Shown: one piece after another, positions 1-64,000 of the stretch
How positions within the stretch are numbered: position 1 is the first letter of the stretch
How the letters are laid out: each line of letters begins with the position of its first letter
DNA from: an uncultured Gemmatimonadaceae bacterium
GTDB lineage: Bacteria; Gemmatimonadota; Gemmatimonadetes; Gemmatimonadales; Gemmatimonadaceae
Length of the DNA stretch: 64,000 nt
Assembly (NCBI GenBank): GCA_963822945.1
Contig: CAWGJO010000004.1
Coordinates: 105,821 to 169,820 of the forward strand
Direction: 5' to 3'
Notes under the pieces: generated by a model
Told to the model about the DNA's origin: nothing
The model's input: the letters and a program-made list of their open reading frames with translations, nothing else
Database searches by the model: none
Position numbers and translations under genes: made by a program

Positions 1-1907
1 GAGCCGGGAGTGGTTCCGGCCGAACCCGCCGCTGCCGCGAGATCAAGTGGGGTCCGCGCAACAACACGAACATCCAGGAATCGGCGCTCCTGTTCTCGCT
101 GCACCACGTCGCGCAAGAACAGGGATCTCTATCTCGACGAACTACTGGATGAAGAACAAGCGACGCGGTCGAACAAGGGGAAGAACGGGCCCGGCGTATC
201 GGCTGGGTGATTCCGGCCGACCAGCGCCGCAAGGCCGACGCGGCGGACGCCGTCAACGAGCTGCGTGCGCAGGGGCTGGAGATTCCACCGCGCCACGCGC
301 GCGTTCCGGGCCGGCAACATCGAGGTGCAAGCCGGGCGACTACATCGATCCGCGGCGACCAGCCGTACCGCACGCTGGCCGACATGTACTTCGCCGTCCA
401 GAACTACGCGCCTCGGCAATCCGCGCCGTACGACGACACCGGCTGGACGTTCCAGTTCATGCGCGACATCAAGATCGTCGCCGATCACCGACAAGGCAGT
501 TCCTGCGACCAGCCGATGACGCCGGTGACGAGCCGCGTGACAGGCGGCGGGCGGTATCACCGGCAGCGGCACACGGTGTCGTCGTCGAGCACACCGCCGA
601 CAACAACCTGGTGACGTTCCGGTTCCGCTGAACGGACGTGACGATGCAGGCGGCCGAGCAGGACTTCGAGCTGGACGGCCATCACTTCCGCGCCGGCGCC
701 ATCGATCGTCGCGCAACGCCAACCGCGGCCAGCTCGAGCCGGTGCTGCAAGCGAACTCGGCCTCTCGGGCTATGCGGTCGCGTCGGCGCCGACCGTGAAG
801 ACGCACGACCTCGACGTCCCGCGCATCGGCTACGTCCACAGCTGGTCGCGCACGCAGGACGAGGGCTGGGTGCGCGCGGCGCTCGACACCTACGGCGTGC
901 CGTACACCTATTTCGCGCGACCAGAAGCTGCGGAGGCAACCTGCGGGCGAAGTACGACGTCATCGTGTTTCCGCACGTGGGCGGCAGCGCGCAGTCCATG
1001 GTGAACGGCATCGCGAAGACCGGCACGATGCCGCTGCCGTACCGAGAAGACGGCCAAGACGCCGAACCTGGGCACCCCCGACTCCAGCGCGACGACATCC
1101 GCGGCGGCATGGGAGTCGAGGGACTGCATGAACCTGTACAAGTTCGTGAAGGACGGCGGCACGCTGATCACCGAGGGCGCGACACGACGATCGTTCCCCG
1201 AGTACAACCTCACGCCGGGAGTCACCGTCGAGGAGCCGGCCGAGCTGTTCGCGCGCGGCTCGGTGATGCGCGGCGTGATTGCCGACATGAACAGCCCGAT
1301 CGTCTACGGCCTGGCCGATGCGCAGATGCCCGTCTACTTCAGTCAGGGGCCGGTGCTCAACGTCGCCGCCGGTGGCGGCGGGTTCGCGTTCAACCGGGGC
1401 GGCGCAGGGTACAGCCAGAACACGCAGCCCATGGCCACTCCGATCAAGGACATCTCGGTACTGCTCCCGGGTGGCGCGCCGCCGCTGCCCGACGAACTGA
1501 ATCCCAGGACGCAGGCGGCCGAGGCCGGCCGAGCCGGTGGACGAGGCTTCGGCCGGGGCGGACGCGGCGGTCGCGGGGGCGCGGTTTCCGAAGCGCGCCC
1601 GCGTGTCGTGATGCGCTTCCCCACGGATACCACGCAGATGTTGTTGTCGGGCGTGCTCGCCGGCGGGAGCGCGCTCGATGGACGCGCCCAACTCGTGGAC
1701 GATCCGATCGGCAAGGGACACGTGGTCATGTTCGCCATCCGCCCCTTCTGGCGGTGGCAGACCCAGGGCACGTTCATCCTCGGCTTCAACGCGATCATGA
1801 ACTGGAACGACCTGAGCGCCGGCGAGCAGTCCGGCAACGGGGCGGGGCGGTCGGGTCGCGGCGGACGGCGGGGGGCGGCCGGTAGCCGCCGCGCGTTCGT
1901 TACATGA
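1..1907 (+). CDS. M14-like zinc carboxypeptidase family secreted protein, 5'-truncated by the window edge, several frameshifts in the first ~1.1 kb
   Basis: Stitching frames gives ...WFRPNPPLP...WVIPADQRRKADAADAVNELRAQG...DQPYRTLADMYFAVQNY...PYDDTGWT...DEGWVRAALDTYGVPY...KYDVIVFPH..., then ORF 1128-1907 (FVKDGGTLITEG...GKGHVVMFAIRPFWRWQTQGTF...FNAIMNW). This resembles the C-terminal half of large M14-like proteins. The catalytic domain is outside the window. Confidence 0.6.
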
Positions 1908-1914
1908 ATGTGGT

Positions 1915-1948
1915 GAAGCGGCCCGCACCGGGTGGTGCGGGCCGCTTC
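1915..1948 (+). terminator. Perfect 15-bp GC-rich hairpin, probable terminator
   Basis: GAAGCGGCCCGCACC-gggt-GGTGCGGGCCGCTTC, 7 nt after the stop at 1907, with no strong U-tract. Confidence 0.65.
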
Positions 1949-2047
1949 GCCTTCGTCCGCCGGACGGCTCCGCGAATTCCCGGACAGTAGATAAACCGCA
2001 TACCGCCCCGATAGTTTGCGGGATCCGAAATGTCCGGAGGAGCAGCG

Positions 2048-3211
2048 ATGGGTGTCGGGCGTGTGGGGCGCCGCGGGCGGGCGATGCGGGCGGCCGCCGC
2101 GGCAGTGGCGGTGGGCGCCGCGGCGTGCGGGGGCAAGCCGCAGTCCGCGGGACCCGGCGGATTCACCATGCCGCCGGCGCAGGTGGCGGTGGTGACCGTG
2201 AGTCCCCATGTGGTGGCGACGCCCTACGAATTCGCCGGGCAGGTCGAAGCATTCCGGCGCGTCGAAGTGCGCTCGCGGGTGGAAGGGGTGATCGAAGCCC
2301 GGCCGTTCACCGAAGGGTCGCTGGTGAGGCGCGGCGCCTTGCTGTATCAGCTCGACACGGTCCGCTACTCCGCGGCGTACGAAGGCGCCCTGGCAACGTA
2401 CGACAACGCCACGCGAACGCTCGCCCGGTTGCAGCCGCTGCTTCCGCGTCACGCGGTGGCGCAGCAGGACGTGGACAACGCCCGGACGGCCGTCGAGGCG
2501 GCGAAGGCCGCGCTCGACCAGGCCCGCAAGGACCTGCAGATACGCAGATCCGCGCCGGGATCGACGGGCGCATCGCGCGTACGCGGCTGGAGGTCGGCGC
2601 TCGCGTCACCGGGCCGGCGGACCTCCTGACGACGATCGATCAGCTCGATCCCATCTATGTCGGTTTCCGTCCGCCGTCCGACCGGATCGCGGCCTGGCAT
2701 CGCAGCGCCGCGGATCGCGCGCTGATCCGGCCGGGCAGCAAGCTCAAGGTCCACGTGGTGTTCGAGGACGGCTCGGAGCTGCCCGCCGTGGGCCGGCTCG
2801 ACTACGTGTCGCCGGTGATCGACTCCGCCACCGGGACGCAGGAATACCGCGCGCGTTTCGCCAACCGCGACGGGACGCTCGTGCCGGGCGAGTTCGTGCA
2901 CGTCCGGCTCGACGGGTTCGTGGATCCGACACGCGATCACGGTGCCGCAGCGGGCGGTGCAGCAGGGGCTCGGGCGCCAGTTCGTGTATGTCGTGGGACC
3001 GGGCGATACGGTCTCGACGCGCGATGTCGTGCCCGGCCGGTGGACGGGCCACGACTGGGTGATCGACAGCGGGCTCGTGGCGGGCGACCGGGTGATCGTG
3101 GACGGGGTGCAGAAGGTGGGCCCGGGCCGGGTGGTGAAGCCCGTGCCGGCGACCGATTCGAGTGCCGGTGACGCCGCCGCGGCGGCACGCCCGGGCGGCG
3201 CCAAGCCGTGA
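2048..3211 (+). CDS. RND efflux periplasmic adaptor (AcrA/MexA family) lipoprotein, frameshifted near 2540 and 2935
   Basis: GGAGGAG RBS; lipobox AAAC; VEVRSRVEGVI...FTEGSLVRRG; next frame TQIRAGIDGRI...LLTTIDQLDPIYV...DSATGT...LVPGEFV; last frame VPQRAVQQ...GLVAGDRVIVDGVQKV. Confidence 0.85.
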
Positions 3212-6200
3212 GCGGCCTCGTGCCGACCGCCGAGGGAGGGAGCGGCGGGCCGAGCGGCGGTGGGCGTCCCCCGGAAGCGCGCTACTTCTTCATCCGGCGC
3301 CCGGTGTTGGCGTCGGTGCTGTCCATCGTCATCACGCTGCTCGGGCTGCTGGCGATCTTCGTGCTGCCCGTCGCGCAGTACCCGAACATCACGCCCCCGG
3401 CCATCCGGGTCACGGCGGTCTATCCGGGGGCATCCGCCGAGGACGTGGAACAGGCCGTGGCGGCGCCGATCGAAGAGCAGCTGGCGGGGCTGCAGGGCCT
3501 CCTCTACTACTCGTCGGCGAATTCGAGCGACGGGACGATGATGCTGACGATCACGTTCGACGTGTCGCGCGATCAGGATCTCGCGGCGGTCGACGTGCAG
3601 AACGCCATCAAGCTCGCCGAGCCGCAGCTTCCACAGTCGGTGCTCACCAACGGGATCACGATCGTCAAGGCGAACACCAACATCCTGGCGCTGGTGGCGT
3701 TGACGTCCGACGATCCCAAGTACGACGCGTCGTATCTCACCAACTACCTGAATCTGTACGTGCTCGACGAGCTGAAGCGCGTACCCGGGGTGGGCGATGC
3801 GACGGCCTTTGCCGGGCTCAACTACGCGATGCGGATCCAGCTCGATCCCGAGAAGATGGCGCGGTTGGGGATCACCGTCGGCGACGTGACGAGCGCGGTG
3901 CGCGAACAGAACGCTACCAACCCGGCCGGGCGGCTGGGGCGGGAGCCGTCGCCGCCGGGCACGGAGTTGACGATCCCGGTCACGGCGCAGGGACGATTGC
4001 AGACCACGCAGCAGTTCGACGACATCATCGTCCGGGCCCGGCCCGACGGGGCGGTGGTGCGCATTCGCGACATCGGACGGGCGGTGCTCGGTGCCCAGAG
4101 CTACGACCTGCAGGGGCGGCTGGACGGCCGGCCCACCGCGGTGGTGCTGCTCTACGCGCGGCCGGGCGCCAACGCGCTCGCCGTGAAGGATGCGATCGCG
4201 AAGCGGATGGACGAACTGTCCGCGAGCTTCCCGCGGGGCGTGAAGTACGAGATTCCGTTCGACACCACGCCCTTCGTCACCGCATCGATTCGCGAGGTCT
4301 CGATCACGCTCATCGAAGCGCTGATCCTGGTGACGCTGGTGGTGTTCCTCTTCCTGCAGAGCTGGCGGGCCACGCTGATTCCCATGCTCGCCGTGCCGGT
4401 GAGCGTGATCGGCACCTTCGGCGGGCTGCTCGTGCTGCACATGTCGATCAACGTGCTCACGCTGTTCGGCCTCGTGCTGGCCATCGGGATCGTGGTGGAC
4501 GACGCGATCGTCGTGATCGAGAACGTCGAGCGCATCATGGCCAGCGAGAAGCTGCCCGCGCGCGAGGCCGCCGACCGGGCCATCACGCAGGTGGCGAGCG
4601 CGCTGGTGGCCATCGTGCTGTCGCTCTGCGCCGTGTTCATCCCGGTGGCGTTCATCGGCGGGGTGACGGGCGCGCTCTTTCGGCAGTTCGCCATCACGAT
4701 CGTCGTCGCGGTCGTCCTGTCCGGGATCGTGGCGCTCAGTCTCACGCCGGCGCTCTGTTCGCTGCTGCTCAAGGAGTCGAACGAGGCGAACACCACCGGC
4801 TTCTTCGGCTGGTTCAACCGCACCTTCGAGCGCGGCCGCCGGCGCTACACCGGGATCACCGGGAGCGTGCTCGACCACCCCCGCGTCTGGCTCGCGTTCT
4901 TCCTGGTGATCGTCGCGCTCACGGGGCTGCTCTGGCGCCGCATTCCGACGGCGTTCCTCCCCACGGAGGACAAGGGATACATGGCGATCGCGGTGCAGCT
5001 CCCGGACGCCGCTTCCCTGCAGCGCACGGTGGACGTGGTGCAGCAGGTCGAAGGCATTCTCCGGCAGCAGCCCGGGGTGGCGCACTTCGTGGCGCTGGCG
5101 GGGTTCAGCATCCTCGGCTTCTCGTCGCAGACCAACGCCGCGACGGTGTTCGCGCAGTTCAAACCGTGGGGCGAGCGGGGGCCGGGGCAGTCGGCCGACG
5201 CGATTGCCGCGCGGGTGAACGGGGCGCTGTTTGCCCTCAAGGGCGCCACGGCGTTCGCCTTCAATCTGCCCGAGGTGCCGGGTCTCGGCACGTCGGCCGG
5301 CATCGAGCTCAACCTGCAGAACCGCAGCGGACAGGACATCCGTGCCTTCGCGCAGCAGGTGCAGGCGTTCCAGGCGGACGTGAACCAGTTGCCGGCCGCG
5401 CAGAACGTTACCACCCAGTTCCGCGCCAGCGTCCCGCAGTTGTATGTAAACGTCGATCGTACGGCCGCCAAAGCGCGCGGCGTGAATCTGAACGACCTCT
5501 TCGGCACGCTGCAGACCTTTCTCTCGTCCGTGTACATCAACGATTTCAACCTGCACGGCAAGACGTTCCGCGTGCAGGCGGAGGCCGAGCCGCAGTTCCG
5601 GCAGTCCCCGGCCGACATAGGCCACTTGTACGTGCGTGGCCGCGGCGATGCCATGATCCCGGTGTCGGCGCTCACCACGACCGAGTTCCGGAGCGGCCCG
5701 ACGGTCATTCCGCGCTTCAACGGATTCCCGTCGGCGCTGTTCACCGGCACGCCCAAGCCGGGGTGGAGCTCGGGCCAGTTGCTCAACCAGATCGACTCGC
5801 TCGTCAGGACGCGGTTCGCCTCATCGGGGGTCGGTGTCGCGTATTCCGGGCAGTCGTACCAGGAGCGAGCCTCGAGCGGTGATGCGGCGCTCGTCTTCGG
5901 CATCGGGTTGCTGATCGTGTTTCTGGTGCTCGCGGCGCAGTACGAGAGTTGGTCCGTCCCGTTCGCGGTGCTGCTCGGACTGCCGTTCGGCGTGCTCGGG
6001 GCGTTGCTCGGCATCTGGCTGCGCGGTCAGGCCAACGACATCTATTTCCAGGTGGGGGTGATCGCCGTGGTCGGGTTGGCGGCCAAGAACGCGATTCTGA
6101 TCGTGGAATTCGCCACGGAGCTGCGCGGACAGGGCATGTCGATTCGTGAGGCCGCGCACGAAGCGGCGCGCGAGCGGTTGCGCCCCATTCTCATGACCTC

Positions 6201-6417
6201 GTTCGCGTTCATTCTCGGCGTGCTGCCGTTGGCGATCGCCACCGGCGCCGGCTCGGCGAGCCGCCACTCGATCGGCACCGGAGTGTTCGCGGGCATGCTC
6301 ATCGCGACGACCGTGGGCATCTTCTTCATTCCGCTGTTCTTCGAAGTGATCCGGCAGCTCGCCGAGGGCGGGCGCGCACGGGCGGCCGCCCGGGACGCCG
6401 CGGGAGGGACACGATGA
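3208..6417 (+). CDS. RND efflux permease (AcrB/MexB, HAE1 family)
   Basis: 1069 aa; FFIRRPVLA, PVAQYPNITPP, GIVVDDAIVVIENVER, GLAAKNAILIVEFA, RLRPILMTS; GTGA overlap with the upstream gene. Confidence 0.97.
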   Translation: MSGLVPTAEGGSGGPSGGGRPPEARYFFIRRPVLASVLSIVITLLGLLAIFVLPVAQYPNITPPAIRVTAVYPGASAEDVEQAVAAPIEEQLAGLQGLLYYSSANSSDGTMMLTITFDVSRDQDLAAVDVQNAIKLAEPQLPQSVLTNGITIVKANTNILALVALTSDDPKYDASYLTNYLNLYVLDELKRVPGVGDATAFAGLNYAMRIQLDPEKMARLGITVGDVTSAVREQNATNPAGRLGREPSPPGTELTIPVTAQGRLQTTQQFDDIIVRARPDGAVVRIRDIGRAVLGAQSYDLQGRLDGRPTAVVLLYARPGANALAVKDAIAKRMDELSASFPRGVKYEIPFDTTPFVTASIREVSITLIEALILVTLVVFLFLQSWRATLIPMLAVPVSVIGTFGGLLVLHMSINVLTLFGLVLAIGIVVDDAIVVIENVERIMASEKLPAREAADRAITQVASALVAIVLSLCAVFIPVAFIGGVTGALFRQFAITIVVAVVLSGIVALSLTPALCSLLLKESNEANTTGFFGWFNRTFERGRRRYTGITGSVLDHPRVWLAFFLVIVALTGLLWRRIPTAFLPTEDKGYMAIAVQLPDAASLQRTVDVVQQVEGILRQQPGVAHFVALAGFSILGFSSQTNAATVFAQFKPWGERGPGQSADAIAARVNGALFALKGATAFAFNLPEVPGLGTSAGIELNLQNRSGQDIRAFAQQVQAFQADVNQLPAAQNVTTQFRASVPQLYVNVDRTAAKARGVNLNDLFGTLQTFLSSVYINDFNLHGKTFRVQAEAEPQFRQSPADIGHLYVRGRGDAMIPVSALTTTEFRSGPTVIPRFNGFPSALFTGTPKPGWSSGQLLNQIDSLVRTRFASSGVGVAYSGQSYQERASSGDAALVFGIGLLIVFLVLAAQYESWSVPFAVLLGLPFGVLGALLGIWLRGQANDIYFQVGVIAVVGLAAKNAILIVEFATELRGQGMSIREAAHEAARERLRPILMTSFAFILGVLPLAIATGAGSASRHSIGTGVFAGMLIATTVGIFFIPLFFEVIRQLAEGGRARAAARDAAGGTR

Positions 6418-7892
6418 AGCGACGCTCGCTCGCCCTGCTGGCTGCCGCGCCGATGGCCGCCTGCATGATCGGTCCGTCGTACCACGCGCCGGTGCCGGTA
6501 CCGGCGGGCACCGCGATCACGAGACCGGCCGTCCCCGACTCGACGCGCGCGTTCTTCGATTCACTGGCCGCCGCCCGCCGGCGCGACAGCATCGCCACCG
6601 CGGCGACGCCGGTGATGCAGCGACTGGTCGTACAGGACTCGATGGCCGGCGTGGCGTGGCTCGACATCCTGCGCGACACGACGCTCGTGAAGCTCGTGAA
6701 CACCGCGCTGCGCCAGAACCGGAACCTGCAAACCGCCGTGGCGCGCATTCAGGAGTATCGCGCGGACGCCGGCGCGGCGCGGGCACCGCTGTTCCCCAGC
6801 GTCTCCGCCAATGGGTCCGTCTCCAGCAACCAGATCGCGCTCGGGTTCATTCCGCCCGTGTCGTACCGGGCGACGCGCGTCTCCGGGGACGTGGCGTGGG
6901 AGTTGGACTTCTGGGGGCGCATCCGGCACGGCCTCGATGCCGCGAACGCGGACGTGGGCGTTCAGGTGGCGGCCGAGCGCGGCGCCGTGCTGTCGCTGGT
7001 GAGCGACGTGGCGACGTCGTATCTGCAGCTCCTGGAACTCGATCAGGAGCACGCAATCGCGGAACAGACGCTCGCCTCGCGGCGGGCCACGCTCGCCATC
7101 GCCCGCCAGCGCTACGCGCAGGGGCTGATCTCGGAACTGGACGTGAAGCAGTTCGAAGCCCAGGTGGCGGCGCCGGCCGTGACGCTGGCCCAGACGGAGC
7201 GCGAGCGGGCGCAGACCGCGCACGCGCTCAATGTGCTGCTCGGCGAGGCCACGGCGCCGATTCCGCGCGGTGGAACGCTGGCCGCGGCCGTCAAGGCGCT
7301 CGTGGTGCCGGACTCGGTACCGGCCACGCTGCTCAGCCGGCGACCCGATCTGCAGCAGGCCGAACGGCAGTACGCTGCCGCCACCGCCCGGCTCGGCATG
7401 GCCGATGCGGCGCGGATGCCGACCATCATGGTGACGGGATCGTACGGGAGCCAGGCGGCCAAGCCGGGCGACCTGTTCGGCTCGAACACACGCATCTATC
7501 AACTCCAGGCCGGCGTGTCGATTCCCATCTTCGATGGCGGGCGACTGGCCGATCAGTCGGCGGCGGCGCGGGCGCGCGTGGAGCAGGCGAGACTCCAGTA
7601 CCAGCAGGCGGCGCTCAGCGCCCTCCGTGACGCGAATGACGCGTTGGTGGCGGTGCACTCGGCGCGGGACGAGGAAGTGGCCCAGGCGACGCAGGTCGAG
7701 GCGCTCCGTGGCGCGCTCGACCTGGCGCAACTCCGCTATCAGTCCGGGCTGTCCAGCTACCTCGATCTCCTCGATGCGCAGCGAAGTCTGTTCGCGGCGC
7801 AACTGGCGCTGAGTCGGTCGCAATTGCAGCAACTCACCGCCGCCGTGCAGTTGTACAAGGCGCTCGGCGGCGGGTGGGCGGGATCGCCCTAG
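6414..7892 (+). CDS. Efflux outer-membrane factor lipoprotein (OprM/NodT family)
   Basis: Lipobox AAC-MIGPSY; WELDFWGR, LLSRRPDL, YLDLLDAQRSLF, LYKALGGGW; ATGA overlap with the permease. Confidence 0.95.
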   Translation: MKRRSLALLAAAPMAACMIGPSYHAPVPVPAGTAITRPAVPDSTRAFFDSLAAARRRDSIATAATPVMQRLVVQDSMAGVAWLDILRDTTLVKLVNTALRQNRNLQTAVARIQEYRADAGAARAPLFPSVSANGSVSSNQIALGFIPPVSYRATRVSGDVAWELDFWGRIRHGLDAANADVGVQVAAERGAVLSLVSDVATSYLQLLELDQEHAIAEQTLASRRATLAIARQRYAQGLISELDVKQFEAQVAAPAVTLAQTERERAQTAHALNVLLGEATAPIPRGGTLAAAVKALVVPDSVPATLLSRRPDLQQAERQYAAATARLGMADAARMPTIMVTGSYGSQAAKPGDLFGSNTRIYQLQAGVSIPIFDGGRLADQSAAARARVEQARLQYQQAALSALRDANDALVAVHSARDEEVAQATQVEALRGALDLAQLRYQSGLSSYLDLLDAQRSLFAAQLALSRSQLQQLTAAVQLYKALGGGWAGSP

Positions 7893-7925
7893 CGAGTCAT
7901 CGGTCCGTCATGGCCCGTCGGCCGG

Positions 7926-8954
7926 TCAACGGGCGGGTTGATGCAACGTGAGCCCGAACGCCAGCTGCGTTGTGGTCGTGTGCGACGTGAACCGCGCAGT
8001 GCCGCCCGTGAATGGGAACGTCACGATATTGTCGAGGGTCTGCCGGAGCAGGCGAACATCGAAGGCCAGTTCTGGCGAGAGGTAGTGTCGAATCCCGATC
8101 GATGCGCCGTGCGTGCGGGTGTCGTAGCGATCCGGACTCCGGCCGGTGGTCGCGTCTCCGAACACGTCGACGAAAGGCTGGACCGCGAGTGCCGCCGGGT
8201 AGTACGCGCGCACGAGGGCGCTGCCCGAGTATATCGAGATCCGGGAAAGTCCATCCTGCGCCGGTGTGTATGAGGCGCCGCCGCCAACGCCTACCTGGAA
8301 CCAGGAGGCGAGGAAGGGATCATATTCGCCGCTCAGCGAGGCCCCGTAGTGGGGCGAAACCGGTATGTTGACCGAAGCGTTCCAATCGAACGCGCCGCGC
8401 GTCTGGCGACCGACCGGCGCGTTGCCGAACAGTCCCGAGACGAAGGCCTCCGGTGCGGCGCTGAAGGCGGTCCCGGTCTTACTGCCGGGCGCCGAGCTGG
8501 AGGCAACCTGAAACCGCGCGTCGACGGCCGTGAGCGGCGTGAGAAACCGGAGCCACCCGACGGCCGCTGACGCAGTGAAGATTCCGAAGCGATGCTGTCC
8601 GCCCGATTCCCCAATCGACGCCGCGACGAAGGGCGCCGAGCGGGGGTTGTCGCCGAACAGGTAGCGGGCATTGGCCGATGCGCCGACGCTCTCACTCGCG
8701 AGCCCGGCGCTGGAGCCGGCATAGAACAGGCTGCCACCCAGTTGCAGATGGTTGTTCAGGAAGGGCGAGTATCCGAGGCCTACATTCCAGAGCGTGCTCG
8801 TGCCCTGCCGCCAGGTGACGCCGCCGCTGAGGCCGACGTTCGCCAGTCCGGTGACGGGCGCGGAGCTGCCCGCACCCCCGGTTTGCGCCGCCGCCGGCAG
8901 CGCCAGCACGATCAGGGTCAACAGCGTTGCGCTCATCGTTGCGCGTTTCGGCAT
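7926..8954 (-). CDS. Putative outer-membrane beta-barrel protein with two tandem repeat halves
   Basis: GGAGG RBS before ATG 8954; signal peptide ...LALPAAA|Q; alternating amphipathic strands; internal duplication (YSPFL..LQLG / YDPFL..FQVG; APFV / QPFV; RFLTP...DAR / HYLSP...DVR). Confidence 0.65.
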   Translation of the reverse strand: MPKRATMSATLLTLIVLALPAAAQTGGAGSSAPVTGLANVGLSGGVTWRQGTSTLWNVGLGYSPFLNNHLQLGGSLFYAGSSAGLASESVGASANARYLFGDNPRSAPFVAASIGESGGQHRFGIFTASAAVGWLRFLTPLTAVDARFQVASSSAPGSKTGTAFSAAPEAFVSGLFGNAPVGRQTRGAFDWNASVNIPVSPHYGASLSGEYDPFLASWFQVGVGGGASYTPAQDGLSRISIYSGSALVRAYYPAALAVQPFVDVFGDATTGRSPDRYDTRTHGASIGIRHYLSPELAFDVRLLRQTLDNIVTFPFTGGTARFTSHTTTTQLAFGLTLHQPAR

Positions 8955-9145
8955 GCGGAATCCTCCTGAAGTCTGGGTGCGGAATCGGCACGTGCCGGCA
9001 TCGGCGCTCGCATCCATATTTGTGCACGATTCTCTTCAGTTCATACGGGCCGGCTTCGCAATCCGTTGACATGGCAGTAGCCGTATAGTTTCGGCCTGGT
9101 GGCGGACGGCTCCGCCCGCTTCGCAACGCCGTCCGGTCTGCCGCC

Positions 9146-10604
9146 CTACGGCACGATCCGGTGACCGTTCACGAAGTCGTACAGCGTCAGTTGGCGGAGC
9201 TGGTAATAGGCCGTCCAGTATCCGCGCAGCGCCTGCACGAATTGCAGCAGCGCCTGATCCTTGTCGTTCTGGGCGATGTACAGGTTGTCGATGGTGATCT
9301 TGCCGATCACGTACCGCTCGTAAGCGACGTCGAACCGTTTGGAGGCCACGGTGTCGGCCTTCGCCGACACCGTGAGATTGCGCCCTGCCTGCGCGAGCTG
9401 CAGCGCGGCGAACCGTGCGTTCTGGATGGTCTGCTCACGCGTGGCCTGCGACGTGGCCGACTCCTGCTCCTGATCGGCCGTGGCGGCCTGGACGTCGGCG
9501 CGAGTGTGCGCCCCACTGGATGAGGGGCACCTGCACGCCCAGCGAAAGCTGCTGCGCCTGCAGCAGGTTGCGGTACGCGGCGCTCGCCGCCGACCCGCTG
9601 GCGTTGAACCCGTAGCTGGCCTGCAGCGTGGCGCCGATGCCGGTGCCCAGCCGGGCCTGGGTTACGGCGCGGCGGGCCTGGACATCCTGCAACGCGAGCG
9701 TCGTGACGGTGGAGCTGTTGTGCAGCGCTTCGGCGACGGCCCGCGCCGTGTCGAGCGGCACCACCGGTACGTCCGACGTGACGACGATGCTCACGTTCGC
9801 ATTCGCCGGCACGTTGATGGCCAGCCGGAACGCGGCGAGTGCCCGGTCGTAATCGAGCTTGGCGCCGTCCACCGAGGTGCGCGCGCGGAGCAGCGCCAGT
9901 TCGCTCTGCAGCAGATCGTTCTCGCCGATCTTGCCCACCTGGTAGCGGCCCTTGTTGAGCGTGTACAGGGTGTCGTTGACCGCGGCGTTGTGCGTCGCGT
10001 TCCGCAGCGCGGAACGCGCCGAGTAGAGATCGAAGAAGGCGCTCGCCGTCGCCGCCGCCACCGACTCGCGCGCTTCGAGGTATTGCCGCTCGGCGATCTC
10101 GGTCCGGAGGTCCTGCTCCCGCGTGTCCCACTTGATGGTGTTGGGGCGCAGGATGGGCTGCGAGAGCGTCACCGTCATCGGCGCCGACGACCAGGTGCGT
10201 ACCTGCTGGGCGCCGCTCATCTGAAAGCGCTGCAGCGAGGACGACACGCTGAGGTTGCCCCCCGTGAAGGGGAGCTTCTGGGAGATGGTGAGCCCGAGTT
10301 GCGACGTCGTCTGCTGCAGCGGGGTGAACAGCTGCGCGCCGCTGGGTTGGATGACCGGCACGATGGCCCGGCTGTAGTTCGGGACCGTTGCCGCGAGACT
10401 GATCTGCGGCAGGAGCCGAGCCCCGTAGGCATGATCCCGGGCCAGCGCGGCGGCGAGCGCGTCCCGGGCGGCGCGTGCCTGCAGGCCCTGCTTCTGCGCC
10501 AGCGCGATGGACTGTTGGAGCGTGAGGGAATCCTGGCCGCGGGCGGCCGGCGCGAACAGACAGAGGGCCGCGAGGAGGACCCCGGGAATGACGGGTCGGA
10601 TCAT
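9146..10604 (-). CDS. TolC family outer-membrane protein, frameshifted near 9500
   Basis: Signal MIRPVIPGVLLAALCLFAPAARG|Q; LTLQQSIALA, RYQVGKIGENDLLQSEL, VQVPLIQWG; C-terminal ORF 9146-9370 (RYVIGKITIDNL...YYQLRQLTLYDF). Confidence 0.85.
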
Positions 10605-10612
10605 GGGGTGGC

Positions 10613-12027
10613 CTATTCGTAGCGGAGGCAGACGACGGGATCCTGCTGGGCGGCGCGCCACGCGGGCACGATCCCGAAAACGAGGCCCACGGTGAACGAG
10701 ACGCCGAAGGCGAGGAGCACGGAGAGCGAGGACACCGCGGTCGTGATGCCCGGCGAAGTGCTCGATGCCGCCGCTGATCACCGCCCCCACGATGATGCCG
10801 GCGACGCCGCCCGCCACGCTGATCAGCATGGCCTCGCTCAGGAACTGGAAGAGGATGTCCTTCTGGGTCGCGCCGGTGGCCCGGCGGACCCCGATCTCGC
10901 GGATCCGCTCCAGCACGGACGCGAGCATGATGTTCATGATCCCGATCCCGCCGACGAGCAGCGAGATCGACGCGATGGCGCCGAGCACGATGTTGAAGAT
11001 CGATCGCGTCCGCTGCTCCTGGCGCAACAGCAGCTCGGGCACGGTGATCTCGTAATCCACGACGTCGTTGTGTCGGCGCTTGAGCATCCGCCGCATGACG
11101 TCCGCCACCGCCGACATGTACTTGCTGTCGTCCACGCGAACGATGATCCGGTCGAGCTGGTTGTGGTTGGCGCGCTCGGCCCGCGCTGCTGCGAGTCGGT
11201 CGTCGTCGCCGGCCGCGTGACCGTGTACTGCCGGGCCGCACGCTCGAATGTCCTGCTGCGTGAGCAGCGCGCGGTTCCGGTAGCGCAGCAGCATGGTCTG
11301 GCGTGGGGACGTAGACGTCCATGTTGGCGTCGCGGATACCGAGCTGCTGCCGACGTCTGGGCGCTGCACGGGGCGGTCGGCGAGCACGCCCACCACCGTG
11401 AGCCACACGTTCCCCACCTTGAGCGTGCTTGCCGATGGGATCCTCCGTCGTGAAGAAGCGCGTGCGGACGCCCTGGCCGATGATCGCCACCGCGCATGCC
11501 ATCGCGCACCTGCGTGGGCGCGACCAGTCGGTGCCGCGCGCGATGCGCAGATTGAGCAGCCGGAAGTACGTGCGGATCGACGCCCACGACCTTGCCGGAT
11601 CGCCGCAGGCCCTCGCGGGTGAGCGTCGTGTTGAGCACGATCTCCCCGCTCGCGGCCACCGACGTGCGGCATGACGGCGGCAATGGCGGCTGGCGTCCTC
11701 GGTAGGTGAGCCCGGGCGTGTAGCGCACGACCTGTCGCTCTCGGGCTGCTGTCGGTCGGCCTTCTCTTCCTTCTGCTCCACGATCGGCGTGACGATCACG
11801 TTGTTCGAGCCCAGCAGCTGCATCTGCTGGAGGATCTCCTGCTCGGCGCCCGGCCGATGGCGAGCATGGCGATCACCGACGCGACGCCGAACAGGATGCC
11901 GAGCGAGGTGAGGCCGGCTCGCAGCTTGTTGTGCCCGACGGCCTCGAACGGCCGTGCGGAGGCTGGACAGGACGTGCGCGATGATCTGTCGCCGCAGCGT
12001 GGCGACCGTCTCGTTGAGCGTCGGCAT
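10613..12027 (-). CDS. MacB/FtsX-like ABC transporter permease, multiple frameshifts
   Basis: HNKLRAGLTSLGILFGVASVIAML; MQLLGSNNV; LGAIASISLLVGGIGIMNIMLASVLERIREIGVRRATGA...ILFQFLSEA; ends DP..CLRYE*. Confidence 0.85.
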
Positions 12028-12032
12028 GCCGC

Positions 12033-13434
12033 TCAGCCCGGCGAGAGCACGTGATGCGTGCTGTCCGCGGACGGGGCCGGCGGGGCGCCCTTCACTCCCG
12101 GTGTTGCCTTCTTCGAAGGCGCCGGCTGCACCGGAAGGGCGGTGTCGCCGTTCGGCACGGGAGCCACGTTGTGGGACCCCGGCAGATGTACGATCGCCAG
12201 ACGGTCGTGATCCGCGGGTGCCGCCATCAGAATGCGGTCGCCCGGCTTGAGCCCCCGCGTGACGATCACATCGTCGTCGTTCATCTGCGCCGTCTCCACT
12301 TCCTGCTTGACCACGTGGGAGCCGGACTGGACGTAGACCACGGGCAGGCCGCTGTCGGTGCTCACCGCCTCGATGGGGATGTAGATGACGTCCTTGGCGG
12401 TGAACGTGTTGATGGCGTTTCCGGTCGTCATGCCGGGGCGGAGCGTCGTATCGGGCTTCTCGATGTTGATATGGACCTCGAACACCTTGGCGTCGGAGTT
12501 CGGACGCTGCTCGCCGACGTTGGCCACGTTCGTGACCGACCCCGGTCAGCTTCTTCCCGGGATCCGCGTCGAGCGTGATGGCCACGTGCTGGCCGACGGC
12601 CACCTTGCGCACGTCGATCTCGTTCACGTAGGTCATCGACTCCATCTTGGTGAGATCGGGCAGCGTGGCCACCACGCCATCGAAGCTGTTGACCTGCGAG
12701 CCCGCCGTGCGCTTCTGCCCGTTGTATTCCCGTTGGTAGATCACCATGCCGGGCGACGGCGCGCGGATCGTGAATCCCGCCATGACCGACTGGACCATCT
12801 GCAGCTGGTTCTTCTGACGGCTCAGATCGGCGCTCTGCTCGCTCATCTTGGCCTTGGCCTGCAGCACCTGGGTCTTGTAATCCAGCCTTGGCCTGGTCAC
12901 CGCGCGTTGGGCCTGCTGGTAGTCGATATCCGTCTGCTGCTGAATGCTCGGCGCCTCGTAGATCGACTGTTCCTTCACGATCTTCTTCTGCTCCAGAGCC
13001 AGCTCGAGGGACCGGATGTTCTCGCGCGCCTTGGAGAGGGTGAGCGCCGAGTCCAGCATGGCCTGCTCGTACTCCGCCTGGGCCTTCTGCACGCCCAGCG
13101 TCACCTCGGCCAGCTTGGGCGCCAGTGTGGCCCGATCGAGCTCGCCACCACGTCCCCGGTCTTCACCAGCGTGCCCTCGGGCACGAGCGGTGGCGATCTT
13201 CATCTGATAGATCTGCGCCTGCATCGCCCCCTGCGGCACCGTGATCTGCACCGACTTGCGCGCACGAAGTTCGCCCGAGGTTGTGACCAGCACGCTGAAA
13301 TCGCCGTGCTTCACGGTGGTGACCAGCGCGGTATCGGGCACCGCATCGTTGTGGGCGAACAGCCAGGTGGCGGGGATGCCGAGCAGCACGACCACGACTG
13401 CGACGCGGAACCAGCGCGAACGGACGAGCGCCAT
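12033..13434 (-). CDS. MacA/HlyD-like periplasmic adaptor, frameshifts near 13190, 12890 and 12540
   Basis: N-terminal TM (VAVVVVLLGIP), VKHGDFSVLVTTSGEL, coiled coil, TIRAPSPGMVIY, VNEIDVRKVAVGQ, LRPGMT, IPIEAV, GLKPGDRI. Confidence 0.85.
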
Positions 13435-13862
13435 GACACCTCCACCGGAGTCAACGAGCGATGACCAGCCATGCGGACGCGGCCCCACGCGGAGCGCGCC
13501 CGGCATCCAACGCGCAACATCGTCGGTTCGACACCATGAGCGGCCCGACCGTTGCCCGCGACCGCCCAATTATCCCGTGCGTCGGCCGAACACGGCCCAG
13601 CCGGGGTCGAAACCGCGCCAATATGAGGACCCATCCGCGCGGGCGCATCGGGATTAATGAACTCGTAACGAAGAGTTCCTGAAGTGCTAATGTTGCGGCG
13701 AGACGCGCGTGCCCGGGCCCGGCCAGCCGGGCCCGGGCGGCCCGGCCGGCCATCGGGGCACGGACGGAGGGGGTGTGGCGGGCCTCGCCAGGCCGCGGCG
13801 CCGCCGAACTTGAAGTTTGGTGCCGCCGGTGGGAGCTTTCCCGGCAGTTCTTCCCACTACGG

Positions 13863-14840
13863 ATGACATTCCAGATGCAAGCATTCGGGTTACCCCGCCG
13901 TCTGGCGGGTGCGTTCACGGTTCTGCTGGTCGCGGTTGGGCCGGCGGCGTGCGGCCGCGGCGCCGAGCAGGGCGCGGCCAAGACCACCAAGACCATCGGC
14001 GTCTCGCTGCTCACCCGCGAGGACGAGTTCTATCGCCAGCTCGAGGCGGGACTGCGGCAGGCGGCCAAGGCGCATGGCTACGCGCTGGTGCTCAACTCCG
14101 GCGATCGCGACCTCGCCAAGCAGCAGTCGCAGATCGACGACTTCATCGTGCAACACGTGGACGCCATCGTCGTCTGTCCGGTGGACTCCAAGGGCATCGG
14201 GCCCGCCATCCAGCGGGCGAATGCGGCCAAAATCCCCGTGTTCACCGCCGATATCGGAGCCGACGGCGGGCAGGTGGTGTCGCACGTCGCGTCCGACAAC
14301 GTGGCGGGGGGAAAGCTGGCCGCCGAGTACATCGCCAAGGCGATCGGCGGCAAGGGTGACGTGGGCCTGATCGGCGAACCGGACGTGCAGTCGACCATCG
14401 ACCGCGAAGCCGGATTCAAGGAGGCCCTGAAGGCCTACCCGAACATCCACCTCGTGGCCAACCTCAACGGCTACGGGACGCGCGACCATGCGCTCAAGGC
14501 GGCCGACGACATGCTGCAGGCGCACCCGAAGCTCAACGCGATCTTCGCCATCAACGACGAGTCCGCGCTCGGTGCGCTCTCCAGCGCCCAGTCCCACCAC
14601 GACGCCCGGTTGGTGATCGTGGGCTACGACGCCGGCGCCGAGGCGCGGAAGGCGATCGCCGGGGGGACGCCGCTTCGCGCGGACGTGGCGCAGCAGCCGA
14701 TGAAGATCGGCGAGGAGACGATCAACGCCATTGCCGACTACCTGGCGGGCAAGACGCCGCCGGCGCGCATCGCCGTGCCGGTGCGCATCGTCGACGCCGA
14801 CTCGGTGAAGGCGATGACGGCGGTGGCGTCCGGCAAGTAG
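13863..14840 (+). CDS. rbsB: Monosaccharide (ribose-type) ABC transporter substrate-binding lipoprotein, RbsB-like
   Basis: Lipobox AAC; VDAIVVCPVDS, IPVFTAD, SDNVAGG, IFAINDESALGA, IVGYD, DVAQQP. Alternative start at 13875. Confidence 0.85.
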   Translation: MTFQMQAFGLPRRLAGAFTVLLVAVGPAACGRGAEQGAAKTTKTIGVSLLTREDEFYRQLEAGLRQAAKAHGYALVLNSGDRDLAKQQSQIDDFIVQHVDAIVVCPVDSKGIGPAIQRANAAKIPVFTADIGADGGQVVSHVASDNVAGGKLAAEYIAKAIGGKGDVGLIGEPDVQSTIDREAGFKEALKAYPNIHLVANLNGYGTRDHALKAADDMLQAHPKLNAIFAINDESALGALSSAQSHHDARLVIVGYDAGAEARKAIAGGTPLRADVAQQPMKIGEETINAIADYLAGKTPPARIAVPVRIVDADSVKAMTAVASGK

Positions 14841-14844
14841 CCGC

Positions 14845-16332
14845 GTGGAACTCGCCGCCGACGCGTTGGTCAAACGGTATCCCGGGGTGCTCGCGCTGGA
14901 CGGCGTGAGCATCGTCGTGCGCGGCGGTGAGGTCCACGCCGTGGCGGGGGAGAACGGGGCCGGCAAATCCACCCTGATGAAGATCCTCTCCGGCGCCGTG
15001 CGGCCCGACGCCGGCACGCTGACCGTCGACGGCCAGCTGGTCCGCTTCGAGACCCCGCACGACGCGCATGCCGCCGGGATCCGGATGATCCATCAGGAGT
15101 TGAGTCTCGTGCCGGAGCTGTCGGTGGCCGAGAACATCTTCCTGGGCGCCGAGCCGCGACATCGCGGAATCGTGGACCGCGACCGGCAGACGCGCGACGC
15201 GCGCGCGGTGCTCGACCGCCTGGGGCAAACGCAGCTCGACCCGGGCGCGCGGGTGGCGGATCTGCCGCTGGCGGCGCGCCAGATGACCGAGATCGCCAAG
15301 GCGGTCGCGGCCCGGGCCCGGGTGCTGATCATGGACGAGCCCACCGCCATCCTGGCGCAGGCCGAGACCGACGTGCTGTTCCGCGTCATCGAGCAGCTCC
15401 GCGACGAGGGCGTGGCGGTGGTGTACATCTCGCACCGGCTGGACGAGATCTTCCGTGTGGCAAACCGCGTCACCGTGCTTCGCGACGGACAGCGGGTGAC
15501 GACGGCGCCGGTGTCCGAACTTTCGCGTGGCGAGATCGTACGGCTGATGGTGGGGCGCGAACTCGCCACCGGCTATCCGGCCCGAACCGCGGAACCGGGG
15601 GCCGAGATGCTGCGACTGGAAGGCGTCAGCGCGGGGCCGGTTCACGACGCGTCGCTCGTGCTGCGCCGCGGTGAGATCGTTGGGCTGGTGGGGCTCATCG
15701 GCGCCGGGCGTACCGAGCTGGCACAGGCCATTTTCGGCGCGACGCCGATGCGAGCAGGGCAGATGCTGCTGGAGGGCGCGCCGTTCCGGCCGCGGTCGCC
15801 GCGCGAGGCCATCGACGCCGGCGTGGCGCTCCTGCCGGAAGACCGCAAGCGGCAGGGACTCGTGCTCATGGGCGCCATCCGCGAGAACGTTTCGCTGCCG
15901 TCCCTCCCGACGCTGGCGCCCCGGGGCGTGGTGGACCGGGCCCGCGAGCGCGCCGGCGTCGAGAAGTGGATCGAGGCGCTGGGCATTCGCACGCCGTCGC
16001 TCGATCGGCCCGCGCAGCAGCTCTCGGGAGGCAATCAGCAGAAGGTGGTGCTGGCCCGCTGGATGCTGCGCCACTCCCGCGTGTTGCTGTTCGACGAACC
16101 CACGCGGGGCATCGACGTGGGCGCCAAAGCCGAGATCTACGCGCTCATGCGGCGGCTGGCCGAGGACGGCGCGGCGATTCTCATGATATCCTCCGACCTT
16201 CCCGAGGCACTCGGCATGGCCGACCGGCTGATCGCGATGCGCAACGGACGCATCGTGGGGCAACTGACGCGCGACGAGGCGACGCAGGACCGCGTCGCGA
16301 CGCTCATCCTCGGCGAGAGCGCGGCGGCATGA
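14845..16332 (+). CDS. rbsA: Sugar ABC transporter ATP-binding protein with two NBDs, RbsA-like
   Basis: GENGAGKSTL, LIMDEPT, YISHRL, PEDRKRQGL, LSGGNQQKVVLARW, FDEPTRGIDVGAK. Confidence 0.93.
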   Translation: MELAADALVKRYPGVLALDGVSIVVRGGEVHAVAGENGAGKSTLMKILSGAVRPDAGTLTVDGQLVRFETPHDAHAAGIRMIHQELSLVPELSVAENIFLGAEPRHRGIVDRDRQTRDARAVLDRLGQTQLDPGARVADLPLAARQMTEIAKAVAARARVLIMDEPTAILAQAETDVLFRVIEQLRDEGVAVVYISHRLDEIFRVANRVTVLRDGQRVTTAPVSELSRGEIVRLMVGRELATGYPARTAEPGAEMLRLEGVSAGPVHDASLVLRRGEIVGLVGLIGAGRTELAQAIFGATPMRAGQMLLEGAPFRPRSPREAIDAGVALLPEDRKRQGLVLMGAIRENVSLPSLPTLAPRGVVDRARERAGVEKWIEALGIRTPSLDRPAQQLSGGNQQKVVLARWMLRHSRVLLFDEPTRGIDVGAKAEIYALMRRLAEDGAAILMISSDLPEALGMADRLIAMRNGRIVGQLTRDEATQDRVATLILGESAAA

Positions 16333-17285
16333 CCTCCTCGCCGGCGCGGTGGCAGCGCATTGCCGACTACATGCTCGTGGTGGCGACGGTGGTGGAGGCG
16401 GCGGTGTTCGCCGGCATCGCTCCCGGGTTCTTCTCGCTCGCCAACGCGGTGAACGTGCTGCTGAGCGTGGCCGTCACGGGCATCCTCGCCGTCGGCATGA
16501 CGGCGGTGATCCTCACGGCGGGCATCGATCTGTCGGTGGGATCGGTGGTGGCGCTCACCGGCGTCACCGGCGCGATGGCCGCGTCGCACGGCTTCATGCC
16601 GGCCACGATGGCGCTCATCGTCGCCGTGCTCGTCGGGACGGCCACCGGCGTGGTGAACGGGACGCTGACCGCCTATCTGCAGGTGCCGGCGTTCGTGTCG
16701 ACGCTGGCCATGCTCACCATCGCGCGGGGGCTGGCCTTCATCGTGTCCGGCGGGCGCAGCATCGGCGACCTGCCGTCGTCGTTCGGCGCGCTGGGACGGT
16801 CGGTGCTGCTCGGCATTCCGGCGCCGGTGCTCGTGATGGCGGCGGTGATGCTGGTGGGCGCGTTCGTGCTCCGCCGCACCGTGTTCGGCCGCCACATCTA
16901 CGCCATCGGCGGCAACACCGAGGCGGCGTGGCTGGCCGGCGTGAACACCAAGCGGGTGATCTGGTGGGTGTACGTGCTCAACGGCGCGCTGGCGGGCATC
17001 GGCGGGCTGACGCTGGCCTCGCGACTCGGCGCGGGCGTGCCGAACGCGGGGCAACAGTACGAATTGGACGTGATCGCGGCGGTGGTCGTGGGCGGCGCCT
17101 CTCTGTTCGGCGGCCGCGGGACGATAGCCGGCACGCTCTGGGGTACGGTGTTCATCGGCGTGCTGACCAATGGGCTCAATCTGGCGAACGTCGATCCCTA
17201 CGTGCAGAAGATCGCGCTGGGCGTGGTGATCGTGTTGGCGGTGATCGGCGACGAGATCAGCCGCCGGAAGCGCGCGACGGGGTAG
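16329..17285 (+). CDS. rbsC: Sugar ABC transporter permease, RbsC-like
   Basis: GIDLSVGSV, VPAFVSTL, FGRHIYAIGGN, YELDVIAAVVVGG; ATGA overlap with rbsA. Confidence 0.93.
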   Translation: MTSSPARWQRIADYMLVVATVVEAAVFAGIAPGFFSLANAVNVLLSVAVTGILAVGMTAVILTAGIDLSVGSVVALTGVTGAMAASHGFMPATMALIVAVLVGTATGVVNGTLTAYLQVPAFVSTLAMLTIARGLAFIVSGGRSIGDLPSSFGALGRSVLLGIPAPVLVMAAVMLVGAFVLRRTVFGRHIYAIGGNTEAAWLAGVNTKRVIWWVYVLNGALAGIGGLTLASRLGAGVPNAGQQYELDVIAAVVVGGASLFGGRGTIAGTLWGTVFIGVLTNGLNLANVDPYVQKIALGVVIVLAVIGDEISRRKRATG

Positions 17286-17298
17286 GGCAGACGCCCGG

Positions 17299-18540
17299 CT
17301 AGCGAACCGGCGTCGGTGCCGGCGGGCGATAGTCCACGGCCGCATTCACGATGTTGATGGGACCGAGCGTGGCCAGGTCGGCGACGATCTTCCACGCCCC
17401 CGCCACGCGCCGAAGGTGGAGTTCCGGCCGGTACATGTTGGCGGCGAAGTACGTCACGCCAGCGTCGTCCACGCGATAGATGACGTGGGCCAGATCGGCC
17501 CCTTCGCGCACGTCCCCGAGCACGGTGAAGTTGGTTCGACCGGTGCCTCGTGCGTATGCGGCTTCGAGCGTGCGGGCCGCGAACGCCATGGGGCTCAGTC
17601 GCGCCAGCTCGCCGATCGTGGTGGCGCCGCCCTGGGTTACCACCGGCACGGTGTCGTACTTGGCGAGATCGGCCGTGTCGGCGTCGGAACTCCATCCGAT
17701 CGCGGCCGACTGACCCGGCCGCCGGTTCGCCGCCGTGGGTGCCCCTGCCTTGGCCCATCCCAGAAGATTCCGGATGCCGTGATCCCGGGAGGCGCGCAGC
17801 GTCGTCGAGTCGAAGAGGGCCACGGCCGCGGTCCAATTCTCGTCGCCGATCGCCCGGAAGAACGCCCGCGCGACGTCATCGGGAGTCTCGGCCGGCTCCG
17901 GGCTCGTCGTGTCCGCGTCGACCCGGCCCACGTGGCAGTCGCGCATCGCCTCGCGCGCGTGCCGGGCCGGCCGGTCCAGCAGCGGAAGATCGGCCACGGC
18001 CCGGGTCGAGACGTTGAGCGTCTGCAGGCTGCGGCCGCCACCGCGTTTCATCAGCAGTCCGGGATCGACGACGTAGTCGAGCGAGATGAGGGTGGAGCGC
18101 TCGGCGGCGGCGTGTGCGCGCAACGCGCTGTCGAGCGCGACGCGGGTCATGCCGGCGGGTGCGTGAAACCGGAACACCCCATGGGTTTCGGACGATCGCA
18201 CCAGGTGACCCGCGGAGTCGAGCGTCACCGTGACCGCGACCTCCGGGGCATCGCGGGACGGGTAGTCCACGGTCTCGATTACGGCGCCGCTCGGCGTGGT
18301 GCGCACGGGCCGGCACTCGAACCGGTCGTAGTGCCAGGGCGCGACGGCGAAGTCAGCGACGGTTGCCGCGGCCGCGCGCGGGTTCACCGGTACGAAGACG
18401 TCCCGTGTCACGGCGGCCTCCCCAGCGGAGGCGGGAGCGGGTGTCGGGGCAGGGGTGGAACGTGGGGCACACCCGGCGGCTGTCGTGACCAGGGTGAGCG
18501 CGGCGAGCCGTCGCAACGGGGAGCGGAGGGCGGGGGGCAT
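17299..18540 (-). CDS. Hypothetical lipoprotein with a possible C-terminal NTF2/SnoaL-like domain
   Basis: Signal with lipobox (LTLVTTAAGC), Pro-rich linker; C-terminal PDDVARAFFRAI...WTAAVALFD...AHVIYRV...LRRVAGAWKI. Confidence 0.6.
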   Translation of the reverse strand: MPPALRSPLRRLAALTLVTTAAGCAPRSTPAPTPAPASAGEAAVTRDVFVPVNPRAAAATVADFAVAPWHYDRFECRPVRTTPSGAVIETVDYPSRDAPEVAVTVTLDSAGHLVRSSETHGVFRFHAPAGMTRVALDSALRAHAAAERSTLISLDYVVDPGLLMKRGGGRSLQTLNVSTRAVADLPLLDRPARHAREAMRDCHVGRVDADTTSPEPAETPDDVARAFFRAIGDENWTAAVALFDSTTLRASRDHGIRNLLGWAKAGAPTAANRRPGQSAAIGWSSDADTADLAKYDTVPVVTQGGATTIGELARLSPMAFAARTLEAAYARGTGRTNFTVLGDVREGADLAHVIYRVDDAGVTYFAANMYRPELHLRRVAGAWKIVADLATLGPINIVNAAVDYRPPAPTPVR

Positions 18541-18653
18541 ACTGACCTTCAGGGATATGGGCGTTGGTGAACGGACCACGCCGGCCGGCGACAGTCGACC
18601 GGCGCCCCCTAAGTTGCACCACCACCTCCCACCGCGCCAGACCAGAACTCGTA

Positions 18654-18857
18654 TTACGGAGCGGTGCCGCGACTCGGGCGCATCACACGACGCGCCAGCC
18701 AGACCAGGAGCGCGATGGGCAGCGCGATGAAGATCAGGAACTTGAGGGCGACGATCGTGAACAGTCCCACGGCGATGAGCACGATCACGGGAATGCCGAG
18801 GATCGCCATGGTCAGAAAGGGGCGCAGCGCGAAGAGACGAACGAGAGCGGCAATCAT
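18654..18857 (-). CDS. Small hydrophobic membrane protein (67 aa)
   Basis: GGAG RBS upstream; long hydrophobic stretch followed by a basic tail. Confidence 0.6.
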   Translation of the reverse strand: MIAALVRLFALRPFLTMAILGIPVIVLIAVGLFTIVALKFLIFIALPIALLVWLARRVMRPSRGTAP

Positions 18858-18957
18858 GGGGCACGACTCCGGGCAGGAGGTATGGCTACCCTACGAGTAC
18901 ACCGGCGTCCGGAGTTTCGCCATCCGACGGATCACGGGGGCGGGTTCCGCCGCTGGG

Positions 18958-19515
18958 TCAGGGGGTCTCGATCTGCACCCGGCCCTCGACCACGGCCGTC
19001 CATCCCGTGGGTCGATGCACGAGTTTGTAGATGCGCTCGAACCGGAGCGGGCCCACGCCGACGCTGGTCGGTGTCGAGTAGCGTTGCACGTACAGATTCA
19101 CGCTCGCCGTATCGCCCGGCATCTGGAACACCTCCGAGAACCGGACCACGTAGCCCGCCATCGGGGCGTTGCAGTGGGCCAGCTTGCCTCCCTGGCTGGT
19201 GGGCTCGCAGGTGCCCTGTACGATGTGGCTCTCGAGGAGGCTGTTCCGCAGCCCGCTGGTCATCCTCTCGGTGCCCGCGCCGTAGCCGCCCGTCCGCGGG
19301 AGCAGCCTGGGGTCCAGCAGGAGGTAGAGCGACGGGTCTCCCACCTGGAAGGCGCCGCCCACGGCCTCCTGATAGATCGCGACCCGGTCGCGGAGCGGCA
19401 GGTCGGCCACCTTCAGGCCGTGGCCCCGGACGTACGATTCCGCGGGGTTGGGCGCGCAGCCCACCGTCGCCAGGGCAACGAAGACGAGAGTCCAGGTGCG
19501 GCGTGATGAGATCAT
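18958..19515 (-). CDS. Hypothetical lipoprotein
   Basis: MISSRRTWTLVFVALATVGC lipoprotein signal; globular composition in a coding-like frame. Confidence 0.6.
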   Translation of the reverse strand: MISSRRTWTLVFVALATVGCAPNPAESYVRGHGLKVADLPLRDRVAIYQEAVGGAFQVGDPSLYLLLDPRLLPRTGGYGAGTERMTSGLRNSLLESHIVQGTCEPTSQGGKLAHCNAPMAGYVVRFSEVFQMPGDTASVNLYVQRYSTPTSVGVGPLRFERIYKLVHRPTGWTAVVEGRVQIETP

Positions 19516-19644
19516 CGGGGATCGGGATTGGGAGGCAAGACGACCGGAAACCGGTCGTCGGAACCGAGTCGGTGACCGACGTCCGCGGCGTGGAGCGTAC
19601 CGGGTACCGAAATGTAACGCGCTCGATCCGTCATCGGATGCGAG

Positions 19645-19683
19645 CAACGCCGCCCGGCCCCGCATCGGGGCCGGGCGGCGTTG
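19645..19683 (-). terminator. Perfect 18-bp hairpin downstream of the cupredoxin gene
   Basis: CAACGCCGCCCGGCCCCG-cat-CGGGGCCGGGCGGCGTTG, 25 nt after the stop at 19709. Confidence 0.65.
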
Positions 19684-19708
19684 TCGGAGCCGATGCATAG
19701 CCGCCGGG

Positions 19709-20561
19709 TCAGTCGACCTTGGAATTCAGCATCATGCCGTGCATGAAGTGCGGCTTGCCGTCCTTGGCGTCCGGGATGAAGCACATCGTGACGTAATTCC
19801 CGGCGCTGAAATCGGCCGAGAAGTACGCGGTCCGGCCCGGCGCTTCGGGAGCGATGCCGCCGACGGCGTGGGCGGGCGGGGGCCCGGCCGGCTTCACCAT
19901 CCATTTCGCGAAATCTTCCGCCGTCTTGCCGGAGTCGAGCTTGATGATCTCGAGCTCGTGCATCTGCGGCCCGTTGTTCGTGACGGCAAACACGTGGTGA
20001 CCGGCCGTGATGGGCGTGGAGTACGTGAACGAATAGTCCGCCAGCGCGACGTCGACATCCGCTTTGGGCGCGACGCGACGTATCCGCGGCAGCGCCGCTG
20101 CTCGCCACCGCCGTGAACGCATGCATCATGCCCTTCATGAAGTGCGGTACGCCGCCAGGGACGTCCACCATGCAGAGAATCGCATAATTGCCGGGCGTGA
20201 GGTTCAGCGTGGCGTTCGTGCTGTTGCCCGGGTCGGGCGCGTTGGGGCCTCCGATCGCGACGGCCCAGGCGGGCGGCGGACCGGGGTTTTTGAGGGCCGC
20301 CGCGAGGTCGCTCATCGTCTTGCCGCTGTCGAGGCGGAAGATCGTCGCGTGATGGAAGCTCGGCCCGTCGTTGATCAGGGTGAAGGTGACGAAGCCGGAG
20401 GGCACCGTGTCGGGCGCCACGTAGGCGAAGTCCTTGGCATGGATGGTGACGGCTGCGGGTGCGGCAGGCTGCGCAGGGGATGCCGGTTTCTCGTGGCTGC
20501 TGCAGGCGGCGAGGGCGGCGAGTGCGCCAACGACCGCCACGTACGTGATGCGGGCACGCAT
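19709..20561 (-). CDS. Tandem two-domain cupredoxin (blue-copper) lipoprotein, frameshift near 20080
   Basis: Lipobox LAAC; domain 1 NDGPSFHH...GNYAILCMVDVPGGVPHFMKGM; domain 2 NNGPQMHE...GNYVTMCFIPDAKDGKPHFMHGM. Each has the His...Cys-His-Met type-1 copper ligand pattern. Confidence 0.8.
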
Positions 20562-20769
20562 GGGGCTGGCCTCAATTGTGGAGGTGATGAAGGGGAGTGG
20601 GACTTCGCGCGGTACGATGCGCCGCCAGGGTTGCGGCGTCAATGCCGACGGCGAGAATCCCCATTGGAGGAGCGGACGCTAAGAGAGTGCGAGGGAAGCC
20701 GCGTGCTCTCGACGCAGTCGCTCGTGGATGGTAGTTTGGCGCGTCACCCACCTGATGGATCCCGAACCC

Positions 20770-22399
20770 ATGTATCGATTCGTGCGGTCTGCCCCGATGC
20801 TCGCGGCAGGCGCAGCGCTGGTTGCGTTCGCCGGTCCCCTTCGCGCCCAGCGCGAGCCCGTCGACACCGCGATGATCGCGAAGATCCGCGACGTCGGCCT
20901 GCACCACTCGCAGGTCATGGACCACATGATCTGGTTGGCCGACATCTACGGGCCGCGCCTCGAGGGCAGCCCGGCCACGGAGAAGGCCGGGCAGTGGGCG
21001 ATGAAGACGCTCGAATCGTGGGGTCTCCAGAACGTGCACGAGGAGCGCTTCCCCTTCGGCAAGGGGTGGGAACTGCAGCACTTCTACGCCGAGATGGTCG
21101 CGCCGCAGGAGCAGCCGATCATCGCCATGCCCAAAGCATGGACGCCCGGCACCAATGGGCCCGTGGAAGCCGAGGTCGTGCGTCCCGACATCCAGAGCGC
21201 GGCCGACTTCGCGAAGTACCACGGCACGCTGCGCGGCAAGATCGTGCTCACCCAGCCGGCGCGCATGGTGCGCATGCTCACGGGCAAGATCATCCTCACG
21301 TACACGCCGAAAATGATCGATGAGATGATGACGCCACTGCCGCCGGGCTGGAAGCCGCCGGCGCGCCGCCCGACCGCGGCGCAGGCGTTCCGGCGTCGGC
21401 TGTTGAAGTTCTACCAGGACGAGGGCGTGGTGGCACTGCTCGACCGGGGCATGGATGCCGACACGGTCACCGGCGGAAGCGACCTGACGTGGTACGCGCA
21501 GCACACCGACGGCGGCACGTTCATGGTGCATGGCGGGCGGTCCGCACGACGCAACGGCCGGCAGCGGTCTGCCCGAGATCACGCTCGCGGTGGAGCACTA
21601 CAACCGCATGGTGCGCATCCTCGCCAAGGGGGTCCCGGTGAAGATGCGCCTCGACGTGGAAACGAAGTTCTTCGACGAGACCACGCCGCGCGGCTTCAAC
21701 ATCATCGGCGACATCCCGGGCACCGATCCCGAACTGAAAGATCAGATCGTGATGATCGGCGCCCATTTCGATTCGTGGCACGGGGGTACCGGCGCCACCG
21801 ACAACGGCGCGGGCGACGCCGCGATGATGGAAGCCATGCGGATCCTCGAGCAGGTCGGAGCCAAGCCACGCCGCACCATCCGCATCGCGCTGTGGGGCGG
21901 GGAGGAGGAAGGACTGCTCGGCTCCAAAGCCTACGCTCGCGCGCACATCGGCGATGTGGCGACCGGCACGCGCAAGCCCGGTTTCCAGACCTTCGACGCG
22001 TACTACAACCTCGACAACGGGAGCGGGAAGATCCGCGGCATCTGGATGGAGAACAATCCGCGTGTGGCGCCGATCTTCAAGGCATTCCTCGCGCCATTCA
22101 GGGACCTGGGCGTCGACTTGTTCAGCCCCCGTCCGGTACGCTCCACCGATCACCAGACCTTCTCCGAGGGCTTCGGCCTTCCCTCGTTCCAATTCGTACA
22201 GGAACGGTTGGAATACGCGGCGCGCACGCACCACACCAACATGGACGTCGTGGATCGCGTGCAGCCGGATCAGTTGAAACAGGCGGCGACCGTGGTCGCG
22301 GCGCTGGCGTATCTCACTGCGCAGCGGGATTCGATGCTGCCGCGGCGGCCGCTCCCGGCCGCCGTGGGAACTCGTCCGGGGGCTACGGGGTCCAAGTAG
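20770..22399 (+). CDS. Secreted M28 family metallopeptidase (carboxypeptidase Q-like), frameshift near 21535
   Basis: Signal peptide; LADIYGPRLEGSP; IGAHFDSWHGGTGATDNGAG; LWGGEEEGLLGS; YNLDNG; STDH; HHTNMD. Confidence 0.88.
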
Positions 22400-22450
22400 C
22401 GGCTCGTGCGGCCCGGGTGCCGCACCATCACCTTATCCAGTGGCGCGGAG

Positions 22451-23365
22451 ATGCAAACGATGACGTTCGGGCGCGGGCGGTACCTATGCGGGTTCGCGTG
22501 GTGCGCCGTGGCGCTGGCCGGACTGACGATGGTCGGCCCGCTCCCCCTGATGGCACAGTCGCCCGCGTCGCGCGTGTCCCCGGCTCCCGTGCTGCAGGCC
22601 GACTCGGCGTCGGCTGTCTCGTCCGCATCGGCCATTGCCCACCCGCTCTTTTCCCGGCGCGATGCGTGGGTGGCCGTCGGCTTCACCGCCGCCACCGTGG
22701 CCGCGCTCCCGCTGGATCAGATGGTGGCGCACAATCTTCAACTCCCGCAGAACCAGAAGGAGCCTGGGCTCGTGCGCGCCTCGACGGTGTTTCGCGACCT
22801 GGCCGATCCGGGCACCGTGTACATCGGCAGCGGCATGTATCTGGCGGGTCGCCTGTTCGGGAATACGACGCTCACCGACATGGGGCTGCACGCGAGCGAG
22901 GCGCTCGTGGTGGCCTCGGCCGCCGGGTTCCTGCTGAAGGGGGCCGTGGGGCGCCCGCTGCCGCGGCAGGCGAACGCCGACGCCGACAGCTATCGGTTCG
23001 GCCGCGGCATCCGGGTGGATGGCAACTGGCAGGCGTTCCCGTCGGGCCATACGCTGGCGGCATTCTCGATTGCGTCGGCCGTGACCGCCGAGGCGTACGA
23101 CCGCTGGCCGGCGCACGCGCGCCTGATCGGGGTGCTCACGTACGGCGCCGCCACCGCGTCGGGGGTCTCGCGGCTCTACAACAATGCGCACTGGGTGAGC
23201 GACATCATCTTCGGCGCCGGGATCGGCATCTTTTCCGGCATCAAGACCGTGCAGTACGAACATGCACACCCGAACGACTGGCTGAACCGTGTGCTGGGGC
23301 ATGCCTCGATCGCGCCGAACCCGGGCGGCGGCGCCACGGTCGGCTTCAGCTTCCAGCACATCTGA
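22451..23365 (+). CDS. PAP2 family phosphatase
   Basis: C2 motif FPSGH and C3 motif SRLYNNAHWVSD; C1 region KGAVGRPLP is degenerate. Start could be 22460. Confidence 0.85.
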   Translation: MQTMTFGRGRYLCGFAWCAVALAGLTMVGPLPLMAQSPASRVSPAPVLQADSASAVSSASAIAHPLFSRRDAWVAVGFTAATVAALPLDQMVAHNLQLPQNQKEPGLVRASTVFRDLADPGTVYIGSGMYLAGRLFGNTTLTDMGLHASEALVVASAAGFLLKGAVGRPLPRQANADADSYRFGRGIRVDGNWQAFPSGHTLAAFSIASAVTAEAYDRWPAHARLIGVLTYGAATASGVSRLYNNAHWVSDIIFGAGIGIFSGIKTVQYEHAHPNDWLNRVLGHASIAPNPGGGATVGFSFQHI

Positions 23366-23371
23366 CGAGGG

Positions 23372-23434
23372 TGTGAGCCGTCTCACCGTCTCGGCGCAGG
23401 CGGACGGTGAGCCCGGTCACTGATCGGCGTCACA
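23372..23434. promoter_or_regulatory. Cluster of three CRP/FNR-family-like boxes (TGTGA-N6-TCACA type)
   Basis: TGTGA-gccgtc-TCACC (23372-23387), GGTGA-gcccgg-TCACT (23406-23421) and ACTGA-tcggcg-TCACA (23419-23434), all in one 130-nt intergenic gap. Confidence 0.55.
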
Positions 23435-23497
23435 GCGAAAAGCCCCGCTCCGGGATAGACTGAACGCCGTTCCGACAACCCTTCCGGAGTGGTGCCG

Positions 23498-24037
23498 ATG
23501 AAGACACCCCGTGTTTTGATCGCGGCCTTCGCTGCCGCGCTCACCCTCGTCAGCGTCAGCTGTAACGATTCAACCCCGGTTGCACCCGTCGCGCCCGTAT
23601 CAGCGACGCCGCAACCTCAAGCCTCCCTCATCGGGACGCTCCTGGCGCCCACCGGGCTCCTCGCCTGCACGCCGCAACCGTACGACTCGGTCACCAAGGT
23701 CATCGGACCCGAGGGCGGCTCCCTCAAGGTTGGGGCGAACTGGTTCTACGTGCCGCCGAGGGCGCTCGACCGGGATGTGGCAATCACGGCCGTGGCGCCG
23801 CGTGGCGACGTCAACCTCGTCCAGTTCCAGCCCCAGGGCCTGAAATTCTCCCGGCCGGCCGTGCTCACGATGAGCTACGCCAACTGCGGACTGCTCGGCC
23901 GCCTGCTGCCCCGCCACATCGCGTACACGAACGATGCGCTGCAGATCCTGGAGTTGCTCCCGGCGCTGGACAATTTCTTCCGGCATACGGCGACGGCGCG
24001 GATCGGGCATTTCTCGGGCTACGCGATCGCATACTGA
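23498..24037 (+). CDS. ZU5-like domain lipoprotein ending in an HFS motif
   Basis: GGAG RBS; signal ...LVSVSC; IGPEGGSL...VPPRAL...I...FQPQGLKFSRPAVLTMSYANC (ZU5 pattern); C-terminus IGHFSGYAIAY*. Confidence 0.7.
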   Translation: MKTPRVLIAAFAAALTLVSVSCNDSTPVAPVAPVSATPQPQASLIGTLLAPTGLLACTPQPYDSVTKVIGPEGGSLKVGANWFYVPPRALDRDVAITAVAPRGDVNLVQFQPQGLKFSRPAVLTMSYANCGLLGRLLPRHIAYTNDALQILELLPALDNFFRHTATARIGHFSGYAIAY

Positions 24038-24058
24038 CCGCTGAACGAGACTGCTACC

Positions 24059-25699
24059 GTGTCACACCTTCACACCGGGGATCTCCAAGATTCTCCGGAG
24101 ACTCCGGATGCGGCGAAATGGCTGACCGCCGCGCGCCAGCACGAGCGCGACGGCGCCATTGCTCTCGCCATTACGACCTACGAGCGGATCGCTTCGGCGC
24201 ACGACGGGACGGTGGACTATCGGACCCATTGCGAAGCCTTCCGGCGGCTCGCGGTCCATCGGTCGCGGCGGGGTGAGGGCGCGGTGGCGCGGGACCTCTG
24301 CCGCCGGAGCCACGACTTGGCGCGCCACTCGGGTGACGCCCTTCTCGCCGCCGAGGCGCTGAATACCATGGGCGGCATACACATCGCCACCGGATCGCTC
24401 GAGGAGGCGCGCCAAGCGTTCCTTGAAGCGTTGCGTTTGGGCGGCCCGGTGCGCCCGCTTCGCGCCCGGATCGAGCAGAACCTCGGGATTCTCGCCAACA
24501 TTCAGGGCGCCATCGACGAGGCACTGGCGTGGTACGGTCGCTCGCTCGAAGAGTACCGCGCGGCCGGGGACGAGAATGGCTGTGCCATCGCCTTCAACAA
24601 TCTCGGGATGGCGAGCGCCGACCGCGGTCTGTTCGAGGAAGCCGATCGCTACTTTCACGAAAGTCGGCTGCTGGCCGAGCGGACCCGCGATCTGCACCTC
24701 CTGGGCCTTGCCCATGCGAATCATGCCGAGGTGCACGCATTCCGCCAGCGCTACGACGCCGCATTGCGGAGCGCGGACGAAGCCCTGCGGGTCTTCGAGC
24801 AGATCGGCGCCCGCGCCCCGAAGTCCGAGGCATACCGGGTGATCGGCATGGTCTACCGCGATACCGGCCGCCCGGTGCTCGCCGAGTCGCGCCTGCGTTC
24901 GGCCATCGAGACCGCGGTGGCCACCGGTTCCGTGCTCGCCGAGGCCGAGGCGTCGCGCGAACTCGCCACGCTTTACCAGACCCTGGGGCGGAATCAGGAG
25001 GCACTCTCGCGCCTGAACGCGGCCCACCGGTTGTTCCACCGGCTCGATGCCCGGGTCGATCTGGTCAACGTGAACGGCAAGGTACAGGCCCTGCAGGCGA
25101 CGTATCTCGCGGTGGTGCGCGACTGGGGCCAGTCCATCGAGTCCAGCGACAGTTACACCTTCGGCCATTGCGAGCGGGTGGCCGAGAACGCGGCGGCCGT
25201 GGCCGTGGCGCTCGGCCTGGACGACGCCGAGGTGCTCACGATCCGATTGGGCGCGTACCTCCACGACGTCGGCAAGGTGCGCGTGCCCCACGAAGTGCTC
25301 AACAAGCCCGGGCGGCTGACGGACGCCGAGATGGAGATCATCCGCATGCATCCGGTGTGGGGCGTTGAACTTCTCGCCGAGGTCGAATTCCCGTGGGCCA
25401 TCAAGCCGATCATCCGCTCACACCACGAGAAGTACGACGGCACCGGCTATCCCGATCGGTTGTTGGGCGACGAGATCCCGCTGGCGGCGCAGATCGTGGG
25501 CGTGGCCGACGTCTTCGACGCCCTCACGACCACCCGCTCGTATCGCGGGGCACTCGCCCCCGACGTGGCGCTGGGCGAGATCGAGCGGTGCCGGCACTGG
25601 TGGTCCCCCCGCGTCTACGCGGCAGCCATGTCGGCACTGCGCGCCCGCGCATCCGCCGCCGGGCCTGCGGCGGAGCGCACCCGGCCACACGCCGCTTGA
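24059..25699 (+). CDS. TPR-repeat plus HD-GYP domain protein (putative c-di-GMP phosphodiesterase)
   Basis: TPR-like repeats (AEALNTMG, IEQNLG, AFNNLG, EAYRVIG); HCERVA, YLHDVGK, HPVWG, HHEKYDGTGYP, ADVFDALTTTRSYR. Confidence 0.92.
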   Translation: MSHLHTGDLQDSPETPDAAKWLTAARQHERDGAIALAITTYERIASAHDGTVDYRTHCEAFRRLAVHRSRRGEGAVARDLCRRSHDLARHSGDALLAAEALNTMGGIHIATGSLEEARQAFLEALRLGGPVRPLRARIEQNLGILANIQGAIDEALAWYGRSLEEYRAAGDENGCAIAFNNLGMASADRGLFEEADRYFHESRLLAERTRDLHLLGLAHANHAEVHAFRQRYDAALRSADEALRVFEQIGARAPKSEAYRVIGMVYRDTGRPVLAESRLRSAIETAVATGSVLAEAEASRELATLYQTLGRNQEALSRLNAAHRLFHRLDARVDLVNVNGKVQALQATYLAVVRDWGQSIESSDSYTFGHCERVAENAAAVAVALGLDDAEVLTIRLGAYLHDVGKVRVPHEVLNKPGRLTDAEMEIIRMHPVWGVELLAEVEFPWAIKPIIRSHHEKYDGTGYPDRLLGDEIPLAAQIVGVADVFDALTTTRSYRGALAPDVALGEIERCRHWWSPRVYAAAMSALRARASAAGPAAERTRPHAA

Positions 25700-25708
25700 G
25701 CAGCAGGG

Positions 25709-26440
25709 TCAGACCAGCCGGCGTCGCTCCTGCTGCCCGTCGTACGCCGGCTTGGGCGCCCACAGCCGCCGCAGATGGCCGGTGGCCGCTTCCAGCGCCT
25801 CGCGATTCTCGAGGATGATCGCGCCTTTCGGGGTCGAGATGATGCCGTGCGACGAGAAGTCGCTGAGCACGCGGGACACCGTCTCGCGGCTCGACCCCAC
25901 CATCTGCGCCATCACCTGATGGGTGGGCGGTTTGGGGATGCGCCGCCCGTCGTGGGGCGCGGCCAACTGGAGCAGCAGGTGCGACACGCGGCCCGGGACG
26001 TCCAGCAGGATCAGGCCGCCGATCTTGTGATCCGCTTCCTTGAGGCGGCGGCTGAGTGAGCGGAGCAGGCCGATGGCCACGCCCGGCATCTCCATGACCT
26101 GCCGGTACAGGTCGTCGCGGCGAAGCAGGAGGAGCTGCGATTCCTCGGTCGCGATCACCGTCGACGTTCCCGGATCGTCGTCGAACAGCGCCATCTCGCC
26201 GAAGAACTCCCCCGCGCCCAGCATCGACAGGATGACCTCGCGCCCGTCCTCGGCGATCAACATCGACTTCACCTTCCCCGCGATGATGATGTAAAGGGTG
26301 TCGCCGGGCGAGGTCCCGGAAACGATCACACTGTTCTTGGAATAATCGCGCATGTGCGCGAGCTGTCCGATCTTGTCCAACTCCGACTCGCGGAGCTGGG
26401 CGAACAGGGAGATTCCCCGAAGGAGTGTCGTGGCCGTCAT
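25709..26440 (-). CDS. Crp/Fnr family transcriptional regulator
   Basis: LRGISLFAQL, GDTLYII, GEFFGEMAL, HTH region PTHQVMAQMVGSSRETVSRVL. Confidence 0.92.
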   Translation of the reverse strand: MTATTLLRGISLFAQLRESELDKIGQLAHMRDYSKNSVIVSGTSPGDTLYIIIAGKVKSMLIAEDGREVILSMLGAGEFFGEMALFDDDPGTSTVIATEESQLLLLRRDDLYRQVMEMPGVAIGLLRSLSRRLKEADHKIGGLILLDVPGRVSHLLLQLAAPHDGRRIPKPPTHQVMAQMVGSSRETVSRVLSDFSSHGIISTPKGAIILENREALEAATGHLRRLWAPKPAYDGQQERRRLV

Positions 26441-26635
26441 CGAGAGGGCGCCGAGGTGTGGGAGCCAGGAGCAGGAACGCGCGAACGCGTGGGTGGATGC
26501 GCCAACGATGGGTGTGATCGGCACGATCCGCAAGGCGTGTGGGCCAACCACTGACCCGGCAGCGGGGCCCGCGCCGCCCAGGCGCGCCGGTTACATTCTG
26601 GAGACGATGTTCCACGCTTTCCCGCTCACCCCGCC

Positions 26636-27198
26636 TTGATCACCGGCCACCTGGGCCTCGCCCTCGGCGCGCGGGCCATTGACCCCGAGGCGCCTCTCAG
26701 CTGGCTCATCGTCGCCGCGATGGCGCCCGACATCGCCGACTTCGGCCTGGCCGCGGTGGGCGTCTGCAATCCCGACGGCGGATACACGCATTCGCTGGCC
26801 GCCGTCGCCGCCACGGCGCTCGCGTTGGGAGCTGTGGCGTTCTGGCGTTCGGGACGCCGGCGTACGGCGCTCGTCATCGGCGCCCTCGTGGTCTCTCACC
26901 TGCTGGCGGACTACCTGACCGGCACCAAAGCGCTGTGGGTGGGCGGACCGGTGTTCGGACTCAACCTGTATCGGTGGCCGGTGGTGGATCTGGTACTCGA
27001 GGCGACGGTCTTGTCGGCCGGCTGGTGGGCGGGGCGCCGCTGGGGGCAACTCCCCGGTGGGCCGGGTCGCGCCTCGTGCTGGCCACCCTGTTGTCGTTCC
27101 AATTCGTGATCGACGCCGCGTCGAGGCCGAACGAGTCGGACAAGGCCAACGTGTGCGCCAAGGCGGACGTCATCAAGCACCTCGACCACCTGTTCTGA
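26636..27198 (+). CDS. Membrane-bound metal-dependent hydrolase-like protein (YdjM-like), frameshift near 27055
   Basis: GHLGLAL...MAPD...YTHSL...VSHLLAD pattern with TM segments. Start could be 26606. Confidence 0.65.
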
Positions 27199-27286
27199 CC
27201 CGAGGCGCCCCCGGCCCGCGATGACAGCCGGCGTTCCGCGGAGTAAGATGGGGGAGCCCGAGCCCAATCCGGAGTCCATTTTCCAC

Positions 27287-28969
27287 ATGCGTCGCTCTCT
27301 CCTCGTTCTCGTCCTTGCCCTCGCGCCGCTGGGCACCAGCGGAGCGCAACGGTCCGCACCGGTGTTCACGCACGCCGACACGCTGCGGGGAACCAACGGT
27401 CCTGCCCGCGCCTGGTGGGACGCCACGTTCTACGATCTGCACGTGCGCGTGCAGCCCGCCGACAGCAGCATCAGCGGGTACAACGCGATCACCTACCGGG
27501 TGCTCCAACCCGCGCGCGAGATGCAGATCGATCTGCAGCAGCCGATGGTCGCCGACAGCTTCGTGCAGGACGGCCGGCGTCTGGACGCGCGCCGCGACGG
27601 CAACGCCTTCTTCGTCGCGCTCGTCGCACCGCAGCAGGCGGGAGAGCACCGGACGGTGACGGTGTACTACCACGGCAAGCCGCGCGCGGCCCGGCGCCCC
27701 CCCTGGGACGGCGGGTACATCTGGCAGCACGACAGCCTGGGACACGAGTGGGTGGCCACCGCCAACGAGGGGCTGGGCGCGAGCGTCTGGTGGCCCCTCA
27801 AGGATATCCTGTCGGACGAGCCGGACAGCCAGCGCATCGCCATCACCGTGCCCGACCCGATGATCGACGTTTCCAACGGCCGCCTCCGCTCGGTGACGCC
27901 CAACGCCGACGGGACGACGACGTACGAGTGGTTCGTCACCGAGCCGATCAACAACTACGACGTCGAGGTGAACGCCGGCGACTACACGCACTTCAGCACC
28001 ATCTACCACGGGGAGGACGGCACGCTCACCATGGACTTCTGGCCGCTGGAATACCACCTGGATGCTGCCAGGCGGCAGTGGGCGCAGGCGACGTCCATGA
28101 TGAAGTGCTTCGAACACTGGTTCGGGCCCTATCCCTGGTACGCCGACGGATACAAGCTCATCGAGGCGCCGCACCTGGGGATGGAGCATCAGAGCGGAGT
28201 GGCGTACGGCAACCACTTCGAGAACGGCTATCTGGGACGCGACCTCTCGCACACGGGGCTCGGCCTCGCCTGGGACTTCATCATCGTGCATGAGAGCGCG
28301 CACGAGTGGTGGGGAAACAGCGTCAGCGGCAAGGACCACGCCGACATGTGGATCCACGAGAGCTTCGCCAACTATGCCGAGAGTCTCTACGAGGAGTGCC
28401 AACAGGGGAAGGAGGCCGGTGAACGGTACGTGATCGGCACACGCGCCAACATCCAGAACGACCGGCCGATCATCCCGGCCTACGGCGTCAACGCCGAGGG
28501 ATCGGGAGACATGTACTACAAGGGCGGGAACATGTTGAACACGATCCGGCAGATCGTGAACGACGACGCCAAGTGGCGCGGCATTCTGCGGGGACTCCAG
28601 CAGACCTTCCGCCATCAGACCGTGAGCACGTCCCAGGTGGAGCAATACATGAGCGCGCAGGCAGGCGTAGACCTGAGCAAAGTGTTTCAGGAATACCTGA
28701 CGACGACCATGATCCCCCAACTCGAGTATCGGTTCGACGGGCGTACGTTGTCCTACCGCTGGGCGCATGTGGTGCCCGGCTTCGACATGCCGGTCAAGGT
28801 GACCCTGGCCCCCGATCGCTACTCGTTCATTCATCCCACCGAGCAGTGGCAGGCGACGGCGACGTCGCTGCCGGCCCCCGCTGATTTCAAGGTGGACGAG
28901 AACTTCTACGTCACGACCCGCGACGTCGGCACCGGCGCCAAGGGCGCGTCACCCGGAGAGAAGCCATGA
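27287..28969 (+). CDS. Secreted M1 family aminopeptidase
   Basis: Signal peptide; GMEHQ; HESAHEWWGN-x-WIHE (HExxH-x18-E); MYYKG. Confidence 0.93.
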   Translation: MRRSLLVLVLALAPLGTSGAQRSAPVFTHADTLRGTNGPARAWWDATFYDLHVRVQPADSSISGYNAITYRVLQPAREMQIDLQQPMVADSFVQDGRRLDARRDGNAFFVALVAPQQAGEHRTVTVYYHGKPRAARRPPWDGGYIWQHDSLGHEWVATANEGLGASVWWPLKDILSDEPDSQRIAITVPDPMIDVSNGRLRSVTPNADGTTTYEWFVTEPINNYDVEVNAGDYTHFSTIYHGEDGTLTMDFWPLEYHLDAARRQWAQATSMMKCFEHWFGPYPWYADGYKLIEAPHLGMEHQSGVAYGNHFENGYLGRDLSHTGLGLAWDFIIVHESAHEWWGNSVSGKDHADMWIHESFANYAESLYEECQQGKEAGERYVIGTRANIQNDRPIIPAYGVNAEGSGDMYYKGGNMLNTIRQIVNDDAKWRGILRGLQQTFRHQTVSTSQVEQYMSAQAGVDLSKVFQEYLTTTMIPQLEYRFDGRTLSYRWAHVVPGFDMPVKVTLAPDRYSFIHPTEQWQATATSLPAPADFKVDENFYVTTRDVGTGAKGASPGEKP

Positions 28970-31062
28970 TAGGGAAACCCCTGGGATCCATCGCCGCGGC
29001 CGCGGCGCTCGTCGCCGTCATCGCTGCGTGCAGCAAGGGCGCGGAGTCGACTGGCCAGCAGACGCCGCCGCAGGCGGCGGTGGCCGACACCGGTCCCGTG
29101 TTCGACGTCGCGCTGCTGGATACGACGGTGTCGGCATGCACGGATCTCAACGCGTTCGTCAACGACAAGTGGATCAAGGCCAATCCGATTCCACCGGACA
29201 AGACCGCCTGGAATACCTTCGCCGCGCTCTCACAGAAGAGCCTCGACGAGCAACACCAGATCGTCGAGCAGGCCGACCAGCAGGCCGCGAACGCCAAGGC
29301 CGGTTCGATCGAGCAGAAGATCGGGTGGCTGTACCATTCGGGCATGGACACGGCGGCCATCGCGCGCGCCGGATACCAGCCGATCAAGCCGGAGCTCGAC
29401 GCCATCGACGCCCTGAAGGCGCCCAAGGACGTGGTCGCCTGGCTCGACGGCGCCTTCGCCTCCGGCAACGGGCAGCTGTTCCGCTTCGGCTCCCGCGTCG
29501 ACTACCACAACGCGAAGATGCAGATCGGCTCCGCATCGCAGGGCGGCCTCGGCCTGCCGACGCCGGACTACTATACGAAGGCGGAGTACAAGGATCTCCG
29601 CGACGCCTACGTGAAGCACATCGCCAAGCTGTTCGAACTCACCGGGGTGCCCGCCGCCGAGGCGAGCCAACGGGCCGACGCGGCGATGGCGATCGAGACG
29701 AGCCTCGCCAAGCACTCGCTGTCTCGCGTGGCGCTCCGCAATCCGAAGAACCAGTACCACTTCGTGACCATCGCCCAGGCCAACGCCGTGACCCCGCACT
29801 TCGACTGGGGCACGTTCTTCAAGGTGCAGGGCGTGGCGCCGGGCAAGGGCTTCTCGCTTTCCCAGCCGACCTTCTTCGCCGGCATGGACAGCCTGCTCGC
29901 CCACGCGCCGATCGAAGCCTGGAGGGCCTATCTGGCGTTCCACACGATCGACGCCGCCGCGCCGTACCTCTCGCCCCCGTTCGAGGCCGAGGACTTCGCG
30001 TTCAAGGGCACGACGCTGCAGGGGCAGCCGCAGCAGTCCCCGCGGTGGGAACGCGTGCTGGGCAGCGTGAACCGGTCCATGGGGCAGGCCCTGGGGCAGC
30101 TCTACGTGGCCAAGTATTTCCCGCCCGAAGCCAAGCAGCGCGCCGAGGAGCTGGTGAAGAACGTGCGCGACGCCCTCAAGGCGCGCATCCAGAATCTGAG
30201 CTGGATGAGCGAGACGACCAAGAAGCAGGCGCTCGACAAGTGGCAGAAGTTCCTGCCCAAGATCGGCTACCCCGACCATTGGCGCGATTGGAGCGGCCTC
30301 ACCATCAGCCCCGATCACTACTACGCCAACGTCCAGGCGGCCGCGAAGTTCAACTACGAGTACGATATCAACAAGATCGGCCAGCCCACCGACCGCTACG
30401 AGTGGGGGATGACGCCGCAGACGGTGAACGCGTACTACAGCCCGTCGCAGAACACGATCAACTTCCCGGCCGCCATCCTGCAGCCGCCCTTCTTCTACGC
30501 CAAGGGCGATGACGCCATCAACTACGGCGCCATCGGTGCGGTGATCGGCCACGAGTCGAGCCATGGCTTCGACGACCAGGGCAGCCAGTTCGACGGTGAC
30601 GGCAACAACTCCAACTGGTGGACGAAGGCCGACCGGGAACGGTTCGACGCGCGCACGGCAAAGCTCGTCAAACAGTACGACGGGTATGCGCCGTTGGCCG
30701 ACCAACCCGACAAGCACGTGAACGGGCAGCTCACGCTGGGCGAGAACATCGCCGACCTCGGCGGGCTGAACGTGGCCTACGACGCGCTCCAGACCGCCCT
30801 CAAGAACAATCCCAAGGAAGCCGCCGAGAAGATCGACGGCTATACCCAGGACCAGCGCTTCTTCATGAGCTGGGCGCGCGTGTGGCGCGGTTCGATGCGC
30901 GAGAAGGCGCAGCTCGTGAGTCTCAACACGAATCCCCATTCGCCGGGCAAATTCCGCGCCGACGGCCCCCCGTCGGACATGCCGGAATTCGCGAAGGCGT
31001 TCTCCTGCAAGGACGGCGACCCGATGGTGCGTTCGGGCACGGCCCGCGTGGCCATCTGGTAG
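28966..31062 (+). CDS. M13 family (neprilysin/PepO-like) metallopeptidase lipoprotein
   Basis: Lipobox IAAC; GGLGLP, KIGYPD, VNAYY, FPAAILQPPF, HESSHGFDDQG, GENIADLGG, PHSP. Confidence 0.95.
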   Translation: MIGKPLGSIAAAAALVAVIAACSKGAESTGQQTPPQAAVADTGPVFDVALLDTTVSACTDLNAFVNDKWIKANPIPPDKTAWNTFAALSQKSLDEQHQIVEQADQQAANAKAGSIEQKIGWLYHSGMDTAAIARAGYQPIKPELDAIDALKAPKDVVAWLDGAFASGNGQLFRFGSRVDYHNAKMQIGSASQGGLGLPTPDYYTKAEYKDLRDAYVKHIAKLFELTGVPAAEASQRADAAMAIETSLAKHSLSRVALRNPKNQYHFVTIAQANAVTPHFDWGTFFKVQGVAPGKGFSLSQPTFFAGMDSLLAHAPIEAWRAYLAFHTIDAAAPYLSPPFEAEDFAFKGTTLQGQPQQSPRWERVLGSVNRSMGQALGQLYVAKYFPPEAKQRAEELVKNVRDALKARIQNLSWMSETTKKQALDKWQKFLPKIGYPDHWRDWSGLTISPDHYYANVQAAAKFNYEYDINKIGQPTDRYEWGMTPQTVNAYYSPSQNTINFPAAILQPPFFYAKGDDAINYGAIGAVIGHESSHGFDDQGSQFDGDGNNSNWWTKADRERFDARTAKLVKQYDGYAPLADQPDKHVNGQLTLGENIADLGGLNVAYDALQTALKNNPKEAAEKIDGYTQDQRFFMSWARVWRGSMREKAQLVSLNTNPHSPGKFRADGPPSDMPEFAKAFSCKDGDPMVRSGTARVAIW

Positions 31063-31084
31063 CCGCAGCCATGGGCCGCTCACG

Positions 31085-32200
31085 ATGACGACACGACGCG
31101 AGTTTCTCACCCGCGCCACGGTCGCGGGCGGCGCGCTGCTGGGTGGGCTGGTTCCGGGAGTGGGGCGCCTTGGCGCCCTGCTCGCGGAGCCGGCGCCCGG
31201 TGGGGCCATGGACATTCTCATCCTCGGTGGCACCGGCTTCATCGGTCCGCATCTGGTTCGGCGGGCCGTGGCACGGGGCCACCGCGTGACCATCTTCACC
31301 CGCGGCAAGCACCACGCCGACCTGCCGGACTCGGTGATCCGATTGATCGGCGACCGCAACGGCAAACTGCAGGCCCTCGAGGGCAAGCGCTGGGATGCCG
31401 TGATCGACGACTCGGCCACCAACCCCGATTGGGTGCGCCAGTCCACGCAGCTCCTGCGCGATGCCGCCGGCAGCTACCTCTTCACGTCGTCCACCGGCGT
31501 GCATTATCCGTATCGCACGCGCGGACTCGACGAGTCCGATCCACCGCTGTACGAGGCCGCGGATCCCAAGGACGGATCGGCGGCGTTCGGCGTGGCGAAG
31601 GCGCGCTGCGAGCGCGTGCTCGACGCCGCGTTCGGCGATCGCGCCATCGTCGTGCGGCCCACGTACATCGTGGGCCCGGGCGATACCACCGACCGTTTTC
31701 CCTATTGGCCGCAGCGGCTGGCGCGGGGCGGGGAGGTGCTGGCGCCGGGCAGGGACGACGACCCCGTGCAGTTCATCGACGTGCGCGATCTGGCGGCGTT
31801 CATGATTCACCTGGTCGAGTCGGGCCGGCGTGGCACCTACGATGCCGCCGGTCCGGCCACGCCGATGACGGCGCCCGCATTCTATCGCCTGGCCGTCCAG
31901 GCGCTGCACGCAACCGTCACGCTGGTCCGCGTGGACGACTACGCCTTCCTCAAGGAGCACGGCATCGTCGAGGCCATTCCCTGGGCGTATCTGGCCGGGA
32001 ACGACTACGGCATGATGTCGATTCGCAACGACCACGCGGTGGCTGCGGGGCTCGCCTTCCGCCCGGTGGGCGAGACGGTGCGCGATACGCTGGCCTGGTG
32101 GCGGACGCTCCCCGCGGCCCGCCGCGACCACCCGAAGTTCTCCATCACGGCGGCGCAGGAAGCAGCCGCACTCGAGGCCTGGCATGCCCGGGCCGGCTAG
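31085..32200 (+). CDS. Tat-signal NAD-dependent epimerase/dehydratase (extended SDR-like)
   Basis: TRREFL twin-arginine signal; ILILGGTGFIG; VRPTYIVGPGD; QFIDVRDLA. Confidence 0.88.
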   Translation: MTTRREFLTRATVAGGALLGGLVPGVGRLGALLAEPAPGGAMDILILGGTGFIGPHLVRRAVARGHRVTIFTRGKHHADLPDSVIRLIGDRNGKLQALEGKRWDAVIDDSATNPDWVRQSTQLLRDAAGSYLFTSSTGVHYPYRTRGLDESDPPLYEAADPKDGSAAFGVAKARCERVLDAAFGDRAIVVRPTYIVGPGDTTDRFPYWPQRLARGGEVLAPGRDDDPVQFIDVRDLAAFMIHLVESGRRGTYDAAGPATPMTAPAFYRLAVQALHATVTLVRVDDYAFLKEHGIVEAIPWAYLAGNDYGMMSIRNDHAVAAGLAFRPVGETVRDTLAWWRTLPAARRDHPKFSITAAQEAAALEAWHARAG

Positions 32201-32271
32201 ATGACCCCTCCGGTTGGGCGGAGTGCCGCCCGGCCAAACCCACGTTCCCGCCGTCCCCGGAGCGAATTCGA

Positions 32272-34356
32272 ATGACCCGCACCCCCACGAACTTCCGGCG
32301 CTTCGCGCCCGTTGCCCTTCTCGCCGTCCTCGGTACCGCCTGCAAGATCGCCGAACTGCCGCCGGCCGCCGACACCACCGCGCTCAAGCCGCTCAAGGTG
32401 GTGGACGTCGCCTACATGGACACCACGGTCAAGGCGTGCAACGACTTCTTCGAGTTCGCCGACGGCACGTGGCTCAGGACCGACACGATTCCGGCGGCGT
32501 ATTCCTCGTCGGGCGTGTTCAAGGACATGGCCGACCGCAACGAGTTGGTGGTGAAGTCGGTGCTCGAGGACGCGATGGCCAAGGCGCCCTCACTTCCCGA
32601 CACCAGCACCGAGCACAAGCTCGGCACGTTCTACGCCAGCTGCATGGATTCGACGGCCATCGAGTCCGCCGGGCTCACACCGCTGAAGCCGACGCTGGCG
32701 GCCATCGACTCGGTGACGCAGCGCTCGGCGCTCATCCCCGCGGTGGCGCGGCTGCAGGTGAGCGGCGCCAACGTGCTGTTCCGGTACTATCCCAGCGTGG
32801 ATGCGCACGACGCGGCGCACTACGTCGCCGACCTCGACCGGGGCGGGTTGGGGCTCCCCGACCGCGACTACTATCTGGACAAGACGCCGTCGGCCGATTC
32901 CACGCGGCGCGCGTACGTGGCCCACGTCGCGCGGATGCTGCAACTGGCCGGTCAGGACAGCGTGAGCGCCGGTCGGGACGCCGCGCGCGTGTTGTCGCTG
33001 GAGACCGAACTCGCCAGGGCGCAGCTCACGCGCGTGGCGCGGCGCGATCCCAAGGCGAGTGACCACCAGATGCCGGTGGCCGGGTTGCAGCGCATCGCGC
33101 CCAACGTGCAGTGGGCGTCGTACTTTCACGATATCGGCATCAGCAGCCCGCTCGCCAAGGTGAACGTGGACGAGCCGGCGTACATGCGCACGGTGAGCGC
33201 GTTGGTGGCCAGCCGTCCGTTGGAGGACTGGCGGGCGTACCTGCGCTACCACACGCTTTCGAATGCCGCGCCCTGGCTCGACTCCGCGTTCGTGCAGGAG
33301 GACTTCGCGTTCAATCAGCGATTCTCCGGGGCCAAGCAGCTGCTCCCGCGCTGGAAGCGGTGTCTTCGGGCCACCGACGGCGAGATCGGCGAGGCGCTGG
33401 GGCAGGCCTACGTGGCCCGCACCTTCCCGCCCGAGGCCAAGGCGCGGGCGAAGCGGGTGATCGACGACGTACGGGCGGCGTTCAAACAGCGGTTGCTCAA
33501 GCTCACCTGGATGTCCGAAGCCACGCGCGCGCACGCGCTCGACAAGCTGGCGCGCATGGGCGAGAAGGTCGGCTATCCCGATCACTGGCGCGACTATTCC
33601 AACTTGCGGGTGACCCCCGGGCCCTTCGTGCTCAACGTGGCCGCCGCCGACCGCTTCGAGTGGAACCGCACGGTCAACCGGCCCGGGCAGGCGGTGGACC
33701 GGAGCGAGTGGGACATGACCGTGCCCACCGTCAACGCGTACTACGATCCGAGCAAGAACGAGATGGTGTTCCCCGCGGGGGCGCTGGTGCCGCAGACCTT
33801 CGATCCGCATGCCGACGACGGGGCCAACTACGGCTCCCTCGGGGCGAGCTGGGCGGGGCACGAACTCACACACGGGTTCGATGACGAGGGCCGACACTAC
33901 GACGCCCAGGGGAACCTGACCGATTGGTGGACCGCGGCCGATTCCAAGGCGTTCAATGCTCAGGCCGAACTCGATGCCAAGCAGTACGACGGCTATATCG
34001 CAGTGGACACCTTCCACGTGAACGGGCACCTCACACTCGGGGAGAACATCGCCGACTATGGCGGCGCGCTCACCGGCTACGACGCGCTCGAGGCGGCGCT
34101 GAAGCGCGACGGCCGGCCCGGGCTGATCGACGGGTACACGCCGGAGCAACGCTTCTTCATCTCGTGGGCGCAGAGCTTCCGCGCGCATTCGCGTCCCGAA
34201 CGCGAGCGGCTCATGGTGAAGGTCGACCCGCATTCGCCGGACCGGTGGCGGGTGAACGGGCCGCTGTCCGACATGGAAGCCTTCGCCAAGGCGTTCGGGT
34301 GCAAGCCCGGCGATCCGATGGTGCGGCCACGGGCGCTCGTGCCCAAGATCTGGTAG
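32272..34356 (+). CDS. M13 family metallopeptidase lipoprotein (second paralogue)
   Basis: Lipobox LGTAC; ACNDFFEFA, GGLGLPDRDYY, KVGYPD, VNAYY, HELTHGFDDEG, GENIAD, DPHSP. Confidence 0.95.
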   Translation: MTRTPTNFRRFAPVALLAVLGTACKIAELPPAADTTALKPLKVVDVAYMDTTVKACNDFFEFADGTWLRTDTIPAAYSSSGVFKDMADRNELVVKSVLEDAMAKAPSLPDTSTEHKLGTFYASCMDSTAIESAGLTPLKPTLAAIDSVTQRSALIPAVARLQVSGANVLFRYYPSVDAHDAAHYVADLDRGGLGLPDRDYYLDKTPSADSTRRAYVAHVARMLQLAGQDSVSAGRDAARVLSLETELARAQLTRVARRDPKASDHQMPVAGLQRIAPNVQWASYFHDIGISSPLAKVNVDEPAYMRTVSALVASRPLEDWRAYLRYHTLSNAAPWLDSAFVQEDFAFNQRFSGAKQLLPRWKRCLRATDGEIGEALGQAYVARTFPPEAKARAKRVIDDVRAAFKQRLLKLTWMSEATRAHALDKLARMGEKVGYPDHWRDYSNLRVTPGPFVLNVAAADRFEWNRTVNRPGQAVDRSEWDMTVPTVNAYYDPSKNEMVFPAGALVPQTFDPHADDGANYGSLGASWAGHELTHGFDDEGRHYDAQGNLTDWWTAADSKAFNAQAELDAKQYDGYIAVDTFHVNGHLTLGENIADYGGALTGYDALEAALKRDGRPGLIDGYTPEQRFFISWAQSFRAHSRPERERLMVKVDPHSPDRWRVNGPLSDMEAFAKAFGCKPGDPMVRPRALVPKIW

Positions 34357-34362
34357 CGCCGG

Positions 34363-34396
34363 CGCGCCGCGCCGGGACGCTGTCCGGCGCGGCGCG
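34363..34396 (+). terminator. 13-bp hairpin after the M13 gene
   Basis: CGCGCCGCGCCGG-N8-CCGGCGCGGCGCG, 6 nt after the stop. Confidence 0.55.
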
Positions 34397-34496
34397 TTAG
34401 CGGAATCTGCATTGCCGGGCACTTGCGATCCGGCCGGGCGTTTGCTCTACTCCGAGCATCCCCCGGCCGGATTCCATTTCTTCCAGGTTCGTTGCC

Positions 34497-36963
34497 ATGC
34501 GTCTGACGCTTCCCGTGCTCGGCTTGTGCCTCGTCGCCACGACCGCTGCCGCCCAGTCCAACGCCGTGCGGGTGGTGAACGGCGAGTACACGCGCTCGCA
34601 CGACTACGATCTGATCCACCAGCGCATCGCGCTCTCCGACTTCAACTGGGATTCGACGTCGTTCCGGGGCGTCGTGACGACCACCGTGGTCTCGCGACGC
34701 GCGGGGCTCGATTCGCTGGTGCTCGACGAGGGCGCCCTGCTGCACAACACCAAGGTGACCGGGCCCCATGGTCGACTGATGCGCACGGCGCGGCACGGCG
34801 ACACCCTGGTGGTGTTCCCGGCGGCGCCGGTCGCGTTCGGGGACACGCTGCGGTTCACGGTGGCGTACGACGGCCGGGTGGCCAACGGTCGAGGGCTCAC
34901 CTTCATCAGCCCCGACGGGCTGTCCCACCGCCCGCGCCAGCTCTGGAGCCAGGGCGAGGCCATGAACAACCACCTCTGGTTCCCCACGTACGACTTTCCC
35001 AATGACAAGGAGTCGTGGGAACTGAGCGCCACGGTGGACCGGGGGGACGTGGTGGTGTCCAACGGCCGGTTGGTGTCCGACGTGCGGCACGGCGACCGGC
35101 ATACCGTGACCTGGCGCGAGGATCGTCCGTCGGCCACCTACCTCGTGTCGATGGTGATCGGTCCGTTCGCCAGGATCCACGACTCGTGGAAGGGCGTCCC
35201 GGTGGACTATTACGTGTACCATGCCGACAGCGCCAACGCCTGGCGGTTGTTCCACCATACGCCCGACATGATCGACACGTACTCCCGGCTCACCGGCGTG
35301 AAGTATCCGTGGGCCAAGTACGCCCAGACCACGGTGGCCGACTTCTTCGGCGGCATGGAGAACGTGAGCGCCACCACGCTGGTAGACTGGCTGCCGGGCC
35401 CGCACGACTACCAGGACCGGCCGTGGTACCTGGAGTTGCTCATTCCGCACGAGCTCGCCCATCAGTGGTTCGGGGACTACGTCACCACCGAGGACTGGGC
35501 CAATCTCTGGCTCAATGAGGGGTTCGCCGAGTTCATGCCGGGCCAGTACTGGCTGCACGCACGCGGCGAACATGCGGCCGAAGACTACTACAACGACGAG
35601 TACCACCAGTACGTCGCCATCGACGCGCGTCGTCCGATGGCGCTGGCGTCCGAGGGATCCAACAACATCTATCCCAAGGGCGCGCTCGTGCTCCGGATGC
35701 TCGAGGACTATCTGGGCCCCACGCGCTTCTGGGCATCGCTGCACACCTACCTCACCCGCCATGCGTTCGGCAACGCCACGTCGCGACGACCTGCGCCAGG
35801 CGGTGCTGCAGGCGACCGGCGAGAACCTCGACTGGTTCTGGAGCGAGTGGGTGTACTCGGCCGGCTACCCGAAATTGGACGTCAGCGCCACCTACGACAC
35901 CACGGCGCACGCCCTGCACCTCGACGTCCGGCAGACGCAGTTGGACACGCTGCACGCCGGGTCCGACGGCGTGAAGTTCGACGTTCCGGAGGTGTTCCAC
36001 ATGCCGTTCACCATCCGGGTGGGCACGGCGAACGGCGACGTCGTCTCCCACGCGACGCTCGACGCCCGCCACCAGACGATCACGGTACCCGGCGTCCGGA
36101 GCGCGCCGACCATGGTCATCTTCGACGACGGCAACCACGTGCTCAAGCAGCTGACCTTTCACGAGCCCACGGCGTGGCTGGCCACCCAACTCACGCGCGA
36201 TGCGAACCTCTGGAACCGCGAATGGGTGATCGGCCAGCTCGCGCAACGCGCGACGGATACGGTTGCCATCGCCGCGCTGGCGAACGCGGCGGCGCACGCC
36301 GACTACTATCTCACGCGCCAACAGGCCGTGGATGCCCTGGGCAACCTGACCGCCCCGGCGGCCCTCGATGCCGTGCTGGCGGCGTCGCACGATACCTCGG
36401 CCGCCGTGCGCACCGCGGCCGTCACGTCACTGGGTTCGCAGGGCGGCGCGCGGGCCGTGGCGCGTATCCGTGACGCGTTCGCGCACGACTCCAGCGCTCA
36501 CGTGCGGGCGGCGGCGGTGGCGGCGATGGCGGATGCCGATTCGGCGCACGCGGACGCCATTTTCGGCGAGGCGCTGCGGCTGCCGTCCTATCGCGAAGTG
36601 ATCCGGCATGCGGCGCTCCAGGCCATCGCGCAGCAGAACGACACGGCCCGCGTGCCGGATGTCGGGCGGATCCTGGCCCTCGACGGGTTGCCGGCCCAGG
36701 TGCTGGGCGTCTTCGCGGCGCGGGGCGACACGAACGCGCTCGAGGCCCTGCTGCAGCACGTGAACGACGAGCGGGCCGGCGTCCGCCGGTTCGTGGTGCA
36801 GGGGTTGGGGATCGCCGTATCGCGTCCGGACCACTCGGTGGAGCTGACGCGGATCGAACGCGCCGAGTCCACGATCGTCCACGCCGACACCAAACGCGCG
36901 GTGCAGGCGCTGATCGCGCGGGCCAAGCACGCCTCGGGCGGCACGGCGCCGCCCGAGGAGTGA
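34497..36963 (+). CDS. Secreted M1 aminopeptidase with C-terminal HEAT repeats, frameshift near 35785
   Basis: Signal peptide; WFPTYDFPNDK, GGMEN, HELAHQWFGD-x-WLNEGFA, IYPKG; second frame DDLRQAV...WFWSEWV and HEAT repeats (VRTAAV, VRAAAV). Confidence 0.9.
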
Positions 36964-36971
36964 CGGCGGGA

Positions 36972-38801
36972 CTACTGTCCGGCGGGCAGCCGGAAGATGG
37001 CGAGCTGCGGTTGCAGCGCCGTGGCCAGTGCGTGCGCCCCCGGCGCCGAGAACTGGATGGTGACGGTCGCGGCGCCCTGCGGCGTGTCCAGCCGATAGAA
37101 CGCCGTCGTCCCCGGTGACATGATCGAGCTGGCGGTGTCGGTCGTGATCGGGAAGAGTTGCAGGGGGCGGGCGTACGGGATATCGCTGGCCGGACCCGCC
37201 GTGGCGAACAGCCGTGCCCAGAGCTGGGACACATTACGGGTCGCGAACCGATCGGCGGCCGGCGCCGTGTTGCGCGGGAGCCCGGGCAGACTGTCGGTGT
37301 AGAGGGCCAGCCCGAAGTCGGCGAACAGCGTGGGGAACGGCTGCCCCATGGCGTTCTCGATGTTGGGGACGCCCGTCGCGTACGTGTCCTCGAGCTTGCG
37401 GTACACGGCGTTGTTGGTCTGATCGCCCAGCCAACGCAGGAGCAACCAGTCGCCGCCCCGCCACGAGAACCCGTTGTCGGAGTCCGAGTGCAGCGTGACG
37501 CTCGACGTGTCCGGCAGCAGCGCGTACTGGTATGAATCGTACAGGAAGCCCTGCACGAAGCTCTCCGCGGAGTCGGGGAAGAGCTGCGACGGGTCGGTGC
37601 GACCCGAGGGCGGCGGGTACAGTTGCTCGTAGTGCACCGCCCCCTCCTCCTCGGCCACCAGGCTCAAGCCTTCGTCCAGCCACCCCTGTTCCGGCGATCC
37701 GCCGTGCACCACGACGTGCTGCGAGAAGTTCACCAGGTGCTGCAACTCATGCAGGAAGGTGGCCGGGATGTCGAACTCCACCTGGCTCACCGTGTGGGTG
37801 CAACTGGCCACCCCGCTGGGATCGGGGACGATGGAGTAGAAGATCTCGCCCTGGTTGGAGTTGGGATCGGTGGATCCGGCGAAGTCCTCGGAGTTGAAGA
37901 ACCCGGCGATGTAGCCCTGCGTCTGGCACTGCGCACTCGGGCTCAGCCCGTTCACCACCGGCGACATGAGCATGATCACATGCCCGTTGCCGTCGATGTC
38001 CGACGGCGGGCCGAAATTCGCCGTGTCGATGGGGTACAGCGTCTGGTCGAAGTACTGCCCGAACTGCTGCAACTGCGTGTTGGTGAATCCTCCGGCCGGC
38101 GCCAGCGTGTCGACGTACAGCAGGATGTCGTTTCCGGCGTACGCCAGTTTGGCGTCGACCGACTTCCACTGGTAGTTGTTGTTCTGGAAGCTCGACAGCA
38201 CGTGGAAGCTGCGCACGCTGCCGACGGCCGGCACGGTCGCCGCGGCGATCGAGAACGACGCGCGCGCCTGCATGCTGGTCTTCCGGAAGGTGCCGGCGGC
38301 GGCCATCCGGGCGGCGCGCGCACGCAGCGTGGCGTCGAACGCCATCTGCCGACGGTTGGGGTGCGGCATCGGAACGGTGCCGCCGGTCGCGCCGCCGGTG
38401 GGCGGCACGAGCGAGGCCGCCGGCACCAGCGACGGCGTCGCGGCGTCACCGGCGGCCAGGCTGTACGTGACCGGCGAGTTCACCGCCTGATCCGTCGCAA
38501 ACTCCGGCACAACCAGGTAGCTGGCGCCGTTGCCGGCCACGGTGACCGTCGTGCCACCGTTGCTGCAGTCCACGCGCGCGGCCTGGGCCACGGCCAACTG
38601 CAGGGTGCCGCTGACCGAGCACGGATTGACCTTGAACGACGTCGATGGAAGCGTGGGACCGGCCGGGGTGGAACCGCCGCATGCCACGGCGAACACCGCC
38701 GCCAGGCCGGCCAGGAGTTGGACGACCACCGAGCGAGCACCGGGACCGTGGGGCAGAACAGAGACGCGAGGCGTGGACGACGTCGGCATGGCGGGACTCA
38801 T
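36972..38801 (-). CDS. Zinc metalloprotease-like lipoprotein (HExxH; M30/hyicolysin-like)
   Basis: Lipobox FAVAC; FGPPSDIDGNGHVI, GYIAGFF, SNQGEIFY, HELQH...WLDEGLS. Start uncertain (38801 or 38789). Confidence 0.7.
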   Translation of the reverse strand: MSPAMPTSSTPRVSVLPHGPGARSVVVQLLAGLAAVFAVACGGSTPAGPTLPSTSFKVNPCSVSGTLQLAVAQAARVDCSNGGTTVTVAGNGASYLVVPEFATDQAVNSPVTYSLAAGDAATPSLVPAASLVPPTGGATGGTVPMPHPNRRQMAFDATLRARAARMAAAGTFRKTSMQARASFSIAAATVPAVGSVRSFHVLSSFQNNNYQWKSVDAKLAYAGNDILLYVDTLAPAGGFTNTQLQQFGQYFDQTLYPIDTANFGPPSDIDGNGHVIMLMSPVVNGLSPSAQCQTQGYIAGFFNSEDFAGSTDPNSNQGEIFYSIVPDPSGVASCTHTVSQVEFDIPATFLHELQHLVNFSQHVVVHGGSPEQGWLDEGLSLVAEEEGAVHYEQLYPPPSGRTDPSQLFPDSAESFVQGFLYDSYQYALLPDTSSVTLHSDSDNGFSWRGGDWLLLRWLGDQTNNAVYRKLEDTYATGVPNIENAMGQPFPTLFADFGLALYTDSLPGLPRNTAPAADRFATRNVSQLWARLFATAGPASDIPYARPLQLFPITTDTASSIMSPGTTAFYRLDTPQGAATVTIQFSAPGAHALATALQPQLAIFRLPAGQ

Positions 38802-39057
38802 GGGAGGTGGTGCGTGGGAGCACGCGTGGTGACGGCACGGAGCCGGATGCAGTGTGATAGCGCTCCGGCCCCGATAAAGTTCCGGGCCGCGCACGGGCGG
38901 GCCCCTGCTAATGGGACGCACCGATATGCGCGGGCGTCGCGCATGCAAAGAAATCCTAATGAGACGAAAACTTCTGTGGTATCCACCCTTGCGTGAACCG
39001 GATCCTCGCACAATGGTACGGGCCTAATTGACCTGCTAACTCCTGGACGAGGAGCGG

Positions 39058-41390
39058 ATGGCGTCCTCCGGACCGTTGCGTCGCCGGAAAATCGAACGTG
39101 GGGGGATCGCGGGACTGCGGCGCTACAGCGTCGTCTTCGCGCTCGCCCTGGTCGCACTGGGGATCGCCGAGGCGGCGCTGTTCGTCGGCCAGCGCATGGT
39201 GCAGGGCTGGCAGGATCACAGCCGCCACGTGGGGAAGCTGGCGCGGGACGCATTCGCCGTCGCGCTCGACGCCAATGCGGCCGCCTACGAGTACGTCGTC
39301 ACCGGCGCCAGGCAGGAACCGACGGCCGCGCGGTCCGACAGCGCGCGGCTGGATTCGTCCCTCGACGCGTTGGCGGCACTCACCGCCGACAATGCCAGTC
39401 AGCACGATCGGGTGGCAGCGATCGCCGGCGCGGTGCACGCCTGGAACGTGGCGTTCGTCGCTCCGGTGTTGGCCGGCTCGCTCTCCGTGCGCAATGCGCC
39501 ACACACCTCGGCCGATGCGTTCGGTCCGGTGCGAACGGCCTTCGCGCAGTTCCTCACCGCCGAGGACGTCCTGTACGAGAATCGTCGCACGTACAACCTC
39601 GCGCTCGGCCTGGCGGCGCTGGCTGCCATGCTGGTGCCCGGCGCGGCGCTGGCCTGGCTCGTGCTGGCGTCGGGACGGCGCTTCGCGGGGCAGGGCGAAC
39701 AGTTGCAGGAGCAGCAGGACCAATTGGAGGAACAGGCCGTCGAACTGGAGCAGCAGGTCCAGGAACTCGAGACGGCCAATGCGGAGTTGGCGGCATCCGC
39801 GGCGGCCGAGCGGGCGGCGCGCGACCGGGCGGAGCACGAGATGCGCGAACGCCGCCGGAGTGCGGCCCTGCTCGACGCGGCAATGACAAGCTCTCCGATC
39901 GGGCTGTCGTTGCTCGACCGTGAGCTGCGCTACGTCCGGGTCAACGACGCCATCGCGGGCATCACAGGCCTCGCCCCCGCCGACCACCTGGGTCGCACGT
40001 TGCGCGAGGTGAATCCGCAGCTGGACCCGGACGTCGAAGCGGCACTGCGCCGCGTGTTGGAAACCGACCAGCCGCTCCGAAATCTGGAGATGGCGCGCAC
40101 CACCGACGCGCCCGGCGGCCCGCGGCATCTGCTGCTGAACGTGTACCCCGTGAAGACGCCTGACGGCGAACTGCTGGGGCTCGGCGTCGCCGCGGTCGAC
40201 ACCACCGACCAGCGCACGCTCCTCGCCCAGTTCCACCACGCGCAGAAGCTCGAAGCGGTGGGCCGGCTGGCGGCCGGCGTGGCGCACGACTTCAACAACC
40301 TGCTCACCGTCATTCGTAGCTACTGCGACCTGGCTTGCTCGAGATGGCGGACGGCGAGCCCGGGCGCGAGGAGATCGGCGAGATCCGGTCGGCGGGGGAG
40401 CGCGCCGCGGCGCTGGCACGCCAGATGCTTGCGCTCAGCCGCAAGCAGGTGGTCCTGCCTCGCGCGCTGGACGTCGGCGAAGCCGTGGGCGAGATGGAGT
40501 CGATGCTCCGGCGCGTCACGGGTGAGACGGTCGGGCTCGAGTTCCGGCTGGACGATCCGCTGGGGATCGTCCAGCTCGATCCGATGCACCTCGAGCAGAT
40601 CCTGATGAACCTGGTCATCAACGCCGTCGATGCCACCCCGGCGGGGGGCGGGATCGTGATCGAGGCGTCCAATGCCACGGTGAGCGAACAAGAGGCGGCC
40701 CGTCACGTCGGCCTCCGGGCCGGTGACTACGTGGTGATGGCCATACGCGACAACGGCACGGGAATCGACGAGGAGACGCTCCAGCGCATCTTCGATCCGT
40801 TCTTCACCACCAAGCCGCAGGGCCAGGGCACCGGACTCGGGTTGTCGACGGTCTACGGAATCGTCCGGGATGCCGGAGGCTACGTGCGGGTGGAGAGCCT
40901 GCTGGGCCAGGGCACCACGTTCCACGTGTATCTCCCGGCGGAACTCCCGCGGGGGCGGCCGCAGCTCCGACACGCGGCGCAGCCGGCGGAGGCGCCGGCG
41001 GTGGCGCGGGATGGCGAGACGGTATTGGTGGTGGAGGACGAGGACGCGCTGCGCGGCACCCTGACGCGGATCCTGCACCGGCGCGGATACCGCGTGCTGG
41101 ACGCGGCGCATGGGGGCGAAGCGCTGCGTGTGGCGCAGAGCTTCGATGGCACCATCGATCTCGTCCTCAGCGACATCCACATGCCGGGCATGCACGGCCG
41201 GGAGTTGATCGACCGTCTGCGCGCGGACCGGCCGGAACTGAAGGTGTTGTTCACGAGCGGTTCTTCGGCGGGGGACGGTGCGGAGGCAAGCACGGTGACG
41301 GCGCCCTACGCCTTCATCGCCAAGCCGTTCTCCATCGACGAACTGGCACTGGCCGTGCGCCGCGCGCTGGACGCGCCGAACCCGGCCTAG
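39058..41390 (+). CDS. Hybrid sensor histidine kinase (TM-periplasmic sensor-TM-PAS-HisKA-HATPase-REC), frameshift near 40335
   Basis: PAS (LRYVRVN), H-box GVAHDFNNLL, N-box MNLVINAVDA, DNGTGI, FDPFFTTK, GTGLGL, REC (VEDE...DIHMPG...AKPF). Confidence 0.92.
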
Positions 41391-41542
41391 ACCCGCCACG
41401 ACGCCTGGAAGCAATCCCTGGGCGGTCTCGCGGTGTCCGATCCTGGGACGGCCAGTCCCACATCCGACCACCTGCGCCGCCGCCGCCGCCGCTCGTGCAA
41501 CGGCAACATCATGCGCCGTGTGGAGTTGCGTGATGGCACCGG

Positions 41543-41558
41543 CGGCATGACGCTTGCA
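41543..41558 (+). promoter_or_regulatory. Sigma54 (-24/-12) promoter candidate
   Basis: CGGCATGACGCTTGCA: GG-N10-GC with GGCA and TTGCA cores, 32 nt upstream of the GTG at 41591. Confidence 0.6.
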
Positions 41559-41590
41559 CTACCGCCCTGATATCACCCCTGGAGGATTCC

Positions 41591-42910
41591 GTGCGCTCGT
41601 TCGCCACCCCGCTCGCGCTCATTGCCGCTCTGTCCATCGCGTTCTCTCCCGCCGCCGCGCAGGAGACGGCGGACGGTGGGCCCGTCCCCATCTCGCTCGA
41701 TCAAGCCGTTCGCCAGGCGCAGGCGAATTCGCCGGAAACGGTGCAGGCGAAGGGGCTCTCGAGAGTAGCGAATGCCCAATACCGGGCGAGCCTGGCCAAC
41801 TTCCTTCCGAGTATTGGCTTCCAGCAGTACGCCGCGCATCTGCAAGGCGTGAGCTATCAGGGCGGTGTGCTCCTCCAGTCGTCCGGGCTCTGGAGCTACA
41901 GCCAGGGATACGGTGCCAACCTCATGCTGTTCGACGGCGGGCAGAACATCCTCGATTTCCGCGCCGCCAAGGCCTCGCTCGATGCCGCCGACCAGAATCA
42001 GATCATCAAGCGGTTTGCCATCGCGCTGAACGTGAAGCAGCAGTACTTCGCCGTGCTCGCCGCCCGCGAGGCAGTCGCCGCCGCCCAGCAGCAGCTCAAG
42101 GAGGCGAACGAGCAGATGGCGGTCACCGAGGCCAAGATCGCGGGCGGCGCGTTGTCGCGGGCCGATTCGCTCTCCAGTGCGGTCAAGGTGGGCGAGGCCC
42201 GGGTGGCGCTCGTCACGGCGCAGGGCAATGTCGTGGCGGCGAACACCGCGCTCACGCGGCTCGTCGGCGGCACGCGCGAGGTGACGGCCATCGAGTCGGA
42301 TACCACGCTGGTGCCCACGATCGGGCTCGACAGCGCCACGCTCGTCCGGCTCGCTCTGAACGGGCCCGCCGTTCAGCAGGCCGAGCATCAGGTGGCTGCC
42401 AACCACCTGAGCTGGTGGGCGTCGCTCTCGACCTACCTGCCCAGTCTGTCCGTGGGCTACACGAGCGGCAGCGGCTGGCAGACCCAGCACTTCATCCTGG
42501 GCGGCGGCACCAAGAACAGCAGCACGAGCCTTTCGTTCTACGTCAGCTACTCGCTCTTCAACGGTCTTCAGCGGGAAAGCCGCGTCGTCCAGGCGGACGT
42601 GAACAGCGACGACGCCCGGGCCCAACTCCGCGACGCCCGGCTCGCCGCCCGGGAGAACATCGCACAGTATCTGGCCCTGTTCGAGACCGCCACGACGAAG
42701 ATCGCGCTGCAGCGTCTGCAGATCGAATCGGCGACCGAGAGCGTCGCGGCCAAGGACGCGCAGTTCCGGGCGGGGGCCGTGGGGCTGGTGGACGTGCTGA
42801 CCGAGCAGACGGCGCTGGCGCAGGCGCGCCAGGCTCTCATTCAGGCGCGCCTCGACGCCCGCACCGCCAAGGCGCAGATCGAATCGATCATCGGCAAGGA
42901 CATCGAGTAG
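41591..42910 (+). CDS. TolC family outer-membrane protein (orphan)
   Basis: GGAGG RBS; signal ...AAA|Q; ISLDQAVRQA, FLPSI, LFDGG, YLPSL, LFNGL, QFRAGAVGLVDVL. Confidence 0.88.
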   Translation: MRSFATPLALIAALSIAFSPAAAQETADGGPVPISLDQAVRQAQANSPETVQAKGLSRVANAQYRASLANFLPSIGFQQYAAHLQGVSYQGGVLLQSSGLWSYSQGYGANLMLFDGGQNILDFRAAKASLDAADQNQIIKRFAIALNVKQQYFAVLAAREAVAAAQQQLKEANEQMAVTEAKIAGGALSRADSLSSAVKVGEARVALVTAQGNVVAANTALTRLVGGTREVTAIESDTTLVPTIGLDSATLVRLALNGPAVQQAEHQVAANHLSWWASLSTYLPSLSVGYTSGSGWQTQHFILGGGTKNSSTSLSFYVSYSLFNGLQRESRVVQADVNSDDARAQLRDARLAARENIAQYLALFETATTKIALQRLQIESATESVAAKDAQFRAGAVGLVDVLTEQTALAQARQALIQARLDARTAKAQIESIIGKDIE

Positions 42911-43097
42911 CGACGCCGGCCCGGCGCCGGGTCTCGAGCGCGCGGGTGCGGGAATCAGGGGGGCGTGCGGTCGCTTGACGCGTTCTGCGCCGCGGAGTAA
43001 TTCACCTCCGTTGCGCGCGGTCTCCCCCGCCGTCGCCAGCTTCCGCGAACCTCGGTCTTTCTCGTGACGCGTGCCCGGCACGCATCGGGAGTCCTCT

Positions 43098-46085
43098 GTG
43101 GCCAAGCAGCCTCCGAACGCCGACCCGGTCGGCCCTGAGCATCCGCGCGACCCCGAAGGGTCCGCCTCCTCGCACGACGCCAACTTCTCGCGGCGCGACT
43201 TCCTCATGCGGGCCGGCCGCTACGGCATCGCCGCCTCGCTGGCCGGCCCGTTCATCGGGACGTCGCTCTGGCCACGGGCCCTGCGCACCGCAGCGCGCCC
43301 GGCGCCCCTGGCGCCGCCCGAGGCGCTCCGCGACGGCATCCTCCACACGACCACGAGCGCGCCGGTGAATCCGTCGCTGTTCTCGGGGCTGAAGTGGCGC
43401 CTGCTCGGGCCCTTCCGCGGCGGACGCGTGGACGCCGTCACCGGCGTGCCCGGACGGCCCAACGAGTTCTACTTCGGCTCGGTGAACGGCGGTCTCTGGA
43501 AATCCATCGACGCGGGACGGGTCTGGGAGCCGGTCTTCGACGGACAGCCGGTGGCCTCCGTCGGCGCGGTGGCCGTGGCGCCCTCGGCGCCCGACACGGT
43601 GTACGTCGGCACCGGTGAGTGCACGCTGCGCGATTCCACCGGCTACGGCAACGGCGTCTACAAGTCCACGGACGGCGGCAAGTCGTGGACGCACCTCGGA
43701 CTCGAGGAAACGCAGCACATCGGCAAGATCGCCGTGCATCCGCACAATCCGAACATCGCGTACGTGGCGGCCATCGGGCACTTCTACGCCGGCAATCCCG
43801 ACCGCGGCATCTTCCGCACGAAGGACGGCGGCAAGACGTGGAAGAAGGTGCTGTTCAAGAACGACGACGTGGGCGCCATCGAAGTCCAGATCGATCCGAA
43901 GAACCCGAACGTCGTGTTCGCGGGGCTCTGGAACACGCGTCGCCCCCCCTGGTTCGTGTACGCGCCGAGCAACGGCCCGGGCGGCGGCATCTACAAGAGC
44001 ACCGACGGCGGCGACACGTGGAAGGAACTCACGAACGGGCTCCCCACCAAGGGCATGGGCAAAAGCGGCATCGCCATCTCGGCCAGCCACCCGAACCGCG
44101 TGTACGCGGCCATCGACAACCTGGAGCTGCCGCCGGGCGCGAAGCCGCCGGCCACCACCGGCGCGTACGGCGAGGGCGCCACGGGGCAGGGCGGGTTCTT
44201 CCGCTCCGACGACGGCGGCGAGCACTGGACCAAGATGTCCGACGACAGCATGCTCTGGGGACGGGGTTGGTACTTCGAGCACGTCGTCTGTGATCCCGTG
44301 AACCCCGATATCGTGTACGTGTCCAATGTGGTGGTCTCGCGCAGCGAGGACGGCGGCAAGACGTGGGTGGCCCTGCGCGGTTCGCCCGGCGGCGACGACT
44401 ACCATCAGGCGTGGGTCTCGCCGGACGAGCCGAACACGATGATCGTGGCCAGCGACCAGGGCTGCATCATCACCCGCAACGCCCGCACCAAGGATCCGCG
44501 GGAAGTTACCTGGAGTTCCTGGCTCAACCAGCCGACCGCGCAGATGTACCACATCTCGGTCGACTACCGGTTCCCCTACTGGGTGACCGGCGCCCAGCAG
44601 GACAGCGGCGCGGTGGCGGTGTGCATCCGCGGCCGGTTCGGCGAGATCTCCACGCGCGACTGGGAGCCCATCGGCGCGGGCGGCGAGAGTGGGTACACGG
44701 CCGGCGATCCGCTGCACCCGGGCATCATCTACGGCGGCACGGGCAGCCGGTTCGACCTGCCGCTCAACCACAGCGTGCCGGGCACCACGTCGCCGCAGGT
44801 GCCGGACGACGTGAAGGTGCGCACCGACTGGACGCAGCCGCTCGTGCTGTCGCCGGCCGATCCGCGGGCGCTCTATTACGCGAACCAGTACGTCTTCAAG
44901 TCGTCCGACATGGCCAAGACGTGGACGCGCATCAGCGATGACCTGACGCGGCCGAGTCCGGAGATCCCGCCCAACCTCGATGCCGCGTCGGCGGCCGACT
45001 TCGATCCCAACCGCGGACGCGGCGGCGTGGTGTATACCCTCGCCCCGTCGCCCCTGCTCGTGCCCATGCTCTGGGCCGGCACCGATGACGGGCTCATCAA
45101 GCTCACCCTCAACGACGGCAAGGACTGGAAGGACGTGACGCCGCCCGCGCTCACGCCGTGGAGCCGCGTGACGATGATCGAGGCGTCGCACTTCGATTTC
45201 AATACCGCGTACGCCAGTGTCGACCGCCACCAGCTGCAGGACTTCGATCCGTACATCTATCGGACCCGCGATCAGGGCAAGTCGTGGACGCGGATCTCGA
45301 CCGGGCTGCCGAAGGGGGTGTACGTGCACACCGTGCGCGAAGACCCGGAGCGGCAGGGCCTGTTGTTCGCCGGCACGGAGCGCGGCGCGTTCATCTCGTT
45401 CGACGACGGCGACCACTGGCAGCCGTTGCAGCTCAACCTGCCCGTCACGTCGGTGCGCGAGTTCCAGGTCTACTCGGGCGATCTGCTGGTGGGGACGCAT
45501 GGCCGCGGCATCTGGGCGGTCGACGACATCAGCTCCCTGAGGCAGATCAACGATGCGGTCGCGGCGTCGGAGGCCTACCTGTTCAAGCCGGCCGACGCCT
45601 ACAACTACATGCAGGGCAGCGACAACGGCACGCCATTGCAGAAGGACGAACCGCAGACTCCCAACCGCCCGGTTGGGGCGTTCATCGACTACTACCTCAA
45701 GTCCGATGCGTCCGGGCCGGTGACCATCGAGGTGTTGGACGAGGCCGGGAAGGTGCGGGCCACCTACGGCAATGGGGCCCCCGCCGCGGGCGCCGGAGGA
45801 CGGGGGGGGCGCGGCGGCGCCGGGGCGGGCGGCATTCCGCGCGTTTCGCCGCTCTGGCAGCCCACGCCCGAACCGTTCCAGACCTCCGCCGGCATGCACC
45901 GCGTGGTGTTCAGTCCCATCGCCGGCGGGCGGCGCGGCTTTGGTGGTGGGCGGCGCGGCCGCGGCGGGCCGCCGGGTCCGCCGCCGCAGATCACGGGCAC
46001 CTTTACGGCCCGCCTGACCGTAAACGGCAAGACGTACGAACAGACGTTCGACATGATGCCCGATCCCCGAGAGGCCGAGTTGTAG
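43098..46085 (+). CDS. Tat-exported BNR/Asp-box (VPS10/sortilin-like) repeat protein, putative glycosyl hydrolase
   Basis: SRRDFL Tat motif; WRLLGPFRGGR; repeated S/T-x-D-x-G-x-x-W boxes; NQPTAQMY; GAQQD. Start could be 43071. Confidence 0.85.
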   Translation: MAKQPPNADPVGPEHPRDPEGSASSHDANFSRRDFLMRAGRYGIAASLAGPFIGTSLWPRALRTAARPAPLAPPEALRDGILHTTTSAPVNPSLFSGLKWRLLGPFRGGRVDAVTGVPGRPNEFYFGSVNGGLWKSIDAGRVWEPVFDGQPVASVGAVAVAPSAPDTVYVGTGECTLRDSTGYGNGVYKSTDGGKSWTHLGLEETQHIGKIAVHPHNPNIAYVAAIGHFYAGNPDRGIFRTKDGGKTWKKVLFKNDDVGAIEVQIDPKNPNVVFAGLWNTRRPPWFVYAPSNGPGGGIYKSTDGGDTWKELTNGLPTKGMGKSGIAISASHPNRVYAAIDNLELPPGAKPPATTGAYGEGATGQGGFFRSDDGGEHWTKMSDDSMLWGRGWYFEHVVCDPVNPDIVYVSNVVVSRSEDGGKTWVALRGSPGGDDYHQAWVSPDEPNTMIVASDQGCIITRNARTKDPREVTWSSWLNQPTAQMYHISVDYRFPYWVTGAQQDSGAVAVCIRGRFGEISTRDWEPIGAGGESGYTAGDPLHPGIIYGGTGSRFDLPLNHSVPGTTSPQVPDDVKVRTDWTQPLVLSPADPRALYYANQYVFKSSDMAKTWTRISDDLTRPSPEIPPNLDAASAADFDPNRGRGGVVYTLAPSPLLVPMLWAGTDDGLIKLTLNDGKDWKDVTPPALTPWSRVTMIEASHFDFNTAYASVDRHQLQDFDPYIYRTRDQGKSWTRISTGLPKGVYVHTVREDPERQGLLFAGTERGAFISFDDGDHWQPLQLNLPVTSVREFQVYSGDLLVGTHGRGIWAVDDISSLRQINDAVAASEAYLFKPADAYNYMQGSDNGTPLQKDEPQTPNRPVGAFIDYYLKSDASGPVTIEVLDEAGKVRATYGNGAPAAGAGGRGGRGGAGAGGIPRVSPLWQPTPEPFQTSAGMHRVVFSPIAGGRRGFGGGRRGRGGPPGPPPQITGTFTARLTVNGKTYEQTFDMMPDPREAEL

Positions 46086-46120
46086 TACTCCCTCACCCCT
46101 CGGTCGACCCCCGACCCCTG

Positions 46121-46160
46121 ATGCCCGCGGGCGCGGCTACCAGCCGTGTCCCGCGGGCAT
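46121..46160 (+). terminator. Imperfect hairpin after the BNR-repeat gene
   Basis: ATGCCCGCGGG-CGCGGCT-acc-AGCCGTG-t-CCCGCGGGCAT. Confidence 0.5.
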
Positions 46161-46189
46161 TACGTTGGGAGGCAGGGGGAATTACTGCA

Positions 46190-46804
46190 TTGAAGATCAC
46201 GCGAAGAAATCGTGTCTGGCCGCTCGCCGTGATGATCGCGGCTGCCTGCGGCGGCCCGGCGCGCGACTCACAAGCTCTCCACGGCGCCAAGCTCCCCCAG
46301 CCGATCGCCCGCCCGGAGTTCACACTCACCGATACGCACGGCCAACCCTTCGATTTCCAGAAGGAGACGCGGGGCCAACTCACCCTGCTGGCGTTCGGCT
46401 ACACGCACTGCCCCGACGTCTGCCCGGTGCAGATGGCCAACATCGCCGCGGCCATGCGGCGACTCCCGAGAACCGACCAGCAGCGCATCCGCGTGGTGTT
46501 CATCACCACCGATCCGCCGCGCGACTCCGCGCAGCGCCTGCGCAGCTGGCTCGACAGCTTCAATCCGGCGTTCATCGGGTTGCGGGGCACCGAGGCCGAG
46601 ATCGTGAAAGCGGAGCACGCCGTCGGCGTCGCCCTGGCCACACGGCAGGCGAGCGCGCCCGGCGACACGAACTACACGGTGGGGCATGCGGCGCAGGTGT
46701 ACGCCTTCACGCCGGACGACAGCGCGCACCGCGCCTATCCCTTCGGCACGCTCCAGCAGGATTGGGCGCACGATCTTCCCGAACTGCTTCGCGGCGCTCG
46801 CTGA
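46190..46804 (+). CDS. SCO1/SenC family copper chaperone lipoprotein
   Basis: TTG start after a purine-rich RBS; AAAC lipobox; FGYTHCPDVCP (CxxxC), TTDPPRD, YTVGHAAQVY (His ligand). Confidence 0.9.
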   Translation: MKITRRNRVWPLAVMIAAACGGPARDSQALHGAKLPQPIARPEFTLTDTHGQPFDFQKETRGQLTLLAFGYTHCPDVCPVQMANIAAAMRRLPRTDQQRIRVVFITTDPPRDSAQRLRSWLDSFNPAFIGLRGTEAEIVKAEHAVGVALATRQASAPGDTNYTVGHAAQVYAFTPDDSAHRAYPFGTLQQDWAHDLPELLRGAR

Positions 46805-46831
46805 CCACCCGATTCCGGCGACAATCGATCC

Positions 46832-47644
46832 ATGGTGACCCAACCCGTACAGTGGTGGTGCTCGGCGCAGGGCGTGGCCTGGACGTGGAAATGGCGCCCC
46901 TATCCCGGCATCTGGCTCATGGCGCTCGGCATCGCCGGCGCGTACTGGGCAGCCGTCCGGGGCGGACCCGACACTCCCGCGGCGCGCCGCCGCCGGCTCA
47001 TCGGATGGATCGGCGTGGTCCTGGCGTGGGCCTCGCTCGACTGGCCGTTGGGGCCGCTCGCCGCCGGCTATCTGGCCAGCGCGCACGCCGTGCAGTTTCT
47101 CTCGCTCACCATGGTCGTCGCCCCGCTGATTCTGGTGGGCCTCGAGCCCGGGTTGGCATCGCGTCCGGCGCCCACCGGTGCCGCGTGGCGCGTGCTTCGC
47201 CTCGCCACCATGCCGCTGATGGCGGCGATCATCTTCAACGTGATCGCGGCCGCCACCCACGTGCCTGCGGTCGTCGACGGGCTCATGGTGTCGCAGTTCG
47301 GCTCGTTCGTGCTCGATCTGTCGTGGCTGGTGGCGGGGTTCGTGCTCTGGTGGCCGGTGGTGATGAGCGTGCCAGCGCGCGAGTTTCCCGTGCTCTTCAA
47401 GATCCTGTATCTGTTCCTGGCCACGCTGGTGCATTCGGGAATCGCGACGGTGATGCTGTTCGCCGAGTTCCCGATCTACAGTATCTATCAACTCGCGCCG
47501 CCCATGAACGGGCTCACGTCGCTGGACGATCTGCGCGTCGCCGGCGGGATCATGGAGATCGGCGGCCTGCTCATCACCTTCGGCGTGATGACCGGGCTGT
47601 TCTTTACCTGGGCCAACCGCACCACGACCCCCGACGGCAGTTAG
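46832..47644 (+). CDS. Cytochrome c oxidase assembly factor (Caa3_CtaG-like) membrane protein
   Basis: WASLDWPL, YLASAHAVQ, APLILVG, THVPA, LWWPV, LDDLRVAGGIM; multiple TM helices. Confidence 0.75.
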   Translation: MVTQPVQWWCSAQGVAWTWKWRPYPGIWLMALGIAGAYWAAVRGGPDTPAARRRRLIGWIGVVLAWASLDWPLGPLAAGYLASAHAVQFLSLTMVVAPLILVGLEPGLASRPAPTGAAWRVLRLATMPLMAAIIFNVIAAATHVPAVVDGLMVSQFGSFVLDLSWLVAGFVLWWPVVMSVPAREFPVLFKILYLFLATLVHSGIATVMLFAEFPIYSIYQLAPPMNGLTSLDDLRVAGGIMEIGGLLITFGVMTGLFFTWANRTTTPDGS

Positions 47645-47804
47645 GGCGCGCCGCGCCCGCTTACCGCGCCCCCTCCGGCGGGGAGAAAGTCCGACACGCC
47701 GTCCGGGACGGCCCGATGGGCGGTCGCGCGCGATGGCCGTATCCGTCCCTTAGTAGGGTCTCCCAAGCGAGATCTTCGTCTGCCCCCCAAGCACGGAGAT
47801 TCGG

Positions 47805-49061
47805 ATGCTTAACGTTTCGCGTATCGCCGGACTCGCCGCCGTCGCCATGCTCGCGATGCCGGAGTTGGCGACGGCCAAGAACATTCCCGCGTTCGCGCGG
47901 AAGTACGGCGTGAGTTGTTCCCTCTGCCATGCTCCGGTGCCGCGTCTCACGGCGTTCGGCGAGAAGTTCGCCGCCAACGGGTTCGAGATGCTTCCCGGGG
48001 AGCCGCCGCGGGATACGATCAACACCGGCGACCCTCTCCTGCGTCTGCAGAACACGCTTCCGCTGGCCATCCGCATGGACATGTATGCGGCGGCATATTC
48101 GCACACCAGGCCGGGGCAGAGTGCCGCGGATCTCCAGACGCCCTGGGTGATCAAGCTCCTCAGTGGTGGGCAGGTGGCGGACAAGATCAGCTACTACGCG
48201 TACTTCCTGCTCACCGAGCGCGGTGAGGTGGCGGGACTCGAGGACGCGTACGTCCAGTTCACCGACGTGGCCAATACGGGCGTGAGTGTCATCGTCGGCC
48301 AGTTCCAGGTGTCCGACCCGATCTTCAAGCGCGAACTCCGGTTGAGCTACGAGGATTACCAGCAATTCCGCGTGCGCGTGGGCGAGGCGTCGCCCGACCT
48401 GACCTACGATCGCGGGGTCATGGCCATGATGTCGCCCTGGGAAGGTGGAGACGTATCGGTGCAGTTGATCAATGGGCACGGGCTCAATACCGCCGACGTC
48501 AATCGCCAGTTCGACCGCAACACGCCGAAGAACGTGGTGCTGCGCCTCTCGCAGAAGTGGGGGCCGGTGCGCGTGGGCGGTCTCGGCTATCACGGCGACG
48601 AGCGCTCGAGCGGTTACACGAACACGATCGCCGTGTACGGCCCGGACGCCACCGTCGAGCTGGGCTCGATCGGCACGCTCAACGCGCAGTTCCTGCGCCG
48701 GCTCGACAGCGACCCGTTCTACGGGTCCTGCTCGTCGGCGGTGCCGTGCCCGGGCGACGTGACGACGCCGTACAGCACGACGGTGGACGCGGCATTCGCC
48801 GAGGCCACGTTCTGGCCGAACGGTCCCACCAGCCGGCTGTACTTCACGTCGAGCTACAACTGGGTGTATTCCAGCCGCCCCGTGATCTCGCTGCGCCTGG
48901 GCGAGCAGGCCTCGGCGCCCGGCTACATGTCCAAGTACAACGCGGTGAGCGGCGGCGCGCACTACTGGTTCCGGCGGAACGTGCGGCTGATGGGGGAACT
49001 GGGTTACGACTTCCAGCGCGAGCAGGGGCGACTCATCGCCGGCACCGTACTCGCGTTCTGA
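47805..49061 (+). CDS. cyc2: Cyc2-like fused monoheme cytochrome c / outer-membrane beta-barrel
   Basis: Signal peptide, then IPAFARKY-GVS-CSLCH-APV-PRLTAFGEKFAANGF, followed by ~330 aa of amphipathic beta-strands ending in Phe. Confidence 0.75.
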   Translation: MLNVSRIAGLAAVAMLAMPELATAKNIPAFARKYGVSCSLCHAPVPRLTAFGEKFAANGFEMLPGEPPRDTINTGDPLLRLQNTLPLAIRMDMYAAAYSHTRPGQSAADLQTPWVIKLLSGGQVADKISYYAYFLLTERGEVAGLEDAYVQFTDVANTGVSVIVGQFQVSDPIFKRELRLSYEDYQQFRVRVGEASPDLTYDRGVMAMMSPWEGGDVSVQLINGHGLNTADVNRQFDRNTPKNVVLRLSQKWGPVRVGGLGYHGDERSSGYTNTIAVYGPDATVELGSIGTLNAQFLRRLDSDPFYGSCSSAVPCPGDVTTPYSTTVDAAFAEATFWPNGPTSRLYFTSSYNWVYSSRPVISLRLGEQASAPGYMSKYNAVSGGAHYWFRRNVRLMGELGYDFQREQGRLIAGTVLAF

Positions 49062-49076
49062 CGGAGGAGGTGTGAG

Positions 49077-49502
49077 ATGAAACGCTGGACGTTCGCGTTC
49101 GCGGCGCTGCTGGCCGTGCTGGTGCTCGGGGCAACGGACCTCCGGAACGCCCATCCCGCGGCGGCGGTACCTGCCGCCGCCGCGGGGGACACGGCGTTGT
49201 CTCCGGCCATGATTGCGCTGGGCGACAGCATCTTCCACGGGCGCGTCGGCGGTGGCATCTGCTTCACCTGTCATGGACCGACCGGAAAGGGCATGCCGGG
49301 GTTGGCCCCCGATCTGACCGACGCGACGTGGCTGCACGGCGACGGGAGTTACGACTTCATCGTGAAGCTCGTGACCACCGGCGTGCCCAAGCCCAAGGGC
49401 GTGGTGGCGGCTCCGATGCTGCCGAAGGGCGGGGCGAAGCTGACGCCGCATCAGGTGCAGGCCGTGGCGGCCTACGTCTACTCGCTGCGGAACGCGAAGT
49501 AG
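49077..49502 (+). CDS. Periplasmic monoheme c-type cytochrome
   Basis: GGAGGAGG RBS; signal peptide; CFTCHG, LAPDLTD..WLHG, distal Met in PMLPKGG. Confidence 0.92.
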   Translation: MKRWTFAFAALLAVLVLGATDLRNAHPAAAVPAAAAGDTALSPAMIALGDSIFHGRVGGGICFTCHGPTGKGMPGLAPDLTDATWLHGDGSYDFIVKLVTTGVPKPKGVVAAPMLPKGGAKLTPHQVQAVAAYVYSLRNAK

Positions 49503-49863
49503 GCACACTGCCGTGAGCGAATCGCGCCGGCGCCACGATCGAGCGTGGCGCCGGCCTTCCGTGCGACCACGGGGAATGCCTGACACGACGTACGGCGAGT
49601 CCCGATGGGCCCGCGCGTGCGCCACGCATATCCGTCATCCAATGCGTTCGGGAGGTCGCCAATGGCGACGGGCGACCTGCGGGCGCGGCGTTCCCACTCT
49701 GCCGCGCACGCCTTCTCCGCGTTCGTGTATTCACTGAGCGACTCCGTTCGGTAGCCGCGCCGCATCGGGCGCCGGAGCGCGGGGGCGGCGTTGCCAGTCG
49801 CCGGTCGCGCGTCGATATTGCGATGACGTCGTTCGCGGCACGCACTTGGGGCCGGAGGGTCTC

Positions 49864-51201
49864 GTGGATCCTGTATTCTGGCATCGATTCCAATTCGCCT
49901 TCACGGCGACGTTTCACTATCTGTTCCCGCAGCTGACGATGGGGCTGGCGCTGCTCATCCTCGTGATGAAGTCGCTCGGCCTCCGTCCGGGCGGAGAGCG
50001 CTGGAACACGGCGGCGCGCTTCTGGATCCGCATCTTCGGGATCAACTTCGCCGTCGGCGTGGTGACGGGCATCCCGATGGAGTTCCAGTTCGGAACGAAC
50101 TGGGCCGGCTTCTCCGCCTACGCCGGCAGTGTCATCGGCAATACGCTCGGCATGGAAGGGCTGTTCGCGTTCTTCCTGGAGTCGAGCTTCCTGGCGCTCC
50201 TCGTCTGGGGCGAGGGCCGGGTCGGTCGCATCGGTCACTGGCTCGCCTCGCTGGCGCTGTTCGTCGGCAGTTGGCTGTCGGGTTATTTCATCGTCGCCAC
50301 CAACGCGTTCATGCAGCATCCCGTGGGGGCCCAGCTCGCGGCCAACGGGACCCTGCAGATCGACGGCTTCTGGCGCTTCGTGCTGAATCCCTGGGCCGTG
50401 CTCCAGTACCTGCATACGATGGACGCCAGCGTGGTCACCGCCGCGTTCGTCGTCGCCGCCGTCGGGGCGTACTACATGCTCCGCGGTATCCACACCGAGT
50501 CGGCCCGCGACTTCCTGAAGATCGGCGTGATCGCGGGGCTGGTGGCGAGCGTGATCGTCGCCTTTCCCACCGGCGACCGGGAGGCGAAGGCGGTGGCCCG
50601 GTGGCAACCGGTCTCGCTGGCCGCCATGGAGGGCCGGTTCGAGAGCGGTCCCTACGCCGCGATCACGCTCATCGGCCAGCCCGACGTGCAGGAACGCCGG
50701 CTGGACAACCCGATCCAGGTGGGCGGCATCCTGAGCGTGCTGGCGTTCGGAGCCTGGCACAGCAATGTGCCGGGCCTCAGCGCCTTCCCCACCGATCAGT
50801 GGCCCACCAACATCGAGCTGCTGTACTACGCGTTCCACATCATGGTCGGGCTCGGCACGCTGTTCATTCTGCTCATGGCCGCGTCGACCCTGCGCCTCGC
50901 ACGGGGGAAGCTGCACGACACGCGATGGCTGCTGTGGATGCTGATGCTCGCCTTTCCCTTTCCCTACATCGCCAACACGGCCGGCTGGCTGACCGCCGAA
51001 CTGGGGCGGCAGCCGTGGCTGGTATTCGGGATGCTGCGCACCGACGCCGGCGCGAGTCCGATGGTGCATTCGGGTACGGTGCTGTTCACCACCATCGGCT
51101 TCGCGGGGCTGTATCTCGTGCTCGGCCTGCTCTTCTTCTTCCTGATCGCGCGCGAGATCGCGCACGGGCCGCAGCCGGCGGCGGAGGCGTCCCATGTTTG
51201 A
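49864..51201 (+). CDS. cydA: Cytochrome bd ubiquinol oxidase subunit I
   Basis: RFQFAFTATFHYLF, GIPMEFQFGTNW, FFLES, NAFMQHP, FHIMVGLG, GWLTAELGRQPW; short Q-loop. Confidence 0.96.
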   Translation: MDPVFWHRFQFAFTATFHYLFPQLTMGLALLILVMKSLGLRPGGERWNTAARFWIRIFGINFAVGVVTGIPMEFQFGTNWAGFSAYAGSVIGNTLGMEGLFAFFLESSFLALLVWGEGRVGRIGHWLASLALFVGSWLSGYFIVATNAFMQHPVGAQLAANGTLQIDGFWRFVLNPWAVLQYLHTMDASVVTAAFVVAAVGAYYMLRGIHTESARDFLKIGVIAGLVASVIVAFPTGDREAKAVARWQPVSLAAMEGRFESGPYAAITLIGQPDVQERRLDNPIQVGGILSVLAFGAWHSNVPGLSAFPTDQWPTNIELLYYAFHIMVGLGTLFILLMAASTLRLARGKLHDTRWLLWMLMLAFPFPYIANTAGWLTAELGRQPWLVFGMLRTDAGASPMVHSGTVLFTTIGFAGLYLVLGLLFFFLIAREIAHGPQPAAEASHV

Positions 51202-52240
51202 AGTCTGGTTTGCGATCGTCGCCGTGATGTTCACCGGCTACGTGGTGCTCGACGGCTACGACCTCGGTGCCGGCGCGCTGCATCTGTTCGTGGCCCGCAC
51301 CGGCGACGAGCGGCGGCAGGTGCTGGCCGCCGTGGGCCCGTTCTGGGACGCCAACGAGGTGTGGTTGCTGGCGGCGGGCGGTGCGCTCTTCGTGGGGTTC
51401 CCGCGCGTGCTCGCCGTGGGGCTCTCGGGCTTCTATCTGGCCATCTTCCTCGTCATCTGGATGCTGATCCTGCGCGCGGTGGCCATCGAGTTCCGGAGCC
51501 ACGTGACCGACGCGCTCTGGCGTGCCTTCTGGGACGCGATGTTCACGATCGCGAGCGCGCTGCTGGCGATTCTCTGGGGCGCCGCCATCGGCAATGTGAT
51601 CCGCGGATTGCCGCTCGGCGCCAACGGGTGGTTCGCGCTTCCGCTGTTCACCGATTTCAGCGCCAGGGCGCCGGTGGGCATTCTGGACTGGTACACGGTG
51701 CTCACCGGCGTCTTCGCGCTCGTGGCGCTGGTGGGCCACGGCAGCCTGTTCCTGGCCTGGCGTACCGACGGCCCCGTGTACGACCGGGCGCGACGGGTGG
51801 GGTTCCGCGTGTTCGTGCTCCTCGCCGTGCTGTGGCCGGTCGTCACGCTGGCCACGAACGTCGTGAATCCGACGCTGCTGCCGGCGCTTCCGGGGCGTCC
51901 GCTGGCCTGGCTCGGACTGCTGGTGGCGATCGGCGGCCTCGTGGCGGTATTCGTGGGGCTGGCCCGCGCGCGGCTGCTCACCGCGTTTCTCGGGTCGTCT
52001 GCCTGGCTCACGGGCATGCTCGTGGCCACCGCGGCGTGTCTCTATCCGGTGATGCTGCGCGCGGTCCCCGACGCCGCGTATTCGATCACCGCGAGCGAGT
52101 CCGGCAACTCGGCGGCGGGGTTGCATACCGCGCTGGGCTGGTGGGTGGTGGGCTTCCCCATCGCCATCGTGTACTTCGCGATCCTCTTCCGCCTCCACCG
52201 GGGCAAGGCGGTGGCGGCGGAAGAGGGGAAGGGCTACTGA
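51194..52240 (+). CDS. cydB: Cytochrome bd oxidase subunit II
   Basis: YVVLDGYDLG, GPFWDANEVWL, LRAVAIEFR; overlaps the cydA stop. Confidence 0.96.
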   Translation: MFEVWFAIVAVMFTGYVVLDGYDLGAGALHLFVARTGDERRQVLAAVGPFWDANEVWLLAAGGALFVGFPRVLAVGLSGFYLAIFLVIWMLILRAVAIEFRSHVTDALWRAFWDAMFTIASALLAILWGAAIGNVIRGLPLGANGWFALPLFTDFSARAPVGILDWYTVLTGVFALVALVGHGSLFLAWRTDGPVYDRARRVGFRVFVLLAVLWPVVTLATNVVNPTLLPALPGRPLAWLGLLVAIGGLVAVFVGLARARLLTAFLGSSAWLTGMLVATAACLYPVMLRAVPDAAYSITASESGNSAAGLHTALGWWVVGFPIAIVYFAILFRLHRGKAVAAEEGKGY

Positions 52241-52243
52241 CGC

Positions 52244-52265
52244 CGGCGGCGGCTACCCGCCGCCG
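52244..52265. terminator. 9-bp hairpin between convergent cydB and ggt
   Basis: CGGCGGCGG-ctac-CCGCCGCCG fills most of the 25-nt gap. Confidence 0.5.
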
Positions 52266-54284
52266 TCACCATGCGATTCCGTAGTCCTCGCCGTGGTTGC
52301 TCGACGCGCCCCACATGGTGTGGTTCGTGGTGTCGAACATGATCGCGTTGATCGGGCCCGACGTGCGTCCGGCGAACCGGAGCGTGTAGCCCAGGAGTTC
52401 CAGCGCGCGCCGCGTGGAGTCCGGCAGGGAGGTGGCCACCAGCATCCGTCCGGGCTCGTTCTCGTGCAACCCGAACGACGACCGCATCTGGTAGCTGTTG
52501 AAGTTCGGCGCCTCGGCGGCCTCCTGCGGCGTCATGCCGAACTCGACCACGTTCAGGAAGAACTGCAGCAGGTTCTGATCCTGCGAGTCGCCGCCCTGCA
52601 CGGCGAAGGCCAGGAAGGGCTTCCCGTCTTTCAGGGCGAGAGTCGGCGTGAGTGTCACGCGCGGGCGTTGGCCCGGCTGGATCACATTGTAGGGGCCGTC
52701 ACTCGCGTACGTCACGAAGCTCTGCGCCCGCTCGCTGAGCCCGATGCCGCTGTGGCCCGCGATCACCGCCGGCACCCAGCCGCCGCTCGGCGTCACCGAC
52801 ACGACCCATCCCGCCGAGTCGGCGGAGACGATGGAGGTCGTGCCGTCGTAGAAGGCGGTGGTGAACGACGAGTCGGCACGGCTCGCGTGGTTGGGCAGGA
52901 ACTCCAGCGGTCCCGACATGCGGCCCACGACGTTCGTGTCGCGCTTCACGGGGCGCACCAGGTCCTGCTCGCCGCCGACCGGACCCTGCTTGCCCGGCTC
53001 GAAGTTCAGCGGATTCCACTGCGCGAGCAGCGACGTGAACGGATTCGTGCCGCCCTGGAACGGATACGGGTTTCCCGGCTTCACCGTCGAGTCGTTGTGC
53101 GTCCAGTCGATCTCGTTGAATCGATGGCGGGCGTAGGCCTTGGACAGCAGTCCCTTCACGGGCTCGGCGGGCGGAAAGTACGGATCGCCGTAATAGAAGT
53201 CGCGGTCGGCATACGCCAGGTTCATCACCTGGTAGAGCGTGTGGATGTACTGCGGGGAGTTGTAGCCCATCGCCTTCACGTTGGTGTCGGCGAGCATGTT
53301 CAACATCTGCAGCATCACCGGGCCCTGCTGCCAGATCGGGAGCTTGTAGACCTCGATGCCCTTGTAGTCGGTGCTCAGCGGCTGCTCGATGTGCACCTTC
53401 CAGTTGGCGAGGTCGGCCATCGTGAACAGGCCGCCCTCCTCGCGCATGCCGCGGACGATCTCGCGGGCGATGTCGCCCTTGTAGAACCGGTCGTAGGCGG
53501 CATAGATCGCCTGCTTGCGGGTCTTGCCGGCCTTGAGCGCCCGCTGCTCGGCGTCCACCAGCTTGCGCCAGGTGGCGGCGAGGTCGGGTTGGCGGAAGAT
53601 CTCGCCGGCATAGGGGCCCGGGTGATCGGTGCCGGGGTGCGTGAACATCACCTCGCGCGAGTACTTCCACTGCGCGAGCGTGTCCTTGTAGAACTGGATC
53701 GTGTTGCAGATCTGTGCTTCGATGGCGTACCCGTCGGCCATCTGAATGGCGGGCGCCAGAATCTGCTTCAGCGACAGCGTGCCGTATTCGGCCTCCATCG
53801 TGAGCAGCCCGCCCACCGTGCCCGGAGTGACGGCGGCCAGCGGACCGTACTGCGGCGGGAAGCGATATCCCTTGCGGTGGTAATACGCGGCGGTCGCCCC
53901 GGTGGGCGCCACGCCCAGCGCGTCGATGCCGATCACCTTGTGCGTGTGGGGATTGTAGATGAGGGCCTGGGTTTCGCCGCCACACGAGAGTGTGTCCCAC
54001 ATCGTGCAGCCGGCGGCGAGCATCGCCGCCGCGGCATCGACGGCGTTGCCGCCCTCGGCGAAGATCAGCGCGCCGGCCGTGGCCGAGAGCGGCTTTCCGG
54101 TGATGGCGAGCCAGTGCTTGGCCATCAGCGGGGGCTTTTCCGTCTGGGAGTTGCGCGGATCCTCGGCCTGGCGCGGCTGCGCGGTCCGGGGGCGGCCGCG
54201 CCGCTGCGCCTGCAGCGCCATCGGGGTCAGGGCCAGCAGCGCCGCCACGGCGAGGCGGCGCGCGGGAATACGGTATCTGGTCAT
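52266..54284 (-). CDS. ggt: Secreted gamma-glutamyltransferase (T3 Ntn-hydrolase) family protein
   Basis: Signal peptide; GGNAVDAAAA, AVTPGTVGG, FYKGDIA, AYADRDFYYGDP, nucleophile G|TTS, PGQRPRVTLTP, QGGDSQDQ. Confidence 0.9.
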   Translation of the reverse strand: MTRYRIPARRLAVAALLALTPMALQAQRRGRPRTAQPRQAEDPRNSQTEKPPLMAKHWLAITGKPLSATAGALIFAEGGNAVDAAAAMLAAGCTMWDTLSCGGETQALIYNPHTHKVIGIDALGVAPTGATAAYYHRKGYRFPPQYGPLAAVTPGTVGGLLTMEAEYGTLSLKQILAPAIQMADGYAIEAQICNTIQFYKDTLAQWKYSREVMFTHPGTDHPGPYAGEIFRQPDLAATWRKLVDAEQRALKAGKTRKQAIYAAYDRFYKGDIAREIVRGMREEGGLFTMADLANWKVHIEQPLSTDYKGIEVYKLPIWQQGPVMLQMLNMLADTNVKAMGYNSPQYIHTLYQVMNLAYADRDFYYGDPYFPPAEPVKGLLSKAYARHRFNEIDWTHNDSTVKPGNPYPFQGGTNPFTSLLAQWNPLNFEPGKQGPVGGEQDLVRPVKRDTNVVGRMSGPLEFLPNHASRADSSFTTAFYDGTTSIVSADSAGWVVSVTPSGGWVPAVIAGHSGIGLSERAQSFVTYASDGPYNVIQPGQRPRVTLTPTLALKDGKPFLAFAVQGGDSQDQNLLQFFLNVVEFGMTPQEAAEAPNFNSYQMRSSFGLHENEPGRMLVATSLPDSTRRALELLGYTLRFAGRTSGPINAIMFDTTNHTMWGASSNHGEDYGIAW

Positions 54285-54292
54285 GGCGTGAC

Positions 54293-57200
54293 TCACGGAA
54301 TCGGTTTCATGGAGGGCGCAGGCACGATGACCACGGCCTTGCCGTTGAGCAGCGTGTTGAACGCGGCCACCTGGTCGCCGAGCAGGGCGTCGATCTTGGC
54401 CTGAACGGCCGGCCACTGCGCCTGCAGATCGGCGAGGCGCGTCTTCACGCCGTTGGTCACCGGCATGTACGACCCGTCCACCTGGCTGGCGAGGTAGGCG
54501 TACTGATCCACGACGCCGTTCGGAAAGTTGATGATGTCCTGCCCGTTGGTGTGTTTGGGCTGCACGAGCGCGACGCTCAGCGAATCCAACCGGCCGGCGA
54601 GCGTCTTGCCCATCGACGACACGCTGTCGCTCTTCGGCAGGTCCTTGGCATGCGCGACGATGGCCTTCACCTGATCGCGTACGTCGTTCAGCCGCTTGGC
54701 GTCGTGGAAGATGGCGTTGGCGCGCGCTTCGATGGTGGTGATCACCCGCTGTTCCTCTGCCACCTGGGCCGGCGTCAGATGCACGCGCGGGTCCTGCTTC
54801 ACGGTGAGCGGCGCGGTCTCGCTCCGTCCAGCGACGGTGAGTCGAACCGTGTACGCGCCGGGCGCCACCAGGTGGCCGTCCGTGGAGCCGAAGAAGTTCA
54901 CGCCGTGTGGCGCGTCGAGCGGCGCGGTGCGCAGATCCCAGACGGTGCGGTGCATGCCGGGGGTGCCGGGCACCGGCCGCGTTCCCGGCTTCGCCTTGCT
55001 CTCGTACGTGCGGATCACCTGGTTGCCGGCGTCGAGGATCTCCAGCTTCACCTTGGTGGAGTCGGTGCCGGCGGCGAGGTGATAGTAGATGATGGCCCCG
55101 CTCGGCGGGTTGGCGCCGGCCGGACTGCTGCTCAGCCCGCCGCCGAATCCGCCGCCCCACTCGGTGAGGTAGGCCGGGCGGGGTGCGAACAGCTTCGTCG
55201 TCGAGGCGGCCACCTGCTCGGCGCCCTGTTCGAGCGGACTCACGTCGTCCAGAATCCAGAACGCGCGCCCTTCGGTGGACGCCACCAGGTCGCCGCGGCG
55301 AAGCTGGAGGTCCGTGACCGGCACCGGCGGCAGATTCGCCTGCAGACTCTGCCAGTGCGCTCCGTCGTCGAACGAGACGTAGGCGCCGGTTTCGGTGCCC
55401 GCGTAGAGCAGCCCGCGGCGCACCTTGTCGGCCCGGACCACGCGCACCTGATCGCCGTCGCGGATGCCGGTGACGATCTGCTTCCACGAGCGGCCGTAGT
55501 CCGTGGTCACGTAGATGTGCGGCGCCCAGTCGCTCCACTTGTAGCCGTCGTACGTGATGTACGCGGTGCCAGCTTCCCACGGCGACACCTCGATGGCGTT
55601 GACGAAGCCCGGGCCGACCCCCTTGGGCGTGACGTCGTGCCACGTCTTCCCGCCGTCCCGCGTCAGCTGCACGAGCCCATCGTCGGTGCCCACCCAGATG
55701 GTGTTCGAGTCGTGCGGCGACGGCATGATGTAGTAGATGGTGTTGTAGACCTCGCCGCCGGCGCCCTCGTTCGTGATCGGCGCGCCGCCCCAGCCCTGGT
55801 GCGCCTTCTCGTTGCGCGTGAGGTCGGGGCTGATCGGCGTCCACGTCTGGCCGCGGTCGTTCGACCGGAACAGCACCTGCGCGCCGTCGTACAGCACGTG
55901 CGGATCCTGCGGGGAGACGGCGAGCGGCGAACTCCAGTTGAACCGGTACTTGATGGAGTCCGACGGCATGTTGAGGTTGAGCTGCGGATACGCCATCACG
56001 CCCCGCGTCATGCGCGTCGTGCGGTCGAACTCCTCCAGGATGCCCTGATAGCAGTCTCCGTAGATATACCGCGGATCATCGGGGTCGAACACCAGATGGG
56101 AACTCTCGCACCCGGCCACCGAGTACCAGTCGCCGGCGCGAATCCCGCCCGGCCAGGCGCTGGGAATCGCGATCGAGGTGTTGTCCTGCTGCGCCCCGTA
56201 CACCCAGTACGGGTACTGGTTGTCGGTGTTCACGCGGTAGATCTGCCCGGTGGGCTGATTGTCCTGCGTGGACCACGACTTGCCGCCGTCGAGCGTGACC
56301 GTGGCGCCGCCATCGTTGCCGTTGATCATGTCGTCGTGGTTGCGCGGGTTGATCCACAGGTCGTGGTTGTCGCCGTGCAGGCCGCGCAGCACCTGGAAGC
56401 TCTTGCCGCCGTCGATGGACTTCAGGATCTGGGCGTTCATGACATAGACCACGTTCTGGTCCTGCGGATCGGCCATGATGCGCGTGTAGTACCACGACCG
56501 CGACCGGATCAGCCGCTCGTCGCTCAGGTGCGTCCAGCTGTCGCCGTCGTCATCCGACCGGTAGACGCCGCCGGTGTCGCCCCTGGCTTCGATGATCGCG
56601 AAGACCCGGTGCGGGTTGGCTTCGGACACCGAGACACCGATCCGGCCGATGAGTGCGGCGGGCCATCCGTGGCCGGCGATGCGCTTCCACGTGGCGCCGG
56701 CGTCGGTGCTCCGGTAGATGGCGCTGCCGGGCCCGCCGCTGCGGATCTGCCAGGGCAGTCGCTGGAAGTCCCAGAACGCCGCGAACAACTCGCGCGGGTT
56801 CGCCGGGTTGATGGCCAGGTCGATGGCCGAAACGCTGTCGCTCGGGTGGAGGAGCAACGTCCAGTGGGCGCCGCCGTCGGTGCTCTTGTAGATGCCGCGG
56901 TCCGGGCCGAACGTCCATCGGCTTCCTTCGGCGGCGGCGTACACGACGTCGGCGTTCCGCGGATCGACGCGGATCTGGGCAATCGACTTGGTGGCCTCGA
57001 GCCCCGTGTAGGTCCACGTCTTGCCGGCGTCGGTGGAACGGTAGACGCCGTCGCCCCAGGTGGACGATTGGCCGCGCGGCTCGCGCTCCCCCATGCCGGC
57101 GTAGACCACGTTCGGATCGCTCGGCGCCACGGCCAGCGACCCGATCGAGCCGCGGCGAATCTGGCCGTCCGAGATGTTGCGCCAGGTCTCGCCGGCGTCC

Positions 57201-57463
57201 TCGGTCTTCCAGATGCCACCGCCCGTGGCGCCCATGTAGAAGGTGAGCGGCTCCGACGCGACGCCCGTCACCGTGGTGACGCGACCGCCCCGATACGGGC
57301 CGATGCTGCGCCAATGCAACCCACCGAAGTGCGTGGAATCGAAGGTGGCGGCGCCGGTGGGGCCGGGCGAGGGAGCCTGTGCGCCGAGAACCGGCGGCGC
57401 GACGGCGAGCAACGTGGCGGCGGCGATGGCGCGCGCCGAGGAGCGAACGGAGAGGAAGCGCAT
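54293..57463 (-). CDS. Sec-exported BNR/Asp-box (VPS10-like) repeat protein, putative glycosyl hydrolase
   Basis: Signal peptide; WRSIGPYRGGR; many Asp-boxes; HGDNHDLWINP, GNDGG, NQPTGQIY, GAQQDN, RFNWSSP. Confidence 0.88.
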   Translation of the reverse strand: MRFLSVRSSARAIAAATLLAVAPPVLGAQAPSPGPTGAATFDSTHFGGLHWRSIGPYRGGRVTTVTGVASEPLTFYMGATGGGIWKTEDAGETWRNISDGQIRRGSIGSLAVAPSDPNVVYAGMGEREPRGQSSTWGDGVYRSTDAGKTWTYTGLEATKSIAQIRVDPRNADVVYAAAEGSRWTFGPDRGIYKSTDGGAHWTLLLHPSDSVSAIDLAINPANPRELFAAFWDFQRLPWQIRSGGPGSAIYRSTDAGATWKRIAGHGWPAALIGRIGVSVSEANPHRVFAIIEARGDTGGVYRSDDDGDSWTHLSDERLIRSRSWYYTRIMADPQDQNVVYVMNAQILKSIDGGKSFQVLRGLHGDNHDLWINPRNHDDMINGNDGGATVTLDGGKSWSTQDNQPTGQIYRVNTDNQYPYWVYGAQQDNTSIAIPSAWPGGIRAGDWYSVAGCESSHLVFDPDDPRYIYGDCYQGILEEFDRTTRMTRGVMAYPQLNLNMPSDSIKYRFNWSSPLAVSPQDPHVLYDGAQVLFRSNDRGQTWTPISPDLTRNEKAHQGWGGAPITNEGAGGEVYNTIYYIMPSPHDSNTIWVGTDDGLVQLTRDGGKTWHDVTPKGVGPGFVNAIEVSPWEAGTAYITYDGYKWSDWAPHIYVTTDYGRSWKQIVTGIRDGDQVRVVRADKVRRGLLYAGTETGAYVSFDDGAHWQSLQANLPPVPVTDLQLRRGDLVASTEGRAFWILDDVSPLEQGAEQVAASTTKLFAPRPAYLTEWGGGFGGGLSSSPAGANPPSGAIIYYHLAAGTDSTKVKLEILDAGNQVIRTYESKAKPGTRPVPGTPGMHRTVWDLRTAPLDAPHGVNFFGSTDGHLVAPGAYTVRLTVAGRSETAPLTVKQDPRVHLTPAQVAEEQRVITTIEARANAIFHDAKRLNDVRDQVKAIVAHAKDLPKSDSVSSMGKTLAGRLDSLSVALVQPKHTNGQDIINFPNGVVDQYAYLASQVDGSYMPVTNGVKTRLADLQAQWPAVQAKIDALLGDQVAAFNTLLNGKAVVIVPAPSMKPIP

Positions 57464-57561
57464 ATCCAGAGGGTCGGTCGGAGCGAGTCGCGGGGAGGAT
57501 CGAAGGCAATCGCTCCGAGTATATCACCCGTCGCCGGGCATGGCGAGGCGGGCGCGGCCCG

Positions 57562-58185
57562 CTAGGCGCGGAAGTGCTCGATCCGTTCGTACGGAATGGC
57601 GTTGAACATCGGGAGCCCCGCGGCTTCGATGATCCGCACGAGATCGTCGCGCTCGTGGAATTCCATGTTGTCGCGGTTGATCACCACCGTGTTCGCCTCG
57701 GCGGCCGCCAGCCGCCGGAACTCCGAATCGATGAGCCGGAACCGGTGCACCATCATCTCGACGCTCTCGTGCGGCCGGTTCCGCAGCTTGATGTGCTTCT
57801 CGATGGTGTCGGTGCTCGACGTCAGGCAGATCACGCGGTCCGGATTCCACCAGTCGCCGATGGGCAGGACCTTCCGCAGCTCCGCGTGATCCTCGGCCGG
57901 GTACTCGGCCAGATGCGCTTCGAGGGTGATCCTCGCGCCCTCGAAGAAGATCACGCGGCCCGGCCGGTCATGCTCCATCGCGTCGCGGTAGTTGGCGTCG
58001 TACAGGCGGCCGAAGTAGGCCGTGACGCCCACGGAGTTGCGGCCCGCTTCGATGTCGGCCAACACGCGAGGGTCCCAGACACCCTTCTCGCCCTCGCCGT
58101 AGGCGCCGTTGTGATACAGGTCGGCGAGTTGGCGCACGAGCGTGCTCTTCCCGATGCCGGGGCCTCCGACGATCGCAACGCGCAT
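57562..58185 (-). CDS. P-loop kinase, deoxynucleoside/nucleotide kinase-like
   Basis: GGAGG RBS; Walker A GGPGIGKST; PDRVICL...IKLRNRPHE lid-like segment. Confidence 0.7.
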   Translation of the reverse strand: MRVAIVGGPGIGKSTLVRQLADLYHNGAYGEGEKGVWDPRVLADIEAGRNSVGVTAYFGRLYDANYRDAMEHDRPGRVIFFEGARITLEAHLAEYPAEDHAELRKVLPIGDWWNPDRVICLTSSTDTIEKHIKLRNRPHESVEMMVHRFRLIDSEFRRLAAAEANTVVINRDNMEFHERDDLVRIIEAAGLPMFNAIPYERIEHFRA

Positions 58186-58255
58186 CCGATGGTTCCTCCA
58201 GGGCTGGCGCATTCTAGCGGCCCACCTGCGCCCTGGCAAAGGGTGACGTGCCGGC

Positions 58256-58510
58256 CTACCTGGGCTGGCCGCGGTCGCTCAGCAGCTTGGTGGTGAACCG
58301 TTGCCCCTCACCGATGCGTTCGATCTCCACGGCCGTCGAATCGGTGACCTGTTCCAGATGCGCCAGCCGCGCGTTGATCTCGTCCAGCAACTTGGGGTCC
58401 GCGGCCGGGAGACCGCCCCGGCGGCGGTTGATGATCGCGAGCGTAATCTTGGCGATCGTGCCGAGTAGCGCCATCAGTCCGGTGAACACCAGCACATCCG
58501 TGAGCATCAT
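58256..58510 (-). CDS. Small single-TM protein with a coiled-coil tail
   Basis: Hydrophobic N-terminus, then RLAHLEQVTDSTAVEIERIGEGQRFTTKLL. Confidence 0.65.
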   Translation of the reverse strand: MMLTDVLVFTGLMALLGTIAKITLAIINRRRGGLPAADPKLLDEINARLAHLEQVTDSTAVEIERIGEGQRFTTKLLSDRGQPR

Positions 58511-58603
58511 TTCGGTCACGACAGTCCTCAAGTCGAAGGGCGTGGGGGCGTCTGCGTCCCATACGATGCGGCCGTGCCCGGGGTTTCCGGAAGTGGGGCG
58601 CGC

Positions 58604-59503
58604 TCAGCCACGCGTCGAGTACCGCTGGCGCGCGTCGAGGGCGTCGATGCGCAGTGTCCGTTGCGCGCCTCCGTACACGTTGGCGAACAGCCACTCCAGC
58701 TCCTCGTCCTGCTGCTCGACCGGCAGTTCGCGATGCCAGGCCTTCGGCCGCCCGTCGGTTCCCGGGTTCCACCGGTAGTGGCGGGCCTTGAGCAGATCCT
58801 TGGTCTCGATCGGCGATCCCTCGGCCCAGATGCGCACCGTGCCGCGGCGGGCGTTGTCCAGCAGCAGGCCCATGGGCAGCGTGCCGTCGTCGAAGGGCGT
58901 GGCCAGCAGGTGCACCACGGCCAGCGCGTCCTGGTCGGCGCGGTGGGCCCCGTAGAAGCACCGGCAGCGCTTCATCAGCAGGTATTCGAGCGACGACGAC
59001 GAGAGGCCGTGGCGGCGCCAGTGGACATCGCGTACCGAGCAGGCCCACGCCTTGTCGCGGAAGTCGGCCAGCCGGCGTTCGGCGAACGGACGGTCGAACT
59101 CCGCGTTGTGTGCGATGACGAGCGACACCGGCTCGAGAAAGGTGCGCACCGCGGCTTCGTCGATGTGCTGGCCGGCCACGTCGGCATCCGTGATGCCCGT
59201 GAGCTCCACGATCTCCGGTGGGATGGGCCGCCCCGGGTCGTCGAAGTAGGTGAGCGTCTCGCCGACGTCGATGATGCTTCCCGATGCGGCATCGTACGTG
59301 AAGGGGACCATCGAGAGCTGGATGATCGCGTCGGCGCGCCGGTCCATGCCCGTGGTTTCGACGTCGAGCGCCGCCGCCGTGCGCAATTGTGCTCCGGCGC
59401 TGGGCGCGGCGTACGTCCGCGGCGGATCGAAACGCCGGAGCACGTGGTAGTCGGGCGAGGCGTCCAGCCGGTCGGCGAGTTCGGCGAGTGTGGGTTCTGG
59501 CAT
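58604..59503 (-). CDS. 3'-5' exonuclease (DEDDh, DNA Pol III epsilon-like)
   Basis: ExoI LDVETTG, ExoII IAHNAEFDR, ExoIII AHRADQD; small C-terminal domain KDLLKARHYRW. Confidence 0.9.
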   Translation of the reverse strand: MPEPTLAELADRLDASPDYHVLRRFDPPRTYAAPSAGAQLRTAAALDVETTGMDRRADAIIQLSMVPFTYDAASGSIIDVGETLTYFDDPGRPIPPEIVELTGITDADVAGQHIDEAAVRTFLEPVSLVIAHNAEFDRPFAERRLADFRDKAWACSVRDVHWRRHGLSSSSLEYLLMKRCRCFYGAHRADQDALAVVHLLATPFDDGTLPMGLLLDNARRGTVRIWAEGSPIETKDLLKARHYRWNPGTDGRPKAWHRELPVEQQDEELEWLFANVYGGAQRTLRIDALDARQRYSTRG

Positions 59504-59657
59504 GGTGCAAGATGCCGGCTTGGAGGCGCGAGCGTCCAGGGGCCGTCGTGGGTGTGGCGCGTCCGGGCCCGCGGCATTGCGCCGTCCGCCGGGGAACGCG
59601 ATGCTACGATTCAGGATTCACCGTGCGTCCCAACCGCTCATCGAACCGGACTCCCTC

Positions 59658-61574
59658 GTGCGCAAACTGCTCCTCGCCCTCGCCGGCGTCGCCCTGCTTC
59701 CCGCGGTGCTGGCCGCCCAGTCGGCGGCTGAGCTCGCCGTCGCCGACTCGTCGCCCTTCCGCCCGCTCGTGCTCCCGACGCCCAACGGCGTGCGCACGGC
59801 CAGCGGCCGGCCCGGCGCCCATTACTGGCAGCAGAAAGTGGACTACGCCATCGCCGCCACGCTCGACCCTGCACGCAATCGGATCGCCGGCCGGGAGACC
59901 ATCCACTATCGGAACAATTCGCCCGACTCGCTCCCCTACGTGTGGATGTTCCTGGAGCAGAACCTGTGCGCGCCCACCAGCATCACCAATACGCTCAACC
60001 AGCCGCCGCTCAAGTTCCTCGACAGCGAGTTCGATTTCTCCTGCCAGGGATTCAAGGGCGGGTTGACGCTCGACTACATCCGTGTGGGCGGACGCGATGC
60101 GGCACACGCCGTCTACGGCACGACGATGCGCGTGGATCTCGCCAGACCGCTGGCGCCGGGGGCGTCGATCGACCTCGAGGCCAAGTGGAGCTTCGCGGTG
60201 CCGGAGCAGGGCGGGGGGCGCATGGGACACGACGGTCCGCTGTACGAGGTGGCCCAGTGGTATCCGCGCATGGCCGTCTACGACGACGTGCACGGGTGGA
60301 ACCACGAGCCGTACATCGGCGCCGGGGAATTCTACCTCGAGTACGGGGACTTCGACGTGTCGCTCACCGTGCCGTTCAGCTACATCGTACGCGCCACCGG
60401 CGAACTGCAGAACCCGCGCGCCGTGCTCACGGCCACGGAGATCGACCGGCTCGCCCGGGCGCGCACCTCCGACACCACGGTCCACGTCATCAACAGTCGC
60501 GAGCTGATGGACTTCGCGGCCATCCGTCCCAAGACCAGCGGCACCCTCACCTGGCACTTCACGTCGCACAACACGCGGGACTTCGCGTGGGCGGCCGGCC
60601 CGGACTTCCTCTGGGATGCCAGCGGGTGGGACCACATTCTCATCGAGACGCTCTACCGCCGCTCGGCCGACAAGTGGCCCGAGGCCAACCGCATGGCGCG
60701 CGCGACCATCAAGTATTTCAGCGAGCAGTGGTACCACTATCCCTGGTCGCACGCCACGACCATCGAGGGCCCGATCCAGGGGATGGAATACCCGATGATC
60801 ACCTTCGTGCCCAACAGCCCCACGCGCGAGGACCAGCAATGGGCGCTGGCCCACGAATTCGGACACGAGTGGTTCCCGATGATCGTGGGGAGCAACGAAC
60901 GGCTGTATCCGTGGATGGACGAAGGGTTCAACACCTTCATCGACCTCCACAATGCGGCGCTGTACTTCAAGGGGACGGCCTACGGCGACACCATCGAATC
61001 GCACCCGCTGCACCTGTACGCCGAGCACGGCGTGCCCGGGAACGAGCAACCGCTGATCGAGAATCCCACCGAGGTGCGCGACCTTTTCTGGTCCGGCTAC
61101 CAGAAGCCCGCGTTGATGATGCGCACCCTGCGCTTCGAGGTGCTGGGCCAGCGGCGGTTCGACGACGCCTTTCGCGCCTACATCAAGGCCTGGGCGTTCA
61201 AGCATCCCACGCCGGCCGACTTCTTCCGGATCATGCGCGACGAATCCGGCATGGATCTCGACTGGTACTGGCGGGAATGGGTCTATACCACCGCGCGGCT
61301 CGACCAGGCCGTCGACTCGGTGGCGAACGGTCCCGACGGCGCCCGGGTATACATCGCCAGCCGGGGCACGATGATCATGCCCGTCGAACTGTCGCTCACC
61401 TTCGCGGACCGCACGACGGCCACGGTGAAGCTTCCCATCGAGATGTGGAACCTGGGGCAGGTGTTCGTCTACCGCGTCCCCGAGCACAAGGCGGTCGTCG
61501 GCGCCGAGGTGGACCCGCGCCACGTGCTGCCCGATATCGATCGGTCCAACAACAGCTGGCATTCGAGGTTCTGA
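59658..61574 (+). CDS. Secreted M1 family metallopeptidase
   Basis: Signal peptide; AQWYPRMAVYDD, GMEYPM, HEFGHEWFPMIVGSNE...WMDEG, YQKP. Confidence 0.92.
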   Translation: MRKLLLALAGVALLPAVLAAQSAAELAVADSSPFRPLVLPTPNGVRTASGRPGAHYWQQKVDYAIAATLDPARNRIAGRETIHYRNNSPDSLPYVWMFLEQNLCAPTSITNTLNQPPLKFLDSEFDFSCQGFKGGLTLDYIRVGGRDAAHAVYGTTMRVDLARPLAPGASIDLEAKWSFAVPEQGGGRMGHDGPLYEVAQWYPRMAVYDDVHGWNHEPYIGAGEFYLEYGDFDVSLTVPFSYIVRATGELQNPRAVLTATEIDRLARARTSDTTVHVINSRELMDFAAIRPKTSGTLTWHFTSHNTRDFAWAAGPDFLWDASGWDHILIETLYRRSADKWPEANRMARATIKYFSEQWYHYPWSHATTIEGPIQGMEYPMITFVPNSPTREDQQWALAHEFGHEWFPMIVGSNERLYPWMDEGFNTFIDLHNAALYFKGTAYGDTIESHPLHLYAEHGVPGNEQPLIENPTEVRDLFWSGYQKPALMMRTLRFEVLGQRRFDDAFRAYIKAWAFKHPTPADFFRIMRDESGMDLDWYWREWVYTTARLDQAVDSVANGPDGARVYIASRGTMIMPVELSLTFADRTTATVKLPIEMWNLGQVFVYRVPEHKAVVGAEVDPRHVLPDIDRSNNSWHSRF

Positions 61575-61575
61575 G

Positions 61576-62573
61576 ATGCAGTACGTTCGGCTTGGCCACA
61601 CCGGCCTGCAGGTTTCGCGGCTCGCACTGGGCTGCATGAGCTACGGCACCCCCGACTGGCGTCCCTGGGTGCTGGACGAGGCGGCCGCCGAAGCCGTTCT
61701 TCGCGCGCGCCATCGAGGCGGGAATCAACTTCTTCGACACGGCCGACATGTACTCGCTCGGCGTGAGCGAGGAGGTCACCGGCCGGGCGCTGCGCGAGAT
61801 GGCGCGACCGCGAGGAGATCGTCGTCGCCACCAAGGTGAACTTCGCGATGAGCCGCGGCCCCAACATGGGCGGCCTGTCGCGCAAGCACATCCTGCAGGC
61901 GTGCGAAGCGAGCCTCCGGCGGCTGGGCGTCGACGCCATCGATCTCTATCAGATCCATCGGTTCGACGCCGCGGTGCCGATCGAGGAGACGCTCGAGGCG
62001 CTCAACGACCTCGTGCGCGCCGGCAAGGTGCGCTACATCGGCGCCAGCTCGGGCTCGGCGTGGCGCGATGGCGCAGGCGCCTCAGTACCTCGGAGCGCAA
62101 CGGCTGGGCGCGCTTCGTCTCGATGCAGAATCACTACAACCTCCTCTACCGCGAGGAGGAGCGGGAGATGATCCCGCTCTGCCTGCACGAGGGCATCGGG
62201 CTGATTCCGTGGAGCCCGCTGGCCCGCGGCGTGCTGGCGCGGCCGCGGCCGCCGATGCGAAGGTGGCGAGCGGCGGCACGACGCGGGCCGGTTCCGACGA
62301 TTACTCGTCGCAGCTCTACGAAGCGCCGGGCGACTGGGACATGGTGGATGCGGTGGCGCGGCGTGGCCGAGGCGCGCGGCGTCGGCATGGCGGAGGTCGG
62401 CGCTGGCCTGGCTGCTCTCGCGTCCGGGCGTGGTGGCGCCGATCGTCGGCGCCACGAAGATGGCACACCTCGATGCGGCGCTTCACGCGCTCGATCTGGT
62501 GCTCTCGGATGAAGAACGCGAGGCACTCGATGCGCCGTACCGCCCGCATGGTGTCCGCGGTCACACGGTGTAG
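61576..62573 (+). CDS. Aldo/keto reductase, multiple frameshifts
   Basis: [44 protein letters not shown]...[35 protein letters not shown]. Confidence 0.88.
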
Positions 62574-62687
62574 GCCGTGCGATCGGGCCCACTAGCCGGG
62601 CGCCGCGGGAAGCGCTAGACATCACGTATCTCGAGAGGCGGGAGTCCGGACCTCGTGGGCAATGCCAGAGTTCTAAACTTCAATCCG

Positions 62688-63677
62688 ATGCGCGTCGTCG
62701 ACATCCCGGCGCCGGGCGGCCCCGAAGTGCTGACCGTGGGTGAGCGGTCGCGGCCGGGGCCTATCCTGAATGAAGTGCTGATCGAGGTCGCGGCCGCCGG
62801 TGTGAACCGTCCCGACATCCTTCAGCGCAAGGGCGCGTATCCTCCGCCGGCGGGTGCCAGCGATATCCCGGGGCTCGAGGTGGCGGGCACCATCGTCGGC
62901 CTGGGCGCGAACGTGACGGAATGGAAGGTGGGGGACGAGGTCTGCGCGCTCGTCGCCGGCGGCGGTTACGCCGAGTACTGCCTGGCACCCGCCGAGCAGT
63001 GCCTCCCCATTCCGCGCGGCCTCTCCATGGTCGAGGCGGCCTCGCTTCCCGAGACCTTCTTCACGGTGTGGAGCAACGTGTTCGATCGGGGGCGGTTGGC
63101 GCCGGGCGAGGTGTTCCTGGTGCAGGGCGGATCGAGCGGCATCGGCGTGGCGGCCATCCAGATGGCGCGCGCCATGGGGGCGCGCGTGTTCGCTACCGCG
63201 GGCAGCGCCAACAAGTGTGATGCGTGCGAAGCCCTGGGGGCCGAGCGCGCCATCGACTACAAGACCGAGGACTTCGTGGCCGTGGTGAAGGCCGCGACCC
63301 ACGATCGCGGCGCCGATGTCATTCTCGACATGGTGGGCGGCGACTACGTCCCCCGCGAACTCTCGCTCCTCGCCGAGGACGGCCGGCTCGTGTTCATTGC
63401 CACGCTCGGCGGCGCCAAATCGGAATTCAACATCCGCCAGGTCATGGCGCGGCGGCTCACGATCACCGGCTCGACGCTGCGCAACCGGTCACCGGAGTTC
63501 AAGGGCGCCATCGCGACGCAACTGCGGGAGAAGATCTGGCCCCTGCTGGAGAATGGCACGATCAAGCCCGTCGTCCACGCGGTGTTCCCGATCGCGGACG
63601 CCGCCGCCGCCCACGCCGAATTGGAGCGCGGGAAGCACGTGGGCAAGATCGTATTGGATGTGAAGGGAGGGGGGTGA
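62688..63677 (+). CDS. NAD(P)H-quinone oxidoreductase (PIG3/zeta-crystallin family)
   Basis: AAGVNRPD..QRKGAYPPP, PGLEVAG, GGGYAEY, LPETFFTVW, GGSSGIG, GSTLR. Confidence 0.95.
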   Translation: MRVVDIPAPGGPEVLTVGERSRPGPILNEVLIEVAAAGVNRPDILQRKGAYPPPAGASDIPGLEVAGTIVGLGANVTEWKVGDEVCALVAGGGYAEYCLAPAEQCLPIPRGLSMVEAASLPETFFTVWSNVFDRGRLAPGEVFLVQGGSSGIGVAAIQMARAMGARVFATAGSANKCDACEALGAERAIDYKTEDFVAVVKAATHDRGADVILDMVGGDYVPRELSLLAEDGRLVFIATLGGAKSEFNIRQVMARRLTITGSTLRNRSPEFKGAIATQLREKIWPLLENGTIKPVVHAVFPIADAAAAHAELERGKHVGKIVLDVKGGG

Positions 63678-63730
63678 ACGGCGACACGCGGCGGATCGGC
63701 AGCGTCCGGATTCCGCGTCGCCCGTTCACC
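63673..63730. terminator. Imperfect inverted repeat between convergent genes
   Basis: GGTGAACGGCGAC..GCGG ... CCGCGTCG-C-CCGTTCACC. Confidence 0.45.
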
Positions 63731-63746
63731 GTTCACCCTTCCTCGC

Positions 63747-64000
<254 letters not shown>

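Follow-up and report, generated by a model that had tools for sequence, protein, structure and literature searches.

Two adjacent genes in a stretch of Gemmatimonadaceae DNA (64,000 nucleotides, here called the window), one encoding a small lipoprotein with a ZU5-like domain and the other a TPR-HD-GYP protein, are likely to form an undescribed peptide-signalling system of soil Gemmatimonadota. The explanation that we consider reasonably probable is a Rap/Phr-like system in which a self-cleaving ZU5 lipoprotein serves as the pro-peptide and c-di-GMP turnover is the output. After His171-Phe172-Ser173 (bases 24008-24016) the lipoprotein contains only GYAIAY before the stop codon, and a gap of 21 nt separates its reading frame from that of the TPR-HD-GYP protein, which starts at 24059 (Table 1).

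Table 1. Features of the lipoprotein/TPR-HD-GYP cassette, in window positions
Feature	Position	Strand	Basis
First of two presumed CRP/FNR-type palindromes (GTGA-N6-TCAC) that precede the lipoprotein gene, probable regulatory site	23373..23386	.	
Presumed CRP/FNR-type palindrome, site 2 of 2	23407..23420	.	Motif search
Lipoprotein gene, ZU5/GAIN fold, 179 aa, predicted self-cleaving pro-peptide carrier	23498..24037	+	ORF, conservation, structure model, fold matches
Lipoprotein-type signal peptide, last residue invariant Cys22	23498..23563	+	Sequence; Cys22 in 28/28 aligned homologues
ZU5-like beta-sandwich, aa 57-179, invariant Cys57/Cys130	23666..24034	+	AlphaFold2 model, Foldseek, VIA-align, conservation
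His171-Phe172-Ser173 motif, predicted cut Phe172/Ser173	24008..24016	+	Sequence, alignment end-points
C-terminal heptapeptide SGYAIAY, aa 173-179, predicted TPR-groove ligand	24014..24034	+	Conservation, co-fold, co-variation
TPR-HD-GYP protein gene, 546 aa	24059..25699	+	ORF, Pfam, PDB sequence matches, motif reading
TPR solenoid, 16 helices, aa 18-328; Asn ladder N102/N141/N181/N221 with R62/R137	24110..25042	+	
Predicted cyclic-dinucleotide phosphodiesterase domain of HD-GYP type, aa 360-513	25136..25597	+	Pfam, PDB matches, motifs
Crp-family regulator gene, convergent to the cassette, loosely associated	25709..26551	-	Pfam cNMP_binding and HTH_Crp_2

A ZU5-like lipoprotein with a predicted terminal cut site

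The N-terminus of the lipoprotein consists of a basic N-region and a hydrophobic helix followed by Cys22, kept in all aligned homologues, a pattern that reads as a lipoprotein-type export signal. Cys57 and Cys130 are likewise invariant among aligned homologues and likely form a disulfide. Searches with the sequence gave a weak Pfam match to ZU5 (E=0.025, below cut-off) and no NCBIfam family, while the sole match of the lipoprotein profile in the PDB was a designed protein that we judged to be spurious. The initial annotation had read a ZU5-type pattern in this protein, and comparisons made with the AlphaFold2 model of the domain (mean pLDDT 81.6) bear this reading out. All 11 Foldseek matches at E<=0.001 are ZU5, and so are the top five in VIA-align (Z 8.7-11.5), the best being 6m3q (Z 11.5, rmsd 2.5 A, 108 aligned), with GAIN domains ranking after them (Z up to 7.8). 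The ESM Atlas neighbour cluster, which we take as a lead only, is 50% ZU5 (score 0.89). As modelled, the protein has the ZU5/GAIN-B beta-sandwich of the ZU5/GAIN/Nup98 superfamily.

Judging from alignment end-points only, an H-x-(S/T/C) motif occupies the turn that leads into the final strand and is in register with known cut sites: residue 1212 of NLRP1 pairs with model Phe172 (6x6c, Z 5.2), residue 994 of Nup145N pairs with model Ser173 (5hb6, Z 4.3), and five GAIN chains also have an alignment end-point at model 172. HF/S cleavage has been demonstrated experimentally for bacterial MAIN domains, according to the available portion of the preprint of Brogan and Rudner (bioRxiv 10.64898/2026.05.12.724683), and the predicted cut of the lipoprotein lies between Phe172 and Ser173.

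The HFS motif singled out in the initial annotation proved to be conserved across the family. Among the matches listed, 120/120 homologues (165-197 aa) end in HFS plus six residues, so that chance does not account for the terminal motif, and a second, less biased tally retained it in 141/150. The largest tally, comprising 307 non-redundant family members, includes 80 metagenome loci partly found through the HFS pattern and is more biased than these two counts; it gave HFS in 275, HFC in 9, HLS in 6, H-x-T in 2 and G/S/T/Q-x-S/T in 9, with Ser, Cys or Thr at the nucleophile position in 303 of 305 members whose motif could be scored, and a predicted product of 7 residues in 269 and of 8 in 20. 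We discounted three long ORFs (L124, L130, L131) that showed a half-match at the N-terminus. The distant members L163 and L166 read E-F-A, having neither the His nor the nucleophile, and keep both the tail and the TPR-HD-GYP neighbour; other His-less variants exist, and tails of 8-18 residues occur in some members. The peptide itself is tandemly duplicated in L060, L077, L093, L100 and L184, and lipoprotein genes form arrays of up to six copies (L071). One peptide sequence is common to many genera, and this low diversification is weaker than kin-specific signalling would predict.

Linkage to a TPR gene across the phylum

The neighbourhood with a TPR-HD-GYP gene, initially remarked on at this one locus, holds throughout the Gemmatimonadota, which was the scope of our family survey. 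A TPR gene lies directly downstream of the lipoprotein gene in 137/157 de-duplicated genome loci (101 with HD-GYP) and within the locus in 148/157, and 77/78 metagenome loci show the linkage. The paired loci belong to 50 genera and 7 families, the other neighbouring genes differ from locus to locus, and some pairs are convergent. The host genome has two lipoprotein copies, each adjoining one of its only two TPR-family matches. A stand-alone paralogue of the receptor has 334 aa. Moreover, two carrier families divergent in sequence have the same terminal peptide pattern and adjoin the same receptor family. The initial annotation had named the lack of a ZU5-like fold, of HFS conservation or of linkage to TPR-HD-GYP genes elsewhere as grounds for rejecting its proposal; we examined these three points, and fold, conservation and linkage were all found.

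Pattern searches of viral contigs confirmed no relative. Nine lipoprotein loci have no TPR gene in the DNA examined, and 17/40 TPR-picked loci (2 at contig edges), a hand-picked and biased sample, have no lipoprotein nearby. Together with the E-F-A variants and the low peptide diversity, we count these TPR-less loci and orphan receptors against our preferred reading.

In the partner protein Pfam recognises TPR_12 (E=2.5e-29, 6 stretches), TPR_MalT and HD_5 (E=1e-34, aa 360-513), and with NCBIfam it passes the HDIG domain cut-off only. The HD, HHExxxGxGYP and metal-ligand motifs of HD-GYP phosphodiesterases are intact (H370, HD402-403, H431, HH455-456, GYP463-465, D484/D487 and RxYR493-496), and the closest PDB sequences to this domain are 5z7c (E=4.5e-40) and 4mcw, the top match being a 3'3'-cGAMP phosphodiesterase. 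The domain is a predicted cyclic-dinucleotide phosphodiesterase, whose substrate may be c-di-GMP, 3'3'-cGAMP or another cyclic dinucleotide. At least five GGDEF matches are found in the host genome, and the receptor architecture sometimes adds GGDEF and an AAA domain. Reading of the partner's sequence revealed no signal peptide, no N-terminal hydrophobic stretch and no membrane segment, and the highest 19-residue Kyte-Doolittle mean of the protein (1.33) falls within the HD domain. Compared with known folds, the TPR model resembles LGN/Pins best (Z 29.8/28.7), with Z values for Rap-type proteins of 26.0 (RapI), 25.2 (RapH), 24.4 (phage phi105 Rap with peptide) and 20.8 (NprR); because the best match is LGN/Pins, this resemblance does not establish common descent with Rap.

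Predicted binding of the tail and its co-variation with the groove

The co-fold of peptide and TPR domain proposed in the initial annotation was positive. The last 30 residues of the lipoprotein scored 0.82 with the TPR domain against 0.02 for the best control, and unrelated 30-mers on the same domain scored 0.01-0.02; the same mark is attained by 116/157 solved pairs and by 2/215 mismatched ones, figures that are rough with the alignments used. At least 70% of contacts agree between runs (partner pLDDT 53), and confident contacts are limited to lipoprotein residues 169-179, which the model places in the groove of the conserved Asn ladder, in the manner of Phr peptides in Rap; the peptide would run in extended form past N102/N141/N181 and have its final residues close to R137 and R62. 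Complexes of TPR domains with peptides that are already solved, for instance those of LGN and Rap, may have influenced the prediction. Mis-paired rows (L127 and the second lipoproteins of L093 and L094), the frameshifted L112 and tails longer than seven residues (L060, L110, L113) were left out of the alignments.

Analysis of co-change on the tree yielded a signal concentrated in the peptide and the predicted interface. Over 108 pairs, peptide x interface columns had a mean z of 0.53 and lipoprotein body x interface columns one of 0.0. In 53 held-out pairs (<90% identity to the alignment of the co-fold model) the mean z for peptide x groove was 0.46 (p=2e-4 by permutation and p=8e-4 in the body-column control), so the co-variation that had been suggested as a check is indeed present, peptide and groove columns changing on the same branches. 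The top three held-out peptide pairs join A176 to M184, L217 and N180, all predicted interface residues; with a stricter 80% hold-out the A176-L217 pair was lost and the overall enrichment kept. The strongest of the binary pairs, which couples Leu at position 5 of the peptide to Cys/Leu106 (10/11 vs 5/97), has only five supported independent pairs (p=0.06). Raw mutual information ranks peptide position 2 highest, and charge pairing of Arg at this position with E110/D254/D337 was rejected as it comes mostly from one clade and fails the independent-pairs test. The co-variation names residue pairs that could be swapped, and the core claims could be addressed with two soluble proteins and a 7-residue peptide.

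Proposed release of the peptide and competing explanations

In the Rap/Phr-like reading, the ZU5 domain would cut itself at HF/S after export, presumably by an N-to-O/S acyl shift, and the cut strand would leave the sandwich only upon unfolding of the domain, its reduction at Cys57-Cys130 or its degradation, so that release would report the state of the envelope or cell turnover. Gemmatimonadota are diderm, and the freed SGYAIAY would likely be re-imported, perhaps by an Opp-type transporter, and would bind the TPR groove of the cytoplasmic neighbour, switching the HD-GYP phosphodiesterase and with it cellular c-di-GMP through a putative allosteric coupling along the helix that joins the two domains. 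It is our guess, the direction being fixed by no data, that the peptide activates the phosphodiesterase and lowers c-di-GMP. A fuller version, to which we give slightly better than an even chance, is that the lipoprotein acts as a loaded peptide capsule that cuts its last strand and keeps it in place. Perturbation of the envelope or turnover of the protein would then free the heptapeptide, which would enter the same or neighbouring cells and switch Rap-like TPR receptors controlling cyclic dinucleotides. The cut strand remains bound in GAIN, MAIN and FIIND domains (available portions of bioRxiv 10.64898/2026.05.12.724683 and PMC3210808), and a 7-mer offers no load for a pulling force; both observations count against our preferred reading.

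Genes for a family-5 peptide-binding protein are present in 16/113 loci, where about 0.8 would be expected, 8 of the 16 being from one genus. In L170 an oppABC operon lies directly 5' of a family receptor, and one also co-occurs in L176; none of the three Opp-type loci of the host genome is near the cassette. The recurrence of importer genes beside the cassette counts against an alternative that we regard as rather unlikely, in which nothing is imported and stalled Sec/lipoprotein export leaves the precursor inside the cell, its tail, cleaved or exposed, meeting the TPR groove there. The topology problem would thus be solved without an importer, the 21-nt gap would put both products together, and this alternative would accommodate the modest diversity of the peptide, the two E-F-A variants, which are non-cleavable, and all of the binding and co-variation evidence. 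However, the invariant Cys57/Cys130 pair suggests folding outside the cytoplasm, and an unfolded precursor serving as the ligand would have no need of catalytic residues that hardly vary and in which Ser, Cys and Thr replace one another.

It is improbable, in our view, that the tail is a ligand freed by ordinary periplasmic proteases, with self-cleavage incidental or serving N-terminal trimming only. The nucleophile is kept almost throughout the family, and loss of the His is tolerated in Nup98 and CARD8 (PMC3210808, available portion), whereas the E-F-A variants, the His-less variants and the 8-18-residue tails could be cited in favour of proteases. Many peptidase genes do surround the cassette in the window, but they are common only to close relatives.

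We give equally little credence to a purely structural role of the heptapeptide as the final beta-strand, an alternative raised in the initial annotation; the genes would then be co-regulated for other reasons and the co-fold would express a generic liking of TPR grooves for hydrophobic C-termini. Alternating hydrophobics and a fixed length do suit a buried terminal strand (176-178 in the model), the co-fold score may reflect LGN or Rap complexes that the model has learnt, and orphan receptors and lipoproteins exist, yet this reading fits the co-fold and co-variation data poorly, given the low scores of unrelated 30-mers on the same TPR, and leaves unexplained the co-change that the held-out pairs show specifically between peptide and groove columns, the duplicated tails, the two divergent carrier families and a linkage that survives inversion.

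Relation to known systems

The cassette resembles the RRNPP systems (Rap/Phr, NprR/NprX, PlcR/PapR, Rgg/SHP, ComR/ComS, AimR/AimP) in that the gene of an exported pro-peptide adjoins that of a cytoplasmic TPR receptor, as it does here in most loci, and in that the mature signal would be the last few residues of the pro-peptide. RRNPP receptors bind an extended peptide on conserved Asn residues (PMC3601992), like the groove predicted here, and intragenic peptide duplications are known in these systems (PMC10075063), both according to the available portions of the sources. In contrast, the pro-peptide here is a folded lipoprotein of 179 aa rather than one of 10-100 aa (PMC10075063, available portion), with predicted self-cleavage in place of host peptidases, an HD-GYP output in place of a helix-turn-helix or phosphatase, and a host among the Gemmatimonadota rather than the Firmicutes. 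RRNPP pro-peptides leave the cell by Sec (SPI) and are matured by peptidases; the export signal seen here is of lipoprotein type. Receptors of RRNPP type have 250-500 aa, a range that includes the 334-aa paralogue and is exceeded by the 546-aa receptor owing to its HD-GYP domain.

MAIN domains share with the lipoprotein a bacterial GAIN-like sandwich and an HF/S site, and their fragments stay associated. The large MAIN proteins (158 kDa on average) carry a signal peptide, enzymes or adhesins in the N-terminal part and a surface anchor at the C-terminus, and it is the N-terminal part that they release, whereas the domain described here stands alone, has an N-terminal lipid anchor and nothing beyond the last strand, and would release a 7-mer. 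The available text of the preprint (bioRxiv 10.64898/2026.05.12.724683) reports no known signalling by the C-terminal fragment and mentions neither lipoproteins, TPR, ZU5 nor Gemmatimonadota. Adhesion-GPCR GAIN domains belong to the same fold family (Z 6-7.8), and their Stachel is a short hydrophobic beta-strand ligand freed by the cut; it is tethered and acts in cis on a seven-helix receptor, whereas here a free strand would act in trans, its target being a soluble protein of the cytoplasm. PIDD1, the FIIND of NLRP1/CARD8, Nup98 and polymorphic-toxin ZU5 domains have the ZU5 fold with an HF/S or SF/S site in register (PMC3210808), and large toxins and surface proteins of bacteria are known to contain ZU5 autopeptidases (PMC3482391), as far as the available portions go. 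These proteins release whole domains (UPA-CARD, death domain, toxin), unlike the 7-mer here, and the available portions of this literature describe no terminal peptide sensed by a TPR protein. Our literature search, whose coverage ended short of the ZU5 survey of Liao et al. 2014 (J Mol Biol 426:3935) and the MAIN supplements, found no description of the lipoprotein/TPR pair.

If the Rap/Phr-like reading is true, the system would join self-cleavage that exposes a beta-strand agonist, as in adhesion GPCRs and NLRP1, with cytoplasmic peptide sensing by TPRs, as in Rap/Phr. It would provide a free, trans-acting bacterial counterpart of the Stachel agonist, and for the first time the C-terminal fragment of a GAIN/ZU5-type domain from bacteria would have a role in signalling, a question that the available text of the MAIN preprint leaves open. 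Peptide-TPR signalling would then reach a soil phylum with a c-di-GMP-type output, giving an RRNPP-style circuit with a second-messenger output beyond the Firmicutes.

Upstream motifs

An Rfam scan of the window gave no match, and hence no c-di-GMP riboswitch at gathering score. A strict sigma-54 pattern occurs in 0/271 upstream regions; a looser one is found in 32/101, all in the Arg-2 peptide group, and nowhere in the window. The motif GTGA-N6-TCAC, which we take to be a CRP/FNR-type palindrome, has three matches in the window, two of them upstream of the lipoprotein gene, and it precedes 34/101 homologous cassettes (shuffle mean 0.28). The convergent Crp-family protein is a candidate reader of the two palindromes, and its gene is present in 7 of the clustered loci.

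Gene pair and its linkage

Pfam matched the receptor ORF of the window strongly to both TPR and HD_5 and the lipoprotein ORF weakly to ZU5 (E=0.025), all HD-GYP motifs of the receptor are intact, and neither a signal nor a membrane segment was seen in its sequence. ORFs, domain matches and motifs agree with the initial annotation, which had read here a 179-aa protein with a terminal HFS, a 21-nt gap, and a protein with TPRs and an intact HD-GYP domain. Homologues carrying names belong to Gemmatimonadales or Gemmatimonadaceae. The same genome holds a second cassette (locus L001), in which an AraC-type regulator gene precedes those for the ZU5 lipoprotein and the TPR-only protein; such a gene also lies directly ahead of the TPR gene in L171 and L177, in neither of which a lipoprotein was found.

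Coordinates of the features discussed (window unless a locus or contig is named)
Feature	Position	Strand	Remarks
Lipoprotein ORF	23498-24037		179 aa; C-terminus HFSGYAIAY, HFS at 24008-24016
Receptor ORF	24059-25699		546 aa; starts 21 nt beyond lipoprotein ORF
Second cassette	contig C20 (L001), 641790-644275		lipoprotein ending HFSSYAIAL, 30 nt ahead of 334-aa TPR-only protein
Sugar ABC transporter ATPase and permease genes	14845-17285		ordinary
Copper-binding-type lipoprotein	19512-20642	-	apparent mid-gene frame change, continuing in 19709-20122
M28-like peptidase (exported-peptidase cluster)	20728-22399	+	spread over two frames; apparent frameshift
Peptidase cluster gene	27221-28969
Peptidase cluster gene	28966-31062
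Peptidase cluster gene	31429-34356
M1 peptidase (cluster)	34497-36473	+	apparent frameshift
Giant receptor	L170, 1934-6766		1,600-1,700 aa
Giant receptor	L175, 5963-11065		1,600-1,700 aa
Giant receptor	L176, 1551-6323		1,600-1,700 aa
Second carrier family	L040, L067, L071, L075, L086, L094, L095, L106, L146, L182-L184

Of 201 genomes in the phylum 95 matched the lipoprotein profile, as did 143 of 401 genomes in the order (E<=1e-20). Loci were taken from the phylum search (100), the homologue search (13), the order search (54 new) and metagenomes (80); removal of five duplicates, four loci without a terminal lipoprotein and one without downstream DNA reduced the 167 genome-derived loci to 157. 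A TPR gene lies immediately downstream of the lipoprotein gene in 137 of these 157 (101 of the 137 with HD-GYP), somewhere within the locus in 148 and nowhere in nine, and it is paired in 77 of 78 metagenome loci scored. The paired loci span 50 genera and seven families. Because any other neighbour family is common to at most 13 of the first 115 loci, and because the pair is convergent in some loci, the linkage is not passive synteny. The reverse search used a TPR profile built on receptors encoded next to a lipoprotein gene, and so favours such receptors. A hand count of its 75 places at E<=1e-100 gave 66 in a locus with the lipoprotein, five in a locus lacking it and four at a contig edge or outside the retrieved DNA. 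Among 40 additional hand-picked TPR loci, the profile found the lipoprotein in 22, weakly in one and not in 17.

Lipoprotein fold and cleavage motif

The AlphaFold2 model of the lipoprotein (mean pLDDT 81.6) has a beta-sandwich starting at about residue 57. All 11 Foldseek matches at E<=0.001 were ZU5 domains, and VIA-align ranked five ZU5 chains on top (Z 8.7-11.5) with GAIN domains next, bearing out the ZU5-like fold proposed initially. The alignments end with Phe172 at residue 1212 of NLRP1, whose nucleophile is Ser1213 (excerpt of PMC3210808), and with Ser173 at residue 994 of Nup145N, the residue mutated according to the structure title. The HFS proved conserved, as the same annotation had supposed: followed by six residues it forms the C-terminus of all 120 homologues listed of 357 matches (final residue Trp in 99, Tyr in 14, Phe in 6, Asp in 1), and among 150 listed 50%-cluster representatives the motif lies near the C-terminus in 141, with a 7-mer product in 134. 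Among 307 non-redundant members from all loci, 305 could be scored at the nucleophile position, and 303 of these have Ser, Cys or Thr there, swaps compatible with the acyl-shift mechanism as outlined in PMC3210808. HF|S cleavage is demonstrated for bacterial GAIN-like MAIN domains in a preprint (bioRxiv 10.64898/2026.05.12.724683); for the lipoprotein, self-cleavage at this site is predicted. Loci L163, L165 and L166 have lost the His, and two of them also the nucleophile (E-F-A); a peptide-like tail and a TPR-HD-GYP neighbour are kept.

Predicted docking of the tail in the TPR groove

The TPR model (pLDDT 93.2) matched LGN/Pins best (Z 29.8, 28.7), then RapI, APPBP2, RapH and further Raps, with NprR and PlcR lower; the matches are peptide-groove solenoids, and a common helical fold is no proof of function. 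N102, N141, N181 and R62 are invariant and N221 and R137 nearly so in 55 aligned receptors, and most distant receptors retain the Asn ladder; a conserved Asn is what holds the backbone of the peptide in Rap, PlcR and PrgX (PMC3601992, in part). TPR residues 13-343, co-folded with the C-terminal 30 residues of the lipoprotein (55-row alignment each), scored 0.82, 0.82 and 0.80, and the best control scored 0.02. Among solved complexes 116 of 157 reach the mark, among mismatched pairs 2 of 215, rates only roughly transferable here. The runs agreed in at least 70% of contacts (partner pLDDT 53). Confident contacts were limited to lipoprotein residues 169-179, strongest for Tyr175-Tyr179, and were made with N141, N181, R137, I144, I177, N180, G106, N102 and L217 of the TPR domain. 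The score may reflect solved TPR-peptide complexes; the modelling supports binding without proving it.

Co-change was counted as branches where lipoprotein and TPR columns both change, against branch-load expectation, on a tree built without peptide and interface columns. With this tree-sensitive custom parsimony script, peptide x interface columns gave a mean z of 0.53 in 108 non-redundant pairs (10 of 150 above 3), and the controls on the same pairs 0.0 for lipoprotein body x interface (19 of 3210 above 3) and -0.03 for peptide x non-interface. For 53 held-out pairs sharing less than 90% identity with any sequence given to the model, the mean z came to 0.46 (p=2e-4 by permutation; p=8e-4 with body columns as control); the strongest peptide pairs there were Ala176 with M184, L217 and N180, and Ala176-L217 ranked second of 27,300 pairs of columns. 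With the limit tightened to 80% (40 pairs) the enrichment was kept (0.41; p=2e-4 and 0.0016) and the Ala176-L217 pair was lost. Where peptide position 4 (Ala176) is Val, the residue at 180 is mostly smaller and that at 184 mostly Ile, which is the compensatory direction. Leu at position 5 goes with Cys or Leu at 106 (10/11 vs 5/97; independent pairs concordant in 4.8 of 5, p=0.06). Charge pairing at position 2 came mostly from one clade and was dropped as independent evidence. The checks proposed in the initial annotation, among them a survey of the gene pair, co-folding of the peptide with the TPR region and co-variation, came out positive. Taking all the evidence together, the tail is very probably a ligand of the TPR domain.

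Mechanism and known systems

The mechanism we favour, and consider fairly probable, is one in which the lipoprotein would be exported and cut itself, the held strand would be let go conditionally, and the freed peptide would be imported and control the receptor's HD-GYP domain allosterically. Its main gap is release and route, because a cut strand normally remains bound. The strongest rival has the same tail bind the TPRs in the cytoplasm upon export failure; the low diversity of the peptide and two E-F-A members that cannot be cleaved speak for it, and we regard it as rather unlikely. Release of the tail by ordinary proteases, or a tail serving purely as a structural strand, fits more poorly and is improbable in both cases.

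The pair would resemble Rap/Phr in its way of working. Set against RRNPP as described in part of PMC10075063, the lipoprotein falls outside by pro-peptide size, and the pair differs in anchor, predicted maturation and output. With MAIN/ZU5 proteins the lipoprotein has the domain in common, but the architecture is reversed; according to the preprint the C-terminal MAIN fragment has no known signalling, and the portions of PMC3482391 and PMC8195603 available mention bacterial ZU5 solely in toxins, surface proteins and conflict systems. A literature search, its scope excluding Liao et al. 2014, found no description of the pair.

Variety, import and regulation

Receptors occur as TPR-HD-GYP, TPR-only, double-TPR, TPR-HD-GYP-GGDEF and TPR-HD-GYP-GGDEF-AAA-TPR; the giant ones have TPR, HD-GYP, GGDEF, an AAA_16 NTPase and a second TPR block (Pfam run on L170 and L175). 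A divergent second carrier family adjoins the same receptor family with the same terminal peptide pattern, often upstream of double-TPR proteins of about 700 aa without output domain. Most members have an EF-hand-like D-x-N-x-D-G loop, HF|C, GF|T, SF|S and HY|S are among their tails, and a Pfam scan of two found no match. The peptide is doubled in tandem within the carrier gene in L060, L077, L093, L100 and L184, and one locus has six consecutive carrier genes.

Of 113 loci, 16 contain a gene for a family-5 peptide-binding protein, where about 0.8 would be expected; eight of the 16 are from one genus. In L170 an oppABC operon stands directly ahead of the giant receptor, with a divergent carrier gene about 3.7 kb away; of the three Opp-type loci in the window's genome, none lies next to the window's cassette. 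Upstream regions are of two types, one with a CRP-like palindrome (34 of 101, against 0.28 on average after shuffling) and one with a sigma-54-like motif (32 of 101, only in the group with Arg at peptide position 2); two CRP-like boxes are present in the window, as is a Crp-family gene in convergent orientation. Genes for sigma-54-dependent activators occur in nine loci (L062, L071, L075-L077, L094, L106, L123, L126), often within the cassette or immediately upstream of it, and TPR-only paralogues might regulate such activators.

Streptococcal PepO enzymes degrade peptide pheromones. The exported-peptidase cluster flanking the window's cassette contains PepO/M13-like and aminopeptidase N-like genes (both scoring below the cut-off; inspection by eye adds a second of each) besides the M28-like gene, and is present elsewhere only in close relatives. 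The apparent frameshifts in the table would be assembly error or decay.

Follow-up and report, generated by a model that had tools for sequence, protein, structure and literature searches.

The rus operon of Acidithiobacillus ferrooxidans has the gene order cyc2-cyc1-coxBACD-rus. In Zetaproteobacteria, the pathway is described in the available text of PMC7029218 as Cyc2-Cyc1-cbb3. According to the available sections of 10.1101/228056, Cyc2 is defined by a single CxxCH that is preceded by a PXFAR[Q/K][T/Y] motif and followed, four residues downstream, by PXL, the heme of Cyc2 from PV-1 lies near +208 mV and the function of cluster 3 Cyc2 is called most uncertain (section 13). The N-terminus of Cyt572 carries FARKY (PMC13741234, available text). 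Cyc2 in Gemmatimonadota has already been published: homologues are reported in metagenome-assembled genomes (MAGs) of putative heterotrophs (available text of PMC9769843 and PMC11316326), and the former assigns its members of clusters I and II to other phyla.

Gene content of the locus

The window analysed here, a stretch of 64,000 nucleotides from an uncultured Gemmatimonadaceae bacterium, contains six forward-strand ORFs, sco, ctaG, a cyc2-like gene, a cytochrome c gene, cydA and cydB, which are separated by 27, 160, 15, 361 and -8 bp, respectively. An earlier note had read these genes as one electron-uptake chain; its ORF positions match ours, and the Pfam domains found at the locus (SCO1-SenC, Caa3_CtaG, Cytochrom_C, Cyt_bd_oxida_I and II) agree with its calls for all but the cyc2-like gene. 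The features are as follows.

46232..46804 (start possibly 46190), + strand: sco, SCO1/SenC copper chaperone (PF02630, E 1.7e-32); genus backbone gene
46832..47644, + strand: ctaG, caa3 oxidase assembly factor (PF09678, E 4e-31); travels with sco; genus backbone gene
47690..47748, + strand: upstream element, copy 1; precedes cyc2 in 7/7 close loci
47805..49061, + strand: putative Cyc2-family fused monoheme cytochrome-porin, 418 aa (sequence motif and structure model)
49077..49502, + strand: cytC, periplasmic monoheme cytochrome c, 141 aa (PF00034 and PF13442)
49579..49637, + strand: upstream element, copy 2 (score 37.1)
49710..49755, + strand: 3' remnant of a second, decayed cytochrome c gene (local match to the slot cytochrome of sister genome G269)
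49791..49819, + strand: sigma-70-like site TTGCCA-17-GATATT; travels with cydAB
49864..51201, + strand: cydA, quinol-type cytochrome bd subunit I (PF01654; alignment with E. coli bd-I and bd-II)
51194..52240, + strand: cydB (PF02322; TIGR00203 over cut-off)
52266..54284, - strand: ggt, gamma-glutamyltranspeptidase (PF01019); right-hand border of a variable slot

The host is probably a heterotrophic member of Gemmatimonadota, as had been supposed; the phylum agrees with the names carried by close homologues and related records, and no RuBisCO match was found in its 88%-complete genome. A caa3 operon that encodes COX1, COX3 and a COX2 bearing CuA and heme c is found on another contig (C20), with neither sco nor ctaG in the 6 kb examined around it, and all 17 genus genomes have a COX1 match. 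The genome also contains Ccm genes (C27), ACIII-like clusters and a Rieske-cytochrome b pair. In 20 soil, salt-marsh and sediment metagenome runs (4 of RNA), up to 0.46 of the sampled words were found, which is not evidence of habitat or expression.

The Cyc2-like protein and its partner cytochrome

Judged by motif and modelled fold, the 418-aa protein is a predicted member of the Cyc2 family. PAFARKY (residues 28-34), CSLCH (38-42, at 47916-47930) and PRL (46-48) can be read in the sequence in the family order, PAFARKY-GVS-CSLCH-APV-PRL, and the protein ends with Phe418. FARKY is common to the N-terminus of Cyt572, Asn replaces the leading Ala of AXPX and a motif of Cyc2 type is present in 59 of 60 loci. 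The family fold is a C-terminally fused, 16-stranded OprO/OprP-like porin in a protein of at least 365 aa; the AlphaFold2 model (mean pLDDT 85.9) accordingly has 16 long strands after residue 87. Its best VIA-align match is OprP (2o4v; Z 24.8, rmsd 3.4, 304 aligned), with Omp32 (Z 23.9) within 1 of it, and its best Foldseek matches are porins. Motif and predicted barrel thus bear out the Cyc2 architecture that had been proposed, for which structure prediction had been named as a check. No family match was found in Pfam or NCBIfam and no solved relative was found by sequence, while the ESM Atlas search returned unnamed clusters, in one of which 20% of the members have Porin_O_P. The putative signal peptide is called on the sequence itself and on the model's N-terminal helix. 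The protein probably belongs to cluster 3, on the indirect grounds of the FARKY shared with Cyt572 and of the other phyla named in PMC9769843 for clusters I and II; the cluster members of 10 distant homologues have no useful names, and no match to the motif or to Gemmatimonadota was found in the available text supplements of 10.1101/228056.

The recurring unit is cyc2 followed by a monoheme cytochrome c, in line with the periplasmic partner cytochrome of the earlier note. CytC possesses the heme motif CFTCH and a likely distal Met in PML. In 17 of 39 phylum loci, cyc2 is followed within 900 bp by a cytC-type gene; among related loci this holds for 18 of 21, a count that includes some near-duplicates and L072-L077, which are not independent support because they are identical to the genomes G316, G311, G310, G306, G307 and G312. 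A second Cyc2-like paralogue in the genome (C21) also abuts a cytochrome of the cytC family. As five other cytochromes of this small family exist in the genome, the cytC route may be redundant.

Conservation of the gene order

Recurrence of the order sco-ctaG-cyc2-cytC-cydAB had been named beforehand as the check that could overturn a single six-gene module, and the order is not conserved. Of 16 other genus genomes, 15 have the pair sco-ctaG, 9 of them without cyc2, which argues against a conserved six-gene module. cyc2-cytC is found in 6 of the 16; in the other 10 (completeness 77-99%) cyc2 was not found and is therefore dispensable. Although cydA is present in 15 of the 16 genomes, cydAB adjoins cyc2 in only one of the six other cyc2-carrying genus genomes, a 95%-identical sister, and none of 39 more distant loci has it near cyc2, so that no rus-like conserved cyc2-oxidase operon is seen. 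Because cydAB adjoins cyc2 solely in this species and one sister, the six genes are best regarded as a patchwork. Among the matches listed in a literature search, no paper describes this order.

The genus genomes share a slot, sco-ctaG-[cargo]-ggt, that is closed by ggt. It is empty in G016 and G051, holds unrelated cargo in G314, G315, G207, G308 and G076, and holds cyc2-cytC in 6 genomes and cydAB in 1. In the sister G269 (UFBoot 100), a 94%-identical cydA lies on another contig.

Across the phylum, 41 of 300 genomes have a cyc2 orthologue match (E<1e-49); cydA is found in 13 of these 41 versus 104 of 300 overall (hand count), which is no enrichment, and the unpublished genome G157 forms one row in both tallies. 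Two partial matches among the 41, G027 and G099, were left out of the synteny set. Genes for USP, CBS, Hsp20 or heme-copper oxidases are near 14 of the 39 distant cyc2 loci, a raw count, and clade II nosZ is near two; given such neighbours, sinks besides caa3 are possible there.

The cytochrome bd oxidase

No CxxCH was found in CydA or in 120 homologues. In the alignment with E. coli bd-I and bd-II, the Q-loop region, Glu257 and the His and Met heme ligands align, 7 residues separate the channel glutamates (Glu99 and Glu107), and MEGLFAFFLES and QPVSLAAMEG are present. Spacing, Glu257 and ligands are those of qOR1 enzymes, except that Ser occupies the Lys252 position; the heme c motifs in subunit I and the lost quinol site of OR-C enzymes are not seen. 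Because CxxCH is absent, Glu257 and the ligands are kept and the spacing is 7 residues, CydA is classified by alignment as a quinol-type, qOR1-like, short-Q-loop subunit I and not as OR-C, which reinforces the doubt already expressed in the earlier note that this bd takes electrons from cytochrome c. In E. coli, Lys252 stabilises the Q-loop (PMC13189123, available text). The position is non-Lys in all 120 close homologues, and genus copies with the same motif at this position occur in genomes without cyc2. Since the replacement is clade-wide, we reject the reading that Lys252 was lost in adaptation to Cyc2.

The spacer upstream of cydA

The 361-bp gap, on which the earlier note is silent, contains the duplicated upstream element, the decayed cytochrome c gene and the promoter-like site. 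Copy 1 of the element (~60 bp) reads CCGACA..TCCGG..CCCGATGGG, followed by CGTAT at a fixed 26-nt offset, and may be a promoter or regulator site. With a model trained on 7 close cyc2 loci and copy 2 left out, copy 2 scores 37.1, whereas the second-best site anywhere in the 3.97-Mb genome reaches 23.4. G000 and G316 each have two exact matches to the pattern (none for the reversed control), and the downstream block of copy 2 has a single substitution, CATATCC for CGTATCC. No element precedes cyc2 outside the close clade at a score of at least 20 in 1.31 Mb of loci, no wider regulon defined by it was found in the genome, and it has no Rfam match. The decayed gene, whose remnant reads FSAFVYSLSDSVR*, matches the intact slot cytochrome of G269 with a local score of 44 (shuffle maximum 29) and its own neighbour cytC with 21; G316 holds a longer remnant (score 68 versus 34). 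The sigma-70-like site, found once versus 0.5 expected and so weak alone, is also conserved ahead of cydA in G269, G314 and G315, whose loci are unrelated. The scan of the spacer called no terminator-like site. Consensus boxes for FNR, CRP, Fur and Rex are not clearly enriched before cyc2 (6, 2, 1 and 0 of 59 versus 34, 26, 6 and 0 of 610). Because copy 2 lies 285 bp before cydA, beyond the decayed gene, it is possible that cydAB is co-regulated with cyc2 in this species.

A proposed pathway and its alternatives

We propose a patchwork, a reading that in our judgement falls just on the probable side. The Cyc2-like porin and CytC likely move electrons across the outer membrane: the cassette would draw them from an extracellular reductant in solution, for which dissolved Fe(II) is the likeliest candidate, and CytC would hand them to the caa3 oxidase, the likelier sink, as supplementary energy for a heterotroph. 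The backbone genes sco-ctaG would assemble caa3, and cydAB, which likely moved in recently, would work in parallel as a quinol-type oxidase. Of the extracellular electron-uptake module proposed in the earlier note, the Cyc2 architecture and the partner cytochrome therefore stand and the six-gene module does not.

One conserved chain from Cyc2 through CytC to bd that oxidises Fe(II) microaerobically, with SCO and CtaG for its assembly, is highly improbable. Its genes share a strand at short distances, low oxygen would suit both ends, the ACIII-like clusters and the Rieske-cytochrome b pair could link cytochrome c to quinone, and CydA has lost Lys252; against this, the order is not conserved and that loss is shared by all 120 close homologues and by genus copies in genomes without cyc2. 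Cytochrome bd is copper-free and is not known to need SCO or CtaG. The quinone of Gemmatimonas is menaquinone; transfer to it from a Cyc2 heme near +208 mV would be uphill and would cost energy. More plausible, if still unlikely, is that cydAB was captured behind the duplicated element and is co-induced with cyc2-cytC at low oxygen, as a shared regulon with no direct wire. The element has just two copies in the genome and still scores 37 beside a decayed gene, with no terminator-like site called, all of which is consistent with such capture; the arrangement is, however, known from no more than two genomes, with 95% identity between them, cydAB came with a promoter-like site of its own, copy 2 carries a change and the regulator boxes are not clearly enriched. 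A larger version, in which a regulon is in the making, with the element duplicated, then a high-affinity bd with an atypical quinol site placed behind copy 2, and electron uptake and microaerobic respiration switched together in a widespread chemolithoheterotroph living partly on Fe(II) or humic reductants, we regard as distinctly unlikely. It is also unlikely, though less so, that the cassette is no iron oxidase and instead trades electrons with humic quinones, Mn or Fe(III) chelates or exports them under oxygen limitation. Cluster 3 includes proteins of a Mn oxidiser and of Nitrospira with unproven role (10.1101/2024.12.25.630300, available text), the electron direction cannot be told according to the available text of PMC11316326, and multiheme cytochromes are found at 5 of 39 distant loci, with stress and low-oxygen genes at others; yet in the available text of 10.1101/228056 Fe(II) is oxidised by all three Cyc2 proteins that have been characterised, each from a different cluster.

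This Cyc2 orthologue is present in about one in seven sampled Gemmatimonadota genomes (41/300), frequently with a small cytochrome dedicated to it. Should Cyc2 prove to oxidise Fe(II), iron cycling would involve a heterotrophic phylum that is abundant; should it not, counts of the cyc2 marker exaggerate the extent of iron oxidation. The cyc2-cytC cassette is a compact object for testing cluster-3-type Cyc2, and the locus illustrates how genes that line up attractively may have come together recently, as a patchwork in a variable slot.

Comparison with known systems

Like the qOR1 bd oxidases (Murali et al., 10.1101/2021.01.16.426971), this oxidase is a CydAB pair with the heme ligands, Glu257, GRQPW and 7-residue spacing; unlike them, it has Ser, Ala, Gly or Thr for Lys252 throughout its clade, and it is neither an OR-C nor an OR-N enzyme. 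The Cyc2 of the MAGs in PMC9769843 and PMC11316326 is of the same family and phylum; the available text of neither paper gives gene context or mentions a cytC partner, a variable slot or an upstream element. As in the rus operon and the zetaproteobacterial Cyc2-Cyc1-cbb3 pathway, Cyc2 is followed by a periplasmic cytochrome c and a terminal oxidase would be the sink, but the partner here is monoheme, the locus is without heme-copper oxidase or rusticyanin, the genome has no RuBisCO match, and the adjoining oxidase is a quinol-type bd whose adjacency is not conserved. In contrast to the characterised Cyc2 proteins, the one described here has Asn for Ala two residues before Pro and a heterotrophic host. 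Likened to them by motif and fold, it shares with Cyc2 of A. ferrooxidans and Mariprofundus PV-1 and with Cyt572 of Leptospirillum a signal-like N-terminus, PxFAR[Q/K][T/Y], a single CxxCH and PxL, and, as in the available text of Keffer et al. (10.1101/228056), a length over 365 aa and a predicted 16-strand, OprP-like barrel.

Gene organization

The earlier note placed six genes in a row on one strand, and ORF coordinates and Pfam names bear out their positions. Five are named by Pfam, the exception being the 418-aa protein, and the intergenic gaps from sco to cydB are, in order, 27, 160, 15, 361 and -8 bp:

46232-46804, +, sco (46190, alternative start); Pfam
46832-47644, +, ctaG; Pfam
47805-49061, +, cyc2-like gene, 418 aa; motif and structure model, no Pfam name
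49077-49502, +, cytC, monoheme cytochrome c, 141 aa; Pfam
49864-51201, +, cydA; Pfam
51194-52240, +, cydB; Pfam

The row is ended by ggt on the opposite strand, and its neighbors are peptidase-like and BNR-repeat hydrolase-like genes. The 418-aa protein carries the motif PAFARKY-GVS-CSLCH-APV-PRL, which is of the type that Keffer et al. (10.1101/228056) used to screen for Cyc2. Its AlphaFold2 model (pLDDT 85.9; alignment of 54 sequences) is predicted to form a barrel of 16 long strands. Structurally it comes closest to OprP (Z 24.8, rmsd 3.4, 304 residues), the template named for Cyc2 by the same authors. On motif and modeled fold, the 418-aa protein is a Cyc2 family member.

Gene order in the genus and the phylum

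Sixteen other genomes of the genus share the backbone sco-ctaG-[slot]-ggt, where the slot is a variable stretch and sco-ctaG is present in 15. Full-length cyc2 is found in six, every time in the slot and with cytC. G016 and G051 have nothing in the slot, and five further genomes carry unrelated cargo there. The conserved six-gene synteny that the earlier note proposed as a check did not emerge: cydA occurs in 15 of the 16 genomes, and among them cydAB occupies the slot in G316 alone, a genome with 95% identity to the window's genome (G000) over the block. In the sco+ctaG+ggt tree, G269 is the sister of G000 and G316 (UFBoot 100; deeper nodes are weak). Its slot contains a lone cytochrome c, and its cydA, 94% identical, is on a different contig. 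The simplest reading is that cydAB entered the slot after divergence from G269. The sigma-70-like site at 49791-49819 is kept before cydA in G269, G314 and G315 at unrelated loci, and therefore cydAB probably moved with its own promoter region. From these comparisons, the six-gene chain is a patchwork, probably a recent one.

In all close relatives, cyc2 is preceded by a ~60-bp element whose blocks keep a fixed 26-nt offset. The 361-bp spacer before cydA contains this element again, together with what is left of the 3' end of another cytochrome c gene, a decayed remnant that matches the G269 slot gene. This second copy of the element, which was outside the training set, scores 37.1; the runner-up anywhere in the genome scores 23.4. 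The exact pattern occurs twice each in G000 and G316, once before cyc2 in each of G306, G307, G310 and G312, and once before the G269 cytochrome, plus two unrelated sites; a reversed control gave 0 matches. Two histories would fit: a duplication of the element and cytochrome with loss of cyc2-cytC in G269, or a return of cyc2-cytC to a position ahead of a G269-like slot. Under both scenarios cydA now lies 285 bp downstream of a cyc2-type element, so that cydAB may be co-regulated with cyc2 in the window's species, a reading based on two near-identical genomes and a putative regulatory element. This duplicated element is the result best suited to the earlier note's model of one electron-uptake/Fe(II)-oxidation chain. 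The literature searched held no description of the slot history or the duplicated element.

A cyc2 orthologue (E<1e-49) was found in 41 of 300 sampled phylum genomes, and 39 of the 41 loci (2-18 kb each) were compared. A cytC-family cytochrome c lies within 900 bp downstream of cyc2 at 17 loci (16/36 with enough sequence and 1/3 short ones), and cyc2 with a small cytochrome c is a recurring two-gene cassette. None of the 39 has cydA, cydB or ctaG near cyc2, and sco gives a single weak match. Strong cydA matches are not enriched in cyc2 genomes, since they occur in 13/41 vs 104/300 overall (hand count).

As raw counts with no background rate, USP, CBS, Hsp20 or heme-copper oxidase genes are close to cyc2 at 14/39 loci, a multiheme cytochrome is upstream at 5/39 and clade II nosZ is nearby at 2/39. 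At L035, L040, L047, L052, L054, L056, L057, L062, L069 and others, cyc2 lies amid USP, CBS, Hsp20, YgaP-like and GAF histidine kinase genes, surroundings resembling a low-oxygen stress island (again with no background rate). At L045 and L055, cyc2 is flanked on one side by a clade II nosZ cluster and on the other by a heme-copper oxidase of two subunits that looks ba3-like, an arrangement in which a Cyc2-to-N2O route is possible; L044 and L062 have such an oxidase without the nosZ cluster. In the most distant orthologues (L061, L065-L068), an upstream multiheme cytochrome replaces the monoheme partner, and some of these cyc2 genes have, downstream, a barrel-like gene together with multiheme cytochromes and a Rieske-cytochrome b pair.

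Oxidases and the proposed electron path

SCO and CtaG work for copper oxidases, and copper is absent from bd. The closest alignments of the window's CydA are to E. coli bd-II and bd-I. It retains the heme ligands as well as Glu257 and GRQPW; seven residues separate the channel glutamates, the Q-loop is short, and CxxCH is absent. By the criteria of Murali et al. (10.1101/2021.01.16.426971), its sequence places it as qOR1-like rather than in the cytochrome c-bearing class, OR-C. Lys252, which stabilizes the Q-loop in E. coli (PMC13189123), is Ser here and is replaced by Ser, Ala, Gly or Thr in 120/120 close homologues (P0271-P0390), a large qOR1-like clade; the Lys252-less motif also occurs in genus genomes without cyc2. 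In 41 genomes (G058, G258, G041 etc.), weak CydA matches are confined to the first 230 residues of frames 570-990 aa long; these are likely bd-like oxidases of the OR-N or OR-C class in other Gemmatimonadota, and none was found in G000.

G000 (88% complete) also encodes:

C20, caa3 operon: COX2 (CuA and heme c), COX1, COX3; no sco or ctaG within the 6 kb examined
C9, C17, C24, ACIII-like clusters
C15:28804-33082, Rieske-cytochrome b/c-caa3-type oxidase cluster that includes a ctaG
C27, Ccm genes

The ACIII-like clusters at C9:3294-10317 and C17:69756-76901 are near-identical and at contig ends, either a duplication or an assembly artefact, and COX1 of the C15 cluster is in frameshifted fragments, possibly from assembly error. 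Multiheme cytochromes with 7 to 22 CxxCH (C21:324944, C22:75878-84564, C26:12912-19332, C27:71912-75468) may be additional electron-transfer conduits. RuBisCO gave no match in this genome.

Beside the observed gene identities and gene-order history and the predicted Cyc2 barrel, the most likely path runs from Cyc2 through cytochrome c to caa3; its donor, direction and partner we infer. The Cyc2 heme would be reduced by a donor outside the cell, probably Fe(II) in solution; the electron would then pass via the His/Met-type periplasmic cytochrome c to a caa3 assembled by sco-ctaG, and bd would oxidize quinol in parallel. Menaquinone is the quinone known from this phylum. With Cyc2 of PV-1 at 208 mV (10.1101/228056), electrons bound for bd would go uphill through ACIII, and a Cyc2-to-bd route is unlikely to be the purpose here.

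Comparison with known Cyc2 proteins

A homologue search with the 418-aa protein returned 2,628 matches among 7,999 candidates, those with names mostly from Gemmatimonadaceae. Gemmatimonadota Cyc2 homologues have been published (PMC9769843, PMC11316326), and the window's Cyc2 is a further member of this known family. G000 also encodes a second, distant Cyc2-like paralogue (C21:75569-77319, L071; 486 aa, PAFSRQT-type motif), with a small cytC-family cytochrome c beside it on the upstream side; weak matches resembling it are found in 11/16 other genus genomes and are commoner than the window's orthologue (6/16). Cluster 3 is described as the Cyc2 cluster with the most uncertain function (10.1101/228056). 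The 418-aa protein likely belongs to it, because the cluster I and II homologues described in PMC9769843 are assigned to phyla other than Gemmatimonadota and because its FARKY is shared with Cyt572 of Leptospirillum (PMC13741234).
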